Source: Escherichia coli (lineage in GTDB: Bacteria; Pseudomonadota; Gammaproteobacteria; Enterobacterales; Enterobacteriaceae). Taken from it: a DNA stretch of 64,000 nt. The position numbers and the translations under genes were made by a program. The notes beneath the pieces are model-generated. The model searched no databases. It had not been told where the DNA came from and was given only the letters and a program-made list of their open reading frames with translations. The DNA lies in assembly GCF_003334785.1 (NCBI RefSeq), contig NZ_QOWV01000016.1; one strand, written 5' to 3'. Each line of letters begins with the position of its first letter. The first letter of the stretch is position 1. This document shows positions 1 to 64,000 of this stretch, in pieces.

Positions 1-230
1 GTGCGGGAGAGGATGAACGGCAGCGGGCCGGGCAGGGCGATGTCGGTTTCACCGGGAAGGACCTTTGCACCGAGCAGGGGATTGACCGGATGGCCGGACG
101 TCACTCCGCCGGGGCACACCGAACAGGCCACGCCGGTGGGGGCACCAATGCGCACCCCGGCTGAACCCTGAACAATGCTACCGCCATACTGCGTCATGTC
201 GCCCTGACGCGCTGCCGGTTTTCCGCTCAT
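1..230 (-). CDS. rhsA: Rhs-family protein, N-terminal ~76 codons only (gene continues beyond window start)
   Basis: Reverse complement from ATG at 230..228 translates MSGKPAARQGDMTQYGGSIVQGSAGVRIGAPTGVACSVCPGG..., the conserved Rhs N-terminus; divergent from yibF as in rhsA synteny (recalled). Confidence 0.8.
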   Translation of the reverse strand, partial: MSGKPAARQGDMTQYGGSIVQGSAGVRIGAPTGVACSVCPGGVTSGHPVNPLLGAKVLPGETDIALPGPLPFILSR

Positions 231-457
231 TTCTCATCCTTGTTTTATCGGGTTATTTGTCTGCTGACAGGCGAAACCCTACAGATTTATAAGAAAGCCT
301 GAAGTGAGATATCCATCAGAGTGAAATAATTAGGAAAATATTTATATCACCATGATAAATATGTGATTTATTTGGAAGTAACAAACCATCAACATTTTCT
401 GCCCTTTTTCCCATCACCAGGCCATACTGATATTTTTCCTCGCACAAAGGACTCGGC

Positions 458-1066
458 ATGAAACTCGTCGGTAGCTACACCAGCCCGTTTGTACGCAAAC
501 TTTCTATTCTGTTGTTAGAAAAGGGCATAACTTTCGAATTTATTAATGAACTGCCCTATAACGCGGACAACGGCGTGGCGCAATTTAACCCGTTAGGAAA
601 AGTGCCGGTGCTGGTGACCGAAGAGGGCGAATGCTGGTTTGATTCGCCGATCATCGCTGAATATATTGAATTAATGAATGTCGCTCCGGCGATGTTGCCG
701 CGCGATCCGCTGGAGTCGTTGCGGGTGCGCAAAATTGAGGCACTGGCGGATGGCATTATGGATGCCGGGCTGGTATCGGTGCGTGAACAGGCGCGTCCAG
801 CGGCGCAGCAGTCTGAAGATGAATTGTTACGCCAGCGGGAGAAAATCAACCGCAGTCTGGATGTGCTGGAAGGATATCTGGTCGATGGCACACTCAAAAC
901 CGATACGGTCAATCTGGCGACTATCGCCATTGCCTGTGCCGTCGGATATCTCAATTTCCGCCGCGTTGCGCCAGGTTGGTGTGTCGACCGCCCACACTTA
1001 GTCAAACTGGTCGAAAACCTGTTTAGCCGCGAAAGTTTTGCTCGCACCGAACCGCCAAAGGCTTGA
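458..1066 (+). CDS. yibF: glutathione S-transferase-like protein
   Basis: 202-aa ORF in track, [28 protein letters not shown]...; GST N-terminal fold signature; position upstream of selA. Confidence 0.9.
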
Positions 1067-1163
1067 TGCGCGATATGTCCTCCTGACCCATCTCACGTTA
1101 CAATCCGTGGTTATGTTAAACGCCCTTCTCCGTGTGAGAGGGCCTTGATCAGCCAGGTTTCCT

Positions 1164-2555
1164 ATGACAACCGAAACGCGTTCCCTCTATAGTCAACTTC
1201 CGGCTATTGATCGCTTATTGCGCGATAGCTCCTTCCTTTCTTTGCGTGATACTTATGGTCACACCCGCGTGGTGGAATTGTTGCGTCAGATGCTCGACGA
1301 AGCGCGAGAAGTGATTCGTGGCAGCCAGACGCTGCCTGCGTGGTGTGAAAACTGGGCGCAAGAAGTCGATGCCCGGTTGACGAAAGAAGCGCAGAGCGCG
1401 CTGCGTCCGGTGATCAACCTGACGGGAACCGTGCTGCATACCAACCTTGGGCGAGCTTTACAGGCGGAAGCCGCGGTGGAAGCCGTTGCGCAGGCTATGC
1501 GTTCGCCAGTGACCCTCGAGTATGATCTGGACGACGCCGGACGCGGACATCGCGATCGGGCGCTGGCGCAGCTGCTGTGCCGTATTACGGGGGCGGAAGA
1601 TGCCTGTATCGTCAATAACAATGCGGCGGCGGTGTTATTGATGTTGGCGGCCACTGCCAGCGGAAAAGAGGTGGTGGTATCTCGCGGCGAACTGGTGGAG
1701 ATTGGCGGCGCGTTTCGTATTCCCGATGTTATGCGTCAGGCAGGCTGCACCCTACACGAAGTAGGGACCACCAACCGCACGCACGCGAATGATTATCGTC
1801 AGGCGGTGAATGAAAATACCGCACTGTTGATGAAAGTACATACCAGTAACTACAGCATTCAGGGGTTCACCAAAGCGATAGATGAAGCGGAACTGGTGGC
1901 GCTCGGCAAAGAGCTGGATGTTCCCGTAGTGACTGATTTAGGCAGTGGCTCGCTGGTCGATCTTAGCCAGTACGGTTTGCCGAAAGAGCCAATGCCGCAG
2001 GAGTTGATTGCGGCGGGCGTCAGTCTGGTGAGTTTCTCCGGCGACAAGTTGTTAGGCGGGCCGCAGGCAGGAATTATTGTTGGTAAAAAAGAGATGATCG
2101 CCCGCCTGCAAAGCCACCCGCTGAAGCGTGCATTACGCGCGGATAAAATGACCCTCGCGGCGCTGGAAGCCACGTTGCGTCTTTATTTACACCCTGAAGC
2201 TCTGAGTGAAAAATTACCGACCCTGCGCCTGCTTACCCGCAGCGCAGAGGTCATTCAAATCCAGGCACAACGTTTACAGGCCCCCCTTGCCGCACATTAC
2301 GGCGCGGAGTTTGCGGTACAGGTTATGCCATGTCTTTCGCAGATTGGCAGTGGTTCGCTGCCGGTTGATCGCCTGCCGAGCGCGGCATTAACGTTTACAC
2401 CCCATGATGGACGCGGTAGCCACCTTGAGTCATTAGCCGCCCGCTGGCGTGAATTGCCAGTGCCGGTGATTGGTCGTATTTATGACGGACGATTGTGGCT
2501 GGATTTACGCTGCCTTGAAGATGAGCAACGGTTTTTGGAGATGTTGTTGAAATGA
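1164..2555 (+). CDS. selA: L-seryl-tRNA(Sec) selenium transferase
   Basis: 463-aa ORF recognised as SelA; stop overlaps selB start (ATGA at 2552..2555). Confidence 0.95.
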
Positions 2556-4396
2556 TTATTGCGACTGCCGGACACGTTGACCACGGCAAAACAACCTTAT
2601 TGCAGGCGATTACTGGCGTAAATGCTGACCGTCTGCCGGAAGAAAAAAAGCGCGGCATGACCATCGATCTCGGCTATGCCTACTGGCCGCAGCCGGATGG
2701 TCGCGTGCCTGGTTTTATCGACGTTCCCGGTCATGAAAAGTTTCTTTCCAACATGCTGGCGGGCGTTGGTGGTATCGATCACGCGCTGTTGGTGGTGGCG
2801 TGCGATGACGGCGTGATGGCACAGACCCGTGAGCATCTGGCGATTTTGCAGCTGACCGGTAACCCGATGCTGACAGTGGCGCTGACCAAAGCCGATCGCG
2901 TGGACGAAGCGCGTGTTGATGAGGTTGAACGCCAGGTAAAGGAGGTTCTGCGGGAATACGGTTTTGCTGAGGCAAAACTGTTTATCACCGCAGCAACCGA
3001 AGGTCGGGGAATGGATGCCCTGCGCGAGCATCTGCTTCAGTTGCCGGAACGCGAGCACGCCAGCCAACATAGTTTCCGCCTCGCGATTGACCGCGCATTT
3101 ACCGTAAAAGGTGCCGGGCTGGTCGTCACCGGTACGGCGTTAAGCGGGGAAGTGAAGGTAGGCGATTCACTCTGGCTGACTGGTGTAAATAAACCGATGC
3201 GTGTACGTGCGCTGCATGCGCAAAACCAGCCAACAGAAACCGCCAATGCCGGGCAGCGTATCGCGCTTAACATCGCGGGTGATGCGGAAAAAGAGCAGAT
3301 TAACCGTGGCGACTGGCTGCTTGCCGATGTGCCGCCAGAGCCGTTCACACGGGTGATTGTCGAGCTTCAAACCCATACACCGCTGACCCAGTGGCAGCCG
3401 CTGCATATTCACCACGCCGCCAGCCACGTCACGGGACGCGTTTCACTGCTGGAAGATAACCTTGCTGAACTGGTCTTCGACACCCCGTTATGGCTGGCAG
3501 ATAACGACCGCCTGGTATTGCGCGATATCTCTGCCCGCAACACGCTGGCCGGAGCGCGCGTCGTGATGCTTAACCCGCCGCGTCGCGGTAAACGTAAGCC
3601 GGAATATCTGCAATGGCTGGCGTCTCTTGCACGGGCGCAGAGCGATGCCGATGCGTTATCTGTTCATCTGGAACGCGGCGCGGTTAACCTTGCGGATTTC
3701 GCCTGGGCGCGCCAGCTCAACGGCGAAGGGATGCGCGAATTGCTGCAACAGCCTGGTTATATTCAGGCTGGTTATAGCTTGTTGAATGCGCCGGTTGCCG
3801 CCCGCTGGCAGCGGAAAATTCTCGACACATTAGCGACTTATCATGAGCAACATCGCGATGAACCTGGCCCTGGGCGCGAACGTCTGCGACGTATGGCGTT
3901 GCCAATGGAAGATGAAGCGCTGGTACTGTTGCTGATTGAAAAGATGCGCGAAAGCGGCGACATCCACAGCCATCACGGCTGGCTGCATCTGCCAGATCAC
4001 AAAGCGGGCTTCAGCGAAGAGCAGCAGGCCATCTGGCAAAAAGCAGAGCCACTGTTTGGTGACGAACCGTGGTGGGTGCGTGACCTGGCAAAAGAGACGG
4101 GAACCGACGAGCAGGCAATGCGCCTGACTCTACGCCAGGCGGCGCAGCAAGGAATAATTACCGCGATCGTTAAAGATCGTTATTACCGTAACGATCGGAT
4201 TGTCGAGTTTGCCAATATGATCCGCGATCTCGATCAGGAGTGTGGTTCAACCTGCGCGGTGGATTTCCGCGATCGCTTAGGCGTAGGCCGAAAGCTGGCA
4301 ATTCAGATTCTGGAATATTTTGACCGCATTGGCTTTACGCGTCGTCGTGGAAATGATCATTTATTGCGCGACGCATTATTATTTCCGGAAAAATAA
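2552..4396 (+). CDS. selB: selenocysteine-specific translation elongation factor
   Basis: 614-aa ORF with N-terminal GTPase motifs [23 protein letters not shown]; translationally coupled to selA. Confidence 0.95.
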
Positions 4397-4451
4397 GGAA
4401 ATGATTAATTAAGTTTTAAAATAAATTAATACAAAATTCTTATGAATTTAA

Positions 4452-4490
4452 AAAAAGCACATTGTTTAATGAATACAATGTGCTTTTTAT
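4452..4490 (+). terminator. rho-independent terminator downstream of selAB
   Basis: Stem agcacattg (4456..4464) / caatgtgct (4476..4484) followed by TTTTT; lies in a very AT-rich 190-bp spacer. Confidence 0.7.
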
Positions 4491-4585
4491 TAGATTAATT
4501 TTGATAATCAATAATACTGATCATATTTTCGAATGAAAATCCTCAGTAAGCTGCCCGCCCTTTTTTACACTTTCAGGAGTGTGTT

Positions 4586-5737
4586 ATGGCAGCTTCAACG
4601 TTCTTTATTCCTTCTGTGAATGTCATCGGCGCTGATTCATTGACTGATGCAATGAATATGATGGCAGATTATGGATTTACCCGTACCTTAATTGTCACTG
4701 ACAATATGTTAACGAAATTAGGTATGGCGGGCGATGTGCAAAAAGCACTGGAAGAACGCAATATTTTTAGCGTTATTTATGATGGCACCCAACCTAACCC
4801 CACCACGGAAAACGTCGCCGCAGGTTTGAAATTACTTAAAGAGAATAATTGCGATAGCGTGATCTCCTTAGGCGGTGGTTCTCCACACGACTGCGCAAAA
4901 GGTATTGCGCTGGTGGCAGCCAATGGCGGCGATATTCGCGATTACGAAGGCGTTGACCGCTCTGCAAAACCGCAGCTGCCGATGATCGCCATCAATACCA
5001 CGGCGGGTACGGCCTCTGAAATGACCCGTTTCTGCATCATCACTGACGAAGCGCGTCATATCAAAATGGCGATTGTTGATAAACATGTCACTCCGCTGCT
5101 TTCTGTCAATGACTCCTCTCTGATGATTGGTATGCCGAAGTCACTGACCGCCGCAACGGGTATGGATGCCTTAACGCACGCTATCGAAGCATATGTTTCT
5201 ATTGCCGCCACGCCGATCACTGACGCTTGTGCACTGAAAGCCGTGACCATGATTGCCGAAAACCTGCCGTTAGCCGTTGAAGATGGCAGTAATGCGAAAG
5301 CGCGTGAAGCAATGGCTTATGCCCAGTTCCTCGCCGGTATGGCGTTCAATAATGCTTCTCTGGGTTATGTTCATGCGATGGCGCACCAGCTGGGCGGTTT
5401 CTACAACCTGCCACACGGTGTATGTAACGCCGTTTTGCTGCCGCACGTTCAGGTATTCAACAGCAAAGTCGCCGCTGCACGTCTGCGTGACTGTGCCGCT
5501 GCAATGGGCGTGAACGTGACAGGTAAAAACGACGCGGAAGGTGCTGAAGCCTGCATTAACGCCATCCGTGAACTGGCGAAGAAAGTGGATATCCCGGCAG
5601 GCCTACGCGACCTGAACGTGAAAGAAGAAGATTTCGCGGTATTGGCGACTAATGCCCTGAAAGATGCCTGTGGCTTTACTAACCCGATCCAGGCAACTCA
5701 CGAAGAAATTGTGGCGATTTATCGCGCAGCGATGTAA
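4586..5737 (+). CDS. yiaY: iron-containing (group III) alcohol dehydrogenase
   Basis: 383-aa ORF; SD aggag at 4571..4575; Fe-ADH family sequence recognised. Confidence 0.9.
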
Positions 5738-5901
5738 TCATCATTTCCACAACGGCTGGCAAATTGTCAGCCGCTTTTTCAACTATCTCTGTAACCCTTG
5801 CCCGTAAATTCGTGATAGCTGTCGTAAAGCTGTTACCGACTGGCGAAGATTTCGCCAGTCACGTCTACCCTTGTTATACCTCACACCGCAAGGAGACGAT
5901 C

Positions 5902-7440
5902 ATGACCAATAATCCCCCTTCAGCACAGATTAAGCCCGGCGAGTATGGTTTCCCCCTCAAGTTAAAAGCCCGCTATGACAACTTTATTGGCGGCGAATGG
6001 GTAGCCCCTGCCGACGGCGAGTATTACCAGAATCTGACGCCGGTGACCGGGCAGCTGCTGTGCGAAGTGGCGTCTTCGGGCAAACGAGACATCGATCTGG
6101 CGCTGGATGCTGCGCACAAAGTGAAAGATAAATGGGCGCACACCTCGGTGCAGGATCGTGCGGCGATTCTGTTTAAGATTGCCGATCGAATGGAACAAAA
6201 CCTCGAGCTGTTAGCGACAGCTGAAACCTGGGATAACGGCAAACCCATTCGCGAAACCAGTGCTGCGGATGTACCGCTGGCGATTGACCATTTCCGCTAT
6301 TTCGCCTCGTGTATTCGGGCGCAGGAAGGTGGGATCAGTGAAGTTGATAGCGAAACCGTGGCCTATCATTTCCATGAACCGTTAGGCGTGGTGGGGCAGA
6401 TTATCCCGTGGAACTTCCCGCTGCTGATGGCGAGCTGGAAAATGGCTCCCGCGCTGGCGGCGGGCAACTGTGTGGTGCTGAAACCCGCACGTCTTACCCC
6501 GCTTTCTGTACTGCTGCTAATGGAAATTGTCGGTGATTTACTGCCGCCGGGCGTGGTGAACGTGGTCAATGGCGCAGGTGGGGTAATTGGCGAATATCTG
6601 GCGACCTCGAAACGCATCGCCAAAGTGGCGTTTACCGGCTCAACGGAAGTGGGCCAACAAATTATGCAATACGCAACGCAAAACATTATTCCGGTGACGC
6701 TGGAGTTGGGCGGTAAGTCGCCAAATATCTTCTTTGCTGATGTGATGGATGAAGAAGATGCCTTTTTCGATAAAGCGCTGGAAGGCTTTGCACTGTTTGC
6801 CTTTAACCAGGGCGAAGTTTGCACCTGTCCGAGTCGTGCTTTAGTGCAGGAATCTATCTACGAACGCTTTATGGAACGCGCCATCCGCCGTGTCGAAAGC
6901 ATTCGTAGCGGTAACCCGCTCGACAGCGTGACGCAAATGGGCGCGCAGGTTTCTCACGGGCAACTGGAAACCATCCTCAACTACATTGATATCGGTAAAA
7001 AAGAGGGCGCTGACGTGCTCACAGGCGGGCGGCGCAAGCTGCTGGAAGGTGAACTGAAAGACGGCTACTACCTCGAACCGACGATTCTGTTTGGTCAGAA
7101 CAATATGCGGGTGTTCCAGGAGGAGATTTTTGGCCCGGTGCTGGCGGTGACCACCTTCAAAACGATGGAAGAAGCGCTGGAGCTGGCGAACGATACGCAA
7201 TATGGCCTGGGCGCGGGCGTCTGGAGCCGCAACGGTAATCTGGCCTATAAGATGGGGCGCGGCATACAGGCTGGGCGCGTGTGGACCAACTGTTATCACG
7301 CTTACCCGGCACATGCGGCGTTTGGTGGCTACAAACAATCAGGTATCGGTCGCGAAACCCACAAGATGATGCTGGAGCATTACCAGCAAACCAAGTGCCT
7401 GCTGGTGAGCTACTCGGATAAACCGTTGGGGCTGTTCTGA
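5902..7440 (+). CDS. aldB: NADP-dependent aldehyde dehydrogenase B
   Basis: Track ORF starts at 5764, but the recognised AldB N-terminus [17 protein letters not shown] begins at ATG 5902, preceded by SD aggag 5891..5895; 512 codons. Confidence 0.9.
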
Positions 7441-7471
7441 TATAAGAAGCTGGTCGCATTGGGTATTCATT

Positions 7472-7554
7472 GCCTGATGCGACGCTTACGCGTCTTATCA
7501 TGCCTACGGGAACCTGACCGTAGGCCGGATAAGGCGTACACGCCGCATCCGGCA
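7472..7554. repeat. REP/BIME-type palindromic units downstream of aldB
   Basis: gcctgatgcgacgc...gtcttatcatgcctac and gtaggccggataaggcgtacacgccgcatccggca: the characteristic GCC(G/T)GATGCG / CGCATCCGGCA REP consensus halves. Confidence 0.7.
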
Positions 7555-7658
7555 TAAACAAAGCGCACGTTGTTACAATTTACGTTTTAAACCTACGTGC
7601 GCAATAACCCAGACTACGCCAACAGAAGTACGTTTCTGGGGCGTGTTTTGTCAGGAGT

Positions 7659-7871
7659 TTAATCTCGCGTTTCGATGGTGAGCGGGCGAACCAGGCCGTA
7701 AATCACCATTGGTGATCCGAGGCCAATCAGCAATAAACGGTAGATAATTGAAGGTTTAATACGCTTAATCTGTACTGTGGATGTTTTACTGGAGTTATTC
7801 ATTAGTTTGGCCAATAGTTCCACTATTTCAATATGATAAACCTCGTCCTGTTGAAAAACCAGACAGCACAT
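7659..7871 (-). CDS. hypothetical small protein (70 aa; hydrophobic C-terminal half), unassigned
   Basis: ORF in track only; no convincing SD at either in-frame ATG; sits between aldB and yiaW where I recall no annotated gene. Confidence 0.25.
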   Translation of the reverse strand: MCCLVFQQDEVYHIEIVELLAKLMNNSSKTSTVQIKRIKPSIIYRLLLIGLGSPMVIYGLVRPLTIETRD

Positions 7872-7984
7872 TTAAGAAAGTATATAAAAAACAATATGTC
7901 GTTATATAAATAAGGAAATTGCACTGCATCATGGCATTTCATAATATGCGTTAATTGTTCTTTTTTATATTCTTTGAGGGAAAT

Positions 7985-8308
7985 ATGTTCCTGGACTATT
8001 TTGCACTGGGAGTGCTTATTTTTGTATTTCTGGTGATCTTCTATGGGATCATTATTTTACATGATATTCCCTACCTGATTGCCAAAAAACGTAATCATCC
8101 TCATGCCGACGCCATTCATGTTGCTGGTTGGGTGAGTCTTTTTACGTTACATGTTATCTGGCCGTTTTTGTGGATTTGGGCCACGCTTTACCGCCCGGAG
8201 CGGGGATGGGGAATGCAAAGCCATGATTCATCCGTTATGCAACTGCAACAGCGCATTGCCGGGCTGGAGAAACAGCTCGCCGACATCAAATCCTCTTCTG
8301 CCGAGTAA
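7985..8308 (+). CDS. yiaW: small inner-membrane protein (DUF3302 family)
   Basis: 107-codon frame [21 protein letters not shown]... from ATG 7985 inside the 117-aa track ORF; followed 5 bp later by yiaV. Confidence 0.85.
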
Positions 8309-8313
8309 TACTT

Positions 8314-9450
8314 ATGGATTTACTGATTATTTTGACCTATGTGGCTTTTGCATGGGCAATGTTTAAGATCTTCAAAATTCCCGTAAATAAATGGACCATT
8401 CCCACAGCGGCCCTGGGTGGAATATTTATTGTCAGCGGTCTAATTCTGTTAATGAACTATAACCATCCGTATACCTTTAAAGCGCAAAAAGCGGTTATTT
8501 CTATTCCTGTTGTCCCACAGGTGACTGGTGTGGTGATTGAAGTGACGGATAAGAAAAATACGCTGATTAAAAAAGGTGAGGTGCTATTTCGACTGGACCC
8601 GACGCGTTATCAGGCGCGGGTGGATCGGCTGATGGCGGATATCGTTACCGCAGAACATAAACAGCGGGCGTTGGGCGCAGAGTTAGATGAGATGGCGGCG
8701 AATACTCAGCAGGCAAAGGCCACGCGGGATAAATTCGCTAAAGAGTATCAGCGTTACGCACGTGGCAGCCAGGCGAAAGTAAACCCGTTTTCAGAACGCG
8801 ATATCGATGTGGCGCGGCAAAATTATCTGGCGCAGGAAGCCTCCGTGAAGTCATCGGCGGCGGAACAAAAACAGATCCAGAGCCAGCTGGATAGCCTGGT
8901 GTTGGGTGAACATTCTCAAATCGCCAGCCTGAAAGCACAGCTCGCGGAAGCAAAATATAACCTTGAGCAGACGATAGTGCGTGCGCCGAGCGATGGTTAT
9001 GTGACCCAGGTACTGATTCGTCCGGGTACCTATGCCGCGTCGCTGCCGCTACGTCCGGTGATGGTGTTTATACCCGATCAGAAACGACAAATCGTGGCGC
9101 AGTTCCGTCAGAACTCCTTGCTGCGACTGGCTCCTGGCGACGATGCGGAAGTGGTGTTTAATGCTCTGCCAGGTAAGGTATTCAGCGGTAAGCTGGCAGC
9201 CATTAGTCCAGCCGTTCCCGGCGGAGCTTATCAGTCGACCGGCACCTTACAGACGTTAAACACAGCGCCGGGTTCAGATGGCGTTATCGCGACCATTGAA
9301 CTGGATGAGCACACTGATTTGAGCGCTTTACCAGACGGTATTTACGCCCAGGTGGCGGTTTACTCTGATCATTTCAGCCATGTCTCGGTGATGCGCAAAG
9401 TGCTATTACGCATGACCAGCTGGGTGCATTACCTTTATCTCGATCATTAA
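8314..9450 (+). CDS. yiaV: HlyD-family membrane fusion / periplasmic adaptor protein
   Basis: 378-aa ORF; N-terminal TM segment then long coiled-coil ([37 protein letters not shown]...). Confidence 0.9.
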
Positions 9451-10421
9451 TCTTCGCTTTCCGCCGCTTGTTCAGGCCGCAGTTGCTGCGACTGAGCAAG
9501 CTGGTGGCGAATTTCACGCAGCATTTCATCCAGCACATACTGGACCCGCCAGGGCTGGTATTCCCGTTTACGGAAGATAGCCACCAGATCCAGCCACCAT
9601 TCATAGGGTTGCTGAAAGCAGGGCACCAGCGTGCCGTCTTGCAGGTCGCTCTGCACACTTTTGTCTGGCGCAAACACAATCCCCAGGTGATTTCGTGCCA
9701 GCTCCAGCGCAGATTGCGTGTTGTCGCAAACGTAATTTCCCTTCACGCGATAATCCCGCACCTCTTTACTCCCGGCGACGTTGAAGCGCCAGATATTCGC
9801 GTCGTCGATCATCATCGAGTCGATCAAAATACAGGAGTGATGTTCGAGTTCGTCAGGACGGCTAATGGGATGTTTCTCAAGATAGCGCTGGCTGGCATAA
9901 GCGGTTACGGCATATTGGGTAATAAAACTGGCAACCAGCGATTCATCTTTTGGTGGAGCGTAGCTGATTAAAACATCACAATCATCAGGAAATTCGACGC
10001 CTTCATAAAAGGCATTACGCTCAAGATTGCAGGTTTTTAGCGGTAAGGTGATATCACCGATATCTTTAATTTTATCGATTACATGTTTGGATAAATAGGT
10101 AATTATGCCGGTTGGGGCGTAGATGGTGACCCGACCACGTTTCTCATGCTTATAATCTGCAATAAAATTATTAAGTTGCTCGTTTCTGTCCAGCATGTCG
10201 TTGATGTACGGTAACAGCGCGGTGCCAAAAGGTGTGAGCATCAGCTGCCGGGTGGTTCGGTCAAAGACTTTTAAACCCACTTTTGATTCAAAATCAGCAA
10301 GATATTTGCTGACGTTGGCCTGTGCGATGCCAAGTACAGTCGCGGCATGGCTGATATTTTCACTGGCAGCGATTACCGAGATAATTTTTAACTCCCGGTA
10401 CTTAAGTTGTAATTTTGTCAT
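9447..10421 (-). CDS. yiaU: LysR-family transcriptional regulator
   Basis: 324-aa ORF with N-terminal HTH ([27 protein letters not shown]); 3' end overlaps yiaV 3' end by 4 bp (convergent). Confidence 0.9.
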
Positions 10422-10544
10422 CGCAACAGCCCAATTATATATAATTTTATATATTACTATATAAATATGAATCTTGCACCGGAGAAATTGTAAGCATTAT
10501 TATGCCGACTCTTTTTTATCTTATTTTAAAATGGAATACCGGAC

Positions 10545-11285
10545 ATGTTAATTAATCGCAATATTGTGGCGTTATTTGCGTTGCCTTTTATGGCAAGCGC
10601 AACTGCTTCTGAATTATCCATTGGTGCTGGTGCGGCTTATAATGAATCGCCTTATCGCGGTTATAATGAAAATACGAAGGCAATTCCGCTGATTAGTTAT
10701 GAAGGTGATACTTTTTATGTTCGTCAGACCACGTTAGGTTTTATTCTGTCGCAAAGTGAAAAAAATGAACTTAGCCTGACCGCATCCTGGATGCCGCTGG
10801 AATTTGACCCTACCGATAATGACGATTATGCCATGCAACAGCTTGATAAGCGTGATAGTACGGCTATGGCGGGGGTTGCCTGGTATCACCACGAGCGTTG
10901 GGGAACCGTGAAAGCCTCTGCAGCTGCGGACGTTCTGGATAACAGCAACGGCTGGGTGGGGGAGCTATCGGTATTCCACAAAATGCAGATAGGTCGTCTG
11001 TCGCTGACACCTGCGCTGGGCGTTCTCTATTATGACGAGAATTTCAGTGACTATTACTATGGCATTTCAGAGAGTGAGTCCCGTCGTAGCGGTCTGGCAA
11101 GTTATTCCGCGCAGGATGCCTGGGTGCCCTATGTCAGCCTGACGGCAAAATACCCGATAGGAGAGCACGTCGTATTGATGGCGAGCGCAGGATACAGCGA
11201 GCTGCCGGAAGAGATTACCGACAGCCCGATGATTGATCGTAATGAGAGTTTTACCTTTGTCACCGGGGTGAGCTGGCGTTTTTAA
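10545..11285 (+). CDS. yiaT: MipA/OmpV-family outer-membrane protein
   Basis: 246-aa ORF with signal peptide MLINRNIVALFALPFMASATA and terminal ...GVSWRF beta-barrel motif. Confidence 0.9.
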   Translation: MLINRNIVALFALPFMASATASELSIGAGAAYNESPYRGYNENTKAIPLISYEGDTFYVRQTTLGFILSQSEKNELSLTASWMPLEFDPTDNDDYAMQQLDKRDSTAMAGVAWYHHERWGTVKASAAADVLDNSNGWVGELSVFHKMQIGRLSLTPALGVLYYDENFSDYYYGISESESRRSGLASYSAQDAWVPYVSLTAKYPIGEHVVLMASAGYSELPEEITDSPMIDRNESFTFVTGVSWRF

Positions 11286-11631
11286 TTCACCGGTGGATGT
11301 CGGTGCGGCTGGTGCTCCGTCGTAATGCCACAAAGGTTGTTGCTCTGGATTGCTCTGTTCATACCGGGAACCTGGCGTCTGAATCAGGATCTTATGGCTG
11401 AACAATCCCTTGCCTTCAAATGTCGTAAATGGCGCATCGGCGGGCAGCAACAGGTTATGCAGTGACTCGACGTTGTCGGCCTGCTCCATGCAATACGGTT
11501 TAATGACGTTGGCTATTTCCGGCAGATTTTTCAGAAACATACTGGTTTAACGCCAGCAGCGTGGAAGCGGCGTTACAGCAAGGAACATATCAATTCGTAG
11601 TGCCGGGGCGATGAAGCCCCGGCGTGAGGGA

Positions 11632-12327
11632 TTACTGCCCGTAATAGGCATTGGCCCCATGCTTACGCAGGTAGTGCTTATCCAGCAGTTCGTTTTGCAT
11701 CGCAGGGAGCTGCGGCGCAAGCTGGCGCGAGAATAGACCCATATAGGCGCATTCTTCGAGTACTACGGCGTTATGCACGGCATCGGCGGCGTTTTTACCC
11801 CATGCGAACGGGCCGTGAGAATGCACCAGCACCGCCGGGATTTGTGCCGGACTCCTGCCACGTTCTTCGAAGGTTTCAATGATCACTTCGCCGGTCTGAT
11901 ATTCATATTCGCCGTTAATCTCCTCTGCGGTCATCTGTCGCGTGCAGGGGATGGCACCGTAAAAATAATCAGCGTGGGTGGTGCCCCAGGCGGGGAGATC
12001 CAGCCCGGCCTGTGACCAGATGGTGGCGTGGCGCGAGTGGGTATGCACAATACCGCCAATTTCGGCATAGCGACGGTAGAGCGCCAGATGCGTTGGTGTA
12101 TCGGAAGAGGGTTTTTTGCTGCCTTCCACCACCTTACCGCTGGCTATCTCAACCACCACCATATCGTCGGCGGTCATCACGTCGTACTCGACGCCGGAAG
12201 GTTTGATTACCATCCATTGCCGCGTTTCGTCTACCGCGCTGACATTGCCCCAGGTGAACGTCACCAGATGGTGAGCGGGAAGCGCCAGATTCGCCGCCAG
12301 CACGTCGGCTTTCAGTTGCTCTAACAT
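11632..12327 (-). CDS. sgbE: L-ribulose-5-phosphate 4-epimerase
   Basis: 231-aa ORF of the AraD/UlaF class II aldolase family, recognised. Confidence 0.9.
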
Positions 12328-13181
12328 ATAAATCCAGCCTCCTGCATACGCGCTTCAATCCAACGCCGCGCCTGAATAATCTCCAGCACCGGCTCTTTGG
12401 CTTTTTCGGTCCACATCTCAATCAGGAAAGAACCGCGATAGTTCAGTTTATGCAGCGTTTTGAAGATGCCAACGAAATCGACGCAGCCTTCGCCAAACGG
12501 CACGTCGCGGAACTGTCCGGGACTTTGCCCGGTGACTGGCTGGGTGTCTTTCAGGTGGATCGCGGCGATACGGTCAATGCCCAGTTTCAGTTCGGCGGGA
12601 ACATCATTGCCCCAGGCGCTGAGGTTGCCGACGTCCGGGTAGACGGTGAACCACGGTGAGGCGAGCATCTCGTCCCATTTTTTCCATTTGCTGATGGAGT
12701 TCATAAACGCGGTATCCATAATCTCCACCGCCAGCATTACTTGTGATGCCGCCGCCTGTTCGACTGCCCACGCCAGCCCTTCAGCAAAACGTTGCCGGGT
12801 GCCTTCGTCGTGGTCTTCGTAATAGACGTCATAACCTGCCAGCTGGATGGTGCGAATGCCGAGATCGCGCGCCAGGCGAATCGCTTTACTCATGATTTCC
12901 CGCGCCCGTTCGCGCACTGCCTCGTCACGGCTACCAAAGGGAAAGCGACGATGTGCGGACAGGCACATCGACGGGATCCCAACACCTGTTTCGATCATCG
13001 CGGCAACCAGCGAAGTCCTTTGTGCGGCGCTCCAGTCAAGACGTGAGAGCCGTTCGTCGGTTTCATCCACCGACATTTCGACAAAATCAAAACCGCAGCT
13101 TTTTGCCAGCACCAGCCGCTCCGGCCAGGAGAGATCTTTCGCCAGCGCTTTTTCATAAATCCCTAACGGATGATTACGCAC
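12321..13181 (-). CDS. sgbU: L-xylulose/L-ribulose-5-phosphate 3-epimerase
   Basis: Track ORF extends to 13271, but a GTG at 13181..13179 preceded by ggggagg gives the 286-codon product (M)[14 protein letters not shown]...; stop overlaps sgbE start. Confidence 0.8.
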
Positions 13182-13836
13182 GCGCACCTCCCCAGATAGC
13201 GTCGATTTGCGCATGGAAATCGCCAGCCACTTGCGCCGGATTTGCCGCGCCTGCCAGTGCCCGCCCGGCAATAAACGCTTTCACGCGGATATCTTTAAAC
13301 AGCGGCAGGTCAGCAGGGGTAATCCCGCCAGTAATGGAAAGCTCAAGGCCGATATCTGAAAGCGCCTTCATGCGTGCCAGATCGGCTTCGCCCCACTGTT
13401 GCCCGCTGGCCTGTGCATCACGACCGCGATGATAAATGGCCTGCCGCACGCCAATACGATGCCAGTCGCGGGCGTCGTCCAGCGTCCAGTTACCGAACAG
13501 CTCTATCTGAATTTCACCCCCGCAGCGTTGTGCCATTGCGTGGCCTTTTTCTACCGTCGCGAGCGGCGCGGCGCAGATGATGGTCATCCAGTTAGCGCCT
13601 GCGCCAAACGCCTGTTGCGCGAGCGTTTCACCAGCGTCGGCGACCTTCCAGTCAGCAACGATGATTTTGTCCGGGCACTGTTCGCGCAAGGCTTTCACCG
13701 CGCCAAGCCCTTCGTTTAAACAGAGAATGGTGCCCGCTTCGACGATATCGACGCTGTCTTTTAACAGCGTCACGTCGCGCTGCGCGGCTTCAAGTGATGA
13801 GTGGTCGAGGGCCAGTTGCAGAAGTGGTCGGCTCAT
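13174..13836 (-). CDS. sgbH: 3-keto-L-gulonate-6-phosphate decarboxylase
   Basis: 220-aa [24 protein letters not shown]...; SD aaggag (complement of 13845..13850) 8 nt before the ATG. Confidence 0.9.
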
Positions 13837-15328
13837 AATGTGTGCTCCTTAATGCGGGCGTGAAAGCCCTGAAGTGCGGCAATGAGATGCTGATAACGTT
13901 GATATTTTTTTGGTAAAGCTGATGGGCGGTCATATCTGGCAGCAGGGTGCGCACCGGGTGTCGCAAGTCACGTTGGGCTTCGCTGAAGTTGTGATAAACC
14001 CCGGTGCCGACGCGGGCGGCAAGGGCCGCACCAAAGCAGCCGGTTTCTTCCACCTGCGGCAGCTCGATACGCAGACCGCTGACGTCCGCCAGCATTTGCA
14101 TCCAGACATCGGAGTGCGCCGGGCCGCCAGTGACGCGTAGGGTGTGAACATCAGTAAAACGTTCGCGCATTCGGTTGAGGTGGGTCATATGGCTGAACAC
14201 CACCCCTTCATAGATGGCCTGCAACAGGTGCGCGCGGGTGTGAATGGCCTGCATCCCGTAGAAACCACTGGTCATCTCGAGTCCGGCGTTGCTGCCGTAC
14301 AGGAACGGCAGGAAAAAGAGATCGCCCCCAGCCTTCGGCAAGCTGGCAACGGCCTGATTGATCTCATCAAACGAGATTTCTCCCCACTGTGCGGTAAACC
14401 ATTCGAGGTTGCCGGAAGAGGTAGGGCTGGCTTCGTGAACGATAAATTCACCATCGTTAACGTAGCGACCATAGACATACGGATGCGCTTCACCGTCACG
14501 TAAACCGCGGGTTATGCCGCTGGTCACCGCCCAGGTCCCCATCACCGCATTGAGGGTAAATTCGTCTTCGATCCCGGCGCAGAGTGCGGTGGAAACCACA
14601 TCAAACAGGCCGCCAACAACGGGCGTACCCGCTTTCAGACCGGTCAGGGCGGCTGTCTGAGCGGTGATCTCCCCGCAGATTTCGGCAGATCCGACAACAG
14701 GCGGCAGGGCGTGATTGATTTCAGCGATCCCCAGCCAGTCGGTGAGGCACGGGTCATATTCCCCAAGACTCATGTTGTAGAGGTTGGACTCGGAAATATT
14801 GCTCTCTTCACAGCCTTTGACGCCAGTTAAACACCAGCGCAGGTAGTCGTGCGTCATCATCACGCAGCCAATTTGCGCGTAGCGTTCTGGTTCGTGCTCT
14901 TTCAGCCAGCGTAACAGCGACACCGGATGCCCGGTCCACAAGGTTTGTCGGGTCAGCGGGTAGAGTTTTTCCGGGATGCCATCTTCCTGCCAGCGACGAA
15001 CGATTTCCATCGCCCGGCGGTCCGAGGACAAAATAGCATTCCCGAGCGGTTTGTCGTTTTTATCCAGCAAAAACAAGCCCTTTCCCTGTGCGGAGATGCC
15101 GATACCGACAATTTGTTCCCCGCTAACACCAGAATGAGTAAGCAGGGCGCGAATGACAGCCATGCAGCATTGCCACAGTTCTGCCATATCGCGCTCTGCC
15201 CAGCCTGGCTGCGGGCTTAATGCGCACAGCGGCAGGCGCTGCACGCCTGCCTCCCGGCCTTCGCGGTCATACAGCCCGGCTTTCAGCCAGCTACCGCCAC
15301 AATCTAACCCCAGCCAGTATTGCGTCAT
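13790..15328 (-). CDS. lyxK: L-xylulose kinase; 3' end apparently frameshifted (512-codon ORF as it stands, see findings)
   Basis: MTQYWLGLDCGGSWLKAGLYD... FGGY-family sugar kinase; the ORF passes an A7 run (plus-strand T7 at 13905..13911) and ends 46 nt inside sgbH. Confidence 0.85.
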   Translation of the reverse strand: MTQYWLGLDCGGSWLKAGLYDREGREAGVQRLPLCALSPQPGWAERDMAELWQCCMAVIRALLTHSGVSGEQIVGIGISAQGKGLFLLDKNDKPLGNAILSSDRRAMEIVRRWQEDGIPEKLYPLTRQTLWTGHPVSLLRWLKEHEPERYAQIGCVMMTHDYLRWCLTGVKGCEESNISESNLYNMSLGEYDPCLTDWLGIAEINHALPPVVGSAEICGEITAQTAALTGLKAGTPVVGGLFDVVSTALCAGIEDEFTLNAVMGTWAVTSGITRGLRDGEAHPYVYGRYVNDGEFIVHEASPTSSGNLEWFTAQWGEISFDEINQAVASLPKAGGDLFFLPFLYGSNAGLEMTSGFYGMQAIHTRAHLLQAIYEGVVFSHMTHLNRMRERFTDVHTLRVTGGPAHSDVWMQMLADVSGLRIELPQVEETGCFGAALAARVGTGVYHNFSEAQRDLRHPVRTLLPDMTAHQLYQKNINVISISLPHFRAFTPALRSTHYEPTTSATGPRPLIT

Positions 15329-15331
15329 GGT

Positions 15332-16318
15332 TTATTGCACCTCATCCACGGCTTTCAGCAGATCAGCTCCCTGCGGCACATCTTTAACAAACATGTCGCG
15401 AACCTGATTCCCCAGTGCGTCGCTAAAGGCTTTGCGGTCGAGATCGGTGATGACTTCCACGCCCGCTTCTTTCATGCCGTCGATGATTTTTTGCTGATCT
15501 TCAGCAACCAGTTTGCGCTGATAGTTACCCGCTTCTTGTGCAGATGAAACTAGCGCCTGCTGGAACTCCGGACTTAAGCCATCAAACTTCGCTTTGTTGA
15601 TCACCACCAGAAGCGGGGAATAGGCGTGGTGCGTCAGAGAAAGGAACTTCTGCACTTCGAAAAATTTTGCTGACCAGACGACGTTGATCGGGTGTTCCTG
15701 AGCGTCGATAGTGCGGGTTTCCAGCCCGGTATAGACTTCGGCAAACGGCATCGGGATCGGGTTAGCGCCAAAGACTTTGAATGCGGCGATATTCATCGGG
15801 CTATTGTTGGTGCGGATTTTCAGCCCTTTCAGGTCGGCGGGGGTTTTAACCGGTGCGCGCGAGTTGGTGACATCGCGCCAGCCGTTTTCCCAGTAGGCCA
15901 GTACTTTCAGTCCTTTACCTTCAAGTGAGGCTTTCAGATCATCACCGACTTTGCCGTCGAGCGTTTTATGCGCGTGAGCGGTATCGCGGAACAGGAAAGG
16001 GACATCAAGCAAGTTCATCACTGGTGATAACCCGGCAAAGTTATTCGAGCCGGACATTTCCATATCGATGGTGCCGCCACGTACGCCGCTGATCATCGCC
16101 TGCGCGTTACCGAGAGTGCTGTCCGGGAACAGTTTTAATTTCAGCTCGCCTTTGGTTCTCTCCTGCAATAAATCATTGAATTTTTTCGCCGCAATATGTT
16201 GCGAGTCGGTTTGTGATGTTTCATAACCGAAACGTAAAGATTGTGCCGCCAGAGAAGATGTGCTGAATGCAGCCAGGCCAGCAATGAATAATGCGTAGGT
16301 TACAGAGCGTAATTTCAT
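15332..16318 (-). CDS. yiaO: TRAP transporter periplasmic substrate-binding protein (2,3-diketo-L-gulonate)
   Basis: 328-aa ORF with signal peptide, recognised as YiaO (DctP family). Confidence 0.9.
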   Translation of the reverse strand: MKLRSVTYALFIAGLAAFSTSSLAAQSLRFGYETSQTDSQHIAAKKFNDLLQERTKGELKLKLFPDSTLGNAQAMISGVRGGTIDMEMSGSNNFAGLSPVMNLLDVPFLFRDTAHAHKTLDGKVGDDLKASLEGKGLKVLAYWENGWRDVTNSRAPVKTPADLKGLKIRTNNSPMNIAAFKVFGANPIPMPFAEVYTGLETRTIDAQEHPINVVWSAKFFEVQKFLSLTHHAYSPLLVVINKAKFDGLSPEFQQALVSSAQEAGNYQRKLVAEDQQKIIDGMKEAGVEVITDLDRKAFSDALGNQVRDMFVKDVPQGADLLKAVDEVQ

Positions 16319-16330
16319 AATATTTTCCTT

Positions 16331-17608
16331 TTAATTAATCCATTTCAAAGGGAGGATGATGAGATCGGGAATAAAAACAAATACGACTAATAATGAATAT
16401 AAAACCAGGATGTAAGGGAAAACGCCTCTGACTGCATCATCGAATTTGAGTTTTGCCACCCCTGAAATAACGTTAAGTACATTACCGATAGGCGGTGTAA
16501 TTAAGCCGATTGAGCAGTTAATGATAAACATGACACCGAAATAAATCGGATCGATTCCTGCCTCTTTAACTAAAGGCATTAATACCGGGGTAAGAATTAA
16601 TACCGTCGGCGTTAAATCCATGACCATGCCGACAATCAGGATAGCCACCATAATGACGATAAACAGCAGACGCGGTGAATCGACCAACGGTTGCAGTAAA
16701 TCAGAAACCATCATCGGCAGTTCAGCAATGGTAATCAGCCAGGCGGAAACTTGTGCCGAGGCCACCAGAAACATAACCACTGAGGTGGTTTTCGCCGCGC
16801 CAATGAGTACATGCCAAAGTGTGGCGAAGGTCATTTCACGGTAAATAACTGTGGCGACAAACAGCGCATAGAAAGCAGCAACGGCCCCGGCTTCGGTAGG
16901 GGTAAACAGACCGGAGCGAAACCCGCCAATAATGATGACTGGAAGAAACAGCGCCCAGATACCGGAGACAAAAGAGTGCCAGATTTCCTGCATCGTTGCT
17001 TTTTGCTGGCGGGGTAAATTAAGGCGACTGGCCTGCCACCACCAGGTAAGCATCAGCGTTGCGCCCATCATCATGCCAGGGGCAATGCCCGCCATAAACA
17101 GCTTACTGATGGATAATCCGCTGGAAACGCCGAAGATAATAAACGGAATGGAAGGGGGAATAATTGGCGCGATAATGCCGCCAGAGGCAATCAGCCCCGC
17201 CGCCCGGTTGACCGGATAGTTGGCGCTGCGCATCATCGGCACCAGTAGAGCGGCAACGGCGGCGGTATCCGCAACGGCAGAACCAGAAAGGCTCGCCATA
17301 ATCATAGCTGCCAGCACGCCGACGTAGCCCAGCCCGCCTGGTTTATGCCCCACCAGTTTCATCGGCAGGTCAACAATGCGTTTTGACAAGCCGCCCGCAT
17401 TCATGATTTCACCCGCCAGCACAAAGAACGGAATCGCCAGCAGGGAGAAGCTATCGGCTCCGTTCACCAGCGTTTGTGCCATGATCTGGACATCAAACAT
17501 GTCCAGCCAGAACATTAACGCCGCCCCGCACAACAACAGTGCCCAGGCAATAGGCAAACCGATAGCAATACCACCCAACAGACAGCCCAGAAAAATCAGC
17601 ACAGCCAT
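16331..17608 (-). CDS. yiaN: TRAP transporter large permease (DctM family)
   Basis: 425-aa polytopic membrane ORF immediately downstream of yiaM. Confidence 0.9.
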   Translation of the reverse strand: MAVLIFLGCLLGGIAIGLPIAWALLLCGAALMFWLDMFDVQIMAQTLVNGADSFSLLAIPFFVLAGEIMNAGGLSKRIVDLPMKLVGHKPGGLGYVGVLAAMIMASLSGSAVADTAAVAALLVPMMRSANYPVNRAAGLIASGGIIAPIIPPSIPFIIFGVSSGLSISKLFMAGIAPGMMMGATLMLTWWWQASRLNLPRQQKATMQEIWHSFVSGIWALFLPVIIIGGFRSGLFTPTEAGAVAAFYALFVATVIYREMTFATLWHVLIGAAKTTSVVMFLVASAQVSAWLITIAELPMMVSDLLQPLVDSPRLLFIVIMVAILIVGMVMDLTPTVLILTPVLMPLVKEAGIDPIYFGVMFIINCSIGLITPPIGNVLNVISGVAKLKFDDAVRGVFPYILVLYSLLVVFVFIPDLIILPLKWIN

Positions 17609-17610
17609 GA

Positions 17611-18084
17611 TTAAGCTCCTTGCGGTGGCGACGTTAGAGAATTGCTACGCGTGATGAGTTGATATAAATGACGCAGTTCAAAGAATGCGATAACGAGGCT
17701 GGTGGGCAGACAAGCGGCATACATCAGGCCGATGGGTAAACCGAGGATCGGTGAATAATCGCTCCAGTCCTGAATTGTTTTTAGCGTTGCGCCCCAGGCC
17801 AGTGCGCCACAAATAAATAAGATTAAGGAATGGGTAACCAGAGCGACTCGTCGCTGCCATGCGGGGGAGAGTTTCTCCACCAGAAAGGTGACCTGAACGT
17901 GGGCGTTATCCATAAAAGCTACAATCGCGCCAATAAACGTTAACCAGACAAATAAATAACGTGACAATTCATCAACAGATAAAATGCTTGTCTGAAAACC
18001 ATATCTTAAAATAATGTTTATAAATACAATACAGGAAAGTACGGCGAGATTAATCGCCAGTATTGCTTCGAGTATTTTTTTCAT
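17611..18084 (-). CDS. yiaM: TRAP transporter small permease (DctQ family)
   Basis: 157-aa hydrophobic ORF; 2-bp gap to yiaN. Confidence 0.9.
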
Positions 18085-18201
18085 AGCTATTCCTTGAGGC
18101 TATGTCTGTCATAATTCAAGTCGCATGTGCAGCAACCTGAATTATTAATATAGTTAGAGCAATAACATTACCCAGGCGTTCTGGCGTAGACGATTATTCG
18201 A

Positions 18202-18672
<471 letters not shown>

Positions 18673-18680
18673 TTATCTCC

Positions 18681-19679
18681 TCATAACGCCTGGATTTTGG
18701 CCCACACGCTGTCATCAACAGTGATGCCGTTACGGCGGTTTTCGGCCAGCAGGGTAGTAAATTCATGGCCGGGTAAGCGAATGGCCTGATTTTCGTCAGC
18801 ACGCTCGGCACTAGTAACGTAATCCATGATGCGTTGCAGCTTGGCATCGCGGGTGGGACCGTCGATAAGCTTGTCCACTTCAATGGCAATAAAAATTTGT
18901 GAAATGCCGTATTCGTCGCTGTTGTCCTGGGTGACTTCGGCAACGGATGCGCCGTCGGAAAGGAGAGTAGCGATCATATCCAGCACAATCGACATGCCAG
19001 AACCTTTCCAGTAGCCCATCGGCAAAATGCGGCGATTCTTCTCGATAACGCCAGGTTCTTTGGTCAAATTGCCCTCATCATCAAAGCCACCATCGACCGG
19101 GAGCTGACGACCTGCCAGACGGTTAACTTCTAACATGCCGTAAGAGAACATCGACATCGACATATCGACCATGGTGATCGGCGTGGAAGGAATGGCGACG
19201 ATCAGCGGGTTAGTGCCGATGCGACACTCTTTTGCGCCCCACGGCGGCATTACGGCGATGGAGTTGGTCCAGCAAATGCCAATATAGCCTTTTTCCGCCG
19301 CCTGCCAGCCGTAGCTGCCGCCGCGCATCCAGTGGTTGGCATTACGTAGTGCCACCAGACCAATACCGTGATCGGCAGCCAGTTCAATGGCGCGATCCAT
19401 CATCTTTTTCGCTGTCAGGTTACCGATCGAACGCTGGGCGTCCCACTGTTCAATTGCGCCGAGGCTGGTTATACGTTTGGGTTGGGCATCAGGAATGATA
19501 TCGCCGTTTTCCAGTTGTTGAATGAAACGAGGGAAACGATTAACGCCGTGAGAATAAACGCCGGATTCGGTGGTGCGGGCGAACATCTCTGCACAGGCGT
19601 CAGCCGTTTCGCTGTCAACGCCGCGTGAAATTAAGACCCGATTAAAGGCTGCTTTTAACTGCTCAAATGTCACTTTCAT
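18681..19679 (-). CDS. yiaK: 2,3-diketo-L-gulonate reductase
   Basis: 332-aa [52 protein letters not shown]...; first gene of the operon. Confidence 0.9.
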
Positions 19680-19879
19680 CCCAGGCTTCCTTGTTTTTTT
19701 GATCGCTTTTTTGGCTTAAAATTTCAATATGCGAAACTTGATTTCAAATATATCGATCACTTTTTAACAAAGCAATCTGATTGATGAATTTCAAAAGACA
19801 TAAAAATCAATTGGTTATAAATTATCTGTCGAGATCGTGAACTACGGCACACTTTGCGCTACCATCAGGACGCGACAAA
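19680..19879. promoter_or_regulatory. divergent yiaK / yiaJ control region
   Basis: 200-bp AT-rich spacer between divergently oriented yiaK (-) and yiaJ (+); expected to hold the operon promoter and YiaJ operator (established for this operon; sites not mapped here). Confidence 0.5.
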
Positions 19880-20728
19880 ATGGGGAAAGAAGTGATGGGA
19901 AAAAAAGAGAACGAGATGGCGCAGGAAAAAGAGCGTCCAGCCGGAAGCCAGAGTCTGTTTCGCGGGTTGATGCTGATTGAGATTTTGAGCAACTATCCAA
20001 ACGGTTGTCCGTTGGCGCATCTTTCGGAGCTGGCTGGTTTAAATAAGAGTACCGTCCATCGCTTATTGCAGGGATTACAGTCCTGCGGCTATGTGACCAC
20101 CGCGCCTGCCGCAGGGAGTTATCGCCTGACCACCAAATTTATTGCCGTCGGGCAGAAGGTGCTGTCTTCGCTGAATATCATTCATATCGCCGCTCCGCAT
20201 CTTGAGGCACTGAACATCGCCACTGGTGAAACCATTAACTTCTCCAGCCGCGAAGACGATCACGCTATTTTGATTTATAAGCTGGAACCCACAACCGGGA
20301 TGCTGCGAACCCGTGCCTATATTGGCCAGCATATGCCGCTCTACTGTTCCGCAATGGGCAAGATCTACATGGCGTTTGGTCACCCGGACTACGTGAAGTC
20401 ATACTGGGAAAGCCATCAGCATGAGATCCAGCCGTTAACCCGCAATACCATTACCGAGCTGCCCGCGATGTTCGACGAACTGGCGCACATTCGTGAAAGC
20501 GGAGCGGCGATGGACAGAGAAGAAAACGAACTCGGCGTCTCCTGTATTGCTGTTCCGGTGTTTGATATTCATGGGCGGGTGCCGTACGCCGTGTCGATTT
20601 CGCTTTCGACATCACGTCTGAAACAGGTGGGAGAGAAAAATCTCCTGAAACCACTGCGTGAAACCGCGCAGGCTATTTCTAATGAACTGGGATTTACTGT
20701 CAGGGATGACCTGGGCGCGATCACATAA
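19880..20728 (+). CDS. yiaJ: IclR-family transcriptional repressor of the yiaK-sgbE operon
   Basis: 282-aa ORF with N-terminal HTH and C-terminal IclR effector domain, recognised. Confidence 0.9.
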   Translation: MGKEVMGKKENEMAQEKERPAGSQSLFRGLMLIEILSNYPNGCPLAHLSELAGLNKSTVHRLLQGLQSCGYVTTAPAAGSYRLTTKFIAVGQKVLSSLNIIHIAAPHLEALNIATGETINFSSREDDHAILIYKLEPTTGMLRTRAYIGQHMPLYCSAMGKIYMAFGHPDYVKSYWESHQHEIQPLTRNTITELPAMFDELAHIRESGAAMDREENELGVSCIAVPVFDIHGRVPYAVSISLSTSRLKQVGEKNLLKPLRETAQAISNELGFTVRDDLGAIT

Positions 20729-20829
20729 CGCTTTGGACAAGTGCCAAAACTTTAACATTTCCTTCGTTGGATCAAAGCAGTAGGGACGCGCTCTCTGGCA
20801 CTCTGCTGTTTTAGTGCAAAGGAGTGATC

Positions 20830-21303
20830 ATGAACCGGTTTATTATTGCGGATGCGACGAAATGTATCGGTTGCCGTACCTGTGAAGTGGCTTGCGCAGT
20901 GTCGCATCATGAGAATCAGGATTGCGCTGCGTTGTCACCAGACGAGTTTATTTCCCGTATTCGTGTCATTAAAGACCACTGCTGGACCACGGCAGTAGCC
21001 TGTCATCAGTGTGAAGATGCACCGTGCGCGAATGTCTGCCCTGTTGACGCGATAAGCCGCGAACATGGGCATATTTTCGTTGAACAAACACGTTGCATTG
21101 GCTGTAAAAGCTGTATGCTGGCTTGCCCGTTTGGTGCGATGGAGGTCGTTTCTTCGCGCAAAAAGGCGAGGGCGATTAAGTGCGATCTGTGCTGGCATCG
21201 GGAGACGGGACCGGCCTGTGTTGAAGCCTGCCCGACAAAGGCGTTGCAGTGCATGGATGTCGAGAAAGTGCAGCGGCATCGGCTACGGCAGCAGCCTGTT
21301 TGA
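20830..21303 (+). CDS. ysaA: 4Fe-4S ferredoxin-type protein
   Basis: Multiple CxxCxxCxxxCP cluster motifs; ATG 20830 with SD ggag 20821..20824 preferred over the track's GTG at 20824. Confidence 0.85.
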   Translation: MNRFIIADATKCIGCRTCEVACAVSHHENQDCAALSPDEFISRIRVIKDHCWTTAVACHQCEDAPCANVCPVDAISREHGHIFVEQTRCIGCKSCMLACPFGAMEVVSSRKKARAIKCDLCWHRETGPACVEACPTKALQCMDVEKVQRHRLRQQPV

Positions 21304-21350
21304 AACGTTTTCCGGCGTTTCTCAACGCCGGAACAGTGCGCTTTGTTTAT

Positions 21351-21447
21351 GCCAGATGCGGCGTAAACGCCTTATCCGGCCTACAAATTCTTCCAAATTC
21401 AATATATTGCAGAAATCATGTAGGCCTGATAAGCGTAGCGCATCAGG
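21351..21447. repeat. REP/BIME palindromic units between ysaA and avtA
   Basis: gccagatgcggcgtaaacgccttatccggcctac ... gtaggcctgataagcgtagcgcatcaggc. Confidence 0.7.
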
Positions 21448-21453
21448 CAATTT

Positions 21454-22707
21454 TTAGTGACTTTCAGCCCAGGCTCTTTCTATCTCTTCCGCCAGAATCT
21501 TCACCCCCGCCTCAATTTTCTCCGGCTCTGGTACGTAGTTCATGCGCATACATTGATGCGTATGCGGCCACGGTTTATCCAGCCCTGGGAAGAAGTTGTG
21601 CCCCGGCACCATCAGCACGCCGCGTGCTTTCAGGCGCTGATAGAGCTGCTCGGTCGTAATGGGCAAATCCTTAAACCATAGCCAGAGGAAAATGGCTCCT
21701 TCCGGTTTATGAATCAGGCAGCGATTTTCCGGTAAATAGCGGCGAATGATGGCGATAGTTTCCTGAACACGCTGGTAGTAAAACGGTTTGATGACTGTTT
21801 CAGACAGGCGCAGCAGATCGTTACGCTTAATCATTTCACACATCATCGCCGGACCAATACCGCCAGGTGCCAGGCTGATAATGCCGTTCATATTGGTGAT
21901 GGCGGTGATGATTTTTTCATTGGCGATGATAATGCCGCAGCGGGAGCCAGGTAGACCCAGCTTGGAAAGACTCATGCACAGCACGATATTCGGATTCCAT
22001 AGCGGGCGCGCTTCACTGAAGATGATACCCGGGAACGGGACGCCATAAGCGTTATCAATCACCAGCGGAATGCCGTGTTGATTCGCCAGCGCGTCAAGCT
22101 TCAGCAACTCTTCGTCAGTAATCACATTGCCTGTTGGATTCGTCGGCCGGGAGACGCAAATCATCCCGGTTTCTTCGCCAATATGCAGATGCTCAAAATC
22201 GACGTGGTATTTAAACTGGCCTTCCGGCAGCAGTTCAATATTCGGACGCGCAGAGACAAACAGATCTTCTTCCAGTCCGGCGTCAGCATAGCCAATGTAT
22301 TCCGGTGCAAGCGGGAACAGCACTTTTTTGACCCGACCATCGGCACGGCGTCCGGCAAACAGGTTAAATAAGTAGAAAAACGCGCTCTGGCTGCCGTTTG
22401 TTAGTGCAATATTCTGTGGTTCGATATCCCAACCCAACTTCTCGCGCAGCATTCCGGCAAGCAGTGTGAGTAGCTCCGTTTTCCCCTGTGGACCGTCGTA
22501 GTTACACAGTGCATCAGTCGCTTTGCCACTTTCCAGCATGTCGGTCAGTAGCGTCTGGAAGTAGTCCTGCATTTCCGGGATCTGCGCCGGATTACCGCCG
22601 CCGAGCATAATCGCGCCAGGCGTGCGTAAACCGTCGTTCAGATCTTCCATCAACAGCGTAATGCCGGAGTGGCGGGTAAATTTGTCACCAAAAAGGGAGA
22701 ATGTCAT
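21454..22707 (-). CDS. avtA: valine-pyruvate aminotransferase
   Basis: Track ORF is 452 aa, but the recognised AvtA N-terminus MTFSLFGDKFTRHSGITLLMEDLNDGL starts at 22707 (417 codons). Confidence 0.9.
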   Translation of the reverse strand: MTFSLFGDKFTRHSGITLLMEDLNDGLRTPGAIMLGGGNPAQIPEMQDYFQTLLTDMLESGKATDALCNYDGPQGKTELLTLLAGMLREKLGWDIEPQNIALTNGSQSAFFYLFNLFAGRRADGRVKKVLFPLAPEYIGYADAGLEEDLFVSARPNIELLPEGQFKYHVDFEHLHIGEETGMICVSRPTNPTGNVITDEELLKLDALANQHGIPLVIDNAYGVPFPGIIFSEARPLWNPNIVLCMSLSKLGLPGSRCGIIIANEKIITAITNMNGIISLAPGGIGPAMMCEMIKRNDLLRLSETVIKPFYYQRVQETIAIIRRYLPENRCLIHKPEGAIFLWLWFKDLPITTEQLYQRLKARGVLMVPGHNFFPGLDKPWPHTHQCMRMNYVPEPEKIEAGVKILAEEIERAWAESH

Positions 22708-22884
22708 AGCGGGATATCTGTCGAACTCTGTAGCAAGGAAGGTAACAATAACGCTACATTTGCTGGGGTGCAAATCGGTCTGTTGAAGAGTGAGCGGTGC
22801 TTTATCCTGCAACGCTGATTAGGGCTGACATTTTATCCTGGTTGGCGGCTTCCCGAGGTACTGACGAACGGGAAGCCGGAAAAG

Positions 22885-24915
22885 TTACTGTTGCCCTGCC
22901 CAGACGACCAGCACTTTATCGTCGCCATGCTCACGAACAAAGCCGTAGCCCTGCTTCAGCAAAAGTGTCGTTTGTTTGCCCGCGCCAATTGCGGGATGGC
23001 GGGCGCGGAACTGGCTGATTTTCTGCCAGTGCGCGACGCTGGCGGCAGATTTACCGCTAACATCCTGCCAGTTCATATCCGAACGTGTACCTTGCAGCGG
23101 ATCAGAACCTGTAGGACCGAACGGACGCGAGGATTCATCACCATAAAAGATTTGTACCGCGCCTGGCGCTAATAGTAATAACTCTGCTGCTTTGTCGCCC
23201 CCTTCACGGAACAGGCGGGTATCATGCGACGAGAGGTAGCTCAACACGTTGAAACCCTGCAATTTCTCCGCCATTTGCTGCCAGGTCGTATCCATCTGCG
23301 CCAGACAGTCGACTGCTTTCGCCGCCTGCTCCTGATAATCGAAATTGATCATCGCATCGAAGCCGTGGCGATAGTAGTCACTTTGCATCACGCCGTGGCC
23401 CCAGGCTTCACCGGTCATCCAGAAAGGTTTGTCATCTAATGCTTTGTCGGGGTTAGCTTTTTTCCATTCGCGAAGCGCGGCGCTGGCTTCGGTTTTCAGT
23501 TGCTGCCAGGCGGGCAACTCAACATGTTTGGCGGTATCGACCCGAAAACCATCAATCCCATAGTCGCGGACCCACTGACTTAACCAGTGGGTTAAGTAAT
23601 CGCGCGGCGTATAGCCGTCAATGGCTTTGGCGTGGGTATCCATTTTGTTTTTATAGAACACCGGCAGACCAGAAGCGGTAGTTGATTCGGTTTTGATATC
23701 CGGCAAAAAGGCTAGCGACATAGTGAGATCGTCGAATCCAGGATTGTCGTAATCGCCGATATCCGTTCTGATCCAGTTTTTTCCCCACCATTTATCCCAG
23801 CCTGTTTTGTCGCTGAAATTAATGTAATCGTTAAAGCTATGCCAGGTTTGCCCGGCGGCAGGTTTCCAGTCGCTCCAGCGTTCACCCAGCGATTTTTTCA
23901 CTTCGTCACCAGAAAGATATAACGCGCCAAACTGATACTCCTGCATATCCGCCAGCGTGGCATAGCCGGTGTGGTTCATCACGACATCAAAGAGAATACG
24001 AATACCGCGCTGATGTGCGCTATCAACCAGCGTCCGTAGATCGGCTTCGTTGCCCATATTGGCATCAAGATTCGTCCAGTCCTGTGTGTAATAACCGTGG
24101 TAGGCATAATGCGGGAAATCGCCTTTTGTACCGCCGCCGACCCAGCCGTGAATTTGCTCAAATGGGGCGCTTATCCATAAAGCATTAACGCCCAACTGCT
24201 GGAGGTAATCCAGTTTGTTGGTCAGGCCGCGTAAATCGCCGCCGTGAAAAGTGCCAATTTCCGCCATACCGTCTTTATGACGTCCGTAACTCTGGTCATT
24301 ACTGGGATCGCCGTTTTCGAAACGATCTGTCAGCACAAAGTAAACCGTGGCGTTATGCCAGTCGAAAGGGGCGGATGTGTCAGTTTCTGCCCGTTCCAGC
24401 AGGAGTAAACCGTTGCTGGTGGCAGCGGGTTGTAACATTATTTGACCGTTCTTCACTATCGCAATTTGCTGGCTGTAATAATCCCGTACGGCGGCTCCTT
24501 CCGGGAAAGTGGCGCTGACATCCACTGTGAGCGGTAATCCATCCCATTTCGGGCATTCACGGACCAGGCTTGCTACCGGTTCGGCGGCGTTCTGGATGGA
24601 AATCATCAATGTTGGCGTACCGGAGCGGGTGTCTATTTGCAGCGTATATTCGCCGTCCCTGAACAATCGCCATTGAGGCGGCGTGTTGCTACAAGGTTGC
24701 AGGGAAAGCATCTGATTGAGTTTTATCGCATCCGCAGGCTGCCAGCACTGTTGGTCAAAATTTAGCGTTAGTGGACGCGTACCTTTGGGCAACTGCGCGT
24801 GGCTGACAAATGTTCCTGTCCCCTGTTCGCTAAAGGCGGGAAACCCCGGAGAAGTCCAGCTGGCGGCAACGGCGAAGCCAGGAAGGAGTGTCAGAAAACA
24901 GGCGGCGAGTTTCAT
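22885..24915 (-). CDS. malS: periplasmic alpha-amylase
   Basis: 676-aa ORF with signal peptide MKLAACFLTLLPGFAVAA and GH13 catalytic region. Confidence 0.9.
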   Translation of the reverse strand: MKLAACFLTLLPGFAVAASWTSPGFPAFSEQGTGTFVSHAQLPKGTRPLTLNFDQQCWQPADAIKLNQMLSLQPCSNTPPQWRLFRDGEYTLQIDTRSGTPTLMISIQNAAEPVASLVRECPKWDGLPLTVDVSATFPEGAAVRDYYSQQIAIVKNGQIMLQPAATSNGLLLLERAETDTSAPFDWHNATVYFVLTDRFENGDPSNDQSYGRHKDGMAEIGTFHGGDLRGLTNKLDYLQQLGVNALWISAPFEQIHGWVGGGTKGDFPHYAYHGYYTQDWTNLDANMGNEADLRTLVDSAHQRGIRILFDVVMNHTGYATLADMQEYQFGALYLSGDEVKKSLGERWSDWKPAAGQTWHSFNDYINFSDKTGWDKWWGKNWIRTDIGDYDNPGFDDLTMSLAFLPDIKTESTTASGLPVFYKNKMDTHAKAIDGYTPRDYLTHWLSQWVRDYGIDGFRVDTAKHVELPAWQQLKTEASAALREWKKANPDKALDDKPFWMTGEAWGHGVMQSDYYRHGFDAMINFDYQEQAAKAVDCLAQMDTTWQQMAEKLQGFNVLSYLSSHDTRLFREGGDKAAELLLLAPGAVQIFYGDESSRPFGPTGSDPLQGTRSDMNWQDVSGKSAASVAHWQKISQFRARHPAIGAGKQTTLLLKQGYGFVREHGDDKVLVVWAGQQ

Positions 24916-25234
24916 GGCGGATGAGTCCTTATTGCTGCGATTTCAGACAGTTTGCCAGCGATAAGCCAAACAAAACTCATCCCTGAGCGGTAAGTCCACA
25001 GGATGAGAAGCAAGGGTGAGCGATCTCGCGCAAAAAACGGCTGAATTTTGCGATAACCCCCACATTTTCTGCGATTTAGCGCCAATCTGAATCGTTAACA
25101 CGTGACATAGTTTCAGATTTGGACTATTCCTTGGGGTGCTCTTGACAGCTATTTTTGATATGATTTGAGATTCAACTCTCAAATTTGTGAAAAATATAAG
25201 GTGTTGGAATGATTAAATCCGACCAGGAGACCTG

Positions 25235-26059
25235 ATGATTTTGACTCCCATACGACGATATGGGGCGATGATTCTTATGTTACTCACTCTGGTGTTTTCG
25301 AGTGAGGTGTTAGCGAAGACGCACACAACAACAGCGAGTCAAAAGTCCCACTTAACTAAAGCTAGTAATAAACAGGTAAGCAGTAAACAAGAGTATTCTC
25401 GCAATAGTGCAAAGAGTAGTTCACTTCCTGATTTGCGAAAATACCCTTCCGGAACACCAAGGAAAAAGGCGTTTCTCCGGACCGTAATGCCTTACATTAC
25501 CAGCCAAAATGCGGCCATTACTGCGGAACGTAACTGGCTCATTTCAAAACAGTATCAGGGCCAATGGTCACCTGCTGAGCGTGCGCGTCTGAAAGACATC
25601 GCCAAACGCTACAAGGTGAAGTGGTCCGGTAATACGCGAAAAATCCCGTGGAATACCTTGCTTGAACGCGTAGACATTATCCCCACCAGTATGGTGGCGA
25701 CGATGGCTGCAGCAGAAAGCGGTTGGGGAACGTCGAAGCTGGCGCGCAACAACAACAACCTGTTCGGCATGAAATGCATGAAAGGACGTTGTACCAATGC
25801 GCCAGGTAAAGTGAAAGGGTACTCACAGTTTAGTTCTGTCAAAGAATCGGTGAGCGCCTATGTCACTAACCTGAATACGCACCCGGCTTACTCTTCGTTC
25901 CGTAAATCGCGTGCGCAGCTGCGTAAAGCGGATCAGGAAGTGACTGCCACAGCGATGATTCACAAGCTGAAGGGCTACTCGACCAAAGGGAAGAGTTATA
26001 ACAACTACCTGTTCGCAATGTACCAGGATAACCAACGGTTAATCGCGGCGCATATGTAA
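25235..26059 (+). CDS. bax: Bax protein (glucosaminidase/FlgJ-like domain)
   Basis: 274-aa ORF recognised as Bax. Confidence 0.85.
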   Translation: MILTPIRRYGAMILMLLTLVFSSEVLAKTHTTTASQKSHLTKASNKQVSSKQEYSRNSAKSSSLPDLRKYPSGTPRKKAFLRTVMPYITSQNAAITAERNWLISKQYQGQWSPAERARLKDIAKRYKVKWSGNTRKIPWNTLLERVDIIPTSMVATMAAAESGWGTSKLARNNNNLFGMKCMKGRCTNAPGKVKGYSQFSSVKESVSAYVTNLNTHPAYSSFRKSRAQLRKADQEVTATAMIHKLKGYSTKGKSYNNYLFAMYQDNQRLIAAHM

Positions 26060-26074
26060 TTGCATTTCCTTGAG

Positions 26075-26108
26075 CCTTATCCGACTTGTCAGTCGGATAA
26101 GGCTTTTT
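26075..26108 (+). terminator. rho-independent terminator after bax
   Basis: gccttatccgact tgtc agtcggataaggc perfect 13-bp stem followed by TTTTT. Confidence 0.7.
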
Positions 26109-26165
26109 ACTTTGTCTCAGGCAGTTGAGCTACGAGCCTGAAGCGTTGTTGGTGCGTTTTATCAT

Positions 26166-26210
<45 letters not shown>

Positions 26211-26254
26211 CCACGCAGCGTTACCTGATGTGACGCCGACAATTCTCATCATCG

Positions 26255-27433
26255 CTACAACATGACCTCGCTATTTACATCGCGATACTCTTTTGGCGTC
26301 GTGTCATATGCTTTTTTAAAAACAGAGTAGAAATATTGCAGCGATGGATAACCGCACATTTGCGATATCTCATTGATCGACAAGGTGGTTGAAATCAGCA
26401 GACTGCGCGCTTTCTCCAGCTTCTCGGCATGAATCATGGCATGGATGGTTTCACCCACCTCTTCTTTAAAACGCTTCTCAAGATTGGAGCGCGAGATCCC
26501 GACCGCATCCAGTACCTGATCCACTTTAATCCCTTTACAGGCGTGATTACGAATGTAATGCATGGCCTGAATAACGGCGGGATCGGTCAGCGAGCGATAA
26601 TCTGTTGAGCGCCGTTCAATGACGCGAACTGGTGGGACCAAAATTCGCTGTAGCGGCATTTCTTCTTTATCTAATAATCGATGCAACAGTTTTGCCGCCT
26701 GATAGCCCATTTGCCGCGCGCCCTGAGCGACCGAAGAAAGGGCGACACGCGACAGATAGCGGGTCAGTTCTTCGTTATCGATGCCAATCACGCATAATTT
26801 TTCCGGTACGGGAATATGTAGATGTTCACATACTTGCAGAATATGCCGCGCTCGGGCGTCAGTAACGGCAATAATCCCGGTTTGCGGTGGTAGCGTTTGT
26901 AGCCAGTCTGCCAGCCGATTTTGCGCGTGTTGCCAGTTCTCTGGCGCGGTTTCTAACCCCTGATAAACCACTCCGCGATACTTTTCTTCGGCGACAAGCT
27001 GACGAAATGCATATTCGCGCTCAGTGGCCCAACGTTTGCCGCTTGATTCCGGAAGACCATAAAAAGCAAAGCGGTTAACGCCTTTCTCTTTTAAATGCAA
27101 AAATGCGCTTTCAACCAGCGCATAGTTATCGGTGGCAATGTAATGAACGGGTGGGTAACTTTCTGCAAGGTGATACGAGCCGCCAACCCCAACAATGGGG
27201 ACGTCGACATCAGCCAGCGCTTGCTCGATCTGTTTGTCGTCGAAGTCGGCAATGACGCCATCTCCTAACCAGTCCTTGATTTTATCAATGCGGGCGCGGA
27301 AATCTTCTTCAATGAAAATATCCCATTCCGATTGTGACGCCTGTAAATATTCCCCTACGCCTTCTACTACCTGCCGGTCATAGGCTTTATTGGCATTGAA
27401 CAGTAATGTGATGCGGTGACGTTTAGTAAACAT
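26255..27433 (-). CDS. xylR: AraC-family xylose regulon activator
   Basis: 392-aa ORF: periplasmic-binding-like N-domain plus C-terminal AraC HTH. Confidence 0.95.
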   Translation of the reverse strand: MFTKRHRITLLFNANKAYDRQVVEGVGEYLQASQSEWDIFIEEDFRARIDKIKDWLGDGVIADFDDKQIEQALADVDVPIVGVGGSYHLAESYPPVHYIATDNYALVESAFLHLKEKGVNRFAFYGLPESSGKRWATEREYAFRQLVAEEKYRGVVYQGLETAPENWQHAQNRLADWLQTLPPQTGIIAVTDARARHILQVCEHLHIPVPEKLCVIGIDNEELTRYLSRVALSSVAQGARQMGYQAAKLLHRLLDKEEMPLQRILVPPVRVIERRSTDYRSLTDPAVIQAMHYIRNHACKGIKVDQVLDAVGISRSNLEKRFKEEVGETIHAMIHAEKLEKARSLLISTTLSINEISQMCGYPSLQYFYSVFKKAYDTTPKEYRDVNSEVML

Positions 27434-27510
27434 GGTTCTTTTCCTGCTGAATCATGCAAAAACTCAAAACCGGTAATACGTAACCGGCTTTGAGAAAATT
27501 TTTATCAAAA

Positions 27511-28692
27511 TCAAGAACGGCGTTTGGTTGCGGAGTCCATCCATACTGCCAGCAACAGAATCGCACCTTTAACGATATACTGCCAGAAGGTCGGTACATC
27601 CATCATACTCATGCCGTTATCCAGTGAAGCCATGATAAATGCCCCCATTACTGCTCCGGCAACGCTTCCCACACCGCCAGCCAGGCTGGTGCCGCCAATC
27701 ACGCATGCTGCAATTGCGTCCAGTTCGGCGATATTTCCCGCAGAAGGTGAACCAGCGCCAAGTCGAGAACTAAGGATTAATCCGGCGATGGCTACCATTA
27801 ATCCGTTAATCGCGAACACGGCAAGTTTGGTGCGTTCAACGTTAATCCCGGAGAGACGTGCTGCTTCCAGATTGCCGCCGATGGCATAAATGCGTCGTCC
27901 AAATGCCGTCCGCGTTGCCATAAACATTCCGCCGAGTAACAGCAACGTCAGCAGCAGAACAGGAGTGGGAACGCCACGGTAATCATTCAACAGCCAGATT
28001 GCGCCTAATACGATGATAGCGGTTAAAGCCTGGCGACCGACTACTGCGGTAGAGGCCGGAGACTGTAAACCCAAAGCCTGACGGCGCATTCTTCCGCGCC
28101 ATTGCCAACCAACAAAAGCCATTAAGCCAAGCGCGCCAATGATGAAGCCGGTACTGGCGGGGAGATAGCTTTGCCCAATTTGTGACATCGCGGCGCTGGT
28201 GGGGGATACAGTCGTGCCGTTGGTGATGCCAATGAGTATGCCGCGAAATGCCAACATGCCCGCGAGGGTGACAATAAATGAAGGGACTTTACGGTACGCG
28301 ACCCACCATCCGTTCCAGGCACCGAGAAGCAGTCCCAGAACCAGCGTCACAATGATGGTAAGTGGCAAAGGCCAGCCTAACCAGACGTCACAAATCGCCG
28401 CGACGCCACCTAACAGCCCCATCATTGAGCCGACGGAAAGGTCGATTTCAGCAGAAATTATGACGAACACCATTCCTACCGCGAGGATGCCGGTAATCGC
28501 GGTCTGGCGTAACAGGTTGGAGACGTTACGGGCGCTTAAGTAGGCACCATCGGTGGTCCAGGTAAAGAACAGCATGATTGCGATGATAGCTGCAATCATC
28601 ACGAAGACCTGCAAATTCAGTGATTTCAGCCCGGAGAAGCCACCGGATGTCGGTACGGCCAATTTCACTTCAGACGGATTGCTTTTCGACAT
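27511..28692 (-). CDS. xylH: xylose ABC transporter permease
   Basis: 393-aa polytopic ORF; overlaps xylG 3' end by 23 bp. Confidence 0.95.
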
Positions 28693-30211
28693 GATGTTCG
28701 CTCCTCAATGCGGCTTCCATCACCTGCTCCTGAGTCAGGTTATGATTTATCAGGTTGGCTTTTAGTTTCCCTTCATGCATCACCAGTACACGATCGCTAA
28801 GGCCGAGCACTTCAGGTAATTCGGAAGAGATGACAATAACGGCAATACCCTGCTGGACGAGTTGGTTAATTAATTTGTAGATCTCGTATTTCGCGCCAAT
28901 ATCGATACCCCTGGTGGGTTCATCAAGAATGAGAATGCGCGGGTTAAGTAACAGACAGCGAGCGAGGATCGCTTTTTGCTGATTGCCGCCGCTCAAACGT
29001 CCAATAGCAAGGTCGGGGGACGACGTTTTAACTTTGAGTTGCTGGATTGATTCCAGAATACATTTTTGCTCTGCCGCGTCATCAAGCTGGCTAATGCCAC
29101 CGGTAAATTTATTGAGTGCGGCGAGGGTAATATTTTTACCAACCGCCATTACCGGAACGATGCCGTCGCGCTTTCTGTCTTCGGGGACCATCGCAATCCC
29201 CTGGGCGATGGCTTGCTGACAGTTACGAATATCTACCTGTTTGCCATCAATATAAATTTTTCCTTCCCATTGTCCGGGCCACACACCAAACAGGCACTGA
29301 ATGGTCTCGGTACGTCCGGCACCAACGAGTCCGGCAATACCCAATATTTCGCCACGTTTCAGGGAAAACGAGACATCATTAACTCGTTTAATATGACGAT
29401 TAACCGGATGCCATGCCGTCAGATGTTCAATACGTAATATTTCATCTCCGGTGGTATGTGGTTCATTAGGGTAAAGCGCGGTTAACTCTCGCCCGACCAT
29501 CATGGTGATAATATCGTCTTCACTCATTCCGGCAGCATCACGCGTACCAATGTGCTGTCCGTCGCGAATAACGCAAATCGTATCGGAAATCGCTTTGACT
29601 TCGTTGAGTTTGTGCGAAATATAAATACAGGCGATACCGTGCTGTTGTAGATCGCGAATAATATCCAGTAAAACCGACGTTTCCTGCTCAGTTAATGAGG
29701 CTGTCGGTTCATCGAGAATTAACAAGCGCACCTGTTTATTAAGTGCCTTGGCAATTTCAACCAGTTGTTGTTGCCCAAGCCCTAAATCGCCAACGCGGGT
29801 ATCAGGTGAAATGGATAAACTGACCTGTGCGAGCAGCTTCTGACAGCGTAGCGTCATCAGGTCATAATCCATAATGCCATTGTGGGTTATTTCGTTACCC
29901 AGGAAGATATTTTCCAGCACGGTCAATTCTTTCACCAGGGCCAATTCCTGATGAATGATGGCGATACCTTTGCGTTCGGTATCGCGGATGTGACTCGCCT
30001 GAATCTCTTCTCCCGCAAAAATAATTTCGCCTTCGTAGGAGCCATGGGGATAAATACCACACAGCACTTTCATCAGCGTTGATTTACCAGACCCATTTTC
30101 CCCACAAAGTGAGACGATTTCGCCAGCATTCAACCGCAAGCAGACGTTATCAATCGCCTTCACACTGCCGAAGGTTTTGGTAATGTTCTTCATTTCAAGT
30201 AGATAAGGCAT
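28670..30211 (-). CDS. xylG: xylose ABC transporter ATP-binding protein (duplicated ABC domains)
   Basis: 513-aa ORF with two Walker A motifs ([18 protein letters not shown]). Confidence 0.95.
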
Positions 30212-30288
30212 AACGACTCCACCTAAGCCAATTCATTCACGCGGCATGGAGAGAAATCACGCCCCCGCTCCGCGCTGGGGCGTAACGC

Positions 30289-31281
30289 TTACAGCTCGCT
30301 CTCTTTGTGGAATCCGTCTTTAATTACCGTATCTTTGATGTTGTTTTTATTCACATCGATCGGTGTCAGGAGGCGGGAGGGGACATCTTTCAGGCCATTA
30401 TTCAGTGTGGTATCTGCTTTTGGTTCCTGACCATTGCCCAACTCAACGGCAATTTCTGCGGCAGTATTTGCCAACAACGTAATAGGTTTATACACCGTCA
30501 TAGTTTGCGTACCGGCAGCAATACGTTTAATACCTGCGAGATCCGCATCCTGGCCGGAGATTGCTACTTTCCCTGATAAACCTTGCGCGCTTAATGCCTG
30601 AATTGCCCCACCTGCGGTGGCATCGTTTGAGGCAACTACAGCATCAATTTTGTTATTATTGGCGGTTAGCGCGTTTTCCATAATTTTCAATGCGTTTTCC
30701 GGTAACCAGCCATCAACCCATTGGTCACCAACGACTTTAATTTTTCCGGAATCAACGTAAGGTTTTAACACTTTCATTTGTCCGGCGCGGAACAGCTTGG
30801 CGTTGTTATCTACCGGCGAGCCGCCCATCAGGAAGTAATTACCTTGCGGAACAATATCGACCAGGGCTTTTGCCTGCAGTTCACCGACTTTTTCGTTATC
30901 GAAAGAAATATAAAAATCGATATCCGCATCGTTAATCATACGGTCGTAAGCTAATACTTTAATGCCTTCTTGTTTGGCTTCTTTTACAACGTTACTTAAT
31001 ACCTGACCGTTATACGGAATAATGACAAGAACATCGACACCCCGGTTTATCATGTTTTCAATCTGCGACATTTGTGTTTCTTCATTGCCATTTGCAGACT
31101 GTACAAATACTTTCGCGCCGAGAGATTCTGCCTTTTTCACAAAGATATCTCGATCTTTTTGCCAGCGTTCAAGACGGAGATCATCAATCGCCATACCTAT
31201 TTTGACTTCTTTGGCGTGTGCAGCAACGTTGGTAAGCAGGAGTGAGGTGCAAAGGGTGAGTAGAATGTTCTTTATTTTCAT
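30289..31281 (-). CDS. xylF: D-xylose-binding periplasmic protein
   Basis: Recognised XylF begins MKIKNILLTLCTSLLLTNVAAHA at 31281 (330 codons); the track's 5' extension to 31359 is rejected. Confidence 0.9.
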   Translation of the reverse strand: MKIKNILLTLCTSLLLTNVAAHAKEVKIGMAIDDLRLERWQKDRDIFVKKAESLGAKVFVQSANGNEETQMSQIENMINRGVDVLVIIPYNGQVLSNVVKEAKQEGIKVLAYDRMINDADIDFYISFDNEKVGELQAKALVDIVPQGNYFLMGGSPVDNNAKLFRAGQMKVLKPYVDSGKIKVVGDQWVDGWLPENALKIMENALTANNNKIDAVVASNDATAGGAIQALSAQGLSGKVAISGQDADLAGIKRIAAGTQTMTVYKPITLLANTAAEIAVELGNGQEPKADTTLNNGLKDVPSRLLTPIDVNKNNIKDTVIKDGFHKESEL

Positions 31282-31646
31282 GGTGTAGGGCCTTCTGTAG
31301 TTAGAGGACAGTTTTAATAAGTAACAATCACCGCGATAAACGTAACCAATTTTTAGCAACTAAACAGGGGAAAACAATTACAGATTTTTATCTTTCGATT
31401 ACGATTTTTGGTTTATTTCTTGATTTATGACCGAGATCTTACTTTTGTTGCGCAATTGTACTTATTGCATTTTTCTCTTCGAGGAATTACCCAGTTTCAT
31501 CATTCCATTTTATTTTGCGAGCGAGCGCACACTTGTGAATTATCTCAATAGCAGTGTGAAATAACATAATTGAGCAACTGAAAGGGAGTGCCCAATATTA
31601 CGACATCATCCATCACCCGCGGCATTACCTGATTATGGAGTTCAAT
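31282..31646. promoter_or_regulatory. divergent xylF / xylA promoter region
   Basis: 365-bp spacer between divergent xylF and xylA starts; carries XylR and CRP sites by established knowledge (individual sites not resolved here). Confidence 0.6.
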
Positions 31647-32969
31647 ATGCAAGCCTATTTTGACCAGCTCGATCGCGTTCGTTATGAAGGCTCAAAATCC
31701 TCAAACCCGTTAGCATTCCGTCACTACAATCCCGACGAACTGGTGTTGGGTAAGCGTATGGAAGAGCACTTGCGTTTTGCCGCCTGCTACTGGCACACCT
31801 TCTGCTGGAACGGGGCGGATATGTTTGGTGTGGGGGCGTTTAATCGTCCGTGGCAGCAGCCTGGTGAGGCACTGGCGTTGGCGAAGCGTAAAGCAGATGT
31901 CGCATTTGAGTTTTTCCACAAGTTACATGTGCCATTTTATTGCTTCCACGATGTGGATGTTTCCCCTGAGGGCGCGTCGTTAAAAGAGTACATCAATAAT
32001 TTTGCGCAAATGGTTGATGTCCTGGCAGGCAAGCAAGAAGAGAGCGGCGTGAAGCTGCTGTGGGGAACCGCCAACTGCTTTACAAACCCTCGCTACGGCG
32101 CGGGTGCGGCGACGAACCCAGATCCTGAAGTCTTCAGCTGGGCGGCAACGCAAGTTGTTACAGCGATGGAAGCAACCCATAAATTGGGCGGTGAAAACTA
32201 TGTCCTGTGGGGCGGTCGTGAAGGTTACGAAACGCTGTTAAATACCGACTTGCGTCAGGAGCGTGAACAACTGGGCCGCTTTATGCAGATGGTGGTTGAG
32301 CATAAACATAAAATCGGTTTCCAGGGCACGTTGCTTATCGAACCGAAACCGCAAGAACCGACCAAACATCAATATGATTACGATGCCGCGACGGTCTATG
32401 GCTTCCTGAAACAGTTTGGTCTGGAAAAAGAGATTAAACTGAACATTGAAGCTAACCACGCGACGCTGGCAGGTCACTCTTTCCATCATGAAATAGCCAC
32501 CGCCATTGCGCTTGGCCTGTTCGGTTCTGTCGACGCCAACCGTGGCGATGCGCAACTGGGCTGGGACACCGACCAGTTCCCGAACAGTGTGGAAGAGAAT
32601 GCGCTGGTGATGTATGAAATTCTCAAAGCAGGCGGTTTCACCACCGGTGGTCTGAACTTCGATGCCAAAGTACGTCGTCAAAGTACTGATAAATATGATC
32701 TGTTTTACGGTCATATCGGCGCGATGGATACGATGGCACTGGCGCTGAAAATTGCAGCGCGCATGATTGAAGATGGCGAGCTGGATAAACGCATCGCGCA
32801 GCGTTATTCCGGCTGGAATAGCGAATTGGGCCAGCAAATCCTGAAAGGCCAAATGTCACTGGCAGATTTAGCCAAATATGCTCAGGAACATCATTTGTCT
32901 CCGGTGCATCAGAGTGGTCGCCAGGAACAACTGGAAAATCTGGTAAACCATTATCTGTTCGACAAATAA
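31647..32969 (+). CDS. xylA: xylose isomerase
   Basis: Recognised XylA N-terminus [15 protein letters not shown] at ATG 31647 (440 codons). Confidence 0.95.
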
Positions 32970-33040
32970 CGGCTAACTGTGCAGTCCGTTGGCCCGGTTA
33001 TCGGTAGCGATACCGGGCATTTTTTTAAGGAACGATCGAT

Positions 33041-34495
33041 ATGTATATCGGGATAGATCTTGGCACCTCGGGCGTAAAAGTTATTTTGCTCAACGAGCAG
33101 GGTGAGGTGGTTGCTGCGCAAACGGAAAAGCTGACCGTTTCGCGCCCGCATCCACTCTGGTCGGAACAAGACCCGGAACAGTGGTGGCAGGCAACTGATC
33201 GCGCAATGAAAGCTCTGGGCGATCAGCATTCTCTGCAGGACGTTAAAGCATTGGGTATTGCCGGCCAGATGCACGGAGCAACCTTGCTGGATGCTCAGCA
33301 ACGGGTGTTACGCCCTGCCATTTTGTGGAACGACGGGCGCTGTGCGCAAGAGTGCACTTTGCTGGAAGCGCGAGTTCCGCAATCGCGGGTGATTACCGGC
33401 AACCTGATGATGCCCGGATTTACTGCGCCTAAATTGCTATGGGTTCAGCGGCATGAGCCGGAGATATTCCGTCAAATCGACAAAGTATTATTACCGAAAG
33501 ATTACTTGCGTCTGCGTATGACGGGGGAGTTTGCCAGCGATATGTCTGACGCAGCTGGCACCATGTGGCTGGATGTCGCAAAGCGTGACTGGAGTGACGT
33601 CATGCTGCAGGCTTGCGACTTATCTCGTGACCAGATGCCCGCATTATACGAAGGCAGCGAAATTACTGGTGCTTTGTTACCTGAAGTTGCGAAAGCGTGG
33701 GGTATGGCGACGGTGCCAGTTGTCGCAGGCGGTGGCGACAATGCAGCTGGTGCAGTTGGTGTGGGAATGGTTGATGCTAATCAGGCAATGTTATCGCTGG
33801 GGACGTCGGGGGTCTATTTTGCTGTCAGCGAAGGGTTCTTAAGCAAGCCAGAAAGCGCCGTACATAGCTTTTGCCATGCGCTACCGCAACGTTGGCATTT
33901 AATGTCTGTGATGCTGAGTGCAGCGTCGTGTCTGGATTGGGCCGCGAAATTAACCGGCCTGAGCAATGTCCCAGCTTTAATCGCTGCAGCTCAACAGGCT
34001 GATGAAAGTGCCGAGCCAGTTTGGTTTCTGCCTTATCTTTCCGGCGAGCGTACGCCACACAATAATCCCCAGGCGAAGGGGGTTTTCTTTGGTTTGACTC
34101 ATCAACATGGCCCCAATGAACTGGCGCGAGCAGTGCTGGAAGGCGTGGGTTATGCGCTGGCAGATGGCATGGATGTCGTGCATGCCTGCGGTATTAAACC
34201 GCAAAGTGTTACGTTGATTGGGGGCGGGGCGCGTAGTGAGTACTGGCGTCAGATGCTGGCGGATATCAGCGGTCAGCAGCTCGATTACCGTACGGGGGGG
34301 GATGTGGGGCCAGCACTGGGCGCAGCAAGGCTGGCGCAGATCGCGGCGAATCCAGAGAAATCGCTCATTGAATTGTTGCCGCAACTACCGTTAGAACAGT
34401 CGCATCTACCAGATGCGCAGCGTTATGCCGCTTATCAGCCACGACGAGAAACGTTCCGTCGCCTCTATCAGCAACTTCTGCCATTAATGGCGTAA
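33041..34495 (+). CDS. xylB: xylulokinase
   Basis: 484-aa FGGY kinase, MYIGIDLGTSGVKVILLNEQGEVVAAQ... Confidence 0.95.
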   Translation: MYIGIDLGTSGVKVILLNEQGEVVAAQTEKLTVSRPHPLWSEQDPEQWWQATDRAMKALGDQHSLQDVKALGIAGQMHGATLLDAQQRVLRPAILWNDGRCAQECTLLEARVPQSRVITGNLMMPGFTAPKLLWVQRHEPEIFRQIDKVLLPKDYLRLRMTGEFASDMSDAAGTMWLDVAKRDWSDVMLQACDLSRDQMPALYEGSEITGALLPEVAKAWGMATVPVVAGGGDNAAGAVGVGMVDANQAMLSLGTSGVYFAVSEGFLSKPESAVHSFCHALPQRWHLMSVMLSAASCLDWAAKLTGLSNVPALIAAAQQADESAEPVWFLPYLSGERTPHNNPQAKGVFFGLTHQHGPNELARAVLEGVGYALADGMDVVHACGIKPQSVTLIGGGARSEYWRQMLADISGQQLDYRTGGDVGPALGAARLAQIAANPEKSLIELLPQLPLEQSHLPDAQRYAAYQPRRETFRRLYQQLLPLMA

Positions 34496-34663
34496 ACGTT
34501 ATCCCCTGCCTGACCGGGTGGGGGATAATTCACATCTATATATCTCAGTAATTAATTAATATTTAGTATGAATTTATTCTGAAAATCATTTGTTAATGGC
34601 ATTTTTCAGTTTTGTCTTTCGTTGGTTACTCGTAATGTATCGCTGGTAGATATGGAGATCGTT

Positions 34664-35005
34664 ATGAAAACCTCAAAGACTGTGGCAAAACTATTATTTG
34701 TTGTCGGGGCGCTGGTTTATCTGGTTGGGCTATGGATCTCATGCCCATTGTTAAGTGGAAAAGGCTATTTTCTTGGCGTGTTAATGACAGCAACTTTTGG
34801 CAACTATGCATATCTTCGCGCAGAAAAACTCGGGCAACTGGATGATTTTTTTACCCATATCTGCCAGTTAGTTGCGTTAATCACTATCGGTCTCTTGTTT
34901 ATCGGTGTTTTAAACGCACCTATCAATACTTATGAAATGGTGATCTATCCCATCGCCTTTTTTGTCTGCTTGTTTGGTCAAATGCGTTTGTTTCGCTCGG
35001 CATGA
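34664..35005 (+). CDS. yiaB: small inner-membrane protein
   Basis: 113-codon frame from ATG 34664 (SD ggag upstream); track ORF starts at an upstream TTG. Confidence 0.8.
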   Translation: MKTSKTVAKLLFVVGALVYLVGLWISCPLLSGKGYFLGVLMTATFGNYAYLRAEKLGQLDDFFTHICQLVALITIGLLFIGVLNAPINTYEMVIYPIAFFVCLFGQMRLFRSA

Positions 35006-35050
35006 GCAACATAAAGCTCTTACATATTCAGGAATGAAAGGAATACTGTG

Positions 35051-35488
35051 ATGGACAACAAAATATCAACCTATTCACCGGCCTTTAGTATTGTGTCATG
35101 GATAGCTCTCGTTGGTGGTATCGTTACCTATCTGTTAGGGCTATGGAATGCAGAGATGCAGTTAAATGAAAAAGGATATTATTTTGCCGTACTGGTATTA
35201 GGACTGTTTTCTGCGGCGTCTTATCAAAAGACCGTTCGGGACAAGTATGAAGGCATACCGACCACTTCCATTTATTATATGACCTGCCTGACTGTCTTTA
35301 TTATCTCTGTTGCATTACTGATGGTAGGTCTGTGGAATGCGACATTATTACTCAGCGAAAAAGGTTTTTATGGACTGGCTTTCTTCTTAAGCTTGTTTGG
35401 TGCAGTAGCGGTGCAGAAAAATATTCGTGATGCCGGAATAAACCCACCAAAAGAAACACAGGTTACCCAGGAAGAATACAGCGAATAA
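35051..35488 (+). CDS. yiaA: inner-membrane protein, paralogous to YiaB
   Basis: 145-codon frame [34 protein letters not shown]... shares the LGLWN / EKGY motif pattern with yiaB. Confidence 0.85.
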
Positions 35489-35529
35489 CTCACGTAAGCC
35501 CGGTCAGTCCAATGTGACCGGGCTTTTAC

Positions 35530-36525
35530 TTAACTCACTAATCTGTTTCTGTCGATTCGTTGTACCAGCATAGAAAGTAACAAACTCGCTGCCAACGTCG
35601 CGCAAAAGATCCAAATAATATCCAGTATTGGCCAATTTTTAAGCTCAATTCCCCGGGTGCGCAGCGCATGGATAATCAAGGCGTGGAATCCGTATATACC
35701 CAATGAATGGCGGGAGATTAAGCCAAGTCCGCGAATGGTACGCGTATCCAGCGTGTTTTTAACCAGAGTCAATAGCGCGATTGCGCAGATAAAAACCATC
35801 GGCCCACAGTAAAGATACCAGGTATCGGCAAAATTTCCGCGCCACTGCAATTCATATAATGTCCCGCGAGAGATAATAAAAACCCCCGTCGCAAACAGCG
35901 CGGCGCTCACCCACGACAGTGCTTTATGCTGTGTGTCCATCATCCCTATAGCGCGGCCCAACATGCCATACAGAATGTAGTAAAAAGTATCGCCATTGAT
36001 ATATAAGTTAATTGGCAGCCATTCAAAACCGTCAATTTTCTGCGGCACTGTGTTTGGGTTAGCGATAATGCCAATCACCGCCATTAGCACCAGCAACATT
36101 TTTCCGCCGACGTTCTTCACCTGAATCAGCGGTGAAACCAGATAAATCACCGCAATCGCGAAGAAAAACCACAAGTGGTAAAACACTGGCTTTTGCAGCA
36201 GGTTTTTCAGCGCTAACTCCATATTGATGGAGGTAAACAGCGCAATGTAGAGCAGTGCGATTGCGCTATAAAAAATCAGACATAAGCCGATACGCAAGAA
36301 ATGGCGCGGCTGGGCGCTGCGTTCGCCAAAAAAGAGATAGCCGGAAATCATGAAAAATAGCGGCACGCTGACACGAGAGGCAGAATTCAGAACATTGGCG
36401 ATATCCCATGTGACGGGGCTAACACTATGAGCATTGGTCACATACCAGGTAGTGGTGTGAATCATCACCACCATTAAACACGCTATCCCTCGCAGGTTAT
36501 CAATCCAGTAAATTTTGGGCTGCAT
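35530..36525 (-). CDS. wecH: acyltransferase-3 family O-acetyltransferase
   Basis: 331-aa polytopic membrane ORF recognised as YiaH/WecH. Confidence 0.85.
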
Positions 36526-36699
36526 CTGTGTCTCTGTATCTGGTTAAAAAAAGTCTGACCGATAAATCATTTGGTTGGCGCACTGGAATAATCTGAGTTT
36601 TATCACTACAGCTTATAGAGGCTTAAGGAAATTCGTAAGATATCAGCCACTATACCGATATAAATAATAAGACTCACCTGCAAACCAGACGGTAATTTA

Positions 36700-36999
36700 A
36701 TGATGATGAACGCTTTCTTTCCGGCAATGGCGCTTATGGTGCTAGTGGGTTGTTCTATACCGTCACCCGTGCAGAAAGCACAACGGGTAAAGGTTGATCC
36801 TCTGCGTTCGTTGAATATGGAAGCGTTATGCAAGGATCAGGCGGCAAAACGTTATAACACCGGCGAGCAAAAAATCGACGTCACCGCCTTCGAACAGTTC
36901 CAGGGAAGCTATGAAATGCGCGGTTATACCTTCCGTAAAGAGCAGTTTGTCTGTTCTTTTGACGCGGATGGCCATTTTTTGCATCTTTCCATGCGTTAA
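36700..36999 (+). CDS. ysaB: small lipoprotein
   Basis: 99-aa ORF with lipobox LVGC near the N-terminus. Confidence 0.85.
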   Translation: MMMNAFFPAMALMVLVGCSIPSPVQKAQRVKVDPLRSLNMEALCKDQAAKRYNTGEQKIDVTAFEQFQGSYEMRGYTFRKEQFVCSFDADGHFLHLSMR

Positions 37000-37093
37000 G
37001 CCCTGCTTTTTCCCGTTTCGTACTGTATATCTTCCATCCAGCGAGTATACTGATCCCTTCCTTTAAATCCACACGTATCCAGCACGAAATAAT

Positions 37094-38005
37094 ATGCAAA
37101 AGTTTGATACCAGGACCTTCCAGGGCTTGATCCTGACCTTACAGGATTACTGGGCTCGCCAGGGCTGCACCATTGTTCAACCATTGGACATGGAAGTCGG
37201 CGCGGGAACCTCTCACCCAATGACCTGTCTGCGCGCGCTGGGGCCAGAACCGATGGCGGCTGCTTATGTTCAGCCTTCTCGTCGCCCGACCGATGGTCGC
37301 TACGGCGAAAACCCCAACCGTTTACAGCACTACTATCAGTTCCAGGTGGTCATTAAGCCATCGCCGGACAATATTCAGGAGCTGTACCTCGGTTCTCTGA
37401 AAGAGCTGGGCATGGACCCGACTATTCACGACATCCGTTTCGTGGAAGATAACTGGGAAAACCCGACGCTGGGTGCCTGGGGACTGGGCTGGGAAGTGTG
37501 GCTGAACGGCATGGAAGTGACGCAGTTCACTTACTTCCAGCAGGTTGGTGGTCTGGAGTGTAAACCGGTTACCGGCGAGATCACCTACGGTCTGGAACGT
37601 CTGGCCATGTACATTCAGGGCGTAGACAGCGTTTACGACCTGGTCTGGAGCGACGGCCCGCTGGGTAAAACCACCTACGGCGACGTGTTCCATCAGAACG
37701 AAGTGGAGCAGTCCACTTACAACTTCGAATACGCGGATGTGGACTTCCTGTTCACCTGCTTCGAGCAGTACGAGAAAGAAGCGCAGCAGCTGCTGGCGCT
37801 GGAAAATCCGCTGCCGCTGCCAGCCTACGAGCGTATTCTGAAAGCCGCCCACAGCTTCAACCTGCTGGATGCGCGTAAAGCCATCTCCGTCACCGAGCGT
37901 CAGCGCTACATTCTGCGCATTCGCACCCTGACCAAAGCAGTGGCAGAAGCATACTACGCTTCCCGTGAAGCCCTCGGCTTCCCGATGTGCAACAAAGATA
38001 AGTAA
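37094..38005 (+). CDS. glyQ: glycine-tRNA ligase alpha subunit
   Basis: 303-aa ORF recognised. Confidence 0.95.
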
Positions 38006-38014
38006 GAGGCGGCT

Positions 38015-40084
38015 ATGTCTGAGAAAACTTTTCTGGTGGAAATCGGCACTGAAGAGCTGCCACCAAAAGCACTGCGCAGCCTGGCTGAGTCCTTTGCTGC
38101 GAACTTTACTGCGGAGCTGGATAACGCTGGCCTCGCACACGGCACCGTTCAATGGTTTGCTGCTCCGCGTCGTCTGGCGCTGAAAGTAGCTAACCTGGCG
38201 GAAGCGCAACCGGATCGTGAAATCGAAAAACGCGGCCCGGCGATTGCCCAGGCGTTCGACGCTGAAGGCAAACCGAGCAAAGCGGCAGAAGGTTGGGCGC
38301 GTGGTTGCGGTATTACCGTTGACCAGGCTGAGCGTCTGACTACCGATAAAGGCGAATGGCTGCTGTATCGCGCCCATGTGAAGGGCGAAAGCACCGAAGC
38401 ACTGCTGCCGAATATGGTTGCGACTTCTCTGGCGAAACTGCCGATCCCGAAACTGATGCGTTGGGGCGCAAGCGACGTGCACTTCGTGCGTCCGGTGCAC
38501 ACCGTGACCCTGCTGCTGGGCGACAAAGTCATTCCGGCAACCATTCTGGGCATTCAGTCCGATCGCGTGATTCGCGGCCACCGCTTTATGGGCGAGCCGG
38601 AATTCACCATCGATAACGCCGATCAGTATCCGGAAATTCTGCGTGAGCGTGGGAAAGTCATCGCCGATTACGAAGAACGTAAGGCGAAGATTAAAGCCGA
38701 TGCCGAAGAAGCAGCGCGTAAGATTGGCGGTAACGCTGACTTAAGCGAAAGCCTGCTGGAAGAAGTGGCTTCGCTGGTGGAGTGGCCGGTCGTTCTGACC
38801 GCAAAATTCGAAGAGAAATTCCTCGCGGTGCCGGCTGAAGCGCTGGTTTACACCATGAAAGGTGACCAGAAATACTTCCCGGTGTATGCGAACGACGGCA
38901 AACTGCTGCCGAACTTTATCTTCGTTGCCAACATCGAATCGAAAGATCCGCAGCAGATTATCTCCGGTAACGAGAAAGTCGTTCGTCCGCGTCTGGCGGA
39001 TGCCGAGTTCTTCTTCAACACCGACCGTAAAAAACGTCTTGAAGATAACCTGCCGCGCCTGCAAACCGTGTTGTTCCAGCAACAGTTGGGGACGCTGCGC
39101 GACAAAACTGACCGCATCCAGGCGCTGGCTGGCTGGATTGCTGAACAGATTGGCGCTGACGTTAACCACGCTACCCGTGCGGGTCTGCTGTCTAAGTGCG
39201 ACCTGATGACCAACATGGTCTTCGAGTTCACCGACACCCAGGGCGTTATGGGGATGCACTATGCGCGTCACGATGGCGAAGCGGAAGATGTCGCGGTGGC
39301 GCTGAATGAGCAGTATCAGCCGCGTTTTGCTGGTGATGACCTGCCGTCCAACCCAGTAGCTTGTGCGCTGGCGATTGCTGACAAGATGGATACCCTGGCG
39401 GGTATCTTCGGTATCGGTCAGCATCCGAAAGGCGACAAAGACCCGTTTGCGCTGCGTCGTGCCGCGCTTGGCGTGCTGCGAATTATCGTTGAGAAGAACC
39501 TCAACCTTGATCTGCAAACGCTGACCGAAGAAGCGGTGCGTCTGTATGGCGATAAGCTGACTAATGCCAACGTAGTTGATGATGTTATCGACTTTATGCT
39601 CGGTCGCTTCCGCGCCTGGTATCAGGACGAAGGTTATACCGTTGACACCATCCAGGCGGTACTGGCGCGTCGTCCGACTCGTCCGGCTGATTTCGATGCC
39701 CGTATGAAAGCGGTATCGCATTTCCGTACCCTGGATGCAGCTGCTGCACTGGCGGCGGCGAACAAACGTGTATCTAACATTCTGGCGAAATCTGACGAAG
39801 TGCTGAGCGACCGCGTGAATGCCTCTACCCTGAAAGAGCCGGAAGAAATTAAACTGGCGATGCAGGTTGTGGTGCTACGTGACAAGCTGGAGCCGTACTT
39901 TACGGAAGGTCGTTACCAGGATGCGCTGGTCGAACTGGCTGAGCTGCGTGAACCGGTTGATGCTTTCTTCGATAAAGTGATGGTCATGGTTGATGACAAA
40001 GAATTGCGTATCAACCGTCTGACCATGCTGGAGAAACTGCGCGAACTGTTCCTGCGCGTTGCGGATATTTCGCTGTTGCAATAA
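38015..40084 (+). CDS. glyS: glycine-tRNA ligase beta subunit
   Basis: 689-aa ORF recognised; 9-bp gap from glyQ. Confidence 0.95.
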
Positions 40085-40101
40085 TAACGCCGTTATTAAA
40101 T

Positions 40102-40128
40102 AGCCTGCCATCTGGCAGGCTTTTTTTA
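40102..40128 (+). terminator. rho-independent terminator of glyQS
   Basis: agcctgcca tct ggcaggct followed by TTTTTTT. Confidence 0.8.
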
Positions 40129-40362
40129 TCGCTAAATAATACAGCAACCTTTAATAATCTTCTGCTGAATAAAGATTATCTCATATATTAATTTTATGAG
40201 ATTTTTTTAGGATTATATCAAGGAGAAGAAACAAACTTATTAAGCTAGAATAGCCACGGGTGCTTGAGACTGTTTGTCTCAGGTATTCACCGAAAGGCAG
40301 ACAGAGAAAAGCCCCACCTGACTATAAATCAAAGTTTGTACTGACCCCAAAAAGTTGGACAG

Positions 40363-41214
40363 TTAAACACGAGGCATATAGGTCTGATTCCGATATTCAA
40401 TTGGAGTCAGACCTTTTAATTTCAGGCTAATTCTTCTGCTGTTGTAGTATTCAATATATTCCGTAACAGCATCCTTCAGTTCGCTTATATTACTGAACTC
40501 ATCAAGATAAAAACACTCCGACTTTAAGGTTCCAAAGAAACACTCCACCACAGCATTATCCAGACAATTGCCTTTTCTGGACATGCTTTGTTTAATACCA
40601 TGTTCTTTAAGGATATTTTGATATCTTCTCATACGATACTGCCATCCCTGGTCAGAGTGCAGAACAGGATGCTCGTGAGGATTAAGCTTTTTGAATGCCT
40701 GATCGAGCATATTCTCAACCATGTTCATCACTGGTCTTTCCGAAAGGCTGTAAGAAATAACTTCGTTGTTGAAGAGATCTATTACTGGAGACAAATACAG
40801 CTTGCGCCCATTGACTGCAAATTCAGTAACATCGGTAACCCACTTCTCGTTTGGCCGCGTAGCCTTGAAATCTCTTTGGAGAACATTAGGGGCGGTTTGC
40901 CCTACCTCTCCTCTGTAAGAGCGGTATCGCTTGACCTTAATCGCTGCTTTAAGTGAGAGGGTTCCCATCAGGCGCTGAACAGCTTTATGGTTAATCTGTT
41001 TCCCTTCTCGATGAAGAGACAGCGTTACCCTACGGTATCCGTATCGGCCTCTATTCTCGTGATAAATCTCACTAATACGCTTTTTAACGTCCGCATACTT
41101 GTCAGGCTTGCTGAGAGCCTTTAGATGATAATAAAACGTACTGCGCGGTATCTCCGCAGCCCTGAGAAGCTCATCAAGAGGATAAAACTGCCTTAGCTCG
41201 TTGAGTACTTTCAC
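40363..41214 (-). CDS. insK: IS150 transposase OrfB (DDE catalytic domain)
   Basis: 283-aa ORF recognised. Confidence 0.9.
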
Positions 41215-41732
41215 TTTTTCGTGGGATGAGCTAAGGCTTTCAGCTTTTTTAGATACATAAGCCGCGTTTCAAGAAATCGAACTTGCCTTTCAAGATCCTC
41301 AATGCGTCGGTCTTTTGACAGCTCCAATGCTGATGCCGCTTTTTCTGGATCAACTGATATTGCAATGTTTCTTTTGGTGCCAATCTTGAGCGCGCGTAAA
41401 CCAGCTTCTCCGCGCTCTTCATAGACCTTCAGCCACCTGGCTACAGAACCACTACCAGCAAGCATAAAGTGAGCAGCAGCCTGATTAAGGGACATGTGCT
41501 GCTCGATCACAGCTTTCACGACCTTAATACGCAACTCTGGATCAGCACTAACGCCTTTAGGTTTGGGAATTAAACCTTTTTCTCCATGTTTTTCATAGAG
41601 GGCAACCCATGTCCTGACCTGGGTTCGGGGGACACCAAAACGTGCCGAGATGATCCTGTAACCATCATCAGTTGTGAAGTAGTGATTCACGACTTCAAGG
41701 CGCTTTTCAAAAGGGTATTTTGGCTTTGACAT
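41211..41732 (-). CDS. insJ: IS150 OrfA (HTH DNA-binding)
   Basis: 173-aa ORF; ends ...[14 protein letters not shown] with the A AAA AAG frameshift heptamer at complement(41244..41250). Confidence 0.9.
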   Translation of the reverse strand: MSKPKYPFEKRLEVVNHYFTTDDGYRIISARFGVPRTQVRTWVALYEKHGEKGLIPKPKGVSADPELRIKVVKAVIEQHMSLNQAAAHFMLAGSGSVARWLKVYEERGEAGLRALKIGTKRNIAISVDPEKAASALELSKDRRIEDLERQVRFLETRLMYLKKLKALAHPTKK

Positions 41733-41811
41733 ATTAGGGGCTATTCCATTTCATCGTCCAACAAAATGGGTGCAGTACATACTCGTTGGAAATCAACACA
41801 GGAGGCTGGGA

Positions 41812-41964
41812 ATGCCGCAGAAATATAGATTACTTTCTTTAATAGTGATTTGTTTCACGCTTTTATTTTTCACCTGGATGATAAGAGATTCACTGTGTGA
41901 ATTGCATATTAAACAGGAGAGTTATGAGCTGGCGGCGTTTTTAGCCTGCAAATTGAAAGAGTAA
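41812..41964 (+). CDS. hokA: Hok-family type I toxin peptide (50 aa)
   Basis: MPQKYRLLSLIVICFTLLFFTWMIRDSLCELHIKQESYELAAFLACKLKE from ATG 41812 with SD aggagg 41800..41805; the overlapping mok-like frame (track ORF from 41770) begins inside the IS150 end. Confidence 0.85.
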   Translation: MPQKYRLLSLIVICFTLLFFTWMIRDSLCELHIKQESYELAAFLACKLKE

Positions 41965-42093
41965 GAGTCTTCGGCGGGAAATTATTCCCGCCTTACTTAC
42001 GGCGTTGCGCATTCTCATTGCACCCAAATTTATTCTTCACAAAAATAATAATAGATTTTATTACGCGATCGATTATTTATTTCCTGAAAACAA

Positions 42094-42123
42094 ATAAAAA
42101 AATCCCCGCCAAATGGCAGGGAT
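42094..42123 (-). terminator. rho-independent terminator of cspA
   Basis: On the minus strand, stem atccctgccatttggcggggat followed by a U7 run (plus-strand A-run 42095..42101). Confidence 0.8.
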
Positions 42124-42150
42124 CTTAGATTCTGTGCTTTTAAGCAGAGA

Positions 42151-42363
42151 TTACAGGCTGGTTACGTTACCAGCTGCCGGGCCTTTAGCGCCGCTTTCGA
42201 TGGTGAAGGACACTTTCTGACCTTCGTCCAGAGATTTGTAACCATCGTTCTGGATAGCAGAGAAGTGTACGAACACATCTTTAGAGCCATCGTCAGGAGT
42301 GATGAAGCCGAAGCCTTTGTCAGCGTTGAACCATTTTACGATACCAGCCATTTTACCGGACAT
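42151..42363 (-). CDS. cspA: major cold-shock protein
   Basis: [38 protein letters not shown]... 70 aa with RNP1/RNP2 motifs. Confidence 0.97.
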
Positions 42364-42505
42364 AGTGTATTACCTTTAATAATTAAGTGTGCCTTTCGGC
42401 GATATGGCGTGCTTTACAGATTTTGAAGCGTTAAAGGAATGTGCACTACGAGGGGTATCAACGATAACTCTTGAAGGGACTTGCCTTACTACACTGCTTT
42501 AATGG

Positions 42506-42559
42506 TCTGTACGTCAAACCGTTGATGTGCATTAAGCCACGCATTGGCGGGTGATGCAA
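42506..42559 (-). promoter_or_regulatory. cspA promoter (-35 TTGCAT, 17-bp spacer, -10 CTTAAT) and cold-box element at the start of the ~160-nt 5' UTR
   Basis: Minus-strand reading: ttgcat (complement 42554..42559), cttaat (complement 42531..42536), cold box tgacgtacaga (complement 42506..42516); AT-rich UP-like tract further upstream. Confidence 0.75.
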
Positions 42560-42643
42560 CAATTATTTTTCATATTTATGATTAATCGGTTGGAAAACGG
42601 TCCTGTCATCAGGACCGTAAACAGCAATAAAGTGGATAAAAGT

Positions 42644-42934
42644 CTATTCCATCAACTGCTTACTTAATGCCGGGTTGGCTTGAATCAAACGCATCAATTT
42701 TAGTTCGGCACTTGAAGGCTTCACGCGTCTGGATTCCCATTCCTTTACCATGGCGACTGATACGCCCAAAACCCGGGCGAAATCATCGATTTTTAATCCT
42801 GTCCCTTTTCGTAACTGCTCAATTTCGGTACAGGACGTTGTTCTGTGCGTCAGGGTAATTTTCTGCGTTTCATCTTTAAAAACAATCTGTTCCAGGCTGC
42901 TCAACAGCTCATGCATTGGATCTTTATATTCCAT
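42644..42934 (-). CDS. yiaG: XRE-family HTH transcriptional regulator
   Basis: 96-aa ORF with HTH GLKIDDFARVLGVSVAMVKEWESRR, recognised. Confidence 0.85.
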   Translation of the reverse strand: MEYKDPMHELLSSLEQIVFKDETQKITLTHRTTSCTEIEQLRKGTGLKIDDFARVLGVSVAMVKEWESRRVKPSSAELKLMRLIQANPALSKQLME

Positions 42935-43367
42935 TGAAAACTCCTCAAATCACACTGCGGGATCGTGAATTGCATCGAAGCTCATTAAGAATAGTCGGGA
43001 AAAGCAGACACAGCGGGGTGAAGTCAGGGCATGCTCTGGCTATGATTCGATTCAGCCTGTCATTTAGCGTGACTTATAGCCACCTAACGATCTGATAAAT
43101 GCCGATATATCTCTTACCACTCCTGTTTTGTAAAGATTTCGAAAATCTAACCTTCTGCGAAGGCGTAAATCTCTGGCTACAAAAAAGGCAACGGCACTAT
43201 CATTTTTTAACAATGAAACAACAAATTAACCTTGTTTCATTTTCTCCATGATTTTACCAGGAAGATTACGTAGAAAGGGTATCCTGCAAGCCTGTCCTGG
43301 ACTATCCTTGTCACGTCAGACACGCGTGTGTCGTTGTGCGCTTTTTTTGGGTGAAAGGAGTAAGAAA

Positions 43368-44078
43368 ATGGCGACAGGAAAGTCCTGCTCTCGCTGGTTT
43401 GCGCCTCTTGCGGCGTTATTAATGGTAGTTAGCCTGAGTGGGTGTTTTGATAAAGAAGGCGATCAGCGTAAAGCGTTTATCGACTTCCTGCAGAATACAG
43501 TGATGCGTAGCGGTGAACGTCTACCAACCCTGACTGCCGATCAGAAAAAACAGTTTGGTCCTTTTGTCTCTGATTACGCGATTCTGTATGGTTATTCTCA
43601 GCAGGTGAATCAGGCGATGGATTCCGGTCTGCGCCCGGTTGTAGACAGCGTTAACGCAATTCGCGTACCGCAGGATTACGTTACGCAAAGCGGTCCGCTG
43701 CGTGAAATGAACGGTTCGCTGGGTGTGCTGGCGCAACAACTGCAAAATGCGAAGTTGCAGGCCGATGCTGCGCACTCTGCGCTAAAACAGAGCGATGATT
43801 TGAAACCGGTCTTTGATCAGGCATTCACCAAAGTGGTAACGACGCCAGCTGATGCATTGCAACCGTTGATTCCGGCGGCACAAACTTTCACGCAACAACT
43901 GGTGATGGTTGGAGACTACATTGCTCAGCAAGGTACTCAGGTGAGCTTTGTCGCAAATGGCATCCAGTTCCCGACTTCACAGCAGGCAAGTGAATATAAC
44001 AAACTGATTGCGCCATTACCGGCACAGCATCAGGCGTTTAATCAGGCCTGGACTACAGCAGTTACTGCAACCCAATAA
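43368..44078 (+). CDS. yiaF: DUF3053-family lipoprotein
   Basis: MATGKSCSRWFAPLAALLMVVSLSGCFDK... (lipobox LSGC) from ATG 43368 with SD aaaggag; track's 40-codon 5' extension rejected. Confidence 0.85.
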   Translation: MATGKSCSRWFAPLAALLMVVSLSGCFDKEGDQRKAFIDFLQNTVMRSGERLPTLTADQKKQFGPFVSDYAILYGYSQQVNQAMDSGLRPVVDSVNAIRVPQDYVTQSGPLREMNGSLGVLAQQLQNAKLQADAAHSALKQSDDLKPVFDQAFTKVVTTPADALQPLIPAAQTFTQQLVMVGDYIAQQGTQVSFVANGIQFPTSQQASEYNKLIAPLPAQHQAFNQAWTTAVTATQ

Positions 44079-44084
44079 AGAGTA

Positions 44085-44109
44085 AAAGCCCGAGCGATTA
44101 TCGGGCTTT
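44085..44109. terminator. bidirectional hairpin between convergent yiaF and ghrB
   Basis: aaagcccgagcgattatcgggcttt: GC stem flanked by A-run on one side and T-run on the other. Confidence 0.6.
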
Positions 44110-44127
44110 ACTCTACGCAGTCGCGGC

Positions 44128-45102
44128 TTAGTCCGCGACGTGCGGATTCACACAGTTCTTCTCAACCTTTCCTTGTAACGCATCAATCAAATTATCCACG
44201 GCACAGGCGGCCATGCCATAACGCGTCTCATGGGTGGCAGATCCAATATGCGGTACTGCGACGACGTTGGCCATTGAGAGCAACGGCGAATCTACGGACA
44301 GTGGCTCTTGTTCGAAGACATCCAGCCCGGCAGCGTGAATTTCGCCTTTCTGCAATGCTGCGATCAGTGCATTTTCGTCAACCACCGGGCCACGTCCGGC
44401 ATTAATGAAAATGGCGGAGGATTTCATTTTGGCGAATTGTTCTGCGCCAAACAGATGATGCGTCTCATCAGTTAACGGCAGGATCAGGCAAACGAAATCT
44501 GACTCTTGTAACAGAGTATCCAAATCGCAGTAGCGGGCGTTGAAGCGTTCTTCTGCTTCTTTATGGTGGCGGCGCGCGTTATAGAGGATGGGCATGTTGA
44601 AGCCAAAGTGCGCACGTTGTGCCAGCGCCATGCCGATCCGTCCCATCCCGACAATGCCCAGTGTTTTATGGTGAACGTCAGTGCCGTACCAGTCCGGGCC
44701 TATGCTCGCGGTCCATTCGCCTGCTTTTACCCGTTCTGCTACCTCCACAACCCGACGAGCGGTAGACAACACCAGCGCCATCAGCGTATCGGCGACGGTT
44801 TCTGTTAATACGGTTGGCGTGTGCATCAGCAGAATTTTTCGGGCGGTAAGCGCATCGACATCAAAATTGTCATAGCCGACGGAGATCGTTGATGTGGCAC
44901 GCAGTTTCGGCATTTTTTCCAGCAATGCGGCATTTACATTCTCGTTTGAACCCAGTAAACCTTCAGCTTCGGCAAAAATTGCTGCATTTTGTTCGACGGT
45001 TTGTGGGCTGAGGTTTGCCACCTGGTGAACGGTGAAATGCTCTTGCAGGCGTTGCAGTAAATCATCAGGTAAGGCTTTGTAGAGGATAACGGACGGCTTC
45101 AT
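44128..45102 (-). CDS. ghrB: glyoxylate/hydroxypyruvate reductase B (2-ketogluconate reductase)
   Basis: Recognised N-terminus [19 protein letters not shown] at 45102 (324 codons); D-isomer 2-hydroxyacid dehydrogenase family. Confidence 0.9.
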
Positions 45103-45205
45103 GCTTCTCTCCATTCACTGATAAGGCGATCACCTTAGCCTGAAATATGATGAAGGAAAACTGAAGAATGCCAGGTGATTTCTGCATCACCTGGCATGAA
45201 AGGGA

Positions 45206-45865
45206 TTACAGCGGGCTTAAGGTAATTTCTACACGGCGGTTTTGCGCCTTACCTTCTGCGGTGCTGTTGCTGGCGATTGGGTTAGCCGGGCCAAGGCCCT
45301 GAGTACGGATGCGGCTGGCGTCCACGCCCTGGGTGATCAACGCGCTGGCAACGGAATCCGCACGTTGCTGGGAGAGACGCATGTTCAGGTCGTGACCACC
45401 CGTGCTGTCGGTATAACCAATCACGTTAACCGCCGTTTTCGGATACTCTTTCAGTACCATTGCCACGCCGGTCAGGGTGTTAGCGCCCGCCGGTTTCAGG
45501 GTCGCGCTGCTGCTGTCGAAGGTCACATTGTTCGGCATATTGAGGATAATGTTATCCCCGCTGCGGGTTACGCTAACACCAGTGCCGCGCATTTTGTCGC
45601 GCAGCTTCGCTTCCTGCACATCCATGTAATAACCAACGCCGCCGCCCAGAGCTGCGCCTGCTGCTGCGCCAATCAGCGCGCCTTTACCGCGATCTTTCTT
45701 CGAAGAAGAGAGCGCACCAATACCCGCGCCCACGAGAGAGCCCAGACCTGCGCCGATAGCAGATTTACCTGCTTCGCGTTCGCCGGTGTAAGGGTTAGTT
45801 GTGCAGCCAGATACCGCCAGAGCGCCACTCACTACGGCGGCAATAAGATAAACACGTTTCTTCAT
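45206..45865 (-). CDS. yiaD: OmpA-domain outer-membrane lipoprotein
   Basis: 219-aa ORF with lipobox AVSGC and C-terminal OmpA-like peptidoglycan-binding domain. Confidence 0.9.
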   Translation of the reverse strand: MKKRVYLIAAVVSGALAVSGCTTNPYTGEREAGKSAIGAGLGSLVGAGIGALSSSKKDRGKGALIGAAAGAALGGGVGYYMDVQEAKLRDKMRGTGVSVTRSGDNIILNMPNNVTFDSSSATLKPAGANTLTGVAMVLKEYPKTAVNVIGYTDSTGGHDLNMRLSQQRADSVASALITQGVDASRIRTQGLGPANPIASNSTAEGKAQNRRVEITLSPL

Positions 45866-46017
45866 TGTTAATCCTTAATAACCTTTTTATTCTTTGCCAC
45901 GGGTTCCGTGGCGGGAGATTATGCCGCGTGAACATGAAGATTATTCCTGGGAATACTCGGAAATTTGTAAGTAATATTTAACTGCTCAATACATCTAACC
46001 TTTCAGGAGTCTTCGGT

Positions 46018-48351
46018 TTGGCCAACTCATCCTCACGATATTCCGTTCTGACTGCCGCCCATTGGGGGCCCATGCTGGTTGAAACCGACGGCGAAACCGT
46101 GTTTAGCTCGCGTGGCGCGTTAGCCACAGGAATGGAAAACTCCTTGCAGAGCGCGGTTCGCGACCAGGTTCACAGCAATACGCGGGTACGATTTCCAATG
46201 GTGCGAAAAGGCTTTCTTGCGTCACCGGAAAACCCGCAAGGCATTCGTGGGCAGGATGAATTTGTTCGCGTGAGTTGGGATGAGGCGCTGGATCTTATTC
46301 ACCAACAACATAAACGCATTCGTGAGGCTTATGGTCCGGCATCGATTTTTGCTGGTTCCTACGGCTGGCGTTCAAACGGCGTGCTGCATAAGGCCTCGAC
46401 ATTATTACAACGCTATATGGCGCTGGCAGGCGGTTATACCGGGCATCTGGGGGATTATTCGACCGGCGCGGCACAGGCGATCATGCCGTATGTCGTGGGT
46501 GGTAGTGAAGTTTATCAACAGCAGACCAGTTGGCCGCTGGTGCTGGAACATAGCGATGTCGTGGTGCTGTGGAGTGCTAACCCACTCAATACGCTGAAAA
46601 TTGCGTGGAATGCATCCGATGAGCAGGGGCTTTCTTACTTTTCTGCACTGCGTGACAGCGGGAAAAAGCTGATCTGCATTGATCCAATGCGATCGGAAAC
46701 CGTCGATTTCTTTGGCGATAAAATGGAGTGGGTGGCACCGCACATGGGCACCGATGTTGCGCTGATGCTGGGGATCGCCCATACGCTGGTGGAAAATGGT
46801 TGGCACGACGAAGCGTTTCTGGCGCGTTGCACCACAGGTTATGCCGTCTTCGCCTCTTATTTGCTGGGCGAGAGTGACGGAATAGCGAAAACCGCCGAAT
46901 GGGCAGCAGAGATTTGTGGTGTTGGCGCAGCGAAAATCCGCGAGCTGGCGGCTATTTTCCACCAAAATACCACCATGCTGATGGCAGGCTGGGGAATGCA
47001 GCGCCAACAGTTTGGTGAGCAAAAACACTGGATGATCGTCACGCTGGCAGCAATGTTGGGGCAAATCGGCACACCCGGCGGCGGTTTTGGTCTTTCTTAC
47101 CATTTTGCCAATGGTGGTAACCCCACGCGGCGTTCTGCGGTGCTCTCTTCCATGCAGGGCAGCTTGCCGGGTGGCTGCGATGCGGTGGATAAAATCCCTG
47201 TTGCCCGCATTGTTGAAGCACTGGAAAACCCTGGTGGCGCATATCAACACAACGGTATGAACCGACATTTCCCGGATATTCGTTTTATCTGGTGGGCGGG
47301 CGGTGCCAACTTTACTCATCATCAGGATACCAATCGCCTGATCCGTGCCTGGCAAAAACCGGAGCTGGTGGTGATCTCTGAATGCTTCTGGACGGCGGCG
47401 GCAAAACACGCGGATATCGTTCTGCCTGCGACTACCTCTTTTGAGCGTAATGATCTCACCATGACCGGTGATTACAGTAATCAGCATCTGGTGCCGATGA
47501 AGCAAGTGGTGCCGCCACGCTATGAAGCGCGTAATGATTTTGATGTTTTTGCCGAGTTAAGTGAACGCTGGGAGAAGGGCGGTTATGCACGTTTTACGGA
47601 AGGAAAAAGTGAGCTGCAATGGCTGGAAACGTTTTATAACGTTGCCCGACAGCGCGGGGCAAGCCAGCAGGTTGAATTGCCGCCATTTGCTGAGTTCTGG
47701 CAAGCCAACCAGTTAATTGAGATGCCGGAAAACCCGGACAGCGAGCGGTTTATTCGCTTCGCTGATTTTTGCCGCGATCCGCTGGCGCATCCGTTAAAAA
47801 CCGCCAGCGGCAAGATTGAAATCTTCTCACAGCGTATTGCCGATTACGGTTACCCGGATTGCCCTGGGCATCCAATGTGGCTGGAGCCGGACGAATGGCA
47901 GGGCAATGCCGAACCAGAACAGTTGCAGGTACTTTCTGCCCATCCGGCGCACCGCCTGCACAGCCAGCTGAATTACAGTTCTCTGCGCGAATTGTACGCG
48001 GTGGCAAATCGTGAGCCTGTCACCATTCATCCTGACGATGCCCAGGAGCGCGGCATACAAGATGGCGATACTGTTCGGTTGTGGAACGCACGCGGGCAAA
48101 TTCTTGCCGGAGCGGTCATTAGCGAGGGAATTAAACCTGGCGTGATTTGCATTCACGAAGGGGCATGGCCGGATCTGGATTTAACCGCTGACGGTATTTG
48201 TAAAAACGGCGCAGTGAACGTGCTGACCAAAGATCTCCCCAGCTCGCGGCTGGGGAATGGCTGTGCGGGTAATACGGCGCTGGCATGGCTGGAAAAATAC
48301 AACGGTCCGGAACTGACACTTACAGCGTTTGAACCACCGGCCAGCTCATAA
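46018..48351 (+). CDS. bisC: biotin sulfoxide reductase (molybdopterin oxidoreductase)
   Basis: 777-codon ORF recognised; starts at TTG 46018 with SD aggag 46005..46009; 3' end overlaps yiaC by 32 bp. Confidence 0.9.
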
Positions 48352-48760
48352 TCCATGTGGGTAGTTGGGTTTCATCCTGCCATGCGCAATCGACAATGTG
48401 AAAACCCTGTGCCTGGTAAAAATTTATCGCCGGTTGATTTTTTTGATAAACCTCCAGCATCAGGTGGGGATGGCGCTGCTGCACATACTGCATCAGCGCC
48501 TTACCAATACCGCGCCTGACGGCCTTCGGTGCGACAAACATCGCTGCCAGAAATCGGCCTTCCATAATGCTGACAAAACCGAGAAGCTTACCGTCTTCTT
48601 CCCAGACCCAGTTTTGCGCGTTGGCAAGATAGGCATCCCGCACCAGCGGAATGCAGTCACGCCAGTAATTCGCTTTTATAAAGGGATGCCCCCAGGTTGT
48701 ACTTTCCAGCCACAGTTCGAGGATCGCGGGGAGTTCTGAACGTTGCGCTTCCCGAATCAT
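48320..48760 (-). CDS. yiaC: GNAT-family N-acetyltransferase
   Basis: 146-aa ORF recognised; start overlaps tag stop (ATGA). Confidence 0.85.
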
Positions 48761-49320
48761 GGTTTATTTCCCGGATAGCAACAGCAGCCAACCACATGAT
48801 CATTCACCAGCCCACATGCCTGCATAAAGGAGTAACAGATTGTGGTGCCGACAAACTTAAAACCACGTTTTTTCAGTGCCTTAGATAGGGCGTCGGAGGC
48901 GGACGTAGATGTGGGAATTTCGCTCAACGTTGTGGCTTGTGTCACCTGTGGCTGATGATTTACAAACGACCAGACAAAGTCGACAAACGGTTCGCCGTTC
49001 TGTTCCATTTGCAGGTACGCCCGCGCATTACCAATAATTGCCTGAATTTTCCCTCGATGGCGGATAATCCCGGCGTCCTGTACCAGTCTTTCGACATCCT
49101 CTTCCTGCATTGCTGCGACCTTCACCGGATCGAACTGATGAAAGCAGGCGCGATAGTTTTCGCGTTTTTTGAGGACGGTGATCCACGATAATCCAGCCTG
49201 CTGCCCTTCAAGGCAGATCATTTCGAACAGTTTTTTACTGTCAGTTTCAGGCACGCCCCACTCATTATCATGGTAGGCAATATAAAGCGGGTCCTGACTC
49301 ACCCAGCCGCAACGTTCCAT
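48757..49320 (-). CDS. tag: 3-methyladenine DNA glycosylase I
   Basis: Recognised Tag N-terminus MERCGWVSQDPLYIAYHDNEWGVP at 49320 (187 codons); the track's 79-codon 5' extension is rejected. Confidence 0.9.
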   Translation of the reverse strand: MERCGWVSQDPLYIAYHDNEWGVPETDSKKLFEMICLEGQQAGLSWITVLKKRENYRACFHQFDPVKVAAMQEEDVERLVQDAGIIRHRGKIQAIIGNARAYLQMEQNGEPFVDFVWSFVNHQPQVTQATTLSEIPTSTSASDALSKALKKRGFKFVGTTICYSFMQACGLVNDHVVGCCCYPGNKP

Positions 49321-49477
49321 ACTTTCCCTCGCTATGTACCCGATCGTAAAAATTTCAGCCGCTTTTCTTGACGCATCGGTGAAAAAGTCAATATTTAATA
49401 CAGGGCTACTATGCCCGATATCCTTCATACAATGACAATAATATTGCCGAATTCGGCTCTTCCCTGGAGTCGTGTTA

Positions 49478-50176
49478 ATGATCATAAAAAAAAGCGGTGG
49501 TCGCTGGCAGCTAAGCCTGCTGGCGAGCGTGGTAATCAGTGCCTTTTTTCTCAACACAGCTTACGCCTGGCAACAAGAATATATCGTTGATACGCAACCC
49601 GGACTTTCCACAGAGCGTTACACCTGGGATAGTGATCATCAACCTGATTACAACGATATTTTGTCGCAACGTATTCAAAGTAGCCAAAGGGCGCTGGGAC
49701 TGGAAGTCAATCTGGCGGAAGAAACCCCTGTGGATGTGACCAGCAGTATGAGTATGGGCTGGAATTTTCCTTTATATGAACAGGTTACAACCGGCCCGGT
49801 CGCGGCATTACATTACGATGGCACAACCACCTCGATGTATAACGAGTTTGGCGACAGTACTACCACGCTGACCGATCCGTTATGGCATGCCAGCGTGAGT
49901 ACCTTAGGCTGGCGTGTTGACTCCCGGCTTGGCGATCTCCGACCCTGGGCGCAAATCAGCTATAACCAGCAATTTGGCGAGAATATCTGGAAGGCGCAAT
50001 CAGGCCTGAGCCGGATGACGGCGACAAACCAGAACGGCAACTGGCTGGATGTCACCGTAGGCGCTGATATGTTGCTCAATCAAAATATTGCCGCCTATGC
50101 CGCGCTAACTCAGGCAGAAAATACCACTAATAATAGCGACTATCTGTATACGATGGGGGTTAGCGCCAGATTTTAA
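49478..50176 (+). CDS. yhjY: outer-membrane autotransporter beta-barrel domain protein
   Basis: 232-codon frame from ATG 49478 (SD ggag 49466..49469); signal peptide then barrel ending ...GVSARF. Confidence 0.85.
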   Translation: MIIKKSGGRWQLSLLASVVISAFFLNTAYAWQQEYIVDTQPGLSTERYTWDSDHQPDYNDILSQRIQSSQRALGLEVNLAEETPVDVTSSMSMGWNFPLYEQVTTGPVAALHYDGTTTSMYNEFGDSTTTLTDPLWHASVSTLGWRVDSRLGDLRPWAQISYNQQFGENIWKAQSGLSRMTATNQNGNWLDVTVGADMLLNQNIAAYAALTQAENTTNNSDYLYTMGVSARF

Positions 50177-50290
50177 CGTAACAGTCACAATTGAAACCAT
50201 TAAATAACAATAGTTGTGGCGATAGTGGGTGCTAACTTACCAAATAATAAATTTGGTGAATAATTGTCGCGTCATTCATTCCTGAACTAA

Positions 50291-50321
50291 GGCATTTCAT
50301 TCCGTTCTGATGGCATTTCAT
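50291..50321 (+). promoter_or_regulatory. direct repeat GGCATTTCAT-N11-GGCATTTCAT upstream of yhjX (probable LytTR-type YpdB site)
   Basis: Exact 10-bp repeats at 50291..50300 and 50312..50321, about 85 bp upstream of the yhjX ATG. Confidence 0.6.
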
Positions 50322-50404
50322 GCCGTTTTTCCCCAGGCATAAAGTGCACTTCGTTATGGTTGTCGGCAGAGATTTTTCCTTTTTATTACTGCAGGAATAC
50401 TGCC

Positions 50405-51613
50405 ATGACACCTTCAAATTATCAGCGTACCCGCTGGCTGACACTCATCGGTACTATCATTACCCAGTTTGCGCTGGGGTCGGTTTATACCTGGAGCCTG
50501 TTTAATGGCGCGCTTTCCGCCAAGCTGGATGCGCCGGTAAGCCAGGTCGCTTTCTCTTTCGGCTTGTTAAGTCTGGGGCTGGCAATTTCGTCTTCTGTTG
50601 CGGGCAAATTACAGGAACGTTTTGGCGTTAAACGCGTCACCATGGCTTCCGGCATTTTGCTGGGATTAGGCTTCTTCCTGACAGCGCATTCTGACAACCT
50701 GATGATGCTGTGGTTAAGCGCCGGTGTGCTGGTGGGACTGGCAGATGGCGCGGGTTATCTGCTGACGCTCTCTAACTGTGTGAAGTGGTTCCCGGAGCGT
50801 AAAGGTCTGATCTCCGCGTTCGCTATCGGTTCTTATGGTCTGGGTAGCCTGGGTTTCAAATTTATCGACACGCAGCTGCTGGAAACGGTCGGTCTGGAAA
50901 AAACCTTTGTGATTTGGGGAGCGATTGCGCTGTTGATGATTGTTTTCGGCGCAACGTTAATGAAAGACGCACCAAAACAGGAAGTGAAAACCAGCAATGG
51001 TGTGGTGGAGAAAGATTACACGCTGGCAGAGTCGATGCGTAAACCGCAGTACTGGATGTTAGCGGTAATGTTCCTGACCGCCTGCATGAGCGGCCTGTAC
51101 GTGATTGGGGTAGCGAAAGATATCGCCCAAAGTCTGGCACACCTTGATGTGGTTTCCGCAGCCAATGCAGTCACTGTTATTTCCATCGCCAACCTTTCAG
51201 GTCGTCTGGTGCTGGGTATTCTGTCTGACAAAATCGCCCGTATCCGTGTTATTACCATTGGTCAGGTGATATCGCTGGTGGGTATGGCGGCCCTGCTGTT
51301 TGCACCATTGAATGCAGTGACGTTCTTTGCAGCGATTGCCTGCGTGGCATTTAACTTTGGCGGCACTATTACCGTCTTTCCGTCACTGGTCAGTGAGTTC
51401 TTTGGCCTCAATAACCTGGCGAAAAACTACGGTGTGATTTATCTCGGTTTCGGTATCGGTAGCATTTGTGGTTCGATTATCGCCTCACTGTTTGGCGGCT
51501 TCTATGTGACCTTCTACGTGATTTTCGCCCTGCTGATTCTGTCATTGGCGCTTTCTACGACGATTCGTCAGCCAGAGCAGAAAATGTTGCGTGAGGCGCA
51601 TGGCTCCCTTTAA
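50405..51613 (+). CDS. yhjX: MFS transporter (oxalate/formate antiporter family)
   Basis: Recognised N-terminus MTPSNYQRTRWLTLIGTIITQFALGSVYTW at 50405 (402 codons). Confidence 0.9.
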   Translation: MTPSNYQRTRWLTLIGTIITQFALGSVYTWSLFNGALSAKLDAPVSQVAFSFGLLSLGLAISSSVAGKLQERFGVKRVTMASGILLGLGFFLTAHSDNLMMLWLSAGVLVGLADGAGYLLTLSNCVKWFPERKGLISAFAIGSYGLGSLGFKFIDTQLLETVGLEKTFVIWGAIALLMIVFGATLMKDAPKQEVKTSNGVVEKDYTLAESMRKPQYWMLAVMFLTACMSGLYVIGVAKDIAQSLAHLDVVSAANAVTVISIANLSGRLVLGILSDKIARIRVITIGQVISLVGMAALLFAPLNAVTFFAAIACVAFNFGGTITVFPSLVSEFFGLNNLAKNYGVIYLGFGIGSICGSIIASLFGGFYVTFYVIFALLILSLALSTTIRQPEQKMLREAHGSL

Positions 51614-51936
51614 TGCTCAGCCGCGAGCTACTGGGCTTCAGCTTCCGTGTGCATCAAACGCATCAACGAAATGTATAAACAATGACTCGTAAAATTTGGG
51701 CCAATTAACTGGCCCTTTTTACTGCTTTTTGTAACGCTAAAGTCTCTTTTCAAACTTGCATTTTTGTAAATTTGTGCTTCATGCACACTCTTTCCCCACA
51801 CTTTTTCCCTTTGCTGTGGTCTACTTATTCGCGCGTGTAGATTTTACTTATCTGACTACCTCCGCACTTTTTCCCTGCCGGGCCTGAAAAGCCACTAAGC
51901 AGGGTGTTATCACCTGTTTGTCCAGGGTTTGTTTGC

Positions 51937-53628
51937 ATGAGATACATCAAATCGATTACACAGCAGAAGCTGAGCTTTTTGCTTGCAATCTATATTGGCC
52001 TTTTTATGAATGGCGCGGTTTTTTACCGCCGCTTCGGCAGCTATGCGCACGATTTTACCGTCTGGAAAGGCATTTCTGCTGTTGTTGAACTGGCCGCCAC
52101 CGTACTGGTGACCTTCTTTTTACTACGTCTTCTTTCGCTGTTTGGCCGCCGCAGCTGGCGTATTCTGGCATCGCTGGTGGTGCTCTTTTCCGCAGGTGCC
52201 AGCTATTACATGACCTTCCTTAATGTGGTCATTGGTTATGGCATCATCGCTTCCGTCATGACCACCGATATCGACCTGTCAAAAGAAGTTGTTGGTCTGA
52301 ACTTTATTCTCTGGTTAATCGCCGTTAGTGCATTGCCTCTTATCCTTATCTGGAATAACCGCTGTCGCTACACCTTGCTCCGACAACTGCGAACCCCAGG
52401 GCAGCGTATTCGCAGCCTGGCGGTCGTCGTACTGGCGGGTATTATGGTTTGGGCACCGATTCGTTTGCTGGATATCCAGCAGAAGAAAGTGGAGAGGGCG
52501 ACCGGCGTTGATTTGCCGAGTTATGGCGGTGTCGTAGCGAACTCTTATCTGCCATCAAACTGGCTTTCTGCGTTGGGGCTGTATGCCTGGGCGCGGGTCG
52601 ATGAATCTTCCGATAATAATTCATTGCTTAATCCGGCGAAGAAATTCACTTATCAGGCACCGCAAAACGTTGATGACACTTATGTCGTGTTTATCATCGG
52701 TGAAACCACGCGTTGGGACCATATGGGTATTTTCGGCTATGAGCGTAATACCACGCCGAAACTGGCCCAGGAGAAAAATCTGGCGGCGTTCCGTGGTTAC
52801 TCCTGTGATACCGCAACCAAACTCTCACTGCGTTGCATGTTTGTACGTCAGGGGGGCGCGGAAGATAATCCGCAGCGCACATTAAAAGAACAGAACATTT
52901 TCGCGGTTCTGAAGCAGTTAGGATTCAGTTCTGACCTCTACGCTATGCAGAGCGAAATGTGGTTCTACAGCAACACGATGGCGGACAACATTGCTTATCG
53001 TGAGCAGATTGGTGCGGAGCCACGTAATCGTGGCAAGCCGGTAGATGATATGTTGCTGGTAGACGAAATGCAGCAATCGCTAGGGCGCAACCCGGATGGT
53101 AAGCATCTGATCATTCTGCATACCAAAGGTTCGCATTTTAACTACACCCAGCGTTATCCGCGTAGCTTCGCGCAGTGGAAGCCGGAATGTATTGGTGTTG
53201 ATAGCGGCTGTACCAAAGCGCAGATGATCAACTCCTATGACAACTCGGTGACCTATGTGGATCACTTTATCTCCAGCGTGATTGATCAGGTTCGCGATAA
53301 GAAAGCGATTGTGTTCTACGCAGCTGACCACGGTGAGTCAATTAATGAACGCGAGCACCTGCACGGCACGCCGCGTGAACTGGCACCGCCGGAGCAGTTC
53401 CGCGTACCGATGATGGTCTGGATGTCAGATAAATATCTGGAAAATCCGGCCAATGCGCAGGCGTTTGCGCAGCTGAAAAAAGAAGCCGACATGAAAGTGC
53501 CACGCCGTCACGTAGAGCTGTACGATACCATCATGGGTTGTCTTGGCTATACTTCACCGGATGGTGGAATTAACGAAAACAACAACTGGTGTCACATCCC
53601 GCAGGCAAAAGAGGCAGCGGCTAACTAA
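51937..53628 (+). CDS. eptB: Kdo2-lipid A phosphoethanolamine transferase
   Basis: Recognised N-terminus [26 protein letters not shown] at 51937 (563 codons); sulfatase-like periplasmic domain. Confidence 0.9.
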
Positions 53629-53679
53629 GCGGCCTGCTGACTTTCTCGCCGATCAAAAGGCATTTTGCTATTAAGGGAT

Positions 53680-53708
53680 TGACGAGGGCGTATCTGCGCA
53701 GTAAGATG
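53680..53708 (+). promoter_or_regulatory. sigma70 promoter of tRNA-Pro
   Basis: -35 ttgacg (53680..53685), 17-bp spacer, -10 taagat (53703..53708), GC-rich discriminator gcgcccc, tRNA 5' end 12 nt downstream. Confidence 0.75.
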
Positions 53709-53719
53709 CGCCCCGCATT

Positions 53720-54053
<334 letters not shown>

Positions 54054-54055
54054 CG

Positions 54056-54140
54056 TAGGCCTGATAAGACGCGTCAGCGTCGCATCAGGCAAATGTGCCG
54101 GCCATTGTCGGATGCGGCGCGACCGCCTTATTCGACCTAC
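54056..54140. repeat. REP/BIME palindromic units
   Basis: gtaggcctgataagacgcgtcagcgtcgcatcaggc ... gccggccattgtcggatgcggcgcgaccgccttattcgacctac. Confidence 0.7.
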
Positions 54141-54706
54141 ACGACACACATTTCCCTGCCAAATTTGCGCCCCATATCTCACTATCCATTAACGGATTTG
54201 TGACAGAAACCATTGTCTTTTTTTATATTTGCTTAAATCTTTTTTTGCGTTACTTATGGCTGGCCCTGGCATTTTCCGCTGTGCGTTTTAGCGTTCATGG
54301 TATTAATCGCTCAGATATCCACCTTTTCCTCAGATTTTTTTCATTAAATGCATAAAACTTAATCACCAAATGTTGCTAAATATTAAGCTGATTGTTCTGG
54401 TCATGTTGGAGTAGCACAAATTTCTCTGCTGCAAATAGCTGTTTGAAGTTTTTTTAATCTTTGTTTGTGGATTCTCACCGTTGGTGTAAATCCCGGTTGG
54501 CTGTATTGACGTTTTCACATTCTGTTGACAGATTGTAGGTCACGAGGGGCATTTTATGGAGGATCCGCACTGTTACACTGATGTTAATTAGTACGGCATC
54601 CCCACCTCATAACGTTGACCCGACCGGGCAAAAAACAAAAAAGGTCAGGCAGCGACAACCCACTGCAAAGGGTTAAAACAACAAACATCACAATTGGAGC
54701 AGAATA

Positions 54707-56314
54707 ATGCGTATTTCCTTGAAAAAGTCAGGGATGCTGAAGCTTGGTCTCAGCCTGGTGGCTATGACCGTCGCAGCAAGTGTTCAGGCTAAAACTCTGG
54801 TTTATTGCTCAGAAGGATCTCCGGAAGGGTTTAACCCGCAGCTGTTTACCTCCGGCACCACCTATGACGCCTCTTCCGTCCCGCTTTATAACCGTCTGGT
54901 TGAATTTAAAATCGGCACCACCGAAGTGATCCCGGGCCTCGCTGAAAAGTGGGAAGTCAGCGAAGACGGTAAAACCTATACCTTCCATCTGCGTAAAGGT
55001 GTGAAGTGGCACGACAATAAAGAATTCAAACCGACGCGTGAACTGAACGCCGATGATGTGGTGTTCTCGTTCGATCGTCAGAAAAACGCGCAAAACCCGT
55101 ACCATAAAGTTTCTGGCGGCAGCTACGAATACTTCGAAGGCATGGGCTTGCCAGAGCTGATCAGTGAAGTGAAAAAGGTGGACGACAACACCGTTCAGTT
55201 TGTGCTGACTCGCCCGGAAGCGCCGTTCCTCGCTGACCTGGCAATGGACTTCGCCTCTATTCTGTCAAAAGAATATGCTGATGCGATGATGAAAGCCGGT
55301 ACACCGGAAAAACTGGACCTCAACCCAATCGGAACCGGTCCGTTCCAGTTACAGCAGTATCAAAAAGATTCCCGTATCCGCTACAAAGCGTTTGATGGCT
55401 ACTGGGGCACCAAACCGCAGATCGATACGCTGGTTTTCTCTATTACCCCTGACGCTTCCGTGCGTTACGCGAAATTGCAGAAGAATGAATGCCAGGTGAT
55501 GCCGTACCCGAACCCGGCAGATATCGCTCGCATGAAGCAGGATAAATCCATCAATCTGATGGAAATGCCGGGGCTGAACGTCGGTTATCTCTCGTATAAC
55601 GTGCAGAAAAAACCACTCGATGACGTGAAAGTTCGCCAGGCTCTGACCTACGCGGTGAACAAAGACGCGATCATCAAAGCGGTTTATCAGGGCGCGGGCG
55701 TATCAGCGAAAAACCTGATCCCGCCAACCATGTGGGGCTATAACGACGACGTTCAGGACTACACCTACGATCCTGAAAAAGCGAAAGCCTTGCTGAAAGA
55801 AGCGGGTCTGGAAAAAGGTTTCTCCATCGACCTGTGGGCGATGCCGGTACAACGTCCGTATAACCCGAACGCTCGCCGCATGGCGGAGATGATTCAGGCA
55901 GACTGGGCGAAAGTCGGCGTGCAGGCCAAAATTGTCACCTACGAATGGGGTGAGTACCTCAAGCGTGCGAAAGATGGCGAGCACCAGACGGTAATGATGG
56001 GCTGGACTGGCGATAACGGGGATCCGGATAACTTCTTCGCCACCCTGTTCAGCTGCGCCGCCTCTGAACAAGGCTCCAACTACTCAAAATGGTGCTACAA
56101 ACCGTTTGAAGATCTGATTCAACCGGCGCGTGCTACCGACGACCACAATAAACGCGTTGAACTGTACAAACAAGCGCAGGTGGTGATGCACGATCAGGCT
56201 CCGGCACTGATCATCGCTCACTCCACCGTGTTTGAACCGGTACGTAAAGAAGTTAAAGGCTATGTGGTTGATCCATTAGGCAAACATCACTTCGAAAACG
56301 TCTCTATCGAATAA
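54707..56314 (+). CDS. dppA: dipeptide ABC transporter periplasmic binding protein
   Basis: 535-aa ORF with signal peptide, recognised; SD ggag at 54696..54699. Confidence 0.95.
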   Translation: MRISLKKSGMLKLGLSLVAMTVAASVQAKTLVYCSEGSPEGFNPQLFTSGTTYDASSVPLYNRLVEFKIGTTEVIPGLAEKWEVSEDGKTYTFHLRKGVKWHDNKEFKPTRELNADDVVFSFDRQKNAQNPYHKVSGGSYEYFEGMGLPELISEVKKVDDNTVQFVLTRPEAPFLADLAMDFASILSKEYADAMMKAGTPEKLDLNPIGTGPFQLQQYQKDSRIRYKAFDGYWGTKPQIDTLVFSITPDASVRYAKLQKNECQVMPYPNPADIARMKQDKSINLMEMPGLNVGYLSYNVQKKPLDDVKVRQALTYAVNKDAIIKAVYQGAGVSAKNLIPPTMWGYNDDVQDYTYDPEKAKALLKEAGLEKGFSIDLWAMPVQRPYNPNARRMAEMIQADWAKVGVQAKIVTYEWGEYLKRAKDGEHQTVMMGWTGDNGDPDNFFATLFSCAASEQGSNYSKWCYKPFEDLIQPARATDDHNKRVELYKQAQVVMHDQAPALIIAHSTVFEPVRKEVKGYVVDPLGKHHFENVSIE

Positions 56315-56341
56315 TTAAAAGCCATACAAGACTGATGGCAA

Positions 56342-56450
56342 AGGCAAAAATGCCTGATGCGCTCCGCTTATCAGGCCTACGAAAATTCTGCAATGTATTG
56401 AATTTGCACGATTTTGTAGGCCGGATAAGGCGTTAACGCCGCATCCGGCA
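56342..56450. repeat. REP/BIME palindromic units between dppA and dppB
   Basis: gcctgatgcgctccgcttatcaggcctac ... gtaggccggataaggcgttaacgccgcatccggca. Confidence 0.7.
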
Positions 56451-56621
56451 TAAACAAAGCGCACTTTGTCAACAATCTGTATACCCGGTGGCGCTGTGCC
56501 TCTGCGTGCAGCGCCATCCGGCAGCAATACTTCATTCCCTGTCCGATAAGGGCGGGAATTGATTTGTGAGCAATACAGACACGCAGTTCCAGGCTGCGGG
56601 TCACTATAGAGAATCCGGGTT

Positions 56622-57641
56622 ATGTTGCAGTTTATTCTCCGACGTTTGGGACTCGTCATCCCCACGTTTATCGGTATTACCCTTCTCACATTTGCCTTTG
56701 TCCACATGATCCCGGGCGATCCGGTGATGATCATGGCGGGCGAACGTGGGATCTCCCCAGAGCGTCACGCGCAGCTGCTGGCTGAACTCGGCTTAGATAA
56801 ACCGATGTGGCAGCAGTATCTCCATTACATTTGGGGCGTTATGCATGGCGATCTAGGCATTTCAATGAAAAGCCGCATCCCGGTTTGGGAAGAGTTCGTG
56901 CCGCGCTTCCAGGCCACGCTGGAACTTGGCGTCTGCGCGATGATTTTTGCTACGGCAGTCGGTATTCCGGTCGGCGTGCTGGCTGCGGTTAAACGCGGTT
57001 CCATTTTCGATCACACAGCGGTTGGCCTGGCGCTGACAGGTTATTCAATGCCTATCTTCTGGTGGGGCATGATGCTGATCATGCTGGTTTCGGTGCACTG
57101 GAACCTGACGCCCGTCTCCGGTCGCGTGAGCGATATGGTGTTCCTCGATGACTCCAATCCGTTAACCGGTTTTATGCTAATCGACACCGCCATCTGGGGT
57201 GAAGACGGCAACTTTATCGATGCCGTCGCCCATATGATCTTGCCTGCCATTGTGCTGGGTACTATTCCGCTGGCGGTCATTGTGCGTATGACACGCTCCT
57301 CGATGCTGGAAGTGCTGGGCGAGGATTACATCCGCACCGCGCGCGCCAAAGGGCTAACCCGCATGCGGGTGATTATCGTCCATGCGCTGCGTAACGCGAT
57401 GCTGCCGGTGGTGACCGTTATCGGCCTGCAGGTGGGAACATTGCTGGCGGGGGCGATTCTGACCGAAACCATCTTCTCGTGGCCCGGTCTGGGACGCTGG
57501 TTGATTGACGCACTGCAACGCCGCGACTATCCGGTAGTGCAGGGCGGCGTATTGCTGGTGGCGACGATGATTATCCTCGTCAACTTGCTGGTCGATCTGC
57601 TGTACGGCGTGGTGAACCCGCGTATTCGTCATAAGAAGTAA
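56622..57641 (+). CDS. dppB: dipeptide ABC transporter permease
   Basis: 339-aa ORF recognised. Confidence 0.95.
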   Translation: MLQFILRRLGLVIPTFIGITLLTFAFVHMIPGDPVMIMAGERGISPERHAQLLAELGLDKPMWQQYLHYIWGVMHGDLGISMKSRIPVWEEFVPRFQATLELGVCAMIFATAVGIPVGVLAAVKRGSIFDHTAVGLALTGYSMPIFWWGMMLIMLVSVHWNLTPVSGRVSDMVFLDDSNPLTGFMLIDTAIWGEDGNFIDAVAHMILPAIVLGTIPLAVIVRMTRSSMLEVLGEDYIRTARAKGLTRMRVIIVHALRNAMLPVVTVIGLQVGTLLAGAILTETIFSWPGLGRWLIDALQRRDYPVVQGGVLLVATMIILVNLLVDLLYGVVNPRIRHKK

Positions 57642-57650
57642 GGGGACATC

Positions 57651-58553
57651 ATGTCACAGGTTACTGAAAATAAAGTGATTAGCGCACCGGTGCCGATGAC
57701 CCCGTTACAGGAGTTCTGGCACTATTTTAAACGCAACAAAGGCGCGGTCGTCGGGCTGGTTTACGTCGTCATCGTGCTGTTCATCGCGATCTTTGCCAAC
57801 TGGATTGCACCCTATAACCCGGCGGAACAGTTCCGCGATGCACTGCTCGCCCCGCCAGCCTGGCAGGAAGGCGGCAGCATGGCGCACTTGCTGGGCACCG
57901 ATGACGTAGGCCGTGATGTGCTGTCGCGCCTGATGTACGGTGCGCGCCTGTCGCTGCTGGTTGGCTGTCTGGTAGTTGTGTTATCGCTGATTATGGGCGT
58001 TATTCTCGGCCTGATCGCCGGTTACTTTGGCGGCCTGGTCGATAACATCATTATGCGCGTGGTCGATATCATGCTGGCGCTGCCAAGTCTGCTGCTGGCG
58101 CTGGTGCTGGTGGCAATTTTCGGCCCGTCGATTGGTAACGCCGCGCTGGCACTGACCTTCGTTGCCTTGCCGCACTATGTGCGCTTAACCCGCGCCGCCG
58201 TGCTGGTGGAAGTTAACCGCGATTACGTCACCGCGTCTCGCGTGGCGGGTGCCGGGGCGATGCGTCAGATGTTTATTAACATCTTCCCGAACTGCCTTGC
58301 GCCGCTGATTGTTCAGGCGTCGCTCGGTTTCTCTAACGCCATTCTCGATATGGCTGCTCTTGGTTTCCTCGGCATGGGGGCACAGCCGCCAACGCCTGAG
58401 TGGGGCACCATGCTCTCCGACGTGTTGCAGTTCGCGCAAAGCGCCTGGTGGGTCGTGACCTTCCCGGGTCTGGCGATCCTGCTGACGGTGCTGGCATTTA
58501 ACCTGATGGGTGACGGTCTGCGTGACGCGCTCGATCCCAAACTGAAGCAGTAA
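57651..58553 (+). CDS. dppC: dipeptide ABC transporter permease
   Basis: 300-aa ORF recognised. Confidence 0.95.
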
Positions 58554-58563
58554 GAGGTTCGAG

Positions 58564-59547
58564 ATGGCGTTATTAAATGTAGATAAATTATCGGTGCATT
58601 TCGGCGACGAAAGCGCGCCGTTCCGCGCCGTAGACCGCATCAGCTACAGCGTAAAACAGGGCGAAGTGGTCGGGATTGTGGGTGAGTCCGGCTCCGGTAA
58701 GTCGGTCAGTTCACTGGCGATTATGGGGCTGATTGATTATCCGGGCCGCGTAATGGCAGAAAAACTGGAGTTTAACGGCCAGGATTTGCAGCGTATCTCA
58801 GAAAAAGAGCGCCGCAACCTGGTGGGTGCCGAAGTGGCGATGATCTTCCAGGACCCGATGACCAGCCTTAACCCGTGCTACACCGTGGGTTTCCAGATTA
58901 TGGAAGCGATTAAGGTGCATCAGGGCGGCAACAAAAGTACCCGCCGTCAGCGAGCGATTGACCTGCTGAATCAGGTCGGTATTCCCGATCCGGCATCGCG
59001 TCTGGATGTTTACCCGCATCAGCTTTCCGGCGGCATGAGCCAGCGCGTGATGATCGCCATGGCGATTGCCTGTCGGCCAAAACTGCTGATTGCCGATGAA
59101 CCGACCACCGCGCTGGACGTGACCATTCAGGCGCAAATCATCGAACTACTGCTGGAGCTACAGCAGAAAGAGAACATGGCGCTGGTGTTAATTACCCATG
59201 ACCTGGCGCTGGTGGCGGAAGCGGCACATAAAATCATCGTGATGTATGCAGGCCAGGTGGTGGAAACCGGTGATGCGCACGCCATCTTCCATGCGCCGCG
59301 TCACCCGTATACTCAGGCATTGCTGCGTGCGCTGCCAGAATTTGCTCAGGACAAAGAACGTCTGGCGTCGTTGCCAGGTGTCGTTCCCGGCAAGTACGAC
59401 CGCCCGAACGGCTGCCTGCTTAACCCGCGCTGCCCCTATGCCACTGACAGATGTCGCGCTGAAGAACCGGCGCTGAATATGCTCGCTGACGGGCGTCAGT
59501 CCAAATGCCATTACCCACTTGATGATGCCGGGAGGCCGACACTATGA
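58564..59547 (+). CDS. dppD: dipeptide ABC transporter ATP-binding protein
   Basis: 327-aa ORF with Walker A GESGSGKS. Confidence 0.95.
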
Positions 59548-60548
59548 GTACGCAAGAGGCCACCCTGCAACAACCGCTGTTGCAGGCTATCGACCTGAAA
59601 AAACATTATCCGGTGAAGAAAGGCATGTTCGCGCCGGAACGTCTGGTTAAAGCGCTGGATGGCGTTTCGTTTAACCTTGAACGTGGCAAAACGCTGGCAG
59701 TAGTGGGCGAATCTGGCTGCGGTAAATCGACCCTCGGTCGGTTGCTGACGATGATTGAAATGCCCACCGGTGGCGAGCTGTATTACCAGGGGCAGGATCT
59801 GCTTAAGCACGATCCGCAGGCGCAGAAGCTGCGTCGGCAGAAAATCCAGATCGTCTTCCAGAACCCTTACGGTTCGCTGAATCCGCGTAAAAAAGTCGGG
59901 CAAATTCTTGAAGAGCCGCTGCTGATCAACACCAGCTTAAGCAAAGAACAGCGTCGGGAAAAAGCCCTGTCGATGATGGCGAAAGTCGGCCTGAAAACCG
60001 AGCACTATGACCGCTATCCGCATATGTTCTCCGGCGGTCAGCGTCAGCGTATCGCCATCGCCCGTGGTCTGATGCTCGACCCGGATGTGGTGATTGCCGA
60101 TGAACCGGTTTCCGCGCTGGATGTTTCAGTGCGCGCGCAGGTGCTGAATCTGATGATGGATTTGCAGCAGGAGTTGGGGCTGTCTTATGTCTTTATCTCC
60201 CACGACCTGTCGGTGGTGGAGCACATTGCTGATGAAGTGATGGTGATGTACCTGGGCCGCTGCGTGGAGAAGGGAACGAAAGACCAAATCTTCAATAACC
60301 CGCGCCATCCGTACACTCAGGCGCTACTTTCCGCGACGCCGCGCCTGAACCCGGACGATCGCCGCGAGCGCATCAAGCTCAGCGGTGAACTACCAAGCCC
60401 ACTGAATCCACCGCCGGGTTGCGCCTTCAACGCCCGCTGTCGTCGGCGCTTCGGCCCCTGCACCCAGTTGCAGCCGCAGCTAAAAGACTACGGCGGTCAA
60501 CTGGTAGCTTGTTTTGCTGTTGATCAGGATGAAAATCCGCAGCGTTAA
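59544..60548 (+). CDS. dppF: dipeptide ABC transporter ATP-binding protein
   Basis: 334-aa ORF with Walker A GESGCGKS; ATGA overlap with dppD. Confidence 0.95.
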
Positions 60549-60577
60549 CTCACAAAACCGGGGCCATGCGCTCCGGT

Positions 60578-61849
60578 TTACTCAATCAGCTTCAACAGTG
60601 GCGACAAGCATAGCAAAATGCCGTACAGCAGAATCAGCCAGGCTTTAAATCCGCGAAGTTTTTCCAGTTGTGCGACTTTATAGATCAGGAAAAACGGAAT
60701 GAGGCACGACACAATACCATATAACGGGCTTCCCAACTGAAAGAACACCAGCACCGATACACGAAACGAAACCCAAATCGTCAACGTAATGACGATAAAA
60801 GCGCAGATCGCTAGAGTCAGCACGCGTGAGTTAATTTTCTTGGTATCAATAATTCGGCTTAACAGATTGAGAATAATGCCTTTAATGGCCTCGTGGAAAC
60901 CGAGATAAATGCCAAAGAATGCGGTCAGTACGGCAAAGATATTAAGCACCGTAGAGGTGATATGAATGATATGCCCAGGGATCACCTGCGCGGCCAGCGC
61001 CAGTGCTGAGATATTTTGTTCAAAGGCAGAAACGGCTTCTTCGTGGCTAATTGAGAAGGTAAACGAAAAGGCAAAAAACAGGATCACCGCGATGAGCGTG
61101 ATATAACTAATTCGGTGGGTACGCAGCGCGAGCCGGGTTGCCAGTACTTTATCCGCTTCCCGTTTACGATAGGCAATATTCATTGGGTTAAGTACCTGAA
61201 TAAATACTGCAGAAAAGAAGCAAAATGGAATGGTAAGCAAGACATCGCGGAAAAAGACGGAGGCTTGCGGGAAGGCGGTTATATTGGCGAAATTCCAGTG
61301 CGGGATCATCGCAAAACCGAACACGACAATAATCCCTACTTTGACCACCACCATTGGCCCGGAAATCTTAAACAGTAATCGTTCACCACCAGACGCAATC
61401 GCCACCAGTACGGCGAAAATAGCGACTTTATAAAGTAGAGATTGTGAAAGATCGGCATCGGTTAAACCGAAGGTTTTCAGGTACGAGGCGCTGTCGAAAA
61501 CCACGGAGAGAGAGTAGATAAAAATCCCGTGGATAATCATCAAAAAGTAGATAACCCCGAGGAAAATTCCCCAGTTCTTCCCCAGGTAATGACTGATAAT
61601 ATCGGTGTAGTCATTACAGGAATCGCTTTCAGAAAGGGTTTTTAAATAAATGTCCTGCACTACCCAGGTGGCAGGATAAGCAATGATCGCTGCGGTAATA
61701 AATACCCAAATTCCCTTCAAGCCAATTTGTACTGGCATCAGCACGGTTCCGGCACCAATCGCCATGCCTATGCATAATAAAACCCAGCCGAAGTCGTAGC
61801 GTGTAAACGGCAATTTCTGATTGTGTTTCGATAGTGTGTTGTGCTGCAT
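60578..61849 (-). CDS. yhjV: amino-acid transporter family membrane protein
   Basis: Recognised N-terminus [22 protein letters not shown] at 61849 (423 codons); track's 21-codon 5' extension rejected. Confidence 0.85.
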
Positions 61850-62207
61850 AAAGTCCTGTCCAGAAAGAAGTCGGCCTCGCAAAAATGAATAAACCCAGTT
61901 TCTCTTGCGCAACAGGTGGAGAAGTCGAATACGCAGTATGTAAAAAATGAGGCAACAGATTCACTGGGGAGGTCGCGAGGAGGCGCAATTCTACAAAATT
62001 GCGCATTTCACTACCAGTCTGGAGTCAGCCCGGATATGAACTGCAACTATTGCAAATAAAGAAATTAAGCTGGAAGGCATCGCGCAATGAGGAAGATTGC
62101 CGGGTGCTGACAGTAAAAAGCAATCGTAGAATCAGCGGCAAGCCGGAAAGGTTCCGGTGAGGCGCAATGTTGCGGGGGCTTTATCCCTGGTGGCATTGGT
62201 TGCTGGA

Positions 62208-62276
62208 GAGAGAAAACCCCCGCACGTTGCAGGTATGCACCTGACAACACCACGGGGGCTAATCTTGACTCTAGAC
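62208..62276 (-). ncRNA. rdlD: candidate Rdl-type antisense RNA for ldrD
   Basis: Minus strand reads gtctagagtcaagattagcccccgtggtgttgtcaggtgcatacctgcaacgtgcgggggttttctct: long GC-rich hairpin (cccccg...cggggg) plus U-tract, 50 to 115 nt upstream of ldrD; boundaries approximate. Confidence 0.5.
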
Positions 62277-62324
62277 CACTCAAGAATAGCCGCGAAACGT
62301 TGTCATTACAACACAGGCGGCTAT

Positions 62325-62432
62325 ATGACGTTCGCAGAGCTGGGCATGGCCTTCTGGCATGATTTAGCGGCTCCGGTCATTGCTGGCATTCTTGCCAGTA
62401 TGATCGTGAACTGGCTGAACAAGCGGAAGTAA
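62325..62432 (+). CDS. ldrD: Ldr-family type I toxin peptide (35 aa)
   Basis: MTFAELGMAFWHDLAAPVIAGILASMIVNWLNKRK from ATG 62325, inside a longer track ORF; recognised Ldr peptide. Confidence 0.85.
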   Translation: MTFAELGMAFWHDLAAPVIAGILASMIVNWLNKRK

Positions 62433-62482
62433 CGTGTCATGCGGGCGTCAGGCTGCCGTAATGGCAATTTGCGCCCGGACCA

Positions 62483-62513
62483 GGCCGCAGGGGGGAAACT
62501 CTGCGGCCTTTTT
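62483..62513 (+). terminator. hairpin plus T-run between convergent ldrD and bcsG
   Basis: ggccgcag gggggaaact ctgcggcc followed by TTTTT. Confidence 0.65.
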
Positions 62514-62518
62514 CGTTC

Positions 62519-64000
62519 TTACTGCGGGTAAGGCACCCAGTCGCCGCCGTTCAGGCGAACGTACGGTTTATCCTGGTATTGAATAACTACTGCATTTGAG
62601 TTCTCGGAGACCGGTGCTGTTTGTGGCAACCCACTGGTGAGTTTTTTCCAGTCAACATTGTCTTCGGTGAAAATCTTGCCATCGAGAACGCGAACCACCA
62701 GATCGGAGATAGCCAGGAAGCTGCTCGGTTGTTCGATGACAATCGGTGCCCCCTGATGCGGTGCCTTCATGCCGAAGAATTTCACCCCAACGGGGACGTC
62801 GGTGATAGACGGGCTAGGGATATCACGTAGGCCAGATACCTGCATTCTGTCGCCCTTCAGCGCGCCGCCGTGTTCCGGCACCACGACCACCATCACTTTA
62901 CGACCCGATTTCTCAAGTTCAGTAAAGAAGGCGTCCAGTTCATCAAAGAATTTCTGCGCCCGCGCTTTGTAATCCGCTGTTTTGCTGACCCCCGGATAAT
63001 GGTTGCCGTCATGCAGTGGAAGAGTGTTGTAGAACGTGGCACTACGGCTGTTTTTATCTTTTTCGGTAACGTCCAGCCAGCGGTTAAGCACAGCGGTATC
63101 GTCATAAACCGGCGAACCATCAAAGCCCAGCAAAATAACCGGCAGATTTGTTTGATCCATCAATTCGCTCTGCATGCCGCCATTTTCGCGAACTTCTTTC
63201 AAAAAACCGCCGAACTGGCCGTTATGTCCCATCATCAGGTGCTGGGTAAAGCCCAGTTTCGAAAGGTTATCAAACAGATAGCAGTCGTTATTTGCCGGTT
63301 GATACAGATTAGTGTGCGAAGTCTGCCCGCAGCTGGCGCGCAGTAAACGGATCGCCGCCGGGCCACTGTAGGAGGTGGCGGAGTTAAAGTTCTTGAACTC
63401 AATATCGAAATGCGACCACAGTGGATGCGACATCAACCCGGCGGCTTCTATATCCGACCAGGAAAGCGAACAGATGTTAATCACCAGTAGTTCAAATGGC
63501 TGAGCATCAGCGGGCAGCGAAGACGGGAAGGTCGATTTACGTTTCGCCTCCGCGTTATAGAAATTATTCAGCCAGGCGTTAAGGTTCGCCGTTGTTGGCG
63601 GTGCAGTTTGTGCGGGCATATCACCCACTACCGGTGCGCCACCCGTCGCCGCAACGGTTGCCGCTGCGTTACCACCCGTCGTTGTTACAGTGGTCGTCGG
63701 TTGTCCGGCTGGCCACAAGGAGAAACTTGGTCCCGCCAGGGTAAGTACGTTCAGCCATAGCAGTATGGCAACCACAAAAACGGTAATGCGAATCCATTGT
63801 GACAGGAATAACCAGGCCACTAATAAAACAAAAATGGCCCCAATCATCTGCCAGTTAATAAAGCGTGTGACAAGGTCGATTAAATAATCGGTACTGAACC
63901 CCGCCACCTGCGAACCCTGGCTCATTATGCTTTCCGGGCCAGGCAACCAGGTGTCATGCCAGAACAAAGCAAAGCCGATCGGCAGGGCAATCCAGTGGCG
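62519..64000 (-). CDS. bcsG: cellulose biosynthesis protein BcsG, C-terminal ~490 codons (5' end beyond window)
   Basis: ORF runs to the window edge; N-terminal TM segments and C-terminal alkaline-phosphatase-like domain, recognised as YhjU/BcsG. Confidence 0.85.
   Translation of the reverse strand, partial: RHWIALPIGFALFWHDTWLPGPESIMSQGSQVAGFSTDYLIDLVTRFINWQMIGAIFVLLVAWLFLSQWIRITVFVVAILLWLNVLTLAGPSFSLWPAGQPTTTVTTTGGNAAATVAATGGAPVVGDMPAQTAPPTTANLNAWLNNFYNAEAKRKSTFPSSLPADAQPFELLVINICSLSWSDIEAAGLMSHPLWSHFDIEFKNFNSATSYSGPAAIRLLRASCGQTSHTNLYQPANNDCYLFDNLSKLGFTQHLMMGHNGQFGGFLKEVRENGGMQSELMDQTNLPVILLGFDGSPVYDDTAVLNRWLDVTEKDKNSRSATFYNTLPLHDGNHYPGVSKTADYKARAQKFFDELDAFFTELEKSGRKVMVVVVPEHGGALKGDRMQVSGLRDIPSPSITDVPVGVKFFGMKAPHQGAPIVIEQPSSFLAISDLVVRVLDGKIFTEDNVDWKKLTSGLPQTAPVSENSNAVVIQYQDKPYVRLNGGDWVPYPQ

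Follow-up and report, generated by a model that had tools for sequence, protein, structure and literature searches.

Where does an Rhs element end and the ordinary chromosome begin, and how much of the toxin that it encodes, and of the switch that might turn it on, can be read from its promoter-proximal end? These questions are raised by the first 457 bp of a 64,000-nucleotide stretch of Escherichia coli DNA (contig NZ_QOWV01000016.1 of assembly GCF_003334785.1; "the window" below is this whole stretch), in which the initial annotation saw the start of a minus-strand Rhs gene in the first 230 bp and a 227-bp spacer with divergent promoters in front of yibF, and for which it placed the variable toxin tip and immunity gene outside the window, beyond position 1. 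We are highly confident that positions 1-420 are the promoter-proximal end of an RhsA element, with a leader that carries an RcsB-type box, that positions 421-457 are chromosomal backbone, and that the toxin tip lies past position 1.

The Rhs gene begins with a minus-strand ATG at 230-228 and its frame is open to the window edge, which gives 76 codons plus 2 bases. The encoded peptide, MSGKPAARQGDMTQYGG...PLPFILSR, that is, MSGKPAARQGDMTQYGGSIVQGSAGVRIGAPTGVACSVCPGGVTSGHPVNPLLGAKVLPGETDIALPGPLPFILSR, aligns with the beginning of the NCBIfam model NF041261 RHS_core, at its positions 1-76 (E=2.1e-45, 155 bits). This "RHS element core protein" model has 1261 positions and a curated whole-protein cutoff of 2000 bits; full-length proteins of relatives that are identical over the 76 codons score 2647 and 2644 bits against it, and carry TIGR01643 YD repeats and the TIGR03696 Rhs-associated core. 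Window DNA 1-1066 is 100% identical to that of K-12 derivatives annotated as rhsA/yibF, and the 230 nt of the rhsA start are 98.3, 97.0 and 82.6% identical to the K-12 paralogues rhsB, rhsC and rhsD, respectively. Every one of the 5,426 complete E. coli genomes has matches to parts of window 1-6000, many of them at 100%, and the median number of matching places is 3 per genome. Judged by these scores the match to an Rhs N-terminus is far beyond chance, and they bear out the earlier claims that the window opens inside an Rhs element and that the minus strand of 1-230 encodes its conserved N-terminus.

The gene order, with rhsA leftwards and yibF, selA, selB, yiaY and aldB rightwards, is that of the 3.76-Mb region of K-12 in reverse orientation (yibF scores 408 bits against the NF007682 glutathione S-transferase model, cutoff 181). 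The first 76 residues are identical to those of the RhsA element of K-12 (rhsA b3593, yibA, yibJ and yibG) known from the Hill laboratory, for which the same yibF/yibH insertion site is given (PMC2935791). The locus is the ordinary, textbook RhsA of K-12-like E. coli, already described, and the window holds its invariant gene end. The strain is of phylogroup A and K-12-like but is not K-12, K-12 derivatives being missing among the best 60 matches to window 1-25000. A small difference was seen at the start of the gene, where positions 228-236 are GAGAAATG in the window and in K-12 rhsA and GAGCAGATG in O157 rhsA, 45E rhsA and all rhsC copies, so that the Shine-Dalgarno-to-ATG spacing of rhsA is one base shorter in the window. 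The features discussed here are collected in Table 1.

Table 1. Features at the left end of the window, with the evidence on which each assignment rests
Feature	Position	Strand	Evidence
rhsA 5' end, codons 1-76 plus 2 bases of codon 77	1..230	-	Translation, RHS_core, K-12 identity; GC 67%
Start of DUF6531 N-terminal cage plug, residues 46-76, cut by window edge	3..95	-	Pfam PF20148
Predicted N-terminal autoproteolysis site between H47 and P48	87..92	-	Tse5/TseI alignment
Putative linker/anchor segment with Cys36 and Cys39, residues 30-47	90..143	-	Analogy to Tse5-NT 30-47
Single PAAR-like repeat SGKPAARQGDMTQYGGSIVQGSAGVRIG, residues 2-29	144..227	-	Alignment to PAAR spike proteins
Element AT-rich leader/promoter region, GC 35%	231..420	-	Missing from Rhs-negative genomes
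115-nt leader block in common with rhsC leader	233..347	-	Alignments; second place per genome, query 74-188
rhsA Shine-Dalgarno AAGGA, 6 nt before ATG	237..241	-	Sequence
Candidate activator-dependent core promoter, implied transcription start near 279	286..315	-	Relaxed scan, 9/12
RcsB-type box TAAATATTTTCCTA, core TTTTCCTA at 338->331	331..344	-	RcsAB consensus TaAGaatatTCctA, 11/14
Backbone, last 37 bp of ancestral yibH-yibF intergenic region	421..457	+	Identical in ST95-32 and EFF60
yibF Shine-Dalgarno AAGGA	447-451	+	Sequence, within backbone 421..457
yibF, glutathione S-transferase-like, right-hand neighbour outside element	458..1066	+	NF007682, RefSeq annotation

The right edge of the element was located by comparison with genomes that lack it. 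The whole 1-1066 stretch is present in 3737 of the 5426 complete E. coli genomes (~69%) and the element is missing in about 31%; the leader at 231-420 is found at a coverage of at least 80% in 3740 genomes, and 17 of 19 partial matches in a spread sample begin at window position 421. In the Rhs-negative strains ST95-32 and EFF60 the genes yibI, yibH, yibF, selA and selB are co-directional, with a gap of 70 bp between yibH and yibF. Base-by-base comparison with these two strains puts the left junction one base past the yibH stop codon; the empty site carries a 32-bp filler, ACTTGTATCACCTGTGTTTTGCGCGAGCCTGA, instead of the element, and identity with the window restarts exactly at 421 (GCCATACTGATATTTTTCC...). 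Since homology to the empty sites starts at 421, the Rhs element ends at 420/421, and this boundary is supported by the change in GC content from 67% (1-230) through 35% (231-420) to 49% (421-457), the whole window having 51%. The inserted DNA in K-12 is 8,249 bp long, and an account by Feulner from 1990 is said to agree with an element of this length and a 32-bp filler. The final 420 bp of the Rhs element lie in the window, and the spacer consists of 190 bp of island DNA and 37 bp of backbone. The extent originally given for the spacer, 227 bp at 231-457, is exact, but it is not a plain intergenic region, since 190 of its 227 bp are Rhs-element DNA.

The locus has the properties of an accessory island as the Hill laboratory used the idea, namely presence or absence between strains with a defined junction and a GC-rich core with AT-rich flanks; in this composition the window matches the K-12 RhsA element (Jackson et al. 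2009, PMC2935791). For annotation, this means that the boundary between mobile or accessory DNA and the chromosome is to be drawn at 420/421 rather than at the gene start. The yibH/yibF junction is the site of more than one island (loci L005, L006 and L007): in strain EC18 it holds an S6-peptidase autotransporter together with a fimbrial operon, and the homology of EC18 to the window begins only at 458, while most Rhs-negative genomes have the 32-bp filler. Farther to the right, a gene for a Fic family protein lies between yiaY and aldB in ST95-32 (L005 14448-15743) and EC18 (L007 14411-15706). It does not occupy the yiaY-aldB position in the K-12-like relatives 300709 and CFSAN061772, and the flanks of ST95-32 and EC18 are not K-12-like.

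What, then, do the 190 bp of island DNA in front of rhsA contain? The 115-nt block upstream of the ATG (347-233), which rhsA has in common with rhsC, is present as a second copy in most leader-carrying genomes, and six rhsA and rhsC leaders taken from diverse strains hardly vary from ATAAATATTTTCCTAATT up to the ATG. The rhsB leader is otherwise unrelated, yet CTAAATATATTCCTAA is kept in it at a similar distance from the rhsB ATG. In this conserved stretch lies a box that agrees with 11 of the 14 positions of the RcsAB consensus TaAGaatatTCctA in rhsA and with 12 of them in rhsB; in shuffles of the AT-rich spacer a match of 11/14 arises in 5% of cases. The wwTTCykA core has one occurrence in the spacer, on the rhsA strand, where 0.06 are expected, and it stands at -108, -109 and -96 relative to the start codons of rhsA, rhsC and rhsB, respectively. 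The box is invariant in the six rhsA/rhsC leaders and is present upstream of rhsB too; because the rhsA and rhsC leaders are homologous, the box that they have in common is not independent evidence, and additional weight comes from rhsB alone.

In the work of Salscheider et al. 2014 (PMC3950696) rhsA and rhsB are among the putative targets of BglJ-RcsB, with sites predicted by FIMO; the prediction rests on an rcsB-dependent microarray response to BglJ. The likeness of the rhsA leader to BglJ-RcsB/RcsAB-regulated promoters (PMC3950696) consists of the single wwTTCykA core and the 11/14 consensus match; binding and activation at rhsA are predictions in that paper, and the box in the window was matched to the consensus, not to the published site coordinates. 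We infer that the leader box is an RcsB-type activator site, in line with the BglJ-RcsB prediction for rhsA and rhsB. A candidate core promoter downstream of it, found by a relaxed scan, consists of a -35 hexamer TGGATA (315-310), an 18 nt spacer and a -10 hexamer TATAAA (291-286); across the leaders the -10 hexamer is invariant and the -35 hexamer variable. A transcription start at the position implied by this promoter would put the centre of the box near -58. In annotation the spacer should be treated as largely island DNA that carries a conserved box of the activator type, rather than as a pair of backbone promoters.

The same 227 bp can be read in other ways. Had the spacer been an ordinary backbone intergenic region with a constitutive promoter for rhsA and another, back to back with it, for yibF, one might expect what is in fact seen of the two genes, which are divergent and each have a good Shine-Dalgarno sequence, and of the relaxed scans, which find promoter-like hexamers on both strands. 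This arrangement is nevertheless rather unlikely, since most of the spacer is absent from Rhs-negative genomes (above), a strict consensus sigma-70 promoter and terminator scan of 231-457 found nothing, and a genomic SELEX study of sigma-70 holoenzyme, which places promoters elsewhere in the RhsA element (in the yibA-yibJ, yibJ-yibG and yibV-yibU spacers) and upstream of rhsD, makes no mention of yibF, rhsA or the spacer between them. Divergent promoters in the yibF-rhsA spacer are thus hypothetical. The silence of the SELEX study also weighs against a different reading, that the conserved ATATAAATATTTTCC is the -10 region of rhsA (an extended -10, TGATATAAA, at 349->341, with a transcription start near 334) and not an activator site. 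The block is kept at rhsA, rhsC and rhsB, the TATAAA at 346->341 has TGA before it in rhsA, and ATCACA-15-TATAAA scores 9/12 in the relaxed scan; the spacing is, however, 15 nt, the TG is missing in the rhsC and rhsB leaders, the -35 hexamer is not conserved, and conservation runs through TTCCTAA, which resembles the RcsB half-site and not a -10 element. We consider this reading unlikely, and prefer an RcsB-type activator site with the core promoter farther downstream.

The promoter of yibF is a separate matter. In Rhs-positive strains 8 kb of opposite-strand genes lie between yibH and yibF, and because the RhsA insertion has separated yibF from yibIH, the yibF promoter must sit in 421-457 or in island DNA. 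The relaxed scan gives two candidates, one that spans the junction (TTCCCA-17-TATTTT, 408-436) and another at 264-293 (CTGACA-18-TATAAG). It is highly doubtful that yibF is driven from an element promoter (231-420), with the RcsB-type box in common with rhsA, or else that the unseen tip is an undescribed toxin; if the former were true, a housekeeping-type glutathione S-transferase gene would be co-regulated with a toxin gene, solely in Rhs-positive strains.

Several other candidate features of this region were rejected. A riboswitch or structured leader is not indicated by the folding of the 116-nt leader (z=+0.43) or by Rfam, which has no match at E<=1 in window 1-1300. Two small ORFs in the spacer, of 47 aa (316-459, minus strand) and 32 aa (363-461, plus strand), were judged spurious; both span the junction between element and backbone, so neither is possible in Rhs-negative strains. 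An 8-bp palindrome (338-345/355-362) is of a kind expected in DNA of 27-35% GC, and its outer arm is not kept in rhsC. Finally, a sigma-factor SELEX peak at K-12 position 3764054 is inside rhsA past the window, and so is irrelevant to the spacer.

Several parts can be told apart in the 76 codons of rhsA in the window. Canonical PAAR proteins form a three-repeat cone. Residues 2-29 of RhsA align to the last repeat of PAAR proteins (9rce_c, E=9e-4; 4jiv_D, 0.011; also 4jiw_D and 8gra_J) and have the literal PAAR and the GD motif of canonical spikes such as VCA0105 (4jiv) and c1882 (4jiw). Those spikes have the complete domain (PF05488), whereas in the window part of RhsA one repeat was detected and the family scores are below threshold: the Pfam PAAR_motif PF05488 gives E=0.018 and 0.66, and NCBIfam NF033420 T6SS_PAAR_dom gives the RhsA N-terminus 16.3 bits against a cutoff of 124. 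A complete PAAR domain was not found in RhsA 1-76, where the alignment is confined to residues 2-29 and in every case falls on the final repeat. With one repeat and sub-threshold family scores, we call the segment "PAAR-like" and not a full PAAR domain.

What follows the repeat was interpreted with the aid of Tse5 (PA2684 of P. aeruginosa, 8cp6). The first 200 residues of the identical K-12 RhsA match the Tse5 shell chain 8cp6_B over residues 48-170 (E=2.4e-18), and the first residue of that chain (PVNPMLGSK) aligns to RhsA P48, where RhsA 48-56 is PVNPLLGAK. Tse5 is cut between K47 and P48. The N-terminal piece of 47 residues is described as a PAAR-like domain required for secretion, of which residues 30-47 anchor inside the cage, these last 18 residues being held there by the DUF6531 plug (PMC10684867). 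TseI is cut directly before a conserved PVSMVTGEELL signature (PMC7170923). RhsA has, in P48-VNPLLGAK, a Pro-Val signature at the start of the cage that aligns to the mapped cleavage site, and we predict from this alignment that it carries an N-terminal self-cleavage site between H47 and P48. By analogy with Tse5, RhsA residues 30-47 would be the anchor segment, although the N-terminal piece of Tse5 has no sequence match to RhsA residues 1-47. RhsA residues 46-76 match positions 1-30 of 74 of the DUF6531 model PF20148 with E=7.2e-6, which makes this segment a member of that family; its role as a plug is taken from the Tse5 structure paper (PMC10684867). The layout of the two proteins is the same, a PAAR-like piece of ~47 residues, a cut before PVNPxLG at 48 and a DUF6531 plug, but residue 47 is Lys in Tse5 and His in RhsA, and the toxin tips differ. 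The annotation of the 76 codons should thus include a PAAR-like repeat and a probable N-terminal self-cleavage site.

These parts suggest how the whole might work. In the general Rhs model a PAAR-type N-terminal piece mounts the protein on the VgrG spike, a cage encloses the C-terminal toxin, which is freed by an internal aspartyl protease, and a downstream immunity protein shields the producer (PMC10684867, PMC7170923, PMC6730261). RhsA is a polymorphic toxin on a YD-repeat cage; its single PAAR-like repeat would dock it on the VgrG spike of a type VI secretion system (T6SS), and after the repeat come the putative anchor, the predicted cut between H47 and P48 and then the DUF6531 plug, by which the cage is shut. 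BglJ-RcsB, or another activator of the RcsB family, may switch rhsA on through the leader box; as the leader has a conserved box of the RcsB type and a core promoter that looks weak, the gene is probably silent under standard conditions. The tip past position 1 would be Ntox34 with YibA, or a yibJ-type tip with YibG that arose by recombination with an orphan, as in relatives.

Delivery is less easily accounted for. No vgrG, eagR or T6SS genes adjoin rhsA on the yibF side, or across the element in relatives. To our knowledge, strains of the K-12 lineage are without a T6SS. The lack of an adjacent vgrG or eagR, together with the lack of a T6SS in K-12-like strains, makes delivery of RhsA doubtful in this strain, and rhsA is probably cryptic unless both an activator and a secretion system are available. 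Tse5, in contrast, is delivered with VgrG1c by an active T6SS. Having no adjacent vgrG or eagR, rhsA fits the neighbourless PAAR-Rhs toxins (Rhs-Nb) of Ma et al. 2017, as these are summarised in PMC6730261.

An Rhs polymorphic toxin is recognised by a variable C-terminal toxin past the PxxxxDPxGL motif and by a cognate immunity gene behind it, and the sequences of relatives agree with the initial annotation in placing the variable tip and the immunity genes past position 1. Which tip is there cannot be told from the window: strains that are 100% identical over 1-6000 carry rhsA alleles of 1377, 1409 or 522 aa, and NCTC9100, CPF6, VG48B2 and MB10, whose match scores to the window are nearly equal (within about 11 bits, few mismatches), have different Rhs tips. 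Since tips differ among equally close relatives, neither the toxin tip nor the immunity gene nor the orphan tips can be inferred. K-12, 300709, VG48B2 and MB10 have a 1377-aa RhsA that ends in Ntox34 (E=1.5e-43), and behind this type of rhsA come yibA, the orphan Rhs fragment yibJ, yibG and then another orphan, which has a frameshifted Imm57 gene; 1,757 genomes carry the Ntox34-yibA module complete. In NCTC9100 and CPF6 RhsA has 1409 aa and a tip that matches the K-12 yibJ orphan at 161/162 residues (L004 9995-14224 and L008 228-4457), with yibG directly after the yibJ-type tip and the Ntox34-yibA module lost, as would be expected if the main gene had recombined with the orphan downstream of it. 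Neither a Pfam domain nor a PDB sequence match was found for the yibJ-type tip. The tip of the present strain may thus differ from that of the K-12 RhsA element in being a yibJ-type fusion, as in NCTC9100 and CPF6, instead of Ntox34 with YibA.

The third allele raises the further question of whether the gene that these 76 codons begin is truncated or internally deleted, so that its protein is non-functional or shortened. In CFSAN061772, which is 100% identical to the window over 1-25000, a 522-aa in-frame rhsA joins residue ~103 to the last ~420 residues (L002 12662-14230) and lacks the greater part of the YD-repeat cage; BL21-type strains have a similar annotation, some records have a "DUF6531 domain-containing protein" at the site, and MB10 has an IS5 in the orphan region. 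This exact deletion junction is, however, found in at most 19 of the 5426 genomes, 23 of the best 25 matches (all 100% over 1-6000) have an Rhs core or RhsA name at this locus, and four of the five closest relatives inspected have genes of 1377 or 1409 aa. We therefore regard a shortened gene in the source strain as improbable.

A few features elsewhere in the window were recorded in passing. The glyQ-glyS genes lie at about 37100-40100 (coordinates carried over from the NCTC9100 annotation); duplication of glyS by unequal crossover between rhsA and rhsB is the origin of the name Rhs, "rearrangement hot spot" (PMC2935791). At 40258-40397 and about 40360-41960 an IS150 copy stands between a match to the sok antisense RNA and hokA, and the type I toxin-antitoxin locus hokA/sok thus appears to be split by IS150, as in K-12-like strains. 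Rfam matches at gathering level are the cspA 5'-UTR thermoregulator (42096-42523), tRNA-Pro(CGG) followed by an RtT repeat RNA (53720-53964), naRNA4 (54058-54137) and the rdlD antitoxin beside ldrD (62211-62276). The Rfam small RNA family ES036 (CssrF) has two short matches on opposite strands, at 21385-21427 and 56373-56415, which look like copies of a small repeated element.

Follow-up and report, generated by a model that had tools for sequence, protein, structure and literature searches.

The short open reading frame (ORF) on the minus strand between aldB and yiaW of Escherichia coli K-12 is probably a decaying relic of a longer gene, lying beside a second relic from a hicB antitoxin gene, and it would thus be a product of ordinary genome decay and not a new small protein. 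The longer gene, ORF104, encodes a 104-aa membrane protein with two helices (E. coli WP_001064341.1; UniProt A0A854BG15), of which 47 codons are left in K-12.

This reading would explain an unannotated stretch of the best-studied bacterial genome by two relics, ORF104′ and hicB′, that are lacking in the curated MG1655 annotation. PGAP spreads a 47-aa "hypothetical protein" over ~3,800 genomes that have the K-12-type spacer, and a remnant label would stop the ORF from being counted as a candidate small protein. More generally, it is a warning that clean ORFs left by in-frame deletions can mimic small-protein genes. ORF104 itself stands for an uncharacterised conserved two-helix family of at least 272 clusters at 50% identity, for which Pfam and NCBIfam hold no model. 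K-12 is a natural ORF104 mutant, so the function of the gene is to be studied where it is whole.

The spacer between aldB and yiaW

We analysed a stretch of 64,000 nucleotides of E. coli DNA (contig NZ_QOWV01000016.1 of NCBI RefSeq assembly GCF_003334785.1), here called the window, in which position x corresponds to MG1655 position 3,762,413 - x. The genes are in the order yiaY, aldB (5902-7440, plus strand), the spacer, yiaW (7985-8308, plus strand), yiaV, and then yiaU on the minus strand. The spacer runs from 7441 to 7984, which agrees with the 544 bp given in a preliminary description of this DNA, and it is 100% identical to the spacer of K-12 assemblies. Nearly all of the elements listed in that description were found in it, and the region is AT-rich as claimed, with a GC content of 29-37% over 7700-8100. 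The description had considered this AT-rich region to be otherwise unexplained if its ORF were left aside, but it is covered by the divergent yiaWV promoter region and by the 5′ end of ORF104. Shimada et al. reported a constitutive yiaWV promoter and listed the spacer as bound by H-NS (PMC3946193). The features of the spacer are as follows.

7447-7556, no strand: REP/BIME cluster directly 3′ of the aldB stop codon, with a REP at ~7470-7507, an inverted one at 7519-7555, and an additional stem at 7447-7487
7556-7590, no strand: filler of 35 nt, which replaces hicA and most of hicB and holds the left arm of the palindrome
7563-7602, no strand: perfect 8-bp inverted repeat (the palindrome), GCGCACGT (7563-7570) and ACGTGCGC (7595-7602), with a 24-nt loop
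7591-7662, plus strand: remnant of the 3′ end of hicB, the last 23 codons of the antitoxin gene, reading TYVRNNPDYANRSTFLGRVLSGV and then the stop codon
7659-7802, minus strand: 47-codon ORF, an in-frame deletion allele of the 104-codon ORF104 (WP_001064341.1 type) that keeps residues 1-38 and 96-104
7686-7700, minus strand: deletion junction, a hybrid of two 15-nt imperfect direct repeats, located by alignment with full-length alleles
7803-7871, minus strand: upstream extension of 23 codons, with which the ORF reaches 70 codons; its coding is not conserved
7860-7888, plus strand: constitutive sigma-70 promoter of yiaWV, CAGACA-17-TATAAA (PMC3946193; motif located in the window)

The curated MG1655 annotation, including its small proteins, has no feature in the spacer. 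With respect to that record the ORF was rightly called unassigned, but PGAP does call the 47-codon version in other K-12-type assemblies, as hypothetical protein WP_001066080.1. A search of the spacer against Rfam at a permissive threshold gave sub-threshold REP-like matches alone, with no sRNA or riboswitch, and a signal scan of the spacer gave no minus-strand promoter and no terminator. The sole promoter-like match of that scan, TGGCCA-18-TATGAT at 7808-7837, is on the plus strand. A plus-strand ORF of 42 codons at 7781-7909 was dismissed, as it is broken by a 1-bp deletion in 2 of 11 strains (the L025/L031 allele). The papers examined on yiaW and YiaU make no mention of the minus-strand ORF, and the IS1 insertion reported there is inside yiaW and not in the spacer. 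In strain ECSD228 (NZ_CP150075.1) an IS1A is inserted in the spacer itself, a further sign that the spacer tolerates disruption.

The 47-codon frame and the deletion in ORF104

The preliminary description reported a minus-strand ORF with a hydrophobic C-terminal half, and this ORF, of 70 codons at 7659-7871, is present with the hydrophobic stretch that was quoted. An internal ATG at 7802 gives a frame of 47 codons. The homology search that had been proposed as a check matched the internal 47-aa product to ORF104, and the hydrophobic half of the ORF corresponds to a transmembrane helix. The idea that the frame comes from a real coding gene was thus borne out, with the internal 47-aa product being the relevant form. 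It did not turn out to be an intact gene that had been overlooked, since it is an in-frame deletion derivative that lacks 57 of 104 residues and in which constraint is undetectable.

Strains with a different spacer came up when 5,426 complete E. coli genomes were searched. One of them is E400634, where the order is aldB-hicA-hicB-ORF104-yiaW, with ORF104 (104 codons) on the minus strand. The K-12 product is ORF104 of this strain minus the 57 internal residues 39-95, so that ...VIYGLV/RPLTIETRD in K-12 aligns with ...VIYGLV CGVLGMFGYDQVRWND...GLWLYSLV RPLTIETRD in E400634. Residues 1-38 and 96-104 can be aligned, with 96% identity over the aligned residues, and the two frames have in common their start codon, their position and orientation between aldB and yiaW, and a stop codon that overlaps the hicB stop. 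They differ in that the K-12 frame has lost the end of helix 1, the loop, and helix 2 (residues 39-95) and shows no purifying selection.

The deletion, which K-12 shares with ~3,770 other E. coli genomes, is 171 bp long and in frame. Besides the end of helix 1 it removes the whole of helix 2, GLW.YS motif included, and the conserved loop FG.D.V.WN..HG. The N-terminal motif of the ORF104 family, K/R-R-I/V-K..IIYRLLLIGLG, is kept as residues 13-29 of the 47-aa frame. The family's loop, FG(Y/F)D.V.WN...HG, and the end of its helix 2, GLW.YS.FRPL, are missing from K-12, where the final RPL alone is left.

Full-length alleles contain imperfect 15-nt direct repeats at codons 35-39 and 92-96. In E. 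whittamii these repeats read TACGGCCTGGTTTGC and TACAGCCTGGTTCGC, with the common core GCCTGGTT. At the K-12 junction they are combined into a hybrid, a pattern characteristic of replication slippage or short-homology recombination, and we infer that one of these mechanisms removed the 171 bp. The truncated alleles have either Arg or Cys as residue 39, at the junction, perhaps because the crossover took place at two different points or because a C was later changed to T.

In line with the preliminary description, no recognisable Shine-Dalgarno sequence lies 5′ of the internal ATG nor, by direct reading, of the upstream ATG. Full-length Escherichia alleles of ORF104 also have none, yet they are under selection, so a missing Shine-Dalgarno sequence at the 47-codon frame is not decisive.

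Conservation of full-length ORF104 beside aldB

Outside E. coli, the gene is full-length and convergent to aldB in E. whittamii and Escherichia sp. E1V33, in three Kluyvera species and two Citrobacter amalonaticus genomes, and on several metagenomic enterobacterial contigs. Enterobacter kobei has an orthologue as well. The K-12 orientation, with ORF104 divergent from yiaW, is kept on those Citrobacter and metagenomic contigs on which yiaWV is present. There is no yiaWV in Kluyvera, in one C. amalonaticus genome, or on the contig L018, so aldB is the constant neighbour of ORF104.

The only available start codon in the Citrobacter, Kluyvera, and metagenomic orthologues is the Met equivalent to the K-12 internal ATG. 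In unsaturated pairwise comparisons, the dN/dS of full-length ORF104 is 0.02-0.05 within Kluyvera and 0.09-0.13 within Escherichia. The start codon of these synteny-conserved orthologues and a dN/dS of 0.02-0.13 show that ORF104 is a real protein-coding gene under purifying selection.

The gap between aldB and ORF104 in Citrobacter, Kluyvera, and contig L018 is 42-46 nt and contains one strong GC-rich hairpin, presumably a bidirectional terminator. On the other side of the gene, ~21-36 nt 5′ of the ORF104 start, is the motif TTTATCAT(A/G)(T/C)TGAAAT (window 7809-7830, minus strand). It is common to Escherichia and, partly diverged, to Citrobacter-type loci (equivalents in L011, L012, L013, L005, and L008), and it is absent from Kluyvera and L018, both of which have no yiaWV. 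The TTTATCAT motif overlaps the promoter-like TGGCCA-18-TATGAT mentioned above and could be a -10 element for either of the divergent genes.

Loss of constraint in the truncated alleles

Eleven E. coli spacers, picked for diversity and compared with no phylogenetic correction, contain 8 distinct alleles of the 47-codon frame. The 144-nt frame is open in all 11, including that of O157:H7, where PGAP makes no call. In this comparison, of the kind that had been proposed as a check on the ORF, the 47-codon frame is open throughout with no detectable constraint on it, and the 23-codon extension has a stop or frameshift in 3 of the 11. The 8 alleles have 20 segregating sites, 14 nonsynonymous and 6 synonymous, which is compatible with the neutral expectation of 15:5 (p = 0.61), and an omega of 0.1 (p = 1e-5) or 0.2 (p = 0.003) is rejected. 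For the same 47 codons in full-length Escherichia alleles, pN/pS is 0.09-0.17. From the low ratio in full-length alleles and the neutral ratio in truncated ones, we conclude that constraint was lost with the deletion. With only 20 substitutions, the fact that the 47-codon frame is still open is not evidence of selection.

Site diversity is 0.139 in the 47-codon frame, little different from the 0.176 of the upstream intergenic DNA. Gly27, which is nearly invariant in the ORF104 family, is changed to Val in O157, and public protein sets contain frameshifted variants of the ORF (P0022, P0025, and P0028) and a read-through variant (P0014).

The 70-codon form and the yiaWV promoter

The preliminary description treated all 70 codons (7659-7871) as the candidate gene, a reading to which we would give next to no weight. 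Although the frame is uninterrupted and ATG-initiated in K-12, and E400634 and E. whittamii likewise have an open in-frame extension upstream, the upstream ATG is replaced by GTG in 5 of 7 distinct E. coli sequences, and the extension has a stop codon in 3 of 11 strains, in two of them via a 1-bp deletion. The Citrobacter, Kluyvera, and metagenomic orthologues begin at the internal Met, and the upstream ATG (7869-7871) has no Shine-Dalgarno sequence and lies between the -35 (7860-7865) and -10 (7883-7888) elements of the yiaWV promoter.

An 18-nt AT-rich inverted repeat, 89% complementary, flanks the yiaW leader (7877-7894 and 7958-7975). Its left arm overlaps the published -10 element and its right arm is just 5′ of the yiaW ribosome-binding region. 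The repeat may be due to chance in AT-rich DNA or may be a regulatory structure.

The hicB remnant

The plus-strand remnant of hicB and the minus-strand ORF have overlapping stop codons, exactly as in the intact arrangement, which is found at the same site in E400634 (L002) and in JNEC-KY174 (L003). Compared by blastn with hicB of strain E400634, the remnant is 84% identical over 122 nt with a 12-bp gap; tblastn matches it to HicB residues 110-136 (E = 1.6e-6), and a local alignment of the remnant with hicB extends over 49 nt with one mismatch. When HicB of the aldB-linked hicAB (WP_000499744.1) is used as the reference, 7591-7662 aligns to its last 27 codons, alike in frame and in the position of the stop codon, and the part matched is a portion of the region that comes after the ribbon-helix-helix-like segment. 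What differs is that only 23 of 136 codons are left, with a 12-bp internal deletion, and that hicA, the promoter, and the N-terminal domain of HicB are lost. A HicB antitoxin has an N-terminal HicB fold paired with a C-terminal DNA-binding domain, and an upstream hicA; the remnant has neither the domain pair nor an upstream hicA and is, on alignment, a fragment of hicB and not a member of the family.

The aldB-linked hicAB is a type II toxin-antitoxin module that lies directly 3′ of aldB in ~500 of the 5,426 E. coli genomes (L002 1972-2584, L003 2778-3389). The hicAB of K-12 is another locus; of the aldB-linked module, the window has nothing but 7591-7662. In some genomes the hicA of this module is frameshifted (L003, probably L012). 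A metagenomic enterobacterium (L008 6640-7713; also L009 and L010) has, between ORF104 and aldB, a gene for a 357-aa protein with HSDR_N restriction-endonuclease-like domains. This is the slot that hicAB occupies in Escherichia, so the mobile or defence-type genes taken up at this one site differ from lineage to lineage.

The REP cluster, the filler, and the palindrome

The REP units reported in the preliminary description were confirmed as two or three REP-type stem-loops at ~7447-7556 (inverted repeats I1 and I3). The stretch 7441-7560 folds with -60 kcal/mol (z = -7.0). Imperfect palindromes of ~35 nt, inverted pairs, and genome-wide repetition, by which REP/BIME elements are recognised, are all found here. 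The Rfam naRNA4/REP matches are sub-threshold, and the REP part of the spacer recurs at several other places in most genomes. The filler that follows (7556-7590) has no similarity to the hicAB-bearing allele. E. whittamii has the same filler, REP, and hicB stump, the loop of its palindrome being longer by 16 bases, but its ORF104 is intact.

The palindrome is real and perfect, although the preliminary description had placed it at 7564..7600, 1-2 bases off its true position. It cannot be taken as an independent element, as its right arm belongs to the hicB coding remnant, where it forms the codons Tyr-Val-Arg, and its left arm is in the filler. It folds with -14.1 kcal/mol (z = -3.2), and about 0.25 inverted repeats of 8 bp are expected by chance per 544 bp, so that on its own the palindrome is only mildly non-random.

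We consider it improbable that the palindrome is a functional RNA or DNA element, the likeliest such element being a Rho-independent terminator of the minus-strand ORF104/ORF47 transcript. The stem pairs perfectly, each 8-nt arm has 6 G or C, and the energy is -14 to -15 kcal/mol; the stem is followed on the minus strand by a U-rich tract (UUUGUUUAU), and the ancestral terminator hairpin between aldB and ORF104 has been lost. Rho-independent terminators have a GC-rich stem, a loop of 3-8 nt, and a U-tract directly after the stem, and the loop here, with its 24 nt (in E. whittamii, 40 nt), is longer than is typical; the site is missing from the output of the terminator scan, and the minus-strand fold has a z of only -1.7. 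Both arms are kept in the 11 E. coli alleles and in E. whittamii despite the 16-base difference in the loop, and the one change, in O157, would still permit a G-U pair, but this is uninformative because the whole REP and filler stretch around them is conserved, with 6 variable sites out of 148. The right arm existed before as hicB codons, which means that half of the element was not built for a terminator role. The palindrome is most likely a fortuitous pairing of the filler with hicB codons, which would act at most as a weak minus-strand terminator.

Allele frequencies and rearrangement at the site

The frequencies of the different arrangements were obtained from 5,426 complete E. coli genomes.

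aldB 3′ end present: 5,356 of 5,426 genomes
K-12-type spacer at ≥ 80% coverage: 3,785 of 5,426 genomes
some part of the ORF present: 3,801 of 5,426 genomes
full-length ORF104: 28 of 5,426 genomes
hicAB at ≥ 80% coverage: 506 of 5,426 genomes
aldB-hicAB directly beside a GH127 gene, with no match to the yiaW side, as in L003: 490 of 5,426 genomes

In a further class of E. coli genomes, aldB is joined to the GH127 gene without hicAB. The aldB-yiaW site is a rearrangement hotspot.

Many E. coli genomes are without ORF104 and the yiaW-yiaV-yiaU-yiaT block, and in these a GH127 glycoside hydrolase gene and an MFS transporter gene sit next to aldB or to aldB-hicAB. Other enterobacteria have the GH127 and MFS genes beyond yiaT (L008), and in MG1655 the pseudogene ysaD is just beyond yiaT. 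Like annotated K-12 remnants such as ysaD, the 47-codon relic is a short piece of a gene found whole in other enterobacteria, and its surroundings have been repeatedly rearranged. Unlike ysaD, it is not labelled a pseudogene in the curated MG1655 record, and, the deletion being in frame, it can still be read as an ORF.

Proposed history of the locus and alternative readings

In the ancestral state, ORF104 would have been convergent to aldB, with a gap of 42-46 nt and a single GC-rich hairpin between them as in the outgroups. In Escherichia, hicA-hicB would have been inserted between aldB and ORF104, with the stop codons of hicB and ORF104 overlapping. REP elements and the short filler would then have replaced hicA and most of hicB, with the last 23 hicB codons staying behind. 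The hicB stump and intact ORF104 of E. whittamii suggest that the loss of hicAB preceded the deletion in ORF104. About 70% of E. coli genomes now belong to the lineage in which 171 bp would have been cut from ORF104 by slippage or recombination at the 15-nt repeats. The surviving 47-codon frame, with its N-terminus and most of helix 1 kept and the loop and helix 2 lost, would since have drifted neutrally, and we would attribute its being open to a deletion that was in frame and to too little time, not to maintenance.

It is unlikely, in our view, that the 47-codon frame is instead translated as a small inner-membrane protein with a new or reduced function, expressed divergently from yiaWV. Such a protein would be a plausible single-pass membrane peptide, since it keeps one hydrophobic helix with a basic KRIK flank at its N-terminus, and the truncated allele is the majority form, present in ~70% of the complete E. 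coli genomes. It is annotated as a CDS by PGAP. The curated MG1655 small-protein annotation does not include it. Its frame is open in every allele sampled (11), and the lack of a Shine-Dalgarno sequence is not decisive given the full-length alleles. Against it, the nonsynonymous-to-synonymous ratio of the truncated alleles is as expected under neutrality and exceeds by far that of these codons in the full-length alleles, and the most conserved motifs of the family (the FG.D.V.WN loop, HG, and GLW.YS.FRPL) are all deleted except for the final RPL. The replacement of Gly27 in O157, the frameshifted alleles that segregate in public data, and the listing of the spacer as H-NS-bound (PMC3946193) point the same way. 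As a short hydrophobic intergenic ORF that adjoins a toxin-antitoxin remnant, the frame might also suggest a type I toxin-like peptide whose antisense RNA partner would lie in the spacer, an idea that we rejected and that retains virtually no credence, because the frame descends from a longer conserved gene, that of a 104-aa housekeeping-type membrane protein. Rfam gave no match other than REP, there are no tandem or repeated copies, and the adjoining relic is of a type II module (hicAB) on the other strand. The 47-codon frame is most likely a relic of ORF104.

The ORF104 family

A profile search of 1.84 billion cluster representatives gave 272 relatives of ORF104 at E ≤ 1e-3, and among the matches listed nearly all are ~100 residues long and cover almost the whole ORF104 profile. 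Searches of NCBIfam and Pfam with the short and the long protein gave no family model. The gene neighbourhoods of distant family members showed no recurrent neighbour, so context gives no functional hint. The AlphaFold model of ORF104, made with a 49-sequence alignment, is a confidently predicted two-helix hairpin (pLDDT 83.7) with helices at 17-44 and 59-95 and a short structured loop between them.

Beyond its own orthologues, many of the best Foldseek neighbours of this model in AFDB50 are named "DUF3566 domain-containing protein," most of them with a TM-score of 0.7-0.85, although two-helix hairpins superpose easily. CofA, which has a DUF3566 domain, is a two-transmembrane cofactor of the class A penicillin-binding protein PBP1a in Corynebacterium (PMC7205459), and the modelled ORF104 would likewise be a two-helix membrane hairpin of ~100 residues. 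ORF104 differs from DUF3566/CofA in having no gyrase-linked context, and no link to a PBP in the neighbourhoods examined. A scan of 101 ORF104-family members with Pfam PF12089 gave no match at E ≤ 0.1 (0/101; best E = 2.2). The resemblance of the predicted fold to DUF3566 is a lead only. A long shot would be that the ORF104 family is distantly akin to CofA/DUF3566 and that the 47-aa micropeptide spread to ~70% of E. coli through an activity of its own; if translated, it would possibly still dock to the partner of ORF104 via helix 1.

Mobile or variable DNA carries members of the family too. One of 100 aa (P0030; L021-L023 5001-5303) ends a chaperone-usher fimbrial cluster and adjoins transposase fragments and a group II intron reverse transcriptase.

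Follow-up and report, generated by a model that had tools for sequence, protein, structure and literature searches.

The yiaT-sgbE spacer of K-12-type Escherichia coli as a probable scar of two deletions in a GH127-transporter-regulator island

In the 64-kb stretch of Escherichia coli DNA analyzed here (the window), the genes yiaT and sgbE converge on a spacer of 346 bp at 11286..11631, as the original prediction for this DNA had it: yiaT extends to 11285, and the stop codon of sgbE occupies 11632..11634. That prediction described a minus-strand ORF and a GC-rich hairpin in the spacer, and proposed that the ORF could be either what is left of a gene that other lineages have or an unannotated small protein. 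Which of these the spacer contains is the question addressed here. The comparisons described below make it very probable that the spacer is a non-functional scar, left by two deletions in an island of GH127, transporter, and regulator genes, whose remnants have, we infer, lost their functions.

The spacer is not new. It is 100% identical, by exact string match, to positions 3750782..3751127 of strain MG1655, and the 12 kb around it are 99.95% identical to the same genome. Nor is it unannotated: MG1655 already has the pseudogenes ysaC (b4648) and ysaD (b4649) here, which the window reproduces with no sequence difference and at identical coordinates (Table 1), and which together make up 294 of the 346 bp. 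One of these, ysaC on the plus strand, did not figure in the original prediction. Product and note are both empty in the rows for ysaC and ysaD of the RefSeq MG1655 record. In K-12-type genomes, PGAP labels both fragments “incomplete” pseudogenes, ysaC as “AraC family transcriptional regulator, missing N-terminus” and ysaD as “hypothetical protein, missing N- and C-terminus.” A literature search on b4648, b4649, and ybl149 (an automatic call of the ORF, discussed below) yielded no relevant paper, and one on the names ysaC and ysaD nothing beyond an entry in a strain table, where a reporter cassette is listed as inserted between the two in one MG1655 strain (PMC12361893); this suggests that the site is treated as neutral. 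Because these features are already known from the annotation of the reference genome, they have little weight as discoveries. What the present analysis adds is their parent genes, the exact breakpoints, and their distribution in the population.

Table 1. Coordinates of the genes, pseudogenes, reading frame, deletion junctions, and hairpin at the yiaT-sgbE spacer
Feature	Window position	MG1655 position	Strand	Remarks
yiaT	10545..11285		+	converges on spacer
sgbE	11632..12327		-	stop codon 11632..11634
ysaD (b4649)	11304..11495	3750918..3751109	-	annotated pseudogene in MG1655; exact coordinate mapping
ysaC (b4648)	11499..11600	3750813..3750914	+	annotated pseudogene in MG1655
157-codon ORF	11067..11540		-	ATG start 11540..11538; accidental chimeric frame
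ORF codons 1-15				antisense to ysaC, including the ATG
ORF codons 16-79				ysaD, i.e., GH127 residues 558-621, in frame
ORF codons 80-85				leftover spacer
ORF codons 86-157				antisense to yiaT 3' end
4,021-bp deletion junction	11496..11497			left- and right-anchored alignments to loci L002 and L004
216-bp deletion junction	11307..11312			6-bp GGCTGG microhomology; island alignments
GC hairpin	11602..11623			GCCGGGGC-GATGAA-GCCCCGGC; 8-bp stem, 6-nt loop

Parent genes and deletion breakpoints

In E. coli O157:H7 SS52 (locus L002), yiaT is followed by a GH127 gene and an MFS transporter gene, both on the minus strand, and by an AraC-family regulator gene on the plus strand, with all three intact. 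The same intact GH127/MFS/AraC island adjoins sgbE in strain AGR5151. The two pseudogenes of the spacer are pieces of its outer genes. The first, ysaD, corresponds to residues 558-621 of the 656 in the GH127 protein, an internal piece with neither start nor stop; the second, ysaC, consists of the last 33 codons and the stop of the regulator gene (residues 239-271 of 271), with no start. Compared with the intact GH127 gene (L002 9230..11200), ysaD has 88.9% nucleotide identity and the same residue in 55 of 64 codons; the differences are distributed 8/4/11 over the three codon positions, in 10 synonymous and 9 non-synonymous codons. In ysaC, 32 of the 33 residues agree with those of the intact regulator (L002 12837..13652).

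The intact 656-aa GH127 protein has a full three-domain architecture (PF07944+PF20736+PF20737), in common with HypBA1 of Bifidobacterium longum (PDB 3wkw) and the Geobacillus enzyme (PDB 4qjy). It matches the latter, a solved GH127 beta-L-arabinofuranosidase, at 780 bits and HypBA1 at about 504 bits; its score against the NCBIfam model for aceric acid hydrolase is 456 bits, under the 950-bit cut-off. By comparison with these enzymes, ysaD encodes only 64 residues of the C-terminal domain. Residues 1-557 and 622-656 are missing, so that the catalytic domain (residues 12-427) is wholly deleted and only part of the C-terminal beta-sandwich domain is kept. In a Pfam search, the 157-aa product of the minus-strand ORF gave only a partial, sub-threshold match to PF20737 (residues 16-39, E = 0.034) and none to PF07944, the domain in which HypBA1 has its nucleophilic Cys and the Cys/Glu residues that bind Zn; it therefore lacks the catalytic domain expected of a functional GH127 enzyme. 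NCBIfam scans of the 157-aa and 85-aa products returned no family.

The intact 271-aa regulator matches AraC-family models over residues 38-268. The N-terminal domain, the start codon, and a complete C-terminal double helix-turn-helix (about 100 aa) are all absent from ysaC, which thus lacks the parts expected of a functional AraC/XylS-family regulator. For the transporter of the intact island, the match is to the glycoside-pentoside-hexuronide (GPH) symporter family, above cut-off. Both spacer fragments, then, have the marks of pseudogenes: homology to intact genes in syntenic position, and truncations that remove the start codon and essential domains.

Alignment to the intact island locates two deletions. 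The larger, of 4,021 bp, is blunt and without microhomology, and leaves the same gap against both island alleles (L002 and L004). Lost to it were, of the GH127 protein, residues 1-557 and, of the regulator, residues 1 to about 238, together with the entire transporter gene and the divergent promoter region. The smaller, of 216 bp, took the last 35 GH127 codons with the stop, along with most of the spacer between yiaT and the GH127 gene. In its intact O157 form (L002 9101..9229), this spacer is highly structured (-58 kcal/mol, z = -4.0), with a strong hairpin and a pair of REP-like palindromes. These structures were lost through the 216-bp deletion, and the region 3' of yiaT in the K-12 type shows no excess structure (z = +0.28).

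The following history best accounts for this arrangement. Between yiaT and sgbE, the ancestor of K-12-type E. coli would have had an island of three genes: on the minus strand, one for a homologue of GH127 beta-L-arabinofuranosidases and one for a GPH-family sugar:cation symporter; on the plus strand, transcribed divergently from these, one for an AraC-family regulator. Through the blunt deletion of 4,021 bp, GH127 codon 558 would have been joined tail-to-tail to regulator codon 238/239; through that of 216 bp, between two GGCTGG repeats, the 3' end of the GH127 gene and the REP-rich stretch by yiaT would have been lost. The deletions presumably came in this order. What was left would be ysaD (64 GH127 codons) and ysaC (33 regulator codons with the stop).

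An allele with the large deletion only (P0004) was considered as evidence for the order of events and set aside: it is known from two metagenome/SRA contigs of only about 1 kb (L010 and L011) and from none of the 5,426 complete genomes. Both contigs have the 4,021-bp junction and lack the 216-bp deletion, with a coverage of 1.57 for the ENA contig, and their GH127 fragment resembles a hybrid of the K-12-type and intact alleles. This form may have existed as an intermediate, or the contigs may be chimeras assembled from scar and island strains.

The presence of the island differs among strains, as it also might if K-12 represented the ancestral state and the GH127-MFS-AraC island had been inserted in other lineages. 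K-12, however, retains parts from inside both of the island's outer genes, in the right order and orientation, and both are truncated in mid-codon or mid-domain, a pattern that insertion cannot explain. The breakpoint alignments refute this history, and we give it practically no probability. Deletion from an intact island bears out the first of the two origins originally proposed for the ORF, a remnant of a gene from other lineages: its codons 16-79 are an in-frame fragment of a GH127 gene that is intact at this position elsewhere in E. coli.

Distribution of the scar and states of the junction

The K-12-type scar, counted as a match to the spacer over at least 80% of the query, is found in 2461 of 5426 complete E. 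coli genomes, where the median number of places is one. A further 2167 of the 5426 have a segment homologous to ysaD, with an identity of 80-95%, and in all rows among the matches listed it is annotated as the GH127 gene; the remaining complete genomes have neither scar nor segment. The intact island occupies this position in about 40% of complete E. coli genomes, and roughly 55% of E. coli genomes are without this exact arrangement and its chimeric frame. K-12 and some 45% of the E. coli genomes sequenced have lost a likely module for the uptake and hydrolysis of beta-L-arabinofuranosides, which in other strains adjoins the L-ribulose-5-phosphate epimerase operon.

The scar is one of at least five structural states of the yiaT-sgbE junction in complete E. 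coli genomes, which makes the junction a structural hotspot. Besides the K-12-type double scar, there are yiaT followed by the island, with yiaJ..sgbE deleted (O157); aldB followed by the island and sgbE, with yiaW-yiaT missing; aldB directly adjoining sgbE; and a form in which ysaD is further truncated (hit H80). The presence of GH127 has been correlated with invasiveness of IBD isolates in one study, possibly with reference to another GH127 gene (PMC11879602). Given at least five junction states, presence or absence of GH127 may simply track lineage.

Two other features of the neighborhood can be recorded here. A gene for a Fic-family protein lies between yiaY and aldB in two of the loci compared (L002 2314..3609, L003 3012..4307); in a third it is directly upstream of aldB and cut by the edge of the locus (L004 1..856). 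In O157:H7 SS52, the regulator gene is followed by a remnant of an IclR-family gene (yiaJ), and then by ysaA.

The minus-strand reading frame

The ORF, of 157 aa with an ATG start, has the position, strand, and translation given in the original prediction, with 85 codons within the spacer, and its remainder does run antisense through the yiaT 3' end. It is nevertheless an accidental chimera, whose segments are given in Table 1. Its first nucleotide and that of ysaD are 45 nt apart (11540 - 11495), so that the two are in frame. The ORF would exist because the GH127 frame was still open, ran by chance into yiaT antisense, and at some later time received an ATG by a C-to-T change in the decaying ysaC. 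All five scar genomes that were compared keep the chimeric frame open.

Its length is unremarkable. There are 57 ATG-started ORFs of at least 150 aa in the window, and the neighboring genes carry antisense ORFs of 167 and 159 aa. The claim that its codons are plausible for a gene holds weakly. In log2-odds per codon, the whole ORF scores 0.04, the ysaD segment 0.08, and the yiaT-antisense tail -0.13, against references of 0.33 +/- 0.15 for genes (64-codon windows, with the window's long ORFs as training gene proxy) and -0.20 +/- 0.25 for antisense frames; the ysaD segment falls between the two classes and is not clearly separated from either. The partly gene-like look of the ORF is due to its in-frame GH127 segment.

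A homology search had been suggested as a check on the ORF. Run with 86 aa (the 85 spacer codons and one further residue), it yielded matches in E. coli only: automatic gene callers had occasionally reported this ORF itself, and the other matches were C-terminal pieces of GH127 proteins, which argues for a remnant. One of the automatic calls, “ybl149” (P0001; NCBI/UniRef record), has 93 aa, with a tail differing from that of the 157-aa ORF. A third tail is found in P0003, of 145 aa; this version is seen in short Logan contigs only, so its ending may be an assembly artefact.

The start region does not resemble that of a gene. As had been noticed, it has no obvious Shine-Dalgarno sequence: on the minus strand, the 40 nt upstream (TGCTGTAACGCCGCTTCCACGCTGCTGGCGTTAAACCAGT, followed by ATG) contain no GGAG/AGGA-like motif, and there is an in-frame TAA 9 nt upstream. 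Opposite the ATG, on the other strand, is a His codon of what remains of the regulator gene, and the ATG falls at the 3' edge of a small stem-loop predicted at 11558..11540. It is also derived, being present in the K-12-type sublineage only; all four of the divergent scar genomes have GTG at this position. On the regulator strand, the codon is CAC in the intact regulator genes and the four divergent scar genomes, and CAT in the K-12 type. Four derived K-12-type substitutions fall within 11 nt of ysaC at this point (window 11533..11543; CGCAAACACACC to CAGAAACATACT). Besides making the ATG of the ORF, this cluster puts Gln in place of Arg in the frame of the regulator, and it strengthens the stem at 11558..11540 on the minus strand, which is small and terminator-like, with a T-rich tail after it.

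The yiaK-sgbE operon is repressed under standard conditions. Two negative results are for this reason weak evidence: neither the position nor the genes appear in the start-site profiling supplement of Stringer et al. (2021), and the 3'-end (Term-seq) tables of Adams et al. have no entry here.

If the chimeric ORF were translated, for example by read-through from sgbE, its product would be a protein of 157 aa newly arisen from a deletion scar, and the ORF a datable case of de novo birth. In K-12-type genomes the frame does begin with an ATG and stay open for 157 codons; it is on the strand of sgbE and follows that gene directly, past a hairpin with no U-tract; gene callers occasionally report it (e.g., as ybl149), and its ysaD part is monomorphic. 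Against this, the ORF has neither a ribosome-binding site nor a conserved start codon, with TAA in frame just upstream, the ATG at the edge of a stem-loop, and GTG in its place in every other scar genome compared. The automatically called versions differ in where they end (at 93 aa and, in short contigs only, at 145 aa, compared with 157), and this speaks against selection acting on the C-terminal half; the final 72 codons, antisense to yiaT, have the codon score of such sequence; and just a quarter of the beta-sandwich domain is left. The profiling supplement has no entry for it, and the ysaC/ysaD junction serves as a cassette insertion site. A translated protein is accordingly a very improbable reading of the ORF. 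It is no likelier that read-through past the hairpin when yiaK-sgbE is induced would give low-level translation, with use of the product perhaps reflected in the invariance of ysaD.

Of the two explanations first offered, then, the gene remnant is supported and the unannotated small protein is not: its ATG is a derived polymorphism, it has no Shine-Dalgarno sequence, its tails vary (as in the 93-aa P0001), start-site profiling has no entry for it, and the region was annotated before. The ORF at 11067..11540 should not be promoted to gene status.

Sequence invariance of ysaD and the GC hairpin

One property of the spacer speaks against reading it as a scar: a decaying pseudogene might be expected to vary, and ysaD does not. 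Across five scar genomes, its 192 bp contain no polymorphic site, while the flanks vary by 1-8%. About 400 bp of yiaT contain 13 such sites, 400 bp of sgbE more than 40, and ysaC, which is 102 bp long, 8. In 2459 genomes ysaD has an identity of at least 99%, yet no intact GH127 allele is more than 90.5% identical to it.

This combination of a monomorphic segment, polymorphic flanks, and near-identity in so many genomes could conceivably result from constraint by a functional RNA element in the spacer, such as an RNA derived from the sgbE 3'-UTR or an antisense regulator of yiaT. However, no Rfam family reaches its gathering score here (E <= 1 over 11000..11900), the spacer has no promoter-like site, the stretch after yiaT has no excess of structure (the z of +0.28 given above), the tables of Adams et al. 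list no 3' ends, and the arrangement itself is missing from the roughly 55% of E. coli genomes mentioned earlier. The monomorphism can moreover be explained neutrally. If the scar had a single origin, with 88-90% identity to any donor allele, its 190 bp would be too short and too divergent for recombination to import variation, while the flanks recombine freely (7-8% in sgbE). We therefore consider an RNA element highly unlikely. The invariance of ysaD likely reflects a single origin and the lack of a recombination partner, not constraint.

The divergence of ysaD from intact alleles, at ~10%, was also considered as a possible anomaly. It was rejected as such, since sgbE haplotypes themselves differ by 7-8% and a deep haplotype with some decay suffices. 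The sgbE alleles are this far apart between K-12-type and other E. coli, and even among scar genomes (compared with L003, L004, L006, and L007). This is far above the divergence of typical core genes, and suggests deep haplotypes or introgression.

The GC hairpin of the original prediction exists and lies next to the sgbE stop, as described, ending 8 nt from it; its coordinates had been placed one base too high, at 11603..11624 (see Table 1). It lies between that stop and the stop of the regulator gene or its remnant (11598..11600). It is beyond what chance would produce, with a single copy in the window and no matches in 100 shuffles, and it folds at about -22 kcal/mol (minus strand, 51-nt context), with z about -3.3 on either strand. 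The hairpin is identical in the island-bearing strain AGR5151 and thus predates the deletion, as the stem-loop that originally separated the regulator gene from the convergent sgbE.

Like the Rho-independent terminators found between convergent genes, it is a stable GC-rich stem-loop a few bases past two convergent stops. Unlike them, it has no U-tract 3' of the stem on either strand (minus ACUACGAAUUGA, plus GUGAGGGAUUAC), is not called by a terminator consensus scan, and coincides with no 3' end listed by Adams et al. With one copy in 64 kb, it is not a REP/BIME element. The one Rfam hit, a match of the hairpin to a CRISPR repeat at 19 bits for a gathering score of 35, was taken as chance. 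Most likely the hairpin would act as a stem-loop at the 3' ends of the convergent transcripts, stabilizing the mRNA of the yiaK-sgbE operon or weakly terminating its transcription. The deletion that in O157:H7 SS52 extends from part of yiaJ through sgbE ends within the loop of this hairpin, after GAT, at L002 13664/13665, corresponding to window 11612/11613.

Follow-up and report, generated by a model that had tools for sequence, protein, structure and literature searches.

LyxK (YiaP; WP_000196054.1; LYXK_ECOLI) of Escherichia coli K-12 is encoded in the yiaKLMNO-lyxK-sgbHUE operon under YiaJ (PMC6237786). The yiaK-S genes are repressed by YiaJ (PMC6237786) and contribute to the use of L-ascorbate (PMC6237786, PMC6958661), so that the view of the operon as cryptic and rarely selected, taken in the first-pass annotation, is dated. 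The same operon context is found in the DNA analysed here, a window of 64,000 nucleotides from E. coli, and residues 1-474 of its LyxK are identical to those of the K-12 protein. Compared with K-12, however, the window has one A less, 38 different residues stand in place of 475-498 and the stop codon has moved off the sgbH ATG.

Slippage at A/T runs is a described source of enterobacterial pseudogenes, and a table of loci with AT runs of eight or more nucleotides includes sefD of Salmonella as well as lyxK, which is listed as a pseudogene of S. Gallinarum (PMC8538453). The lyxK allele of the window resembles this class in that an A/T 8-mer differs by 1 nt, A7 standing in place of the A8 of intact alleles, and the change would inactivate a non-essential gene in a sub-lineage. 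It differs in that its run arose recently within a single E. coli haplotype, and although Salmonella lyxK is the orthologous gene it belongs to another species and its change is listed as a substitution. Programmed -1 ribosomal frameshifting of the dnaX type shares with the window an in-phase slippery A_AAA_AAN sequence at which a -1 shift gives the full-length product, but the window has neither an upstream SD-like element nor a downstream hairpin nor conservation of the site, and is not classed there. The contingency loci of Neisseria, Haemophilus and Campylobacter are reminiscent of lyxK as there too the reading frame depends on the length of a mononucleotide tract. In contrast, the short lyxK tract is located at the 3' end and does not vary among nested relatives, and it is not a member of that group. 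A further comparison is offered by the LyxK-SgbH fusion protein (P0017, 718 aa, from a 90%-identity cluster of 373 sequences), in which the ATGA junction is likewise lost through a frameshift at the 3' end of lyxK. Unlike in the window, the shift in the fusion occurred on a Gln474 haplotype within the last few codons, enters the sgbH frame and leaves the conserved C-terminal helix in place. An initial assignment of the 718-aa proteins to an A9 allele proved wrong, since A9 on the haplotype of the window encodes a truncated LyxK of 493 aa and the fusions are other frameshifts on another haplotype.

In the window lyxK occupies positions 13790..15328 of the minus strand and comprises 512 codons and a TGA stop, coding for an FGGY-family L-xylulose/3-keto-L-gulonate kinase with a frameshifted C-terminus. 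The minus strand reads ...CAG CTT TAC CAA AAA AAT ATC AAC... through seven A at 13911..13905 (plus-strand T7 at 13905..13911), and alignment to W3110 places the 1-nt deletion in this run, which is A8 in intact K-12-type lyxK. The tract spans codons 473-475 of 498, codon 474 being AAA (Lys) at 13907..13909. From codon 475 onwards the frame is lost, and an out-of-frame tail of 38 unrelated residues (codons 475-512, 13793..13906) substitutes for the native 24-residue end. The shift to a 512-aa product with its last 24 residues replaced had been noticed before and is plainly visible in the open reading frame. The earlier proposal that one extra A would give a 498-codon gene overlapping sgbH by ATGA also holds: insertion of one A in silico yields a LyxK of 498 aa with precisely the C-terminal sequence proposed earlier, and the restored gene has the same length, 1497 nt, and the same junction as the annotated lyxK of K-12 W3110.

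The shifted frame terminates at TGA 13792..13790, 43 nt beyond the normal stop and within sgbH (13174..13836, minus strand, 220 aa), whose protein accession, WP_000089481.1, is the same in A7 and A8 genomes. In the A8 allele of W3110 the lyxK stop overlaps the start of sgbH (ulaD) by 4 nt. In the window the corresponding ATGA is still present at 13833..13836 with the sgbH ATG at 13836..13834, but the lyxK frame reads through it and covers the first 15 sgbH codons (13790..13836). This overlap measures 47 nt, one base more than the 46 nt originally given. The AAGGAG predicted from the sequence as the Shine-Dalgarno element of sgbH lies at 13845..13850 on the minus strand, 8 nt upstream of the ATG and inside the lyxK coding sequence. 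Ribosomes translating A7 lyxK would thus cross the binding site and start codon of sgbH rather than terminate at the ATGA, and SgbH translation is likely to be affected secondarily, if probably only mildly. It had also been claimed that the same coupled junction recurs at other boundaries of the operon. All of these are indeed compact, with overlaps of 8 nt between sgbH and sgbU (GTGCGTAA) and of 7 nt between sgbU and sgbE (ATGTTAG) and a gap of 3 nt between yiaO and lyxK, but the ATGA arrangement is confined to lyxK/sgbH.

Allele frequencies were obtained from exact matches of 81-82 nt with identical flanks among 5426 complete E. coli genomes. On this haplotype, which is carried by 1411 genomes, A8 is found in 1349, A7 in 61 and A9 in one, the flanking 81-82 nt of A7 and A8 being otherwise the same. 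The A8 majority encodes the 498-aa protein, which bears out the earlier statement that the lyxK of the window lacks one A relative to the reference frame. A7 accounts for about 1% of complete genomes. Among public assemblies the exact 512-aa product occurs on at least 1000 contigs and in about 6300 index blocks, the intact K-12-type protein in 46050 index blocks; most contigs with the 512-aa product are 10-200 kb long and are taken to be short-read drafts. The carriers come from human, chicken, duck, pig, dog, crow, cucumber, lettuce, seawater and wastewater sources in Korea, the USA, Mexico, Japan, Ecuador and China. The 512-aa protein is on record under the name L-xylulokinase, and PGAP labels lyxK as 'frameshifted' in each of the ten A7 genomes that were inspected. 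No description of this lyxK allele of E. coli turned up in literature searches, but with public annotation flagging it as a pseudogene it is already catalogued, and it is an ordinary lineage marker rather than a discovery. According to the first-pass annotation, its reading would be refuted by reference lyxK alleles that share the A7 run and encode 512 aa. Such alleles do exist, but they are a minority, derived and annotated as frameshifted, and the reading is thereby confirmed.

The A8 run is itself derived, judging from a comparison of alleles. The run is interrupted (AACAAAAA, Gln474) in five genomes with divergent alleles, including ST131 and O111:H8; codon 474 is CAA (Gln) in the ST131, O111:H8, 23AR0303, 510016 and HKUOPY1 alleles, and across genera residue 474 is variable (K/Q/R/H). 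The K-12-like (phylogroup-A-type) allele had first undergone a C-to-A substitution (Gln474Lys), which merged AA and AAAAA, turned AACAAAAA into AAAAAAAA and made a slippery A8 found on this allele only. The deletion from A8 to A7, very probably by replication slippage, then shifted the frame at codon 475 and put the 38 unrelated residues in place of the conserved C-terminal helix. The absence of A7 from other phylogroups was considered as a control for sequencing error and dropped, since the interrupted AACAAAAA can neither slip nor be miscalled in the same way.

The A7 deletion is very probably genuine, vertically inherited and the product of replication slippage, and it is likely to impair LyxK. 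Its descent is documented by two nested markers, a synonymous SNP in sgbE at position 11971, which is A in the window and G elsewhere on the haplotype, and a SNP at 20160 that produces YiaJ A94V. The former is present in nine of the 61 A7 genomes and in none of the 1350 non-A7 genomes of the haplotype (Fisher 3e-13, the genomes not being independent), and marks a sub-lineage within the A7 carriers in which all nine members are A7. The latter (20160T) is nested within these nine, being shared among the genomes examined only by the window and JKHS016, and three more SNPs are private to the window. Because 11971A is confined to A7 genomes and A94V is nested within those nine, A7 must be older than either SNP. 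The variant is therefore inherited within a sub-lineage while the intact state remains in the majority. This is hard to reconcile with a homopolymer miscall in an organism that is truly A8, the second of the two options offered originally. An undercall of eight to seven is a classic long-read error, and no complete genome in the collection is identical to the window, the best match showing 3 differences over 25 kb. Yet the relatives that share its rare SNPs are A7 throughout, namely JKHS016 with both 11971A and 20160T, and LR-64-2, FDAARGOS_1248 and six others with 11971A, a base seen in no non-A7 genome of the haplotype. The 512-aa product is also frequent in the apparent short-read drafts. 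A platform artefact is unlikely as well, as both alleles are found inside single sequencing projects: Z1323CEC holds A7 (0003/7/8/10-13/17/18) and A8 (0016), and in three further projects LR-64-2 is A7 and LR-64-1 and LR-50 A8, NCTC9087 and NCTC9100 are A7 and NCTC10973 and NCTC9041 A8, and FDAARGOS_1248 is A7 and FDAARGOS_1250 A8. A miscall is accordingly very unlikely, and of the two options the real 1-bp deletion is retained on the strength of the 61 genomes that share it, the thousands of assemblies and the nested SNPs. Whether the 61 carriers descend from one ancestral event is a separate matter, as a hotspot could have produced A7 from A8 by several independent slippages. Eight-base runs are prone to slip, an A9 genome exists and no linked SNP is common to all A7 genomes; moreover PCN061 carries A7 on a mosaic background, in a block of about 6 kb with divergent DNA on either side, which could reflect recombination or a second event. 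Over about 34 kb compared in seven A7 and four A8 genomes no SNP separates the two alleles, a result explained by how little the region varies in this lineage. The ratio of A7 to A9 is 61:1, the later SNPs are nested in A7 and no A8 revertant is found among the nine 11971A genomes, all of which indicates that tract changes are rare relative to SNP accumulation and makes recurrent slippage somewhat unlikely. One event or very few would suffice for all 61 carriers, so that a single origin is suggested rather than proven. Two other potential markers were set aside. The rhsA/yibA/yibG arrangement is too mosaic, LR-64-2 sharing rearrangements with ML35 and, separately, with the A8 strain CP8-3, and the span of a 25-kb alignment (25000 against 25001) is an unreliable proxy for A7 and A8, as NCTC9100, STECUZB006 and Z217-2 span 25001 and yet are A7.

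The shift leaves the recognisable kinase domains intact. A Pfam scan of intact LyxK returns FGGY_N (PF00370) at residues 4-250 (E 6e-96) and FGGY_C (PF02782) at 259-440 (E 8e-21); both precede the shift, and both families are likewise recorded for the 512-aa product. What is missing from the window is the C-terminal helix of the FGGY kinases (approximately residues 466-497), owing to the replacement of residues 475-498. In 13 intact orthologues, spanning the four other genera Citrobacter, Salmonella, Klebsiella and Pseudocitrobacter, 16 of the 24 lost residues are invariant and display helical periodicity, a rate equal to that of the whole protein (328/498). PDB homologues of LyxK align through residue 495, the lost segment matching the terminal helix of solved FGGY kinases, and in the actin-like ATPase fold this helix packs back onto domain I. 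Matches to XylB-type models end at model position 474 of 481 in the mutant and at 480 of 481 in the intact protein, with a loss of about 10 bits, although all fall below the curated cut-offs; NCBIfam holds no lyxK-specific model, and all matches there are under the cut-offs of neighbouring kinase families. AlphaFold2 models from an 18-sequence alignment reached a mean pLDDT of 54.5 for the intact and 53.7 for the mutant protein, which is too poor for helix packing or a fold search. In these low-confidence models (pLDDT of about 54) residues 466-497 form one helix in the intact protein, and residues 466-476 a helix followed by coil in the mutant.

Since conservation of the lost segment matches that of the whole protein, function has likely been lost, and conservation together with the PGAP label suggests that the 512-aa LyxK is most likely inactive or strongly impaired on L-xylulose and 3-keto-L-gulonate. 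It could instead be a functional C-terminal variant, in which case A7 would not be a pseudogene, given that the change spares 474 of 498 residues and both Pfam domains, that A7 persisted long enough to gain nested SNPs and spread widely, and that altered C-termini such as that of the 718-aa fusion occur in other lineages. Such persistence is equally expected of neutral loss in a repressed operon, however, and the invariant residues of the helical repeat, in a segment that aligns with the terminal helix of solved kinases, render a functional variant improbable. Full-length LyxK might still be made from A7 if ribosomes shifted by -1 on A_AAA_AAT or if RNA polymerase slipped on the run, as the heptamer is an in-phase X_XXY_YYZ (CA[A AAA AAT]) at which a -1 shift restores the native frame, and in E. 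coli such runs are known to slip spontaneously at a low level. Against this, the RNA downstream has no more structure than shuffled controls (13935..13820, -14 kcal/mol, z = +0.64), the 20 nt upstream show no SD-like stimulator, no Rfam family matches, and the arrangement is recent and derived, all other alleles and orthologues being in one frame; recoding is the least credible of the alternatives and extremely unlikely. A phase-variable contingency switch between ON (A8) and OFF (A7) would fit a length polymorphism at a mononucleotide run within a gene. But the tract lies at codon 474 of 498, away from the 5' coding region and promoter where whole-gene switches are placed, and frequent reversible switching is at odds with close relatives that are stable (A7 in 9/9 of the nested sub-lineage), with A9 in one of 1411 genomes, and with the many K-12 laboratory derivatives among the 1349 A8 genomes, all of which are A8. 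The run is moreover missing in other phylogroups, and phase switching is as implausible as the miscall; neither programmed recoding nor phase variation is indicated for the lyxK tract. A combination of these ideas, in which Gln474Lys turned the lyxK end into a reversible leaky switch, with A7 giving traces of full-length kinase, A8 being regained under selection on L-lyxose or aerobic ascorbate and the LyxK:SgbH ratio retuned, is highly speculative and scarcely more probable.

The preferred reading thus remains that of an inherited slippage frameshift that impairs LyxK. The locus as a whole is missing from 573 of the 5426 complete E. coli genomes, about a tenth, and is deleted in lineages 2 and 3 of Shigella sonnei (PMC12795559). 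The cell would tolerate A7 because yiaK-S is mostly repressed and absent from about a tenth of genomes and because of an overlap in function with the ula system, and the allele is probably a neutral or nearly neutral lineage marker. Its importance beyond bookkeeping is very little. A7 stably marks a sub-lineage of K-12-like (phylogroup-A-type) E. coli, and its proper annotation is a frameshifted lyxK, not a 512-aa "L-xylulokinase". It is also a small example of how a point substitution may make a homopolymer in which slippage later causes a frameshift. Strains with A7 are predicted to be without the kinase step of YiaK-S, which acts on L-lyxose/L-xylulose and on 3-keto-L-gulonate from the aerobic breakdown of ascorbate, and this predicted loss may be relevant to metabolic models or phenotype arrays.

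lyxK is a 512-codon ORF on the minus strand of the window that starts at 15328, stops with a TGA at 13792..13790 and passes through a run of seven A's at 13911..13905, read as ...CAG CTT TAC CAA AAA AAT ATC AAC... (minus strand; this run length is called A7, and longer runs A8 and A9). Adding one A in silico yields a 498-aa LyxK, the TGA of which lies within the ATGA (13836..13833, minus strand) made up of the sgbH ATG and the next A, and the restored gene agrees with that annotated in K-12 W3110, which is 1497 nt long and overlaps sgbH/ulaD by 4 nt. The first-pass annotation was accurate in its description of the frame, both products and the ATGA coupling. Its remark that the same junction recurs at other boundaries of the operon holds for compactness but not for identity, as the overlap is 8 nt at sgbH/sgbU and 7 nt at sgbU/sgbE, and 3 nt lie between yiaO and lyxK.

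Searching 5426 complete E. coli genomes with a 401-nt probe located lyxK in 4853 of them. The best-ranked alignments cover 401 nt with 100% identity. Of 39 full-length matches in a spread sample, 38 cover 402 nt and so exceed the window by one base. Run lengths were counted in the 5426 genomes with 81-83-nt probes, at which length at least 99% identity is reached by an exact match alone, giving 61 genomes with A7, 1349 with A8 and one with A9; the last, strain ES2 (NZ_CM184352.1), is the sole complete genome with this run length, either real or miscalled, which on the K-12-like haplotype gives a truncated 493-aa product in silico. PGAP annotates lyxK as 'frameshifted' in all ten A7 genomes opened (FORC 064, ML35, PCN061, O157:H16 98-3133, RM10410, LR-64-2, H3, FDAARGOS_1248, JKHS016 and E423). 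W3110, CP8-3, NCTC10973 and LR-64-1, which are A8, are annotated with the intact protein WP_000196054.1. The exact 512-aa protein is already public under the name L-xylulokinase, with a UniRef entry, and occurs on at least 1000 contigs; its 6300 index blocks (46050 for the intact K-12-type protein) lie mostly on contigs of 10-200 kb, which we take to be short-read drafts. No paper describing the A7 lyxK allele of E. coli was found in a literature search; the allele is already catalogued, since both RefSeq annotation and UniRef record the A7 form.

The short run had been proposed to be either a real 1-bp deletion or a homopolymer sequencing error. Over a stretch of about 34 kb, A7 and A8 genomes belong to one haplotype and differ by private singletons only, so that none of the SNPs is diagnostic of A7 as a group. 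The change 11971A, synonymous in sgbE, is found in 11 genomes of which nine are A7, while the other two, 510016 and HKUOPY1, carry a haplotype only 96.9% identical with an interrupted run. On the K-12-like haplotype 11971A thus occurs in 9/61 A7 and 0/1350 non-A7 genomes (Fisher 3e-13, the genomes not being independent). Among these nine, 20160T is common only to the window and JKHS016, and the window has three further private changes. Later SNPs nested inside A7 imply that the deletion predates them and was stably inherited, and this nesting is the decisive argument for a real deletion. The A7 in the window is what its genealogy leads one to expect. A miscall is further spoken against by the presence of both A7 and A8 inside single sequencing projects (the Z1323 series, LR series, NCTC and FDAARGOS), which argues against a platform artefact.

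Recoding was also considered, A_AAA_AAT being an in-phase slippery heptamer on which a -1 shift would return lyxK to its native frame. However, the RNA downstream folds no more stably than shuffled sequences do (z = +0.64), no SD-like element is seen upstream of the heptamer, Rfam has zero matches in 11000..21000, and the heptamer arrangement is a recent derived state. Phase variation is contradicted by the 3' position of the tract in the gene and by its stability among close relatives. The A7 to A9 ratio of 61:1 and the zero revertants in the nested sub-lineage show that the tract seldom changes.

The A8 tract of K-12-type lyxK is itself a derived state. ST131, O111:H8, 23AR0303, 510016 and HKUOPY1 read CAA CAA AAA TAC (Gln-Gln-Lys-Tyr; AACAAAAA) with an interrupted run where the K-12-like allele reads CAA AAA AAA TAT, codon 474 (13907..13909, minus strand) being CAA (Gln474) in other phylogroups, so that a single C-to-A substitution created a slippage-prone homopolymer, on which the frameshift arose later. 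Residue 474 is K, Q, R or H among genera and free to vary, which makes Gln474Lys a harmless change that fused two short runs into A8. The frameshift is found solely on this Gln474Lys/A8 background; because the run is interrupted in other alleles, their lack of A7 is uninformative on error rates. In PCN061 the A7 lies in a block of about 6 kb identical to the common haplotype, with divergent DNA flanking it (213 differences from the window over 34 kb), which fits either recombination or a second event, and the 61 carriers may descend from one event or more. The PCN061 genome is mosaic, the block corresponding to about 9610..15796 within the compared window positions 1..34100. Its yiaN is interrupted by an internal stop and its yiaY and yibA are frameshifted, perhaps through additional decay of the operon, through the lower quality of an older assembly, or through the two combined.

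Both Pfam domains of LyxK, FGGY_N (4-250) and FGGY_C (259-440), lie upstream of the shift. Of the 24 lost positions, 16 (K475, Y476, Y479, Q480, L482, I483, A485-G488 and H490-E495, in a helical repeat) are invariant among 13 intact sequences including Citrobacter, Salmonella, Klebsiella and Pseudocitrobacter orthologues, the same share as in the whole protein (328/498), and such conservation argues that the segment is not a dispensable tail. Solved FGGY kinases (3ifr and several glycerol kinases) can be aligned through residue 495, and with XylB-type family models the match of the mutant stops short of the model's end and scores about 10 bits less. As part of an actin-like ATPase fold, this terminal helix would be expected to pack against domain I; the AlphaFold models of intact and mutant LyxK were both too poor to show it. 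The 512-aa LyxK is judged to be probably inactive or unstable.

The adjacent sgbH (13836..13174, minus strand, 220 aa) has an AAGGAG Shine-Dalgarno 8 nt upstream of its ATG on the same strand. With A8, ribosomes would finish lyxK on the ATGA at the sgbH start; with the A7 of the window they would read through the Shine-Dalgarno and ATG of sgbH and terminate 43 nt further on, out of frame with sgbH. As sgbH has its own strong AAGGAG, its translation is expected to be altered moderately at most.

Two 718-aa LyxK-SgbH fusions, P0017 (on the Gln474 haplotype, with 373 member sequences in its 90%-identity cluster; the frame shifts within the last few lyxK codons and joins a nearly complete kinase to the decarboxylase) and P0019 (a single sequence shifted near residue 444), are independent frameshifts at the same lyxK end in other E. 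coli lineages. Some A7 assemblies (L015, L016, L017) have yiaO split into 172 + 154 aa and an sgbU of 263 aa or 83 + 215 aa; either decay that followed the loss of lyxK or errors of assembly could account for these split genes. The C-to-T change at 20160 in yiaJ (19880..20728, plus strand) gives A94V in the operon repressor YiaJ, shared with the window among the genomes examined by JKHS016 alone, the YiaJ of which has a separate accession (WP_032183092.1). The changes at 4260 (selB A570V), 10043 (yiaU S127P) and 16411 (yiaN V400I), all three nonsynonymous transitions, occur in none of the genomes compared with the window, and no exact match to 2000..26999 exists in the complete-genome collection. 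At about 11400..11600, between sgbE and yiaT, K-12-like genomes retain only a 102-nt piece of an AraC-family regulator gene and a hypothetical fragment of 189 nt, each annotated as a partial pseudogene; the intact AraC-family regulator and MFS transporter in this gap of 510016 and HKUOPY1 mark the K-12-like state as a deletion scar. The rhsA-yibA-yibG region beside yibF, upstream of window position 1, was unusable as a lineage marker, since even genomes that are nearly identical elsewhere (L006-L013) are highly mosaic there, with variants that include yibA loss, deletions at the 5' end of rhsA and an inserted IS1.

The first description of lyxK presented it as a cryptic gene for an L-xylulose kinase (Sanchez 1994, as cited in PMC6958661) and the operon was later tied to aerobic ascorbate metabolism (Campos 2007, as cited in PMC6958661). 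YiaJ represses the yiaK-S operon, the enzymes of which parallel the ula system, and yiaJ loss leads to faster L-ascorbate use (PMC6237786). The locus was removed in an engineered reduced genome (PMC10652928), is lacking in lineages 2 and 3 of Shigella sonnei (PMC12795559) and is missing from 573 of the 5426 complete genomes; together with repression by YiaJ, this makes its decay unsurprising. It is well described that one-nucleotide changes at AT 8-mers can turn enterobacterial genes into pseudogenes, the orthologous lyxK of Salmonella Gallinarum being one case (PMC8538453), and the comparisons support the A7 of lyxK in the window as a real deletion of this kind.

Follow-up and report, generated by a model that had tools for sequence, protein, structure and literature searches.

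The hokA locus and its IS150 element

The window, i.e., the whole stretch of 64,000 nt of Escherichia coli DNA that was analyzed, carries a chromosomal toxin gene next to an insertion sequence. The gene order in 39800..42400 starts with the end of glyS (stop codon at 40084) and its terminator, followed by a 250-bp AT-rich spacer, a 1443-bp element with two overlapping minus-strand ORFs, a 32-nt spacer, the hokA ORF on the plus strand and, beyond it, cspA (42151..42363, minus strand). The alignment of 3.5 kb of this region (39612..43112) with the reverse complement of positions 3719300-3722800 of the MG1655 genome (NC_000913.3) revealed one differing base, and the MG1655 arrangement hokA/mokA′/sokA′ plus IS150 (insJ/insK, b3557/b3558), with every feature annotated, is identical to the window throughout the locus. 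This is the chromosomal type I toxin-antitoxin locus hokA/mokA/sokA in the form of its K-12 allele.

The curated MG1655 annotation, when mapped to the window, gives hokA (b4455) at 41812..41964 (plus strand); the mokA pseudogene (b4647), an upstream in-frame extension of hokA, at 41780..41964 (plus strand); the sokA pseudogene (b4614), which comprises the 3′ 35 nt of the antisense antitoxin RNA, at 40301..40335 (minus strand); and IS150, as a mobile_genetic_element feature with identical ends, at 40337..41779 (minus strand). The 23-codon small ORF ysaE (b4793), annotated in MG1655 and located at 41941..42012 on the minus strand, is antisense to the 3′ end of hokA; it lies downstream of cspA and does not belong to the toxin-antitoxin system. 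The curated K-12 annotation and the 1999 literature already describe the locus with its IS150 and with mokA and sokA as pseudogenes, so that this is an ordinary, known feature, of little importance beyond bookkeeping.

The sole difference from MG1655 in the 3.5 kb falls in codon 6 of cspA (window 42348, minus strand), where ACT is changed to GCT (CspA Thr6Ala). A search with the 80 nt around 42348 matched 5,423 complete E. coli genomes, and in none of them did the base of the window occur, all best hits having one mismatch (98.8% identity). Possible origins are a mutation private to a lab strain, an introduced change or an error of sequencing.

The hokA ORF has 153 nt (50 codons plus the stop). 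In a profile search its product matched the whole Pfam model HOK_GEF (PF01848, positions 1-42 of 42) with E=1.6e-21, a score by which a chance ORF was rejected, and it corresponds to the RefSeq protein WP_001135732.1, ‘type I toxin-antitoxin system toxin HokA’. A Shine-Dalgarno sequence AGGAGG is directly readable at 41800..41805 (plus strand), 6 nt before the ATG. The original prediction of an intact 50-codon Hok frame with a good Shine-Dalgarno is thus confirmed, with a correction concerning its distance to the end of IS150, given as 33 bp, which is actually 32 nt up to the ATG. In the folds of the intact mRNA and of the K-12 remnant alike, the Shine-Dalgarno is predicted to pair with GCUGGCGGCG..AGCCUG within the ORF. 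The MG1655 HokA coding sequence has been used as the known-toxic control in an overexpression assay (bioRxiv 10.1101/2025.08.07.668861), and on the strength of that control the HokA peptide itself is reported to be functional. Among the sampled genomes with the K-12 allele (H22-H30) the hokA ORF is 100% conserved, which could reflect recency or some retained use. From a practical point of view, the K-12 hokA ORF supplies a toxic peptide cleanly, without its cognate antitoxin.

IS150 was expected to be complete, with 1443 bp, and it is so: it has exactly that length from 40337 to 41779, its ends coincide with those of the MG1655 feature, and direct alignment of the ends shows imperfect terminal inverted repeats beginning with TGTACTG. 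A repeat search based on 9-nt seeds reported no inverted repeats at these ends because they are imperfect. According to the ORF list, insK (40363..41214) and insJ (41211..41732) overlap on the minus strand, and the reading of the sequence shows a slippery site AAAAAAG (A AAA AAG) at 41244..41250 on that coding strand; RefSeq labels an identical IS150 copy as ‘programmed frameshift’. The length of 1443 bp, the TGTACTG ends and the two overlapping transposase ORFs with a frameshift site are traits of IS150, an element of the IS3 family whose two ORFs are joined by a programmed −1 frameshift. A single IS150 copy was counted for K-12 in a genome comparison (PMC3032704). The comparison of the junctions revealed no target-site duplication around IS150, as the flanks ..CAAAGTT and TACTCG.. 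share no repeat. The absence of a duplication speaks for a secondary rearrangement of the K-12 allele rather than for another element. The left junction also holds an orphan T (40336) that belongs neither to IS150 nor to the intact locus, which has a G there, and that stays outside the MG1655 features too.

The hok mRNA leader and the 39 nt missing from the K-12 allele

A 78-nt fragment of the 5′ leader of hokA mRNA was found at 40258..40335 (plus strand) with the Rfam model RF01794. It contains the tac box GGGTGCTTGAGA (40258..40269, plus strand), the first hairpin and the region complementary to the 3′ part of SokA, and no base of it differs from the corresponding stretch of the IS-free strain HH97 (100% identity). 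The match to RF01794 extends in the window over 40258..40397 with 70.1 bits (gathering score 59); the alignment is good only for 40258..40336 and then decays within IS150, model positions 1 to about 85 being well aligned, which amounts to half a leader. In an IS-free relative (L001, 774..925) the same model gave 119.3 bits and aligned end to end (model positions 1-157). The claim that the native leader lies across IS150 from the toxin gene is borne out by the score of 70 bits on the far flank versus 119 bits in the uninterrupted relative. Despite its name, ‘sok antitoxin’, RF01794 gave its matches on the hokA-sense strand and ends with the three letters of the hok AUG; what it represents in practice is the leader of hok mRNA as far as this AUG, not the antisense RNA.

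The putative −10 box of the hokA/mokA promoter, TAGAAT (40246..40251, plus strand), was located by homology only: it lies 7 nt before the conserved 5′ end GGGTGCTTGAG and aligns with TATGAT of an R1-type hok locus. With a threshold of 9/12 in a sigma-70 consensus scan, neither the hokA nor the sokA promoter passed, the former because its −35 is poor. On the other side of IS150, the 3′ hairpin of hok mRNA (GGCGGGAAATTATTCCCGCC, 41973..41992, plus strand) is predicted in the folds and aligns with the R1-type hairpin GGCGGGCGCAGGCCCGCC, and it is followed by the fbi box (TCTCATTGCACCC, 42013..42025, plus strand), the 3′ partner of the 5′ tac box. The fold of the reconstructed intact mRNA (L001, 774..1140) had a minimum free energy of −137.6 kcal/mol (z=−8.6), with the 5′ GGGUGC.UGAGA paired to the 3′ UCUCA..GCACCC, as expected for the tac-fbi closure of hok mRNAs. 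In the window, both boxes are present, but about 1.75 kb, including a terminator-like hairpin, lie between them.

Removal of IS150 in silico yielded a joined-flank query of 623 nt, which was searched against 5,426 complete E. coli genomes. All 5,426 were matched; 2,831 had one place that covered 80% or more of the query, i.e., there was no large insertion. In the uninterrupted genomes, the 623-nt query spans 661-665 bp in two pieces. Strain HH97, with flanks 100% identical to those of the window, displays GAGGCCCCTCTATGCATAGACACCATAAGGTTAGCCTCT (39 nt) between the positions equivalent to 40335 and 41780, where the window has the T of 40336 and IS150. So, the event in K-12 is an insertion of IS150 plus a loss of 39 nt, without target duplication; it is no clean split. 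The joining of the flanks, which had been proposed as a check, largely rebuilds a hok/mok/sok locus, but with 39 nt missing and the T of 40336 in excess; on the HH97 alignment, the in silico removal of IS150 does not restore the locus.

The 39 nt form a hairpin that carries, on one strand, the ribosome-binding site and the ATG of mokA and, on the other strand, the −10 box, the start site and the 5′ end of sokA. The sense strand reads GAGG-N7-ATG, the ATG being in frame and 60 nt (20 codons) upstream of hokA, while in R1-type mok/hok the mok start is in frame 19 codons upstream. The antisense strand of the intact hokA locus reads TTGATT-17 nt-TAACCT-7 nt-TCTATGCATAGAGGGGCCTCACTTTG, colinear with the R1-type sok promoter TTGCGC-17 nt-TATCCT. 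The window lacks the −10 box (TAACCT) and the start site, as well as about 22 nt at the 5′ end of SokA. The remnant of sokA on the hokA side consists only of the −35 box (TTGATT, 41791..41796, minus strand, assigned by homology with the R1-type locus only) and 11 nt of the spacer, and the last 35 nt of SokA are across IS150, at 40301..40335, where they align with the 3′ part of the R1-type Sok region. Of mokA, only the in-frame tail 41780..41964 persists, its Shine-Dalgarno (GAGG) and ATG being gone.

Consequently, the mok frame of the window is devoid of a ribosome-binding site and start codon of its own, and in place of an antisense Sok gene with its promoter there are remnants on opposite sides of IS150. 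Since the mokA start and the −10 box and 5′ end of sokA were within the missing 39 nt, the translational activator and the antitoxin gene are both destroyed. A hybrid sokA promoter that would use the end of IS150 was rejected, as no −10-like hexamer was seen by eye at the needed spacing. The original prediction had noted a mok-like frame starting in the IS end: the frame is indeed open up to a GTG at 41770, but there is no Shine-Dalgarno there and the true mokA ATG is absent.

It is useful to compare these features with the hok/mok/sok system of plasmid R1, a type I toxin-antitoxin with post-segregational killing. R1 and hokA have in common the Hok/Gef toxin, the 5′ tac box, the GGCAGA..AGCCCC block, the GAGGC..TAGCCTCTTAC hairpin and the 3′ hairpin, and the intact hokA locus shares with R1 also the in-frame upstream mok, the antisense −35/17 nt/−10 layout and the 5′-3′ closure. 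The K-12 hokA locus differs from R1 in that an IS of 1443 bp interrupts it and in that it has lost the hairpin with the mok start and with the sok −10 box and 5′ end. For the intact hokA locus of E. coli C, the statement in bioRxiv 10.1101/2025.08.07.668861 that cites Pedersen and Gerdes (1999) is that no post-segregational killing occurs.

IS150 alleles at hokA across E. coli

The alleles of the locus were counted with junction-specific queries in the 5,426 complete E. coli genomes. Besides the 2,831 genomes with the uninterrupted locus found with the joined-flank query, the K-12 right junction (IS end followed by TACTCG, 39 nt lost) was present in 1,663 and the left junction in the K-12 orientation in 1,644. 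An IS150 in the opposite orientation, as in strain 98203, occurred in 904 genomes, inserted after CAAAGTG with AAGTG repeated and the hairpin retained; this IS150 differs from the K-12 copy at 17 positions. The allele type of strain NR3838, with the K-12 orientation, an AAG duplication and the hairpin retained, was found in 95 genomes. These counts are approximate and slightly overlapping, since they add up (2831 + 1663 + 904 + 95) to 5493 versus 5426 genomes.

The junctions are at 40334..40336 and 41780 in the window (K-12 type), at 1509..1520 and 2955..2965 in a locus with AAGTG repeated (L004), and at 1934..1942 and 3378..3390 in that of NR3838 with the AAG duplication (L006). At least three allele types thus have IS150 within about 2 bp of one point in the hokA leader, and together they make up roughly 48% of the 5,426 genomes. 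The presence of IS150 at one spot in about half of the E. coli genomes provides a natural example of a chromosomal type I toxin-antitoxin locus repeatedly disabled. The three junction types, at the foot of the same hairpin, indicate either a hotspot or repeated selection. A possible, rather tentative reading is that the foot of the hairpin with the mok start and the Sok target is a recurrent, perhaps structure-directed landing site of IS150, and that the K-12 allele then lost exactly the hairpin. If this were true, it would mean that IS150 chooses this hairpin as a target or that there has been repeated selection for silencing hokA/sokA. A study of E. coli and Klebsiella found hok/sok genes close to insertion hotspots of mobile elements (bioRxiv 10.1101/527788), with which the recurrent IS150 site agrees in general terms. 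The three alleles at hokA, in this precise form, were not found described in the literature searched.

Concerning the route to the loss of the hairpin, IS150 causes adjacent deletions by a second nearby insertion followed by recombination, and in the long-term evolution experiment the rbs deletions reportedly arose via IS150. Two nearby IS150 insertions and recombination between them are therefore a plausible route to the K-12 allele. The reverse order of events, in which the hairpin would have been deleted first (CAAAGT|TACTCG) and IS150 would have landed later in the scar, seems improbable. It would explain the orphan T as a 1-bp duplication, but the duplications made by IS150 at the same site in other lineages are of 3 to 5 bp, and no IS-free allele without the hairpin appeared among the best matches sampled.

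Two individual genomes showed additional changes. In the NR3838 locus (L006, about 3440..3456), one A is missing between the hokA Shine-Dalgarno and the ATG, with GGCTGGGATG instead of GGCTGGGAATG, so that the mokA frame is out of register with hokA in that IS150-bearing lineage. In NZ_CP103718.1 (H21, 199810..200864), 91% of the joined flanks were matched in three pieces over about 1.05 kb, with a ‘yidD’ annotation beneath, which suggests a different small insertion at the hokA locus.

Expression state of hokA in the K-12 allele

The consequence of the insertion is that the hokA promoter and the tac box are now 1.5 kb away from the hokA ORF. What is left on the far side of IS150 is the 78-nt piece of leader with the putative promoter; the near side retains a promoterless hokA, together with the tail of mokA, the fbi box and the 3′ hairpin. 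A pattern scan revealed a terminator-like hairpin of 15 pairs followed by the T-rich tract TTTAATTT at 40380..40414 (plus strand), and the fold of 40258..40425 had a free energy of −60.4 kcal/mol (z=−6.3). This hairpin is inside the insK-proximal end of IS150, oriented against transcription that enters from outside, and faces the old hokA promoter. A transcript from this promoter would enter IS150 in the antisense direction, meet the hairpin and probably end there. In addition, translational coupling through mokA would be impossible because the mokA start is gone. As to the hokA side, in the predicted fold of the remnant RNA (41780..42030) the hokA Shine-Dalgarno and AUG stay paired in a helix, both strands of which are downstream of IS150.

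On these grounds, we consider it very probable that K-12 hokA/mokA/sokA is a relic disabled by the replacement of the 39-nt leader hairpin by IS150, with a hokA gene that is intact but most likely silent because the hairpin would block the transcript, the coupling to mokA is lost, and the Shine-Dalgarno and AUG are predicted to be sequestered. The silence of hokA is deduced from the sequence and from the predicted structure. Toxin and antitoxin would both be disabled in the K-12 allele. The uncoupling of hokA from its normal control, as originally predicted, is supported by the loss of the mokA start and by the location of the leader across IS150.

An alternative is that hokA is a live, deregulated toxin gene, transcribed by read-through or from a cryptic promoter at the end of IS150 and translated from AGGAGG or from the GTG at 41770. 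The ORF is intact and has a consensus Shine-Dalgarno, the in-frame ORF is open from that GTG within the IS150 end, the peptide is reported as toxic on expression (bioRxiv 10.1101/2025.08.07.668861), and the antisense repressor is lost. However, an outward promoter at the hokA-proximal end of IS150 was rejected, as no promoter-like site facing hokA was found there in the consensus scan; no Shine-Dalgarno precedes the GTG; and, in the predicted fold of the remnant RNA, the Shine-Dalgarno and AUG of hokA are paired. Furthermore, about 1,660 genomes carry the K-12 allele without a working sokA, which argues against any appreciable synthesis of toxin and fits with a silent one: a dead antitoxin gene would be tolerable only if the toxin were not made. 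It seems thus very unlikely that hokA is live, and the evidence points to a silent rather than a deregulated gene.

Even less credible, and in fact refuted by the HH97 alignment, is the view that IS150 simply inserted into an otherwise complete hok/mok/sok locus, such that its removal would restore function: both flanks are 100% identical to the IS-free locus and simple insertions with direct repeats occur at this site in other lineages (AAGTG in L004, AAG in L006), but the window misses the 39 nt, has no target duplication and contains one extra T, and the lost piece holds the mokA start and the −10 box and start of sokA. The repair of K-12 hokA would need the 39 nt to be restored as well as IS150 to be removed.

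There are other IS-disrupted chromosomal hok loci in K-12: hokC and hokE carry IS186, the element at hokA being IS150. The original prediction had referred to a reported inactivation of K-12 chromosomal hok loci by IS elements, and this is found both in the MG1655 annotation and in the passage of PMC2654758 that, citing Pedersen and Gerdes (1999), describes the five K-12 hok loci as inactivated by IS elements, point mutation or rearrangement.

Follow-up and report, generated by a model that had tools for sequence, protein, structure and literature searches.

An IS150 element without a target-site duplication replaces 38 bp of the hokA leader in Escherichia coli K-12

Results

In the window, a 64,000-nt stretch of an E. 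coli contig (NZ_QOWV01000016.1, assembly GCF_003334785.1), a complete IS150 interrupts the hokA leader and is not flanked by a target-site duplication. Judged by comparison with an uninterrupted locus, this element, which is the annotated IS150 of K-12, replaces 38 bp of the leader and appears not to be a primary insertion. The duplication is very probably absent because an IS150-associated local rearrangement removed these 38 bp, a point common to all serious models of its origin. The two junctions were never one target: 38 bp lay between them, and these are gone.

A complete IS150 with regular ends

The window corresponds to the glyS-hokA-cspA region of E. coli K-12, reversed. Its IS150 (40337..41779, minus strand) is 1443 bp long and shares 100% identity over this length with the mobile_genetic_element IS150 annotated at 3720633..3722075 in MG1655; the copy of E. 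coli HS is also the same, base for base. The tips read TGTACTG...CAGTACA. A repeat search and a comparison of the ends delimited inverted-repeat arms of about 31 nt, with IRR (TGTACTGACCCCAAAAAGTTGGAC..., 40337..40367, minus strand) at the window-left end and IRL (TGTACTGCACCCATTTTGTTGGAC..., 41749..41779, minus strand) at the window-right end.

Two frames, both open and overlapping at 41211..41214, occupy the minus strand between the arms: insJ (orfA, 173 aa, 41211..41732, MG1655 b3557) and insK (orfB frame, encoding the DDE catalytic part, 40363..41214, MG1655 b3558). InsJ matches positions 1-89 of the NCBIfam model NF033516 (transpos_IS3), and InsK positions 93-369, the latter with 350 bits for a cut-off of 160. 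The heptamer A AAA AAG for the programmed -1 frameshift (41244..41250, minus strand) is read as codons CTA AAA AAG in the insJ frame, and the programmed frameshift also figures in the RefSeq annotation of an identical IS150 copy. An earlier note on this DNA had described an element of 1443 bp with intact insJ and insK and this heptamer, and the identity to the MG1655 element bears this out. In sequence, termini, insJ/insK, heptamer and site between sokA' and mokA', nothing differs between the two copies.

The element has the size of about 1.4 kb and the imperfect 5'-TG...CA-3' inverted repeats of the IS3 family, its orfA/orfB frameshift and its type of DDE transposase. The target duplication of 3 bp (rarely 4-5 bp) is missing, and this is the sole trait in which the K-12 and window IS150 is atypical of the family. 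It is IS150 by all defining traits but the duplication, and its membership of the family stands, because a duplication marks an insertion event and not an element. Its ends are correctly placed, and it appears to be functional.

The flanks read ...ATCAAAGTT-IS-TACTCGTTGG..., that is GTT on the left versus TAC on the right, and no direct repeat of 3 or 4 bp is present, as the earlier note had reported. A 3-bp match occurs by chance with a probability of 1/64, so that a missing repeat is by itself no statistical signal. At hokA it matters because all the other IS150 copies inspected have a duplication. Five copies with identical termini are bordered by clean 3-bp duplications: AAG twice (strain T2, and ST131 for either orientation of the element), TAC (an F-type plasmid, for which the F plasmid itself provides the uninterrupted site with a single TAC), and ACC and AGC (on two other plasmids, from a PLSDB search). 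Duplications of 5 bp, AAGTG, were also seen at IS150 copies. Ordinary IS150 insertions in the long-term evolution experiment leave 3-bp repeats (PMC11708052).

The earlier note had considered that a boundary might be misplaced by 1-2 bp. Alignment to the IS150 reference left the termini where they were, in agreement with the MG1655 annotation and with the five cleanly duplicated copies, and this possibility is thereby refuted. As GTAC is palindromic within both tips, a pseudo-repeat GTA can be drawn by shifting the boundary; the tips are fixed by the empty site and the five duplicated copies.

The uninterrupted leader is 38 bp longer

A query in which the left and right flanks, 400 bp each, were joined was searched in 5,426 complete E. 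coli genomes. Directly joined flanks without an IS were found in none of them, and the best match already fell into two pieces. The two halves occurred together in 2,831 genomes, and in every one of these the distance between them exceeded that of the query by 38-42 bp.

One strain with an empty site, EcN_Sk, shares 99.4-99.98% identity with the window over 40 kb and shows no substitution in the 1,170 bp (650 + 520) immediately flanking the element. Its empty site reads ATCAAAGT-GAGGCCCCTCTATGCATAGACACCATAAGGTTAGCCTC-T-TACTCG, with 38 bp (GAGGC...GCCTC) at the place where IS150 sits in K-12. In the uninterrupted leader, 38 bp separate the left junction (after ATCAAAGT-T) from the right junction (before TACTCG). 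The lost segment is stem-loop three of the hokA mRNA leader, in which the mokA start codon and the Sok target lie.

The comparison with an uninterrupted hokA locus, which the earlier note had proposed, proved decisive and revealed a loss which that note had not foreseen. It also refutes drift of the flanks, another of its suggestions, as the main cause: no base differs in 650 + 520 bp from the empty-site relative, but 38 bp are missing. In common with the class 'IS150-del', the locus has 38 bp missing directly beside one IS end relative to EcN_Sk and no duplication; in the genomes searched, the deletion never occurs without the IS.

Two short features border the element. The triplet TAC abutting IRL (41780..41782, plus strand) is the one that a same-orientation IS150 has duplicated at the homologous point of the hok leader of an F-type plasmid. 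On the other side, a single T (40336..40336, plus strand) separates IRR from the hokA leader; the phylogroup F version of the arrangement has G here, and the MG1655 annotation assigns the base to no feature. This T is at most the one base that could be attributed to drift.

State of the hokA/sokA/mokA locus

The 5' part of the hokA mRNA leader, comprising its first two stem-loops, lies at 40258..40335 (plus strand) and is cut by the IS. The Rfam model RF01794 scores 70 bits there and is sound only to AAAGU, versus 119 bits on the intact EcN_Sk locus; the third stem-loop is replaced by IS sequence. On the opposite strand, 40301..40335 (minus strand) is a remnant of sokA, the 3' part of the antisense RNA gene, which is a pseudogene in MG1655 (b4614, 3722077..3722111). 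Beyond IRL, the 3' part of the leader forms a mokA remnant (41780..41811, plus strand) whose start codon was lost with the 38 bp; it corresponds to the MG1655 mokA pseudogene (3720448..3720632) and is intact in EcN_Sk. In the MG1655 annotation the mokA and sokA pseudogenes abut IS150, with one base (window 40336) left over. The hokA toxin ORF (41812..41964, plus strand, 50 aa) is intact by its translation and matches the NCBIfam HokA equivalog NF007290 with 129.7 bits.

The window thus keeps the Hok-family toxin ORF and lacks the remainder of a hok/sok system, namely a complete leader with the mok start and the Sok-target stem-loop, and most of the sokA gene. Chromosomal hok/sok loci of K-12 are reportedly inactivated by IS elements, and hokA is likewise disrupted by IS150, near but outside the hok frame. 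As K-12 hokA is without the 38 bp besides carrying the IS, removal of IS150 would not restore hokA/sokA/mokA. A full-text literature search for hokA and IS150 together gave nothing relevant.

IS150 arrangements at hokA across E. coli

Exact junction queries were run against the 5,426 complete E. coli genomes; counts given below as 'about' are extrapolated from samples of 30-60 listed matches. The K-12 right junction, IRL-TACTCG, is present in 1,575 of the 5,426 genomes and the K-12 left junction in about 1,440; the deleted arrangement is common to some 1,500 genomes.

In about 1,000 of the 5,426 genomes IS150 lies 5' of an intact stem-loop, mostly in the opposite orientation and with an AAG or AAGTG duplication. 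The forward form ATCAAAG-(IRL>IRR)-AAGTGAGGC, with an AAG duplication, accounts for about 700 genomes. A second forward form, bordered by ATCAAAGTG on the left and AAGTGAGGC on the right, has the 5-bp AAGTG duplication and is found in about 300, HUM3355 and IAI39 being two of them. In about 100 genomes, mostly ST131, IS150 is reversed and sits at the AAG duplication of the first form.

The form ATCAAAGTG-(IRR<IRL)-TACTCG, which is the K-12 arrangement with G in place of the odd T, was found in at least 82 phylogroup F genomes (SMS-3-5 and STEFF_1 among them). Two single genomes complete the picture: VREC0864 carries an ISKpn8-like relative, 5.3% divergent and in forward orientation, between the ATCAAAGTG and TACTCG junctions, and C325 has a footprint allele, in which TGTACTGC is left behind and no IS is present. 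On the left, the reversed, deleted alleles and the forward AAGTG allele share one junction, at a single phosphodiester.

Junctions at hokA were found in 2,536 of the 2,865 genomes that bear IS150, and K-12 has a single copy, at hokA. For these two reasons the hokA copy can be regarded as the resident IS150 of the species.

Several genomes carry related alleles. Within phylogroup F, IAI39 has a forward IS150, an intact stem-loop and the AAGTG duplication, whereas SMS-3-5 and STEFF_1 have a reversed IS150 and the 38-bp deletion (AAAGTG-IRR..IRL-TACTCG). The IS150 of these three strains is identical over all 1443 bp and departs in each from that of K-12 at 17 shared positions; their glyS protein is the same. 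A parallel pair exists in phylogroup A between HUM3355 (forward, intact) and K-12, whose IS150 copies differ by 1 base. Two ST131 genomes whose flanks do not differ (0/900 and 0/1170) both carry IS150 at one AAG duplication, the one copy being reversed relative to the other, and it follows from this pair that a precise, in-place reversal of IS150 occurs in nature. The spacing of SNPs around the IS was tried as an indicator of a tract shared by K-12 and phylogroup F; the leader is conserved in all strains, so that it was uninformative.

The F-type plasmid has its IS150 at the homologous TAC, a single base past the 3' side of the stem-loop; the IRL of this copy faces hok, its orientation is that of the copy in the window, and TAC is duplicated. 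Because this duplication is clean, TAC is a genuine IS150 target in the present orientation. The PLSDB search yielded no second plasmid with a TAC junction. Candidate precursors in the same orientation as the K-12 copy are of the TAC type only in this plasmid hok paralogue, and of the AAG-site type in ST131; the common neighbouring allele has the opposite orientation. The junction searches detected no simple TAC insertion in K-12-like genomes and no chromosomal precursor or intermediate.

Discussion

A proposed local rearrangement of the resident copy

The history that we tentatively favour is a local, IS150-mediated rearrangement of the resident copy, in which a second end-joining at TAC was followed by loss of the old copy and the spacer. 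An older resident IS150, oriented the other way and bordered by an AAG or AAGTG duplication, would have lain immediately 5' of the stem-loop. A second IS150 joining would then have taken place in inverted orientation at TAC, just 3' of the stem-loop and 41-46 bp away, either as a copy re-inserted nearby or by an inversion-type intramolecular transposition (from an IS dimer). Transposition in the IS3 family is of the copy-out/paste-in type (PMC11708052), and because of this a true intramolecular inversion would need an IS dimer or a nearby re-insertion.

Either route would produce an inverted pair of 1.4-kb repeats only 40-odd bp apart, which should be unstable. The pair would collapse by deletion between short direct repeats contributed by the IS tips (T-N-TGTACTG), and the deletion would take the old copy and the spacer, leaving one reversed copy flanked by AAAGT(G/T) and TAC. 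Everything that follows the two junctions at two sites, namely the inverted pair and its collapse, we infer; the junction search found no chromosome with IRR beside the TAC side of an intact hokA stem-loop.

In the inversion variant of this history, the intermediate would be ...AAAGTG-(IS>)-GTAAGAGGC...GCCTCACTT-(IS<)-TACTCG, with the imperfect repeats TGTGTACTG and TTTGTACTG. A crossover within TGTACTG would give AAAGTG-IRR, as in phylogroup F, and one placed one base left would give AAAGTT-IRR, as in K-12. The variant predicts beside IRR either G, from the left flank, or T, from the complement of the AAG beside the old IRR; G is found in phylogroup F and T in K-12. It is the only model that gives the T at 40336 with no additional mutation, though the argument hangs on a single base. 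The forward, deleted allele of VREC0864 would be the expected sibling product of deletion type.

The IS variant shared by the forward and reversed alleles of phylogroup F is suggestive of a change in situ; a new insertion would carry the same variant. The empty site of EcN_Sk, on a K-12-like haplotype, fits a de novo insertion equally well.

Other origins of the junctions

It is less likely that IS150 inserted de novo in its present orientation, at TAC (duplicating that triplet) or at AAG/GTG of the empty leader, and that an IS150-mediated adjacent deletion of about 41 bp then took the stem-loop and one copy of the duplication. Insertion-plus-deletion is a frequent class for IS150: in the long-term evolution experiment it made up 14 of 68 IS150 events, spanned 14 bp to 48.9 kb, never showed a duplication, and was explained in all 14 cases by an adjacent deletion after an earlier insertion (PMC11708052). 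A simple TAC-site insertion exists on the plasmid, a same-orientation AAG-site insertion in ST131, and an empty site on the K-12-like haplotype. However, the deletion must have stopped, independently in phylogroups A and F, at the very phosphodiester of the forward allele's left junction, and a donor copy is needed elsewhere, yet K-12 has one copy. The T at 40336 does not line up with the ancestral AAAGTG and would call for an additional mutation, and a chromosomal precursor did not turn up in the genomes searched.

The recombination between two IS150 copies that the earlier note had put forward takes a different course according to where the second copy lay. A distant copy, with a large inversion, is rejected, since the order glyS-hokA-cspA is kept and K-12 is single-copy. 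Two copies or joinings flanking the 38-bp stem-loop do fit the junctions. Made local in this way, the proposal becomes homologous recombination between two direct copies, at AAG/AAGTG and at TAC, both in the present orientation, with deletion of one copy and the spacer. Both sites have been used in that orientation (AAG in ST131, TAC on the plasmid) and the product, ATCAAAG(TG)-IS-TACTCG, is the phylogroup F arrangement; but two independent insertions 46 bp apart would be needed beforehand, no genome with a tandem pair was seen, and the T at 40336 is left unexplained, which makes this course improbable. Very improbable is a one-step insertion with deletion, in which the two IS ends were joined in a single event to separate points with 38 bp between them, or to a break that already existed, and a duplication was never made. 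The same two phosphodiesters have been used in either IS orientation and by a relative about 5% divergent (STEFF/SMS-3-5 and VREC0864), and single-step insertion-deletion events have been proposed for IS5 and IS481 (Ngan et al.). Against it, the polarity of the stagger is, by our own geometric reasoning, wrong for normal DDE strand transfer, bridging by a cruciform is unlikely given the low stability of the stem-loop as DNA (-4.6 kcal/mol, z = -1.1), and all IS150 cases in the evolution experiment were two-step (PMC11708052). It is hardly credible, finally, that the insertion was an ordinary one and that point mutations erased its 3-bp duplication, or that its boundary is off by 1-2 bp: a G-to-T change at 40336 is the only one that could be invoked, whereas the empty site has 38 bp that the window lacks, 1170 bp of flank carry no substitution, and the termini agree with the annotation and the five duplicated copies.

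Targeting of a cruciform or hairpin was considered and rejected on the weak DNA fold (-4.6 kcal/mol, z = -1.1) and a misfit of strand polarity. An IR-like sequence in the hokA leader is a weak lead as a target cue: the best ungapped match between IRR and the leader is 22/40, which 30 of 2000 shuffles reached, and it is misplaced for IR-targeted insertion.

Relation to known rearrangements

The adjacent deletions of the evolution experiment resemble the hokA locus in that an IS150 is bordered by a deletion and has no duplication (PMC11708052). The hokA deletion differs from them in being very small (38 bp, or 43 bp with the duplication copy) and old, and its IS150 is reversed relative to a widespread neighbouring allele. 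These differences point to replacement or flipping of a resident copy rather than to erosion of its flank.

For IS911 and IS3-family elements, IR-targeted insertion and IS dimers have reportedly been described, and IS150 itself is said to form circles and linear forms. With dimers and IR targeting, a new copy arrives next to or near the resident one and the junctions rearrange, which would explain both local re-insertion and a change of orientation; at hokA, in contrast, no IS150 dimer or inverted pair was found in any genome.

In E. coli, long inverted repeats that are separated by only a short spacer are not stable, and they are resolved by deletions whose end points lie in short direct repeats. 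Tn10 and Tn5, composite transposons whose IS arms are inverted, undergo palindrome-stimulated deletion and nearly precise excision in this way. At hokA the short repeats would be the 7-bp tips TGTACTG. Unlike in Tn10 and Tn5, the arms would be two whole IS150 copies, one of which would have survived intact.

What the hokA arrangement means

The missing duplication is real, explained and ordinary for a K-12 window, the element and the type of event both being already known. IS copies that lack a duplication through adjacent deletion or IS-IS recombination are a documented class, which includes IS150 (PMC11708052). For the window itself the finding has little significance, since it concerns the annotated K-12 IS150 and an event of that class. 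This copy will be misread by programs that rely on duplications to date or classify IS insertions.

Mildly new, as far as we have checked, are the parallel reversed and deleted alleles, the in-place flip in ST131 and the repeated use of the hok leader by IS150-family elements. A broader reading, possible but doubtful at present, is that IS150 reproducibly reverses in place, with or without loss of the spacer, when an inverted copy lands near the resident one and the pair collapses through the 7-bp tips. Such reversals would have arisen at hokA on separate occasions in phylogroup A (K-12), phylogroup F and, with no deletion, ST131. If so, IS150 would have its ancestral 'home' in E. coli at the hokA leader, and IS150-family elements would use this leader repeatedly as a target, on chromosomes as well as on plasmids. 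The alleles described here suggest that this leader holds the species' resident IS150 in several interconvertible arrangements, in which case hokA would be a convenient natural system for the study of local rearrangements by IS3-family elements.

Orientation, duplication and excision of IS150 in the hokA leader

Two strains of one clone, ST131 strains 5506 (L018) and 2019_APHA (L011), share a single AAG duplication in the hokA leader, at which IS150 stands in opposite orientations. The flanks around the element are identical in the two strains. Judged from these sequences, the pair looks like the outcome of a precise, in-place flip of the IS. The reversed junction, in which the left terminal inverted repeat (IRL) is followed by AAGTGAGGC, is common to about 100 genomes, a number extrapolated from the junction matches listed among 5,426 complete E. 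coli genomes.

In HUM3355 (L004) and IAI39 (L017), the direct repeat at the two IS150 junctions is 5 bp long (AAGTG) rather than the customary 3 bp. This allele is probably old, because it is found in both phylogroups A and F, the IS variants of which differ by 1.2%. Alternatively, the repeat could be the AAG allele to which TG was added by slippage at ...AAAG-TG-TGTACTG.

The hokA leader of C325 (L008, NZ_CP124819.1) contains no IS and reads ATCAAAGTG-TGTACTGC-CCCTCTATGC, AGGC being replaced by eight bases of the IRL tip of IS150. This allele is the footprint of a nearly precise excision, compatible with a 2-bp GC microhomology. It was present in about 1 of 60 junction matches sampled.

Other elements at the site

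Inspection of strain VREC0864 (L006, NZ_LR536431.1) revealed, at 1012..2563, an ISKpn8-like relative of IS150 in forward orientation, which differs from IS150 at 77 of 1443 bp. Its junctions, ATCAAAGTG and TACTCG, are exactly those of the reversed IS150 of phylogroup F, and the 38-bp loss is identical.

The IS150 resident in hokA has itself been interrupted by IS1 twice, independently. The HUM3355 insertion (L004, about 3436..4213) lies within IRL and is flanked by a 9-bp duplication, GATGAAATG; the other, in the reversed IS150 of ST131 (L011), lies about 85 bp from the tip of the right terminal inverted repeat.

The hokA locus and its surroundings

Rfam RF01794, the 'sok antitoxin' family, corresponds over 157 nt to hok mRNA leader sequence in the sense orientation and not to the antisense Sok RNA; its matches lie at 622..773 of the intact, IS-free locus L001 and at 40258..40335 of the window. 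As a label for annotation, the family name misleads. The hokA start region of ST131 (L011, L018) reads GGGATGCCG versus GGGAATGCCG, one base being deleted between the Shine-Dalgarno sequence and the hokA ATG, directly upstream of the latter. In some strains an additional yidD-like gene, about 370 bp long, stands between hokA and cspA on the downstream side of the IS150 site (979..1350 in YL03, L013, NZ_CP093548.1; also in GF4-3, H40).

Relative to EcN_Sk (L009), a near-identical strain with an empty site, the window shows 74 differences across the 12 kb that lie right of hokA (41780..53885), versus only 13 in 14 kb to its left and two in the next 8 kb. The excess on the cspA-eptB side looks, from the distribution of these differences, like a recombination patch.

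Plasmid hok leaders

Interruption by IS150 was also observed in plasmid hok leaders (L010, NZ_JBUXMH010000002.1; L016, pLR-62-2_2). One of the insertions hit TAC on the 3′ side of the Sok-target stem-loop; another, with the duplication AGC, is at the extreme 5′ end of the hok mRNA. IS150 seems to strike hok leaders repeatedly.
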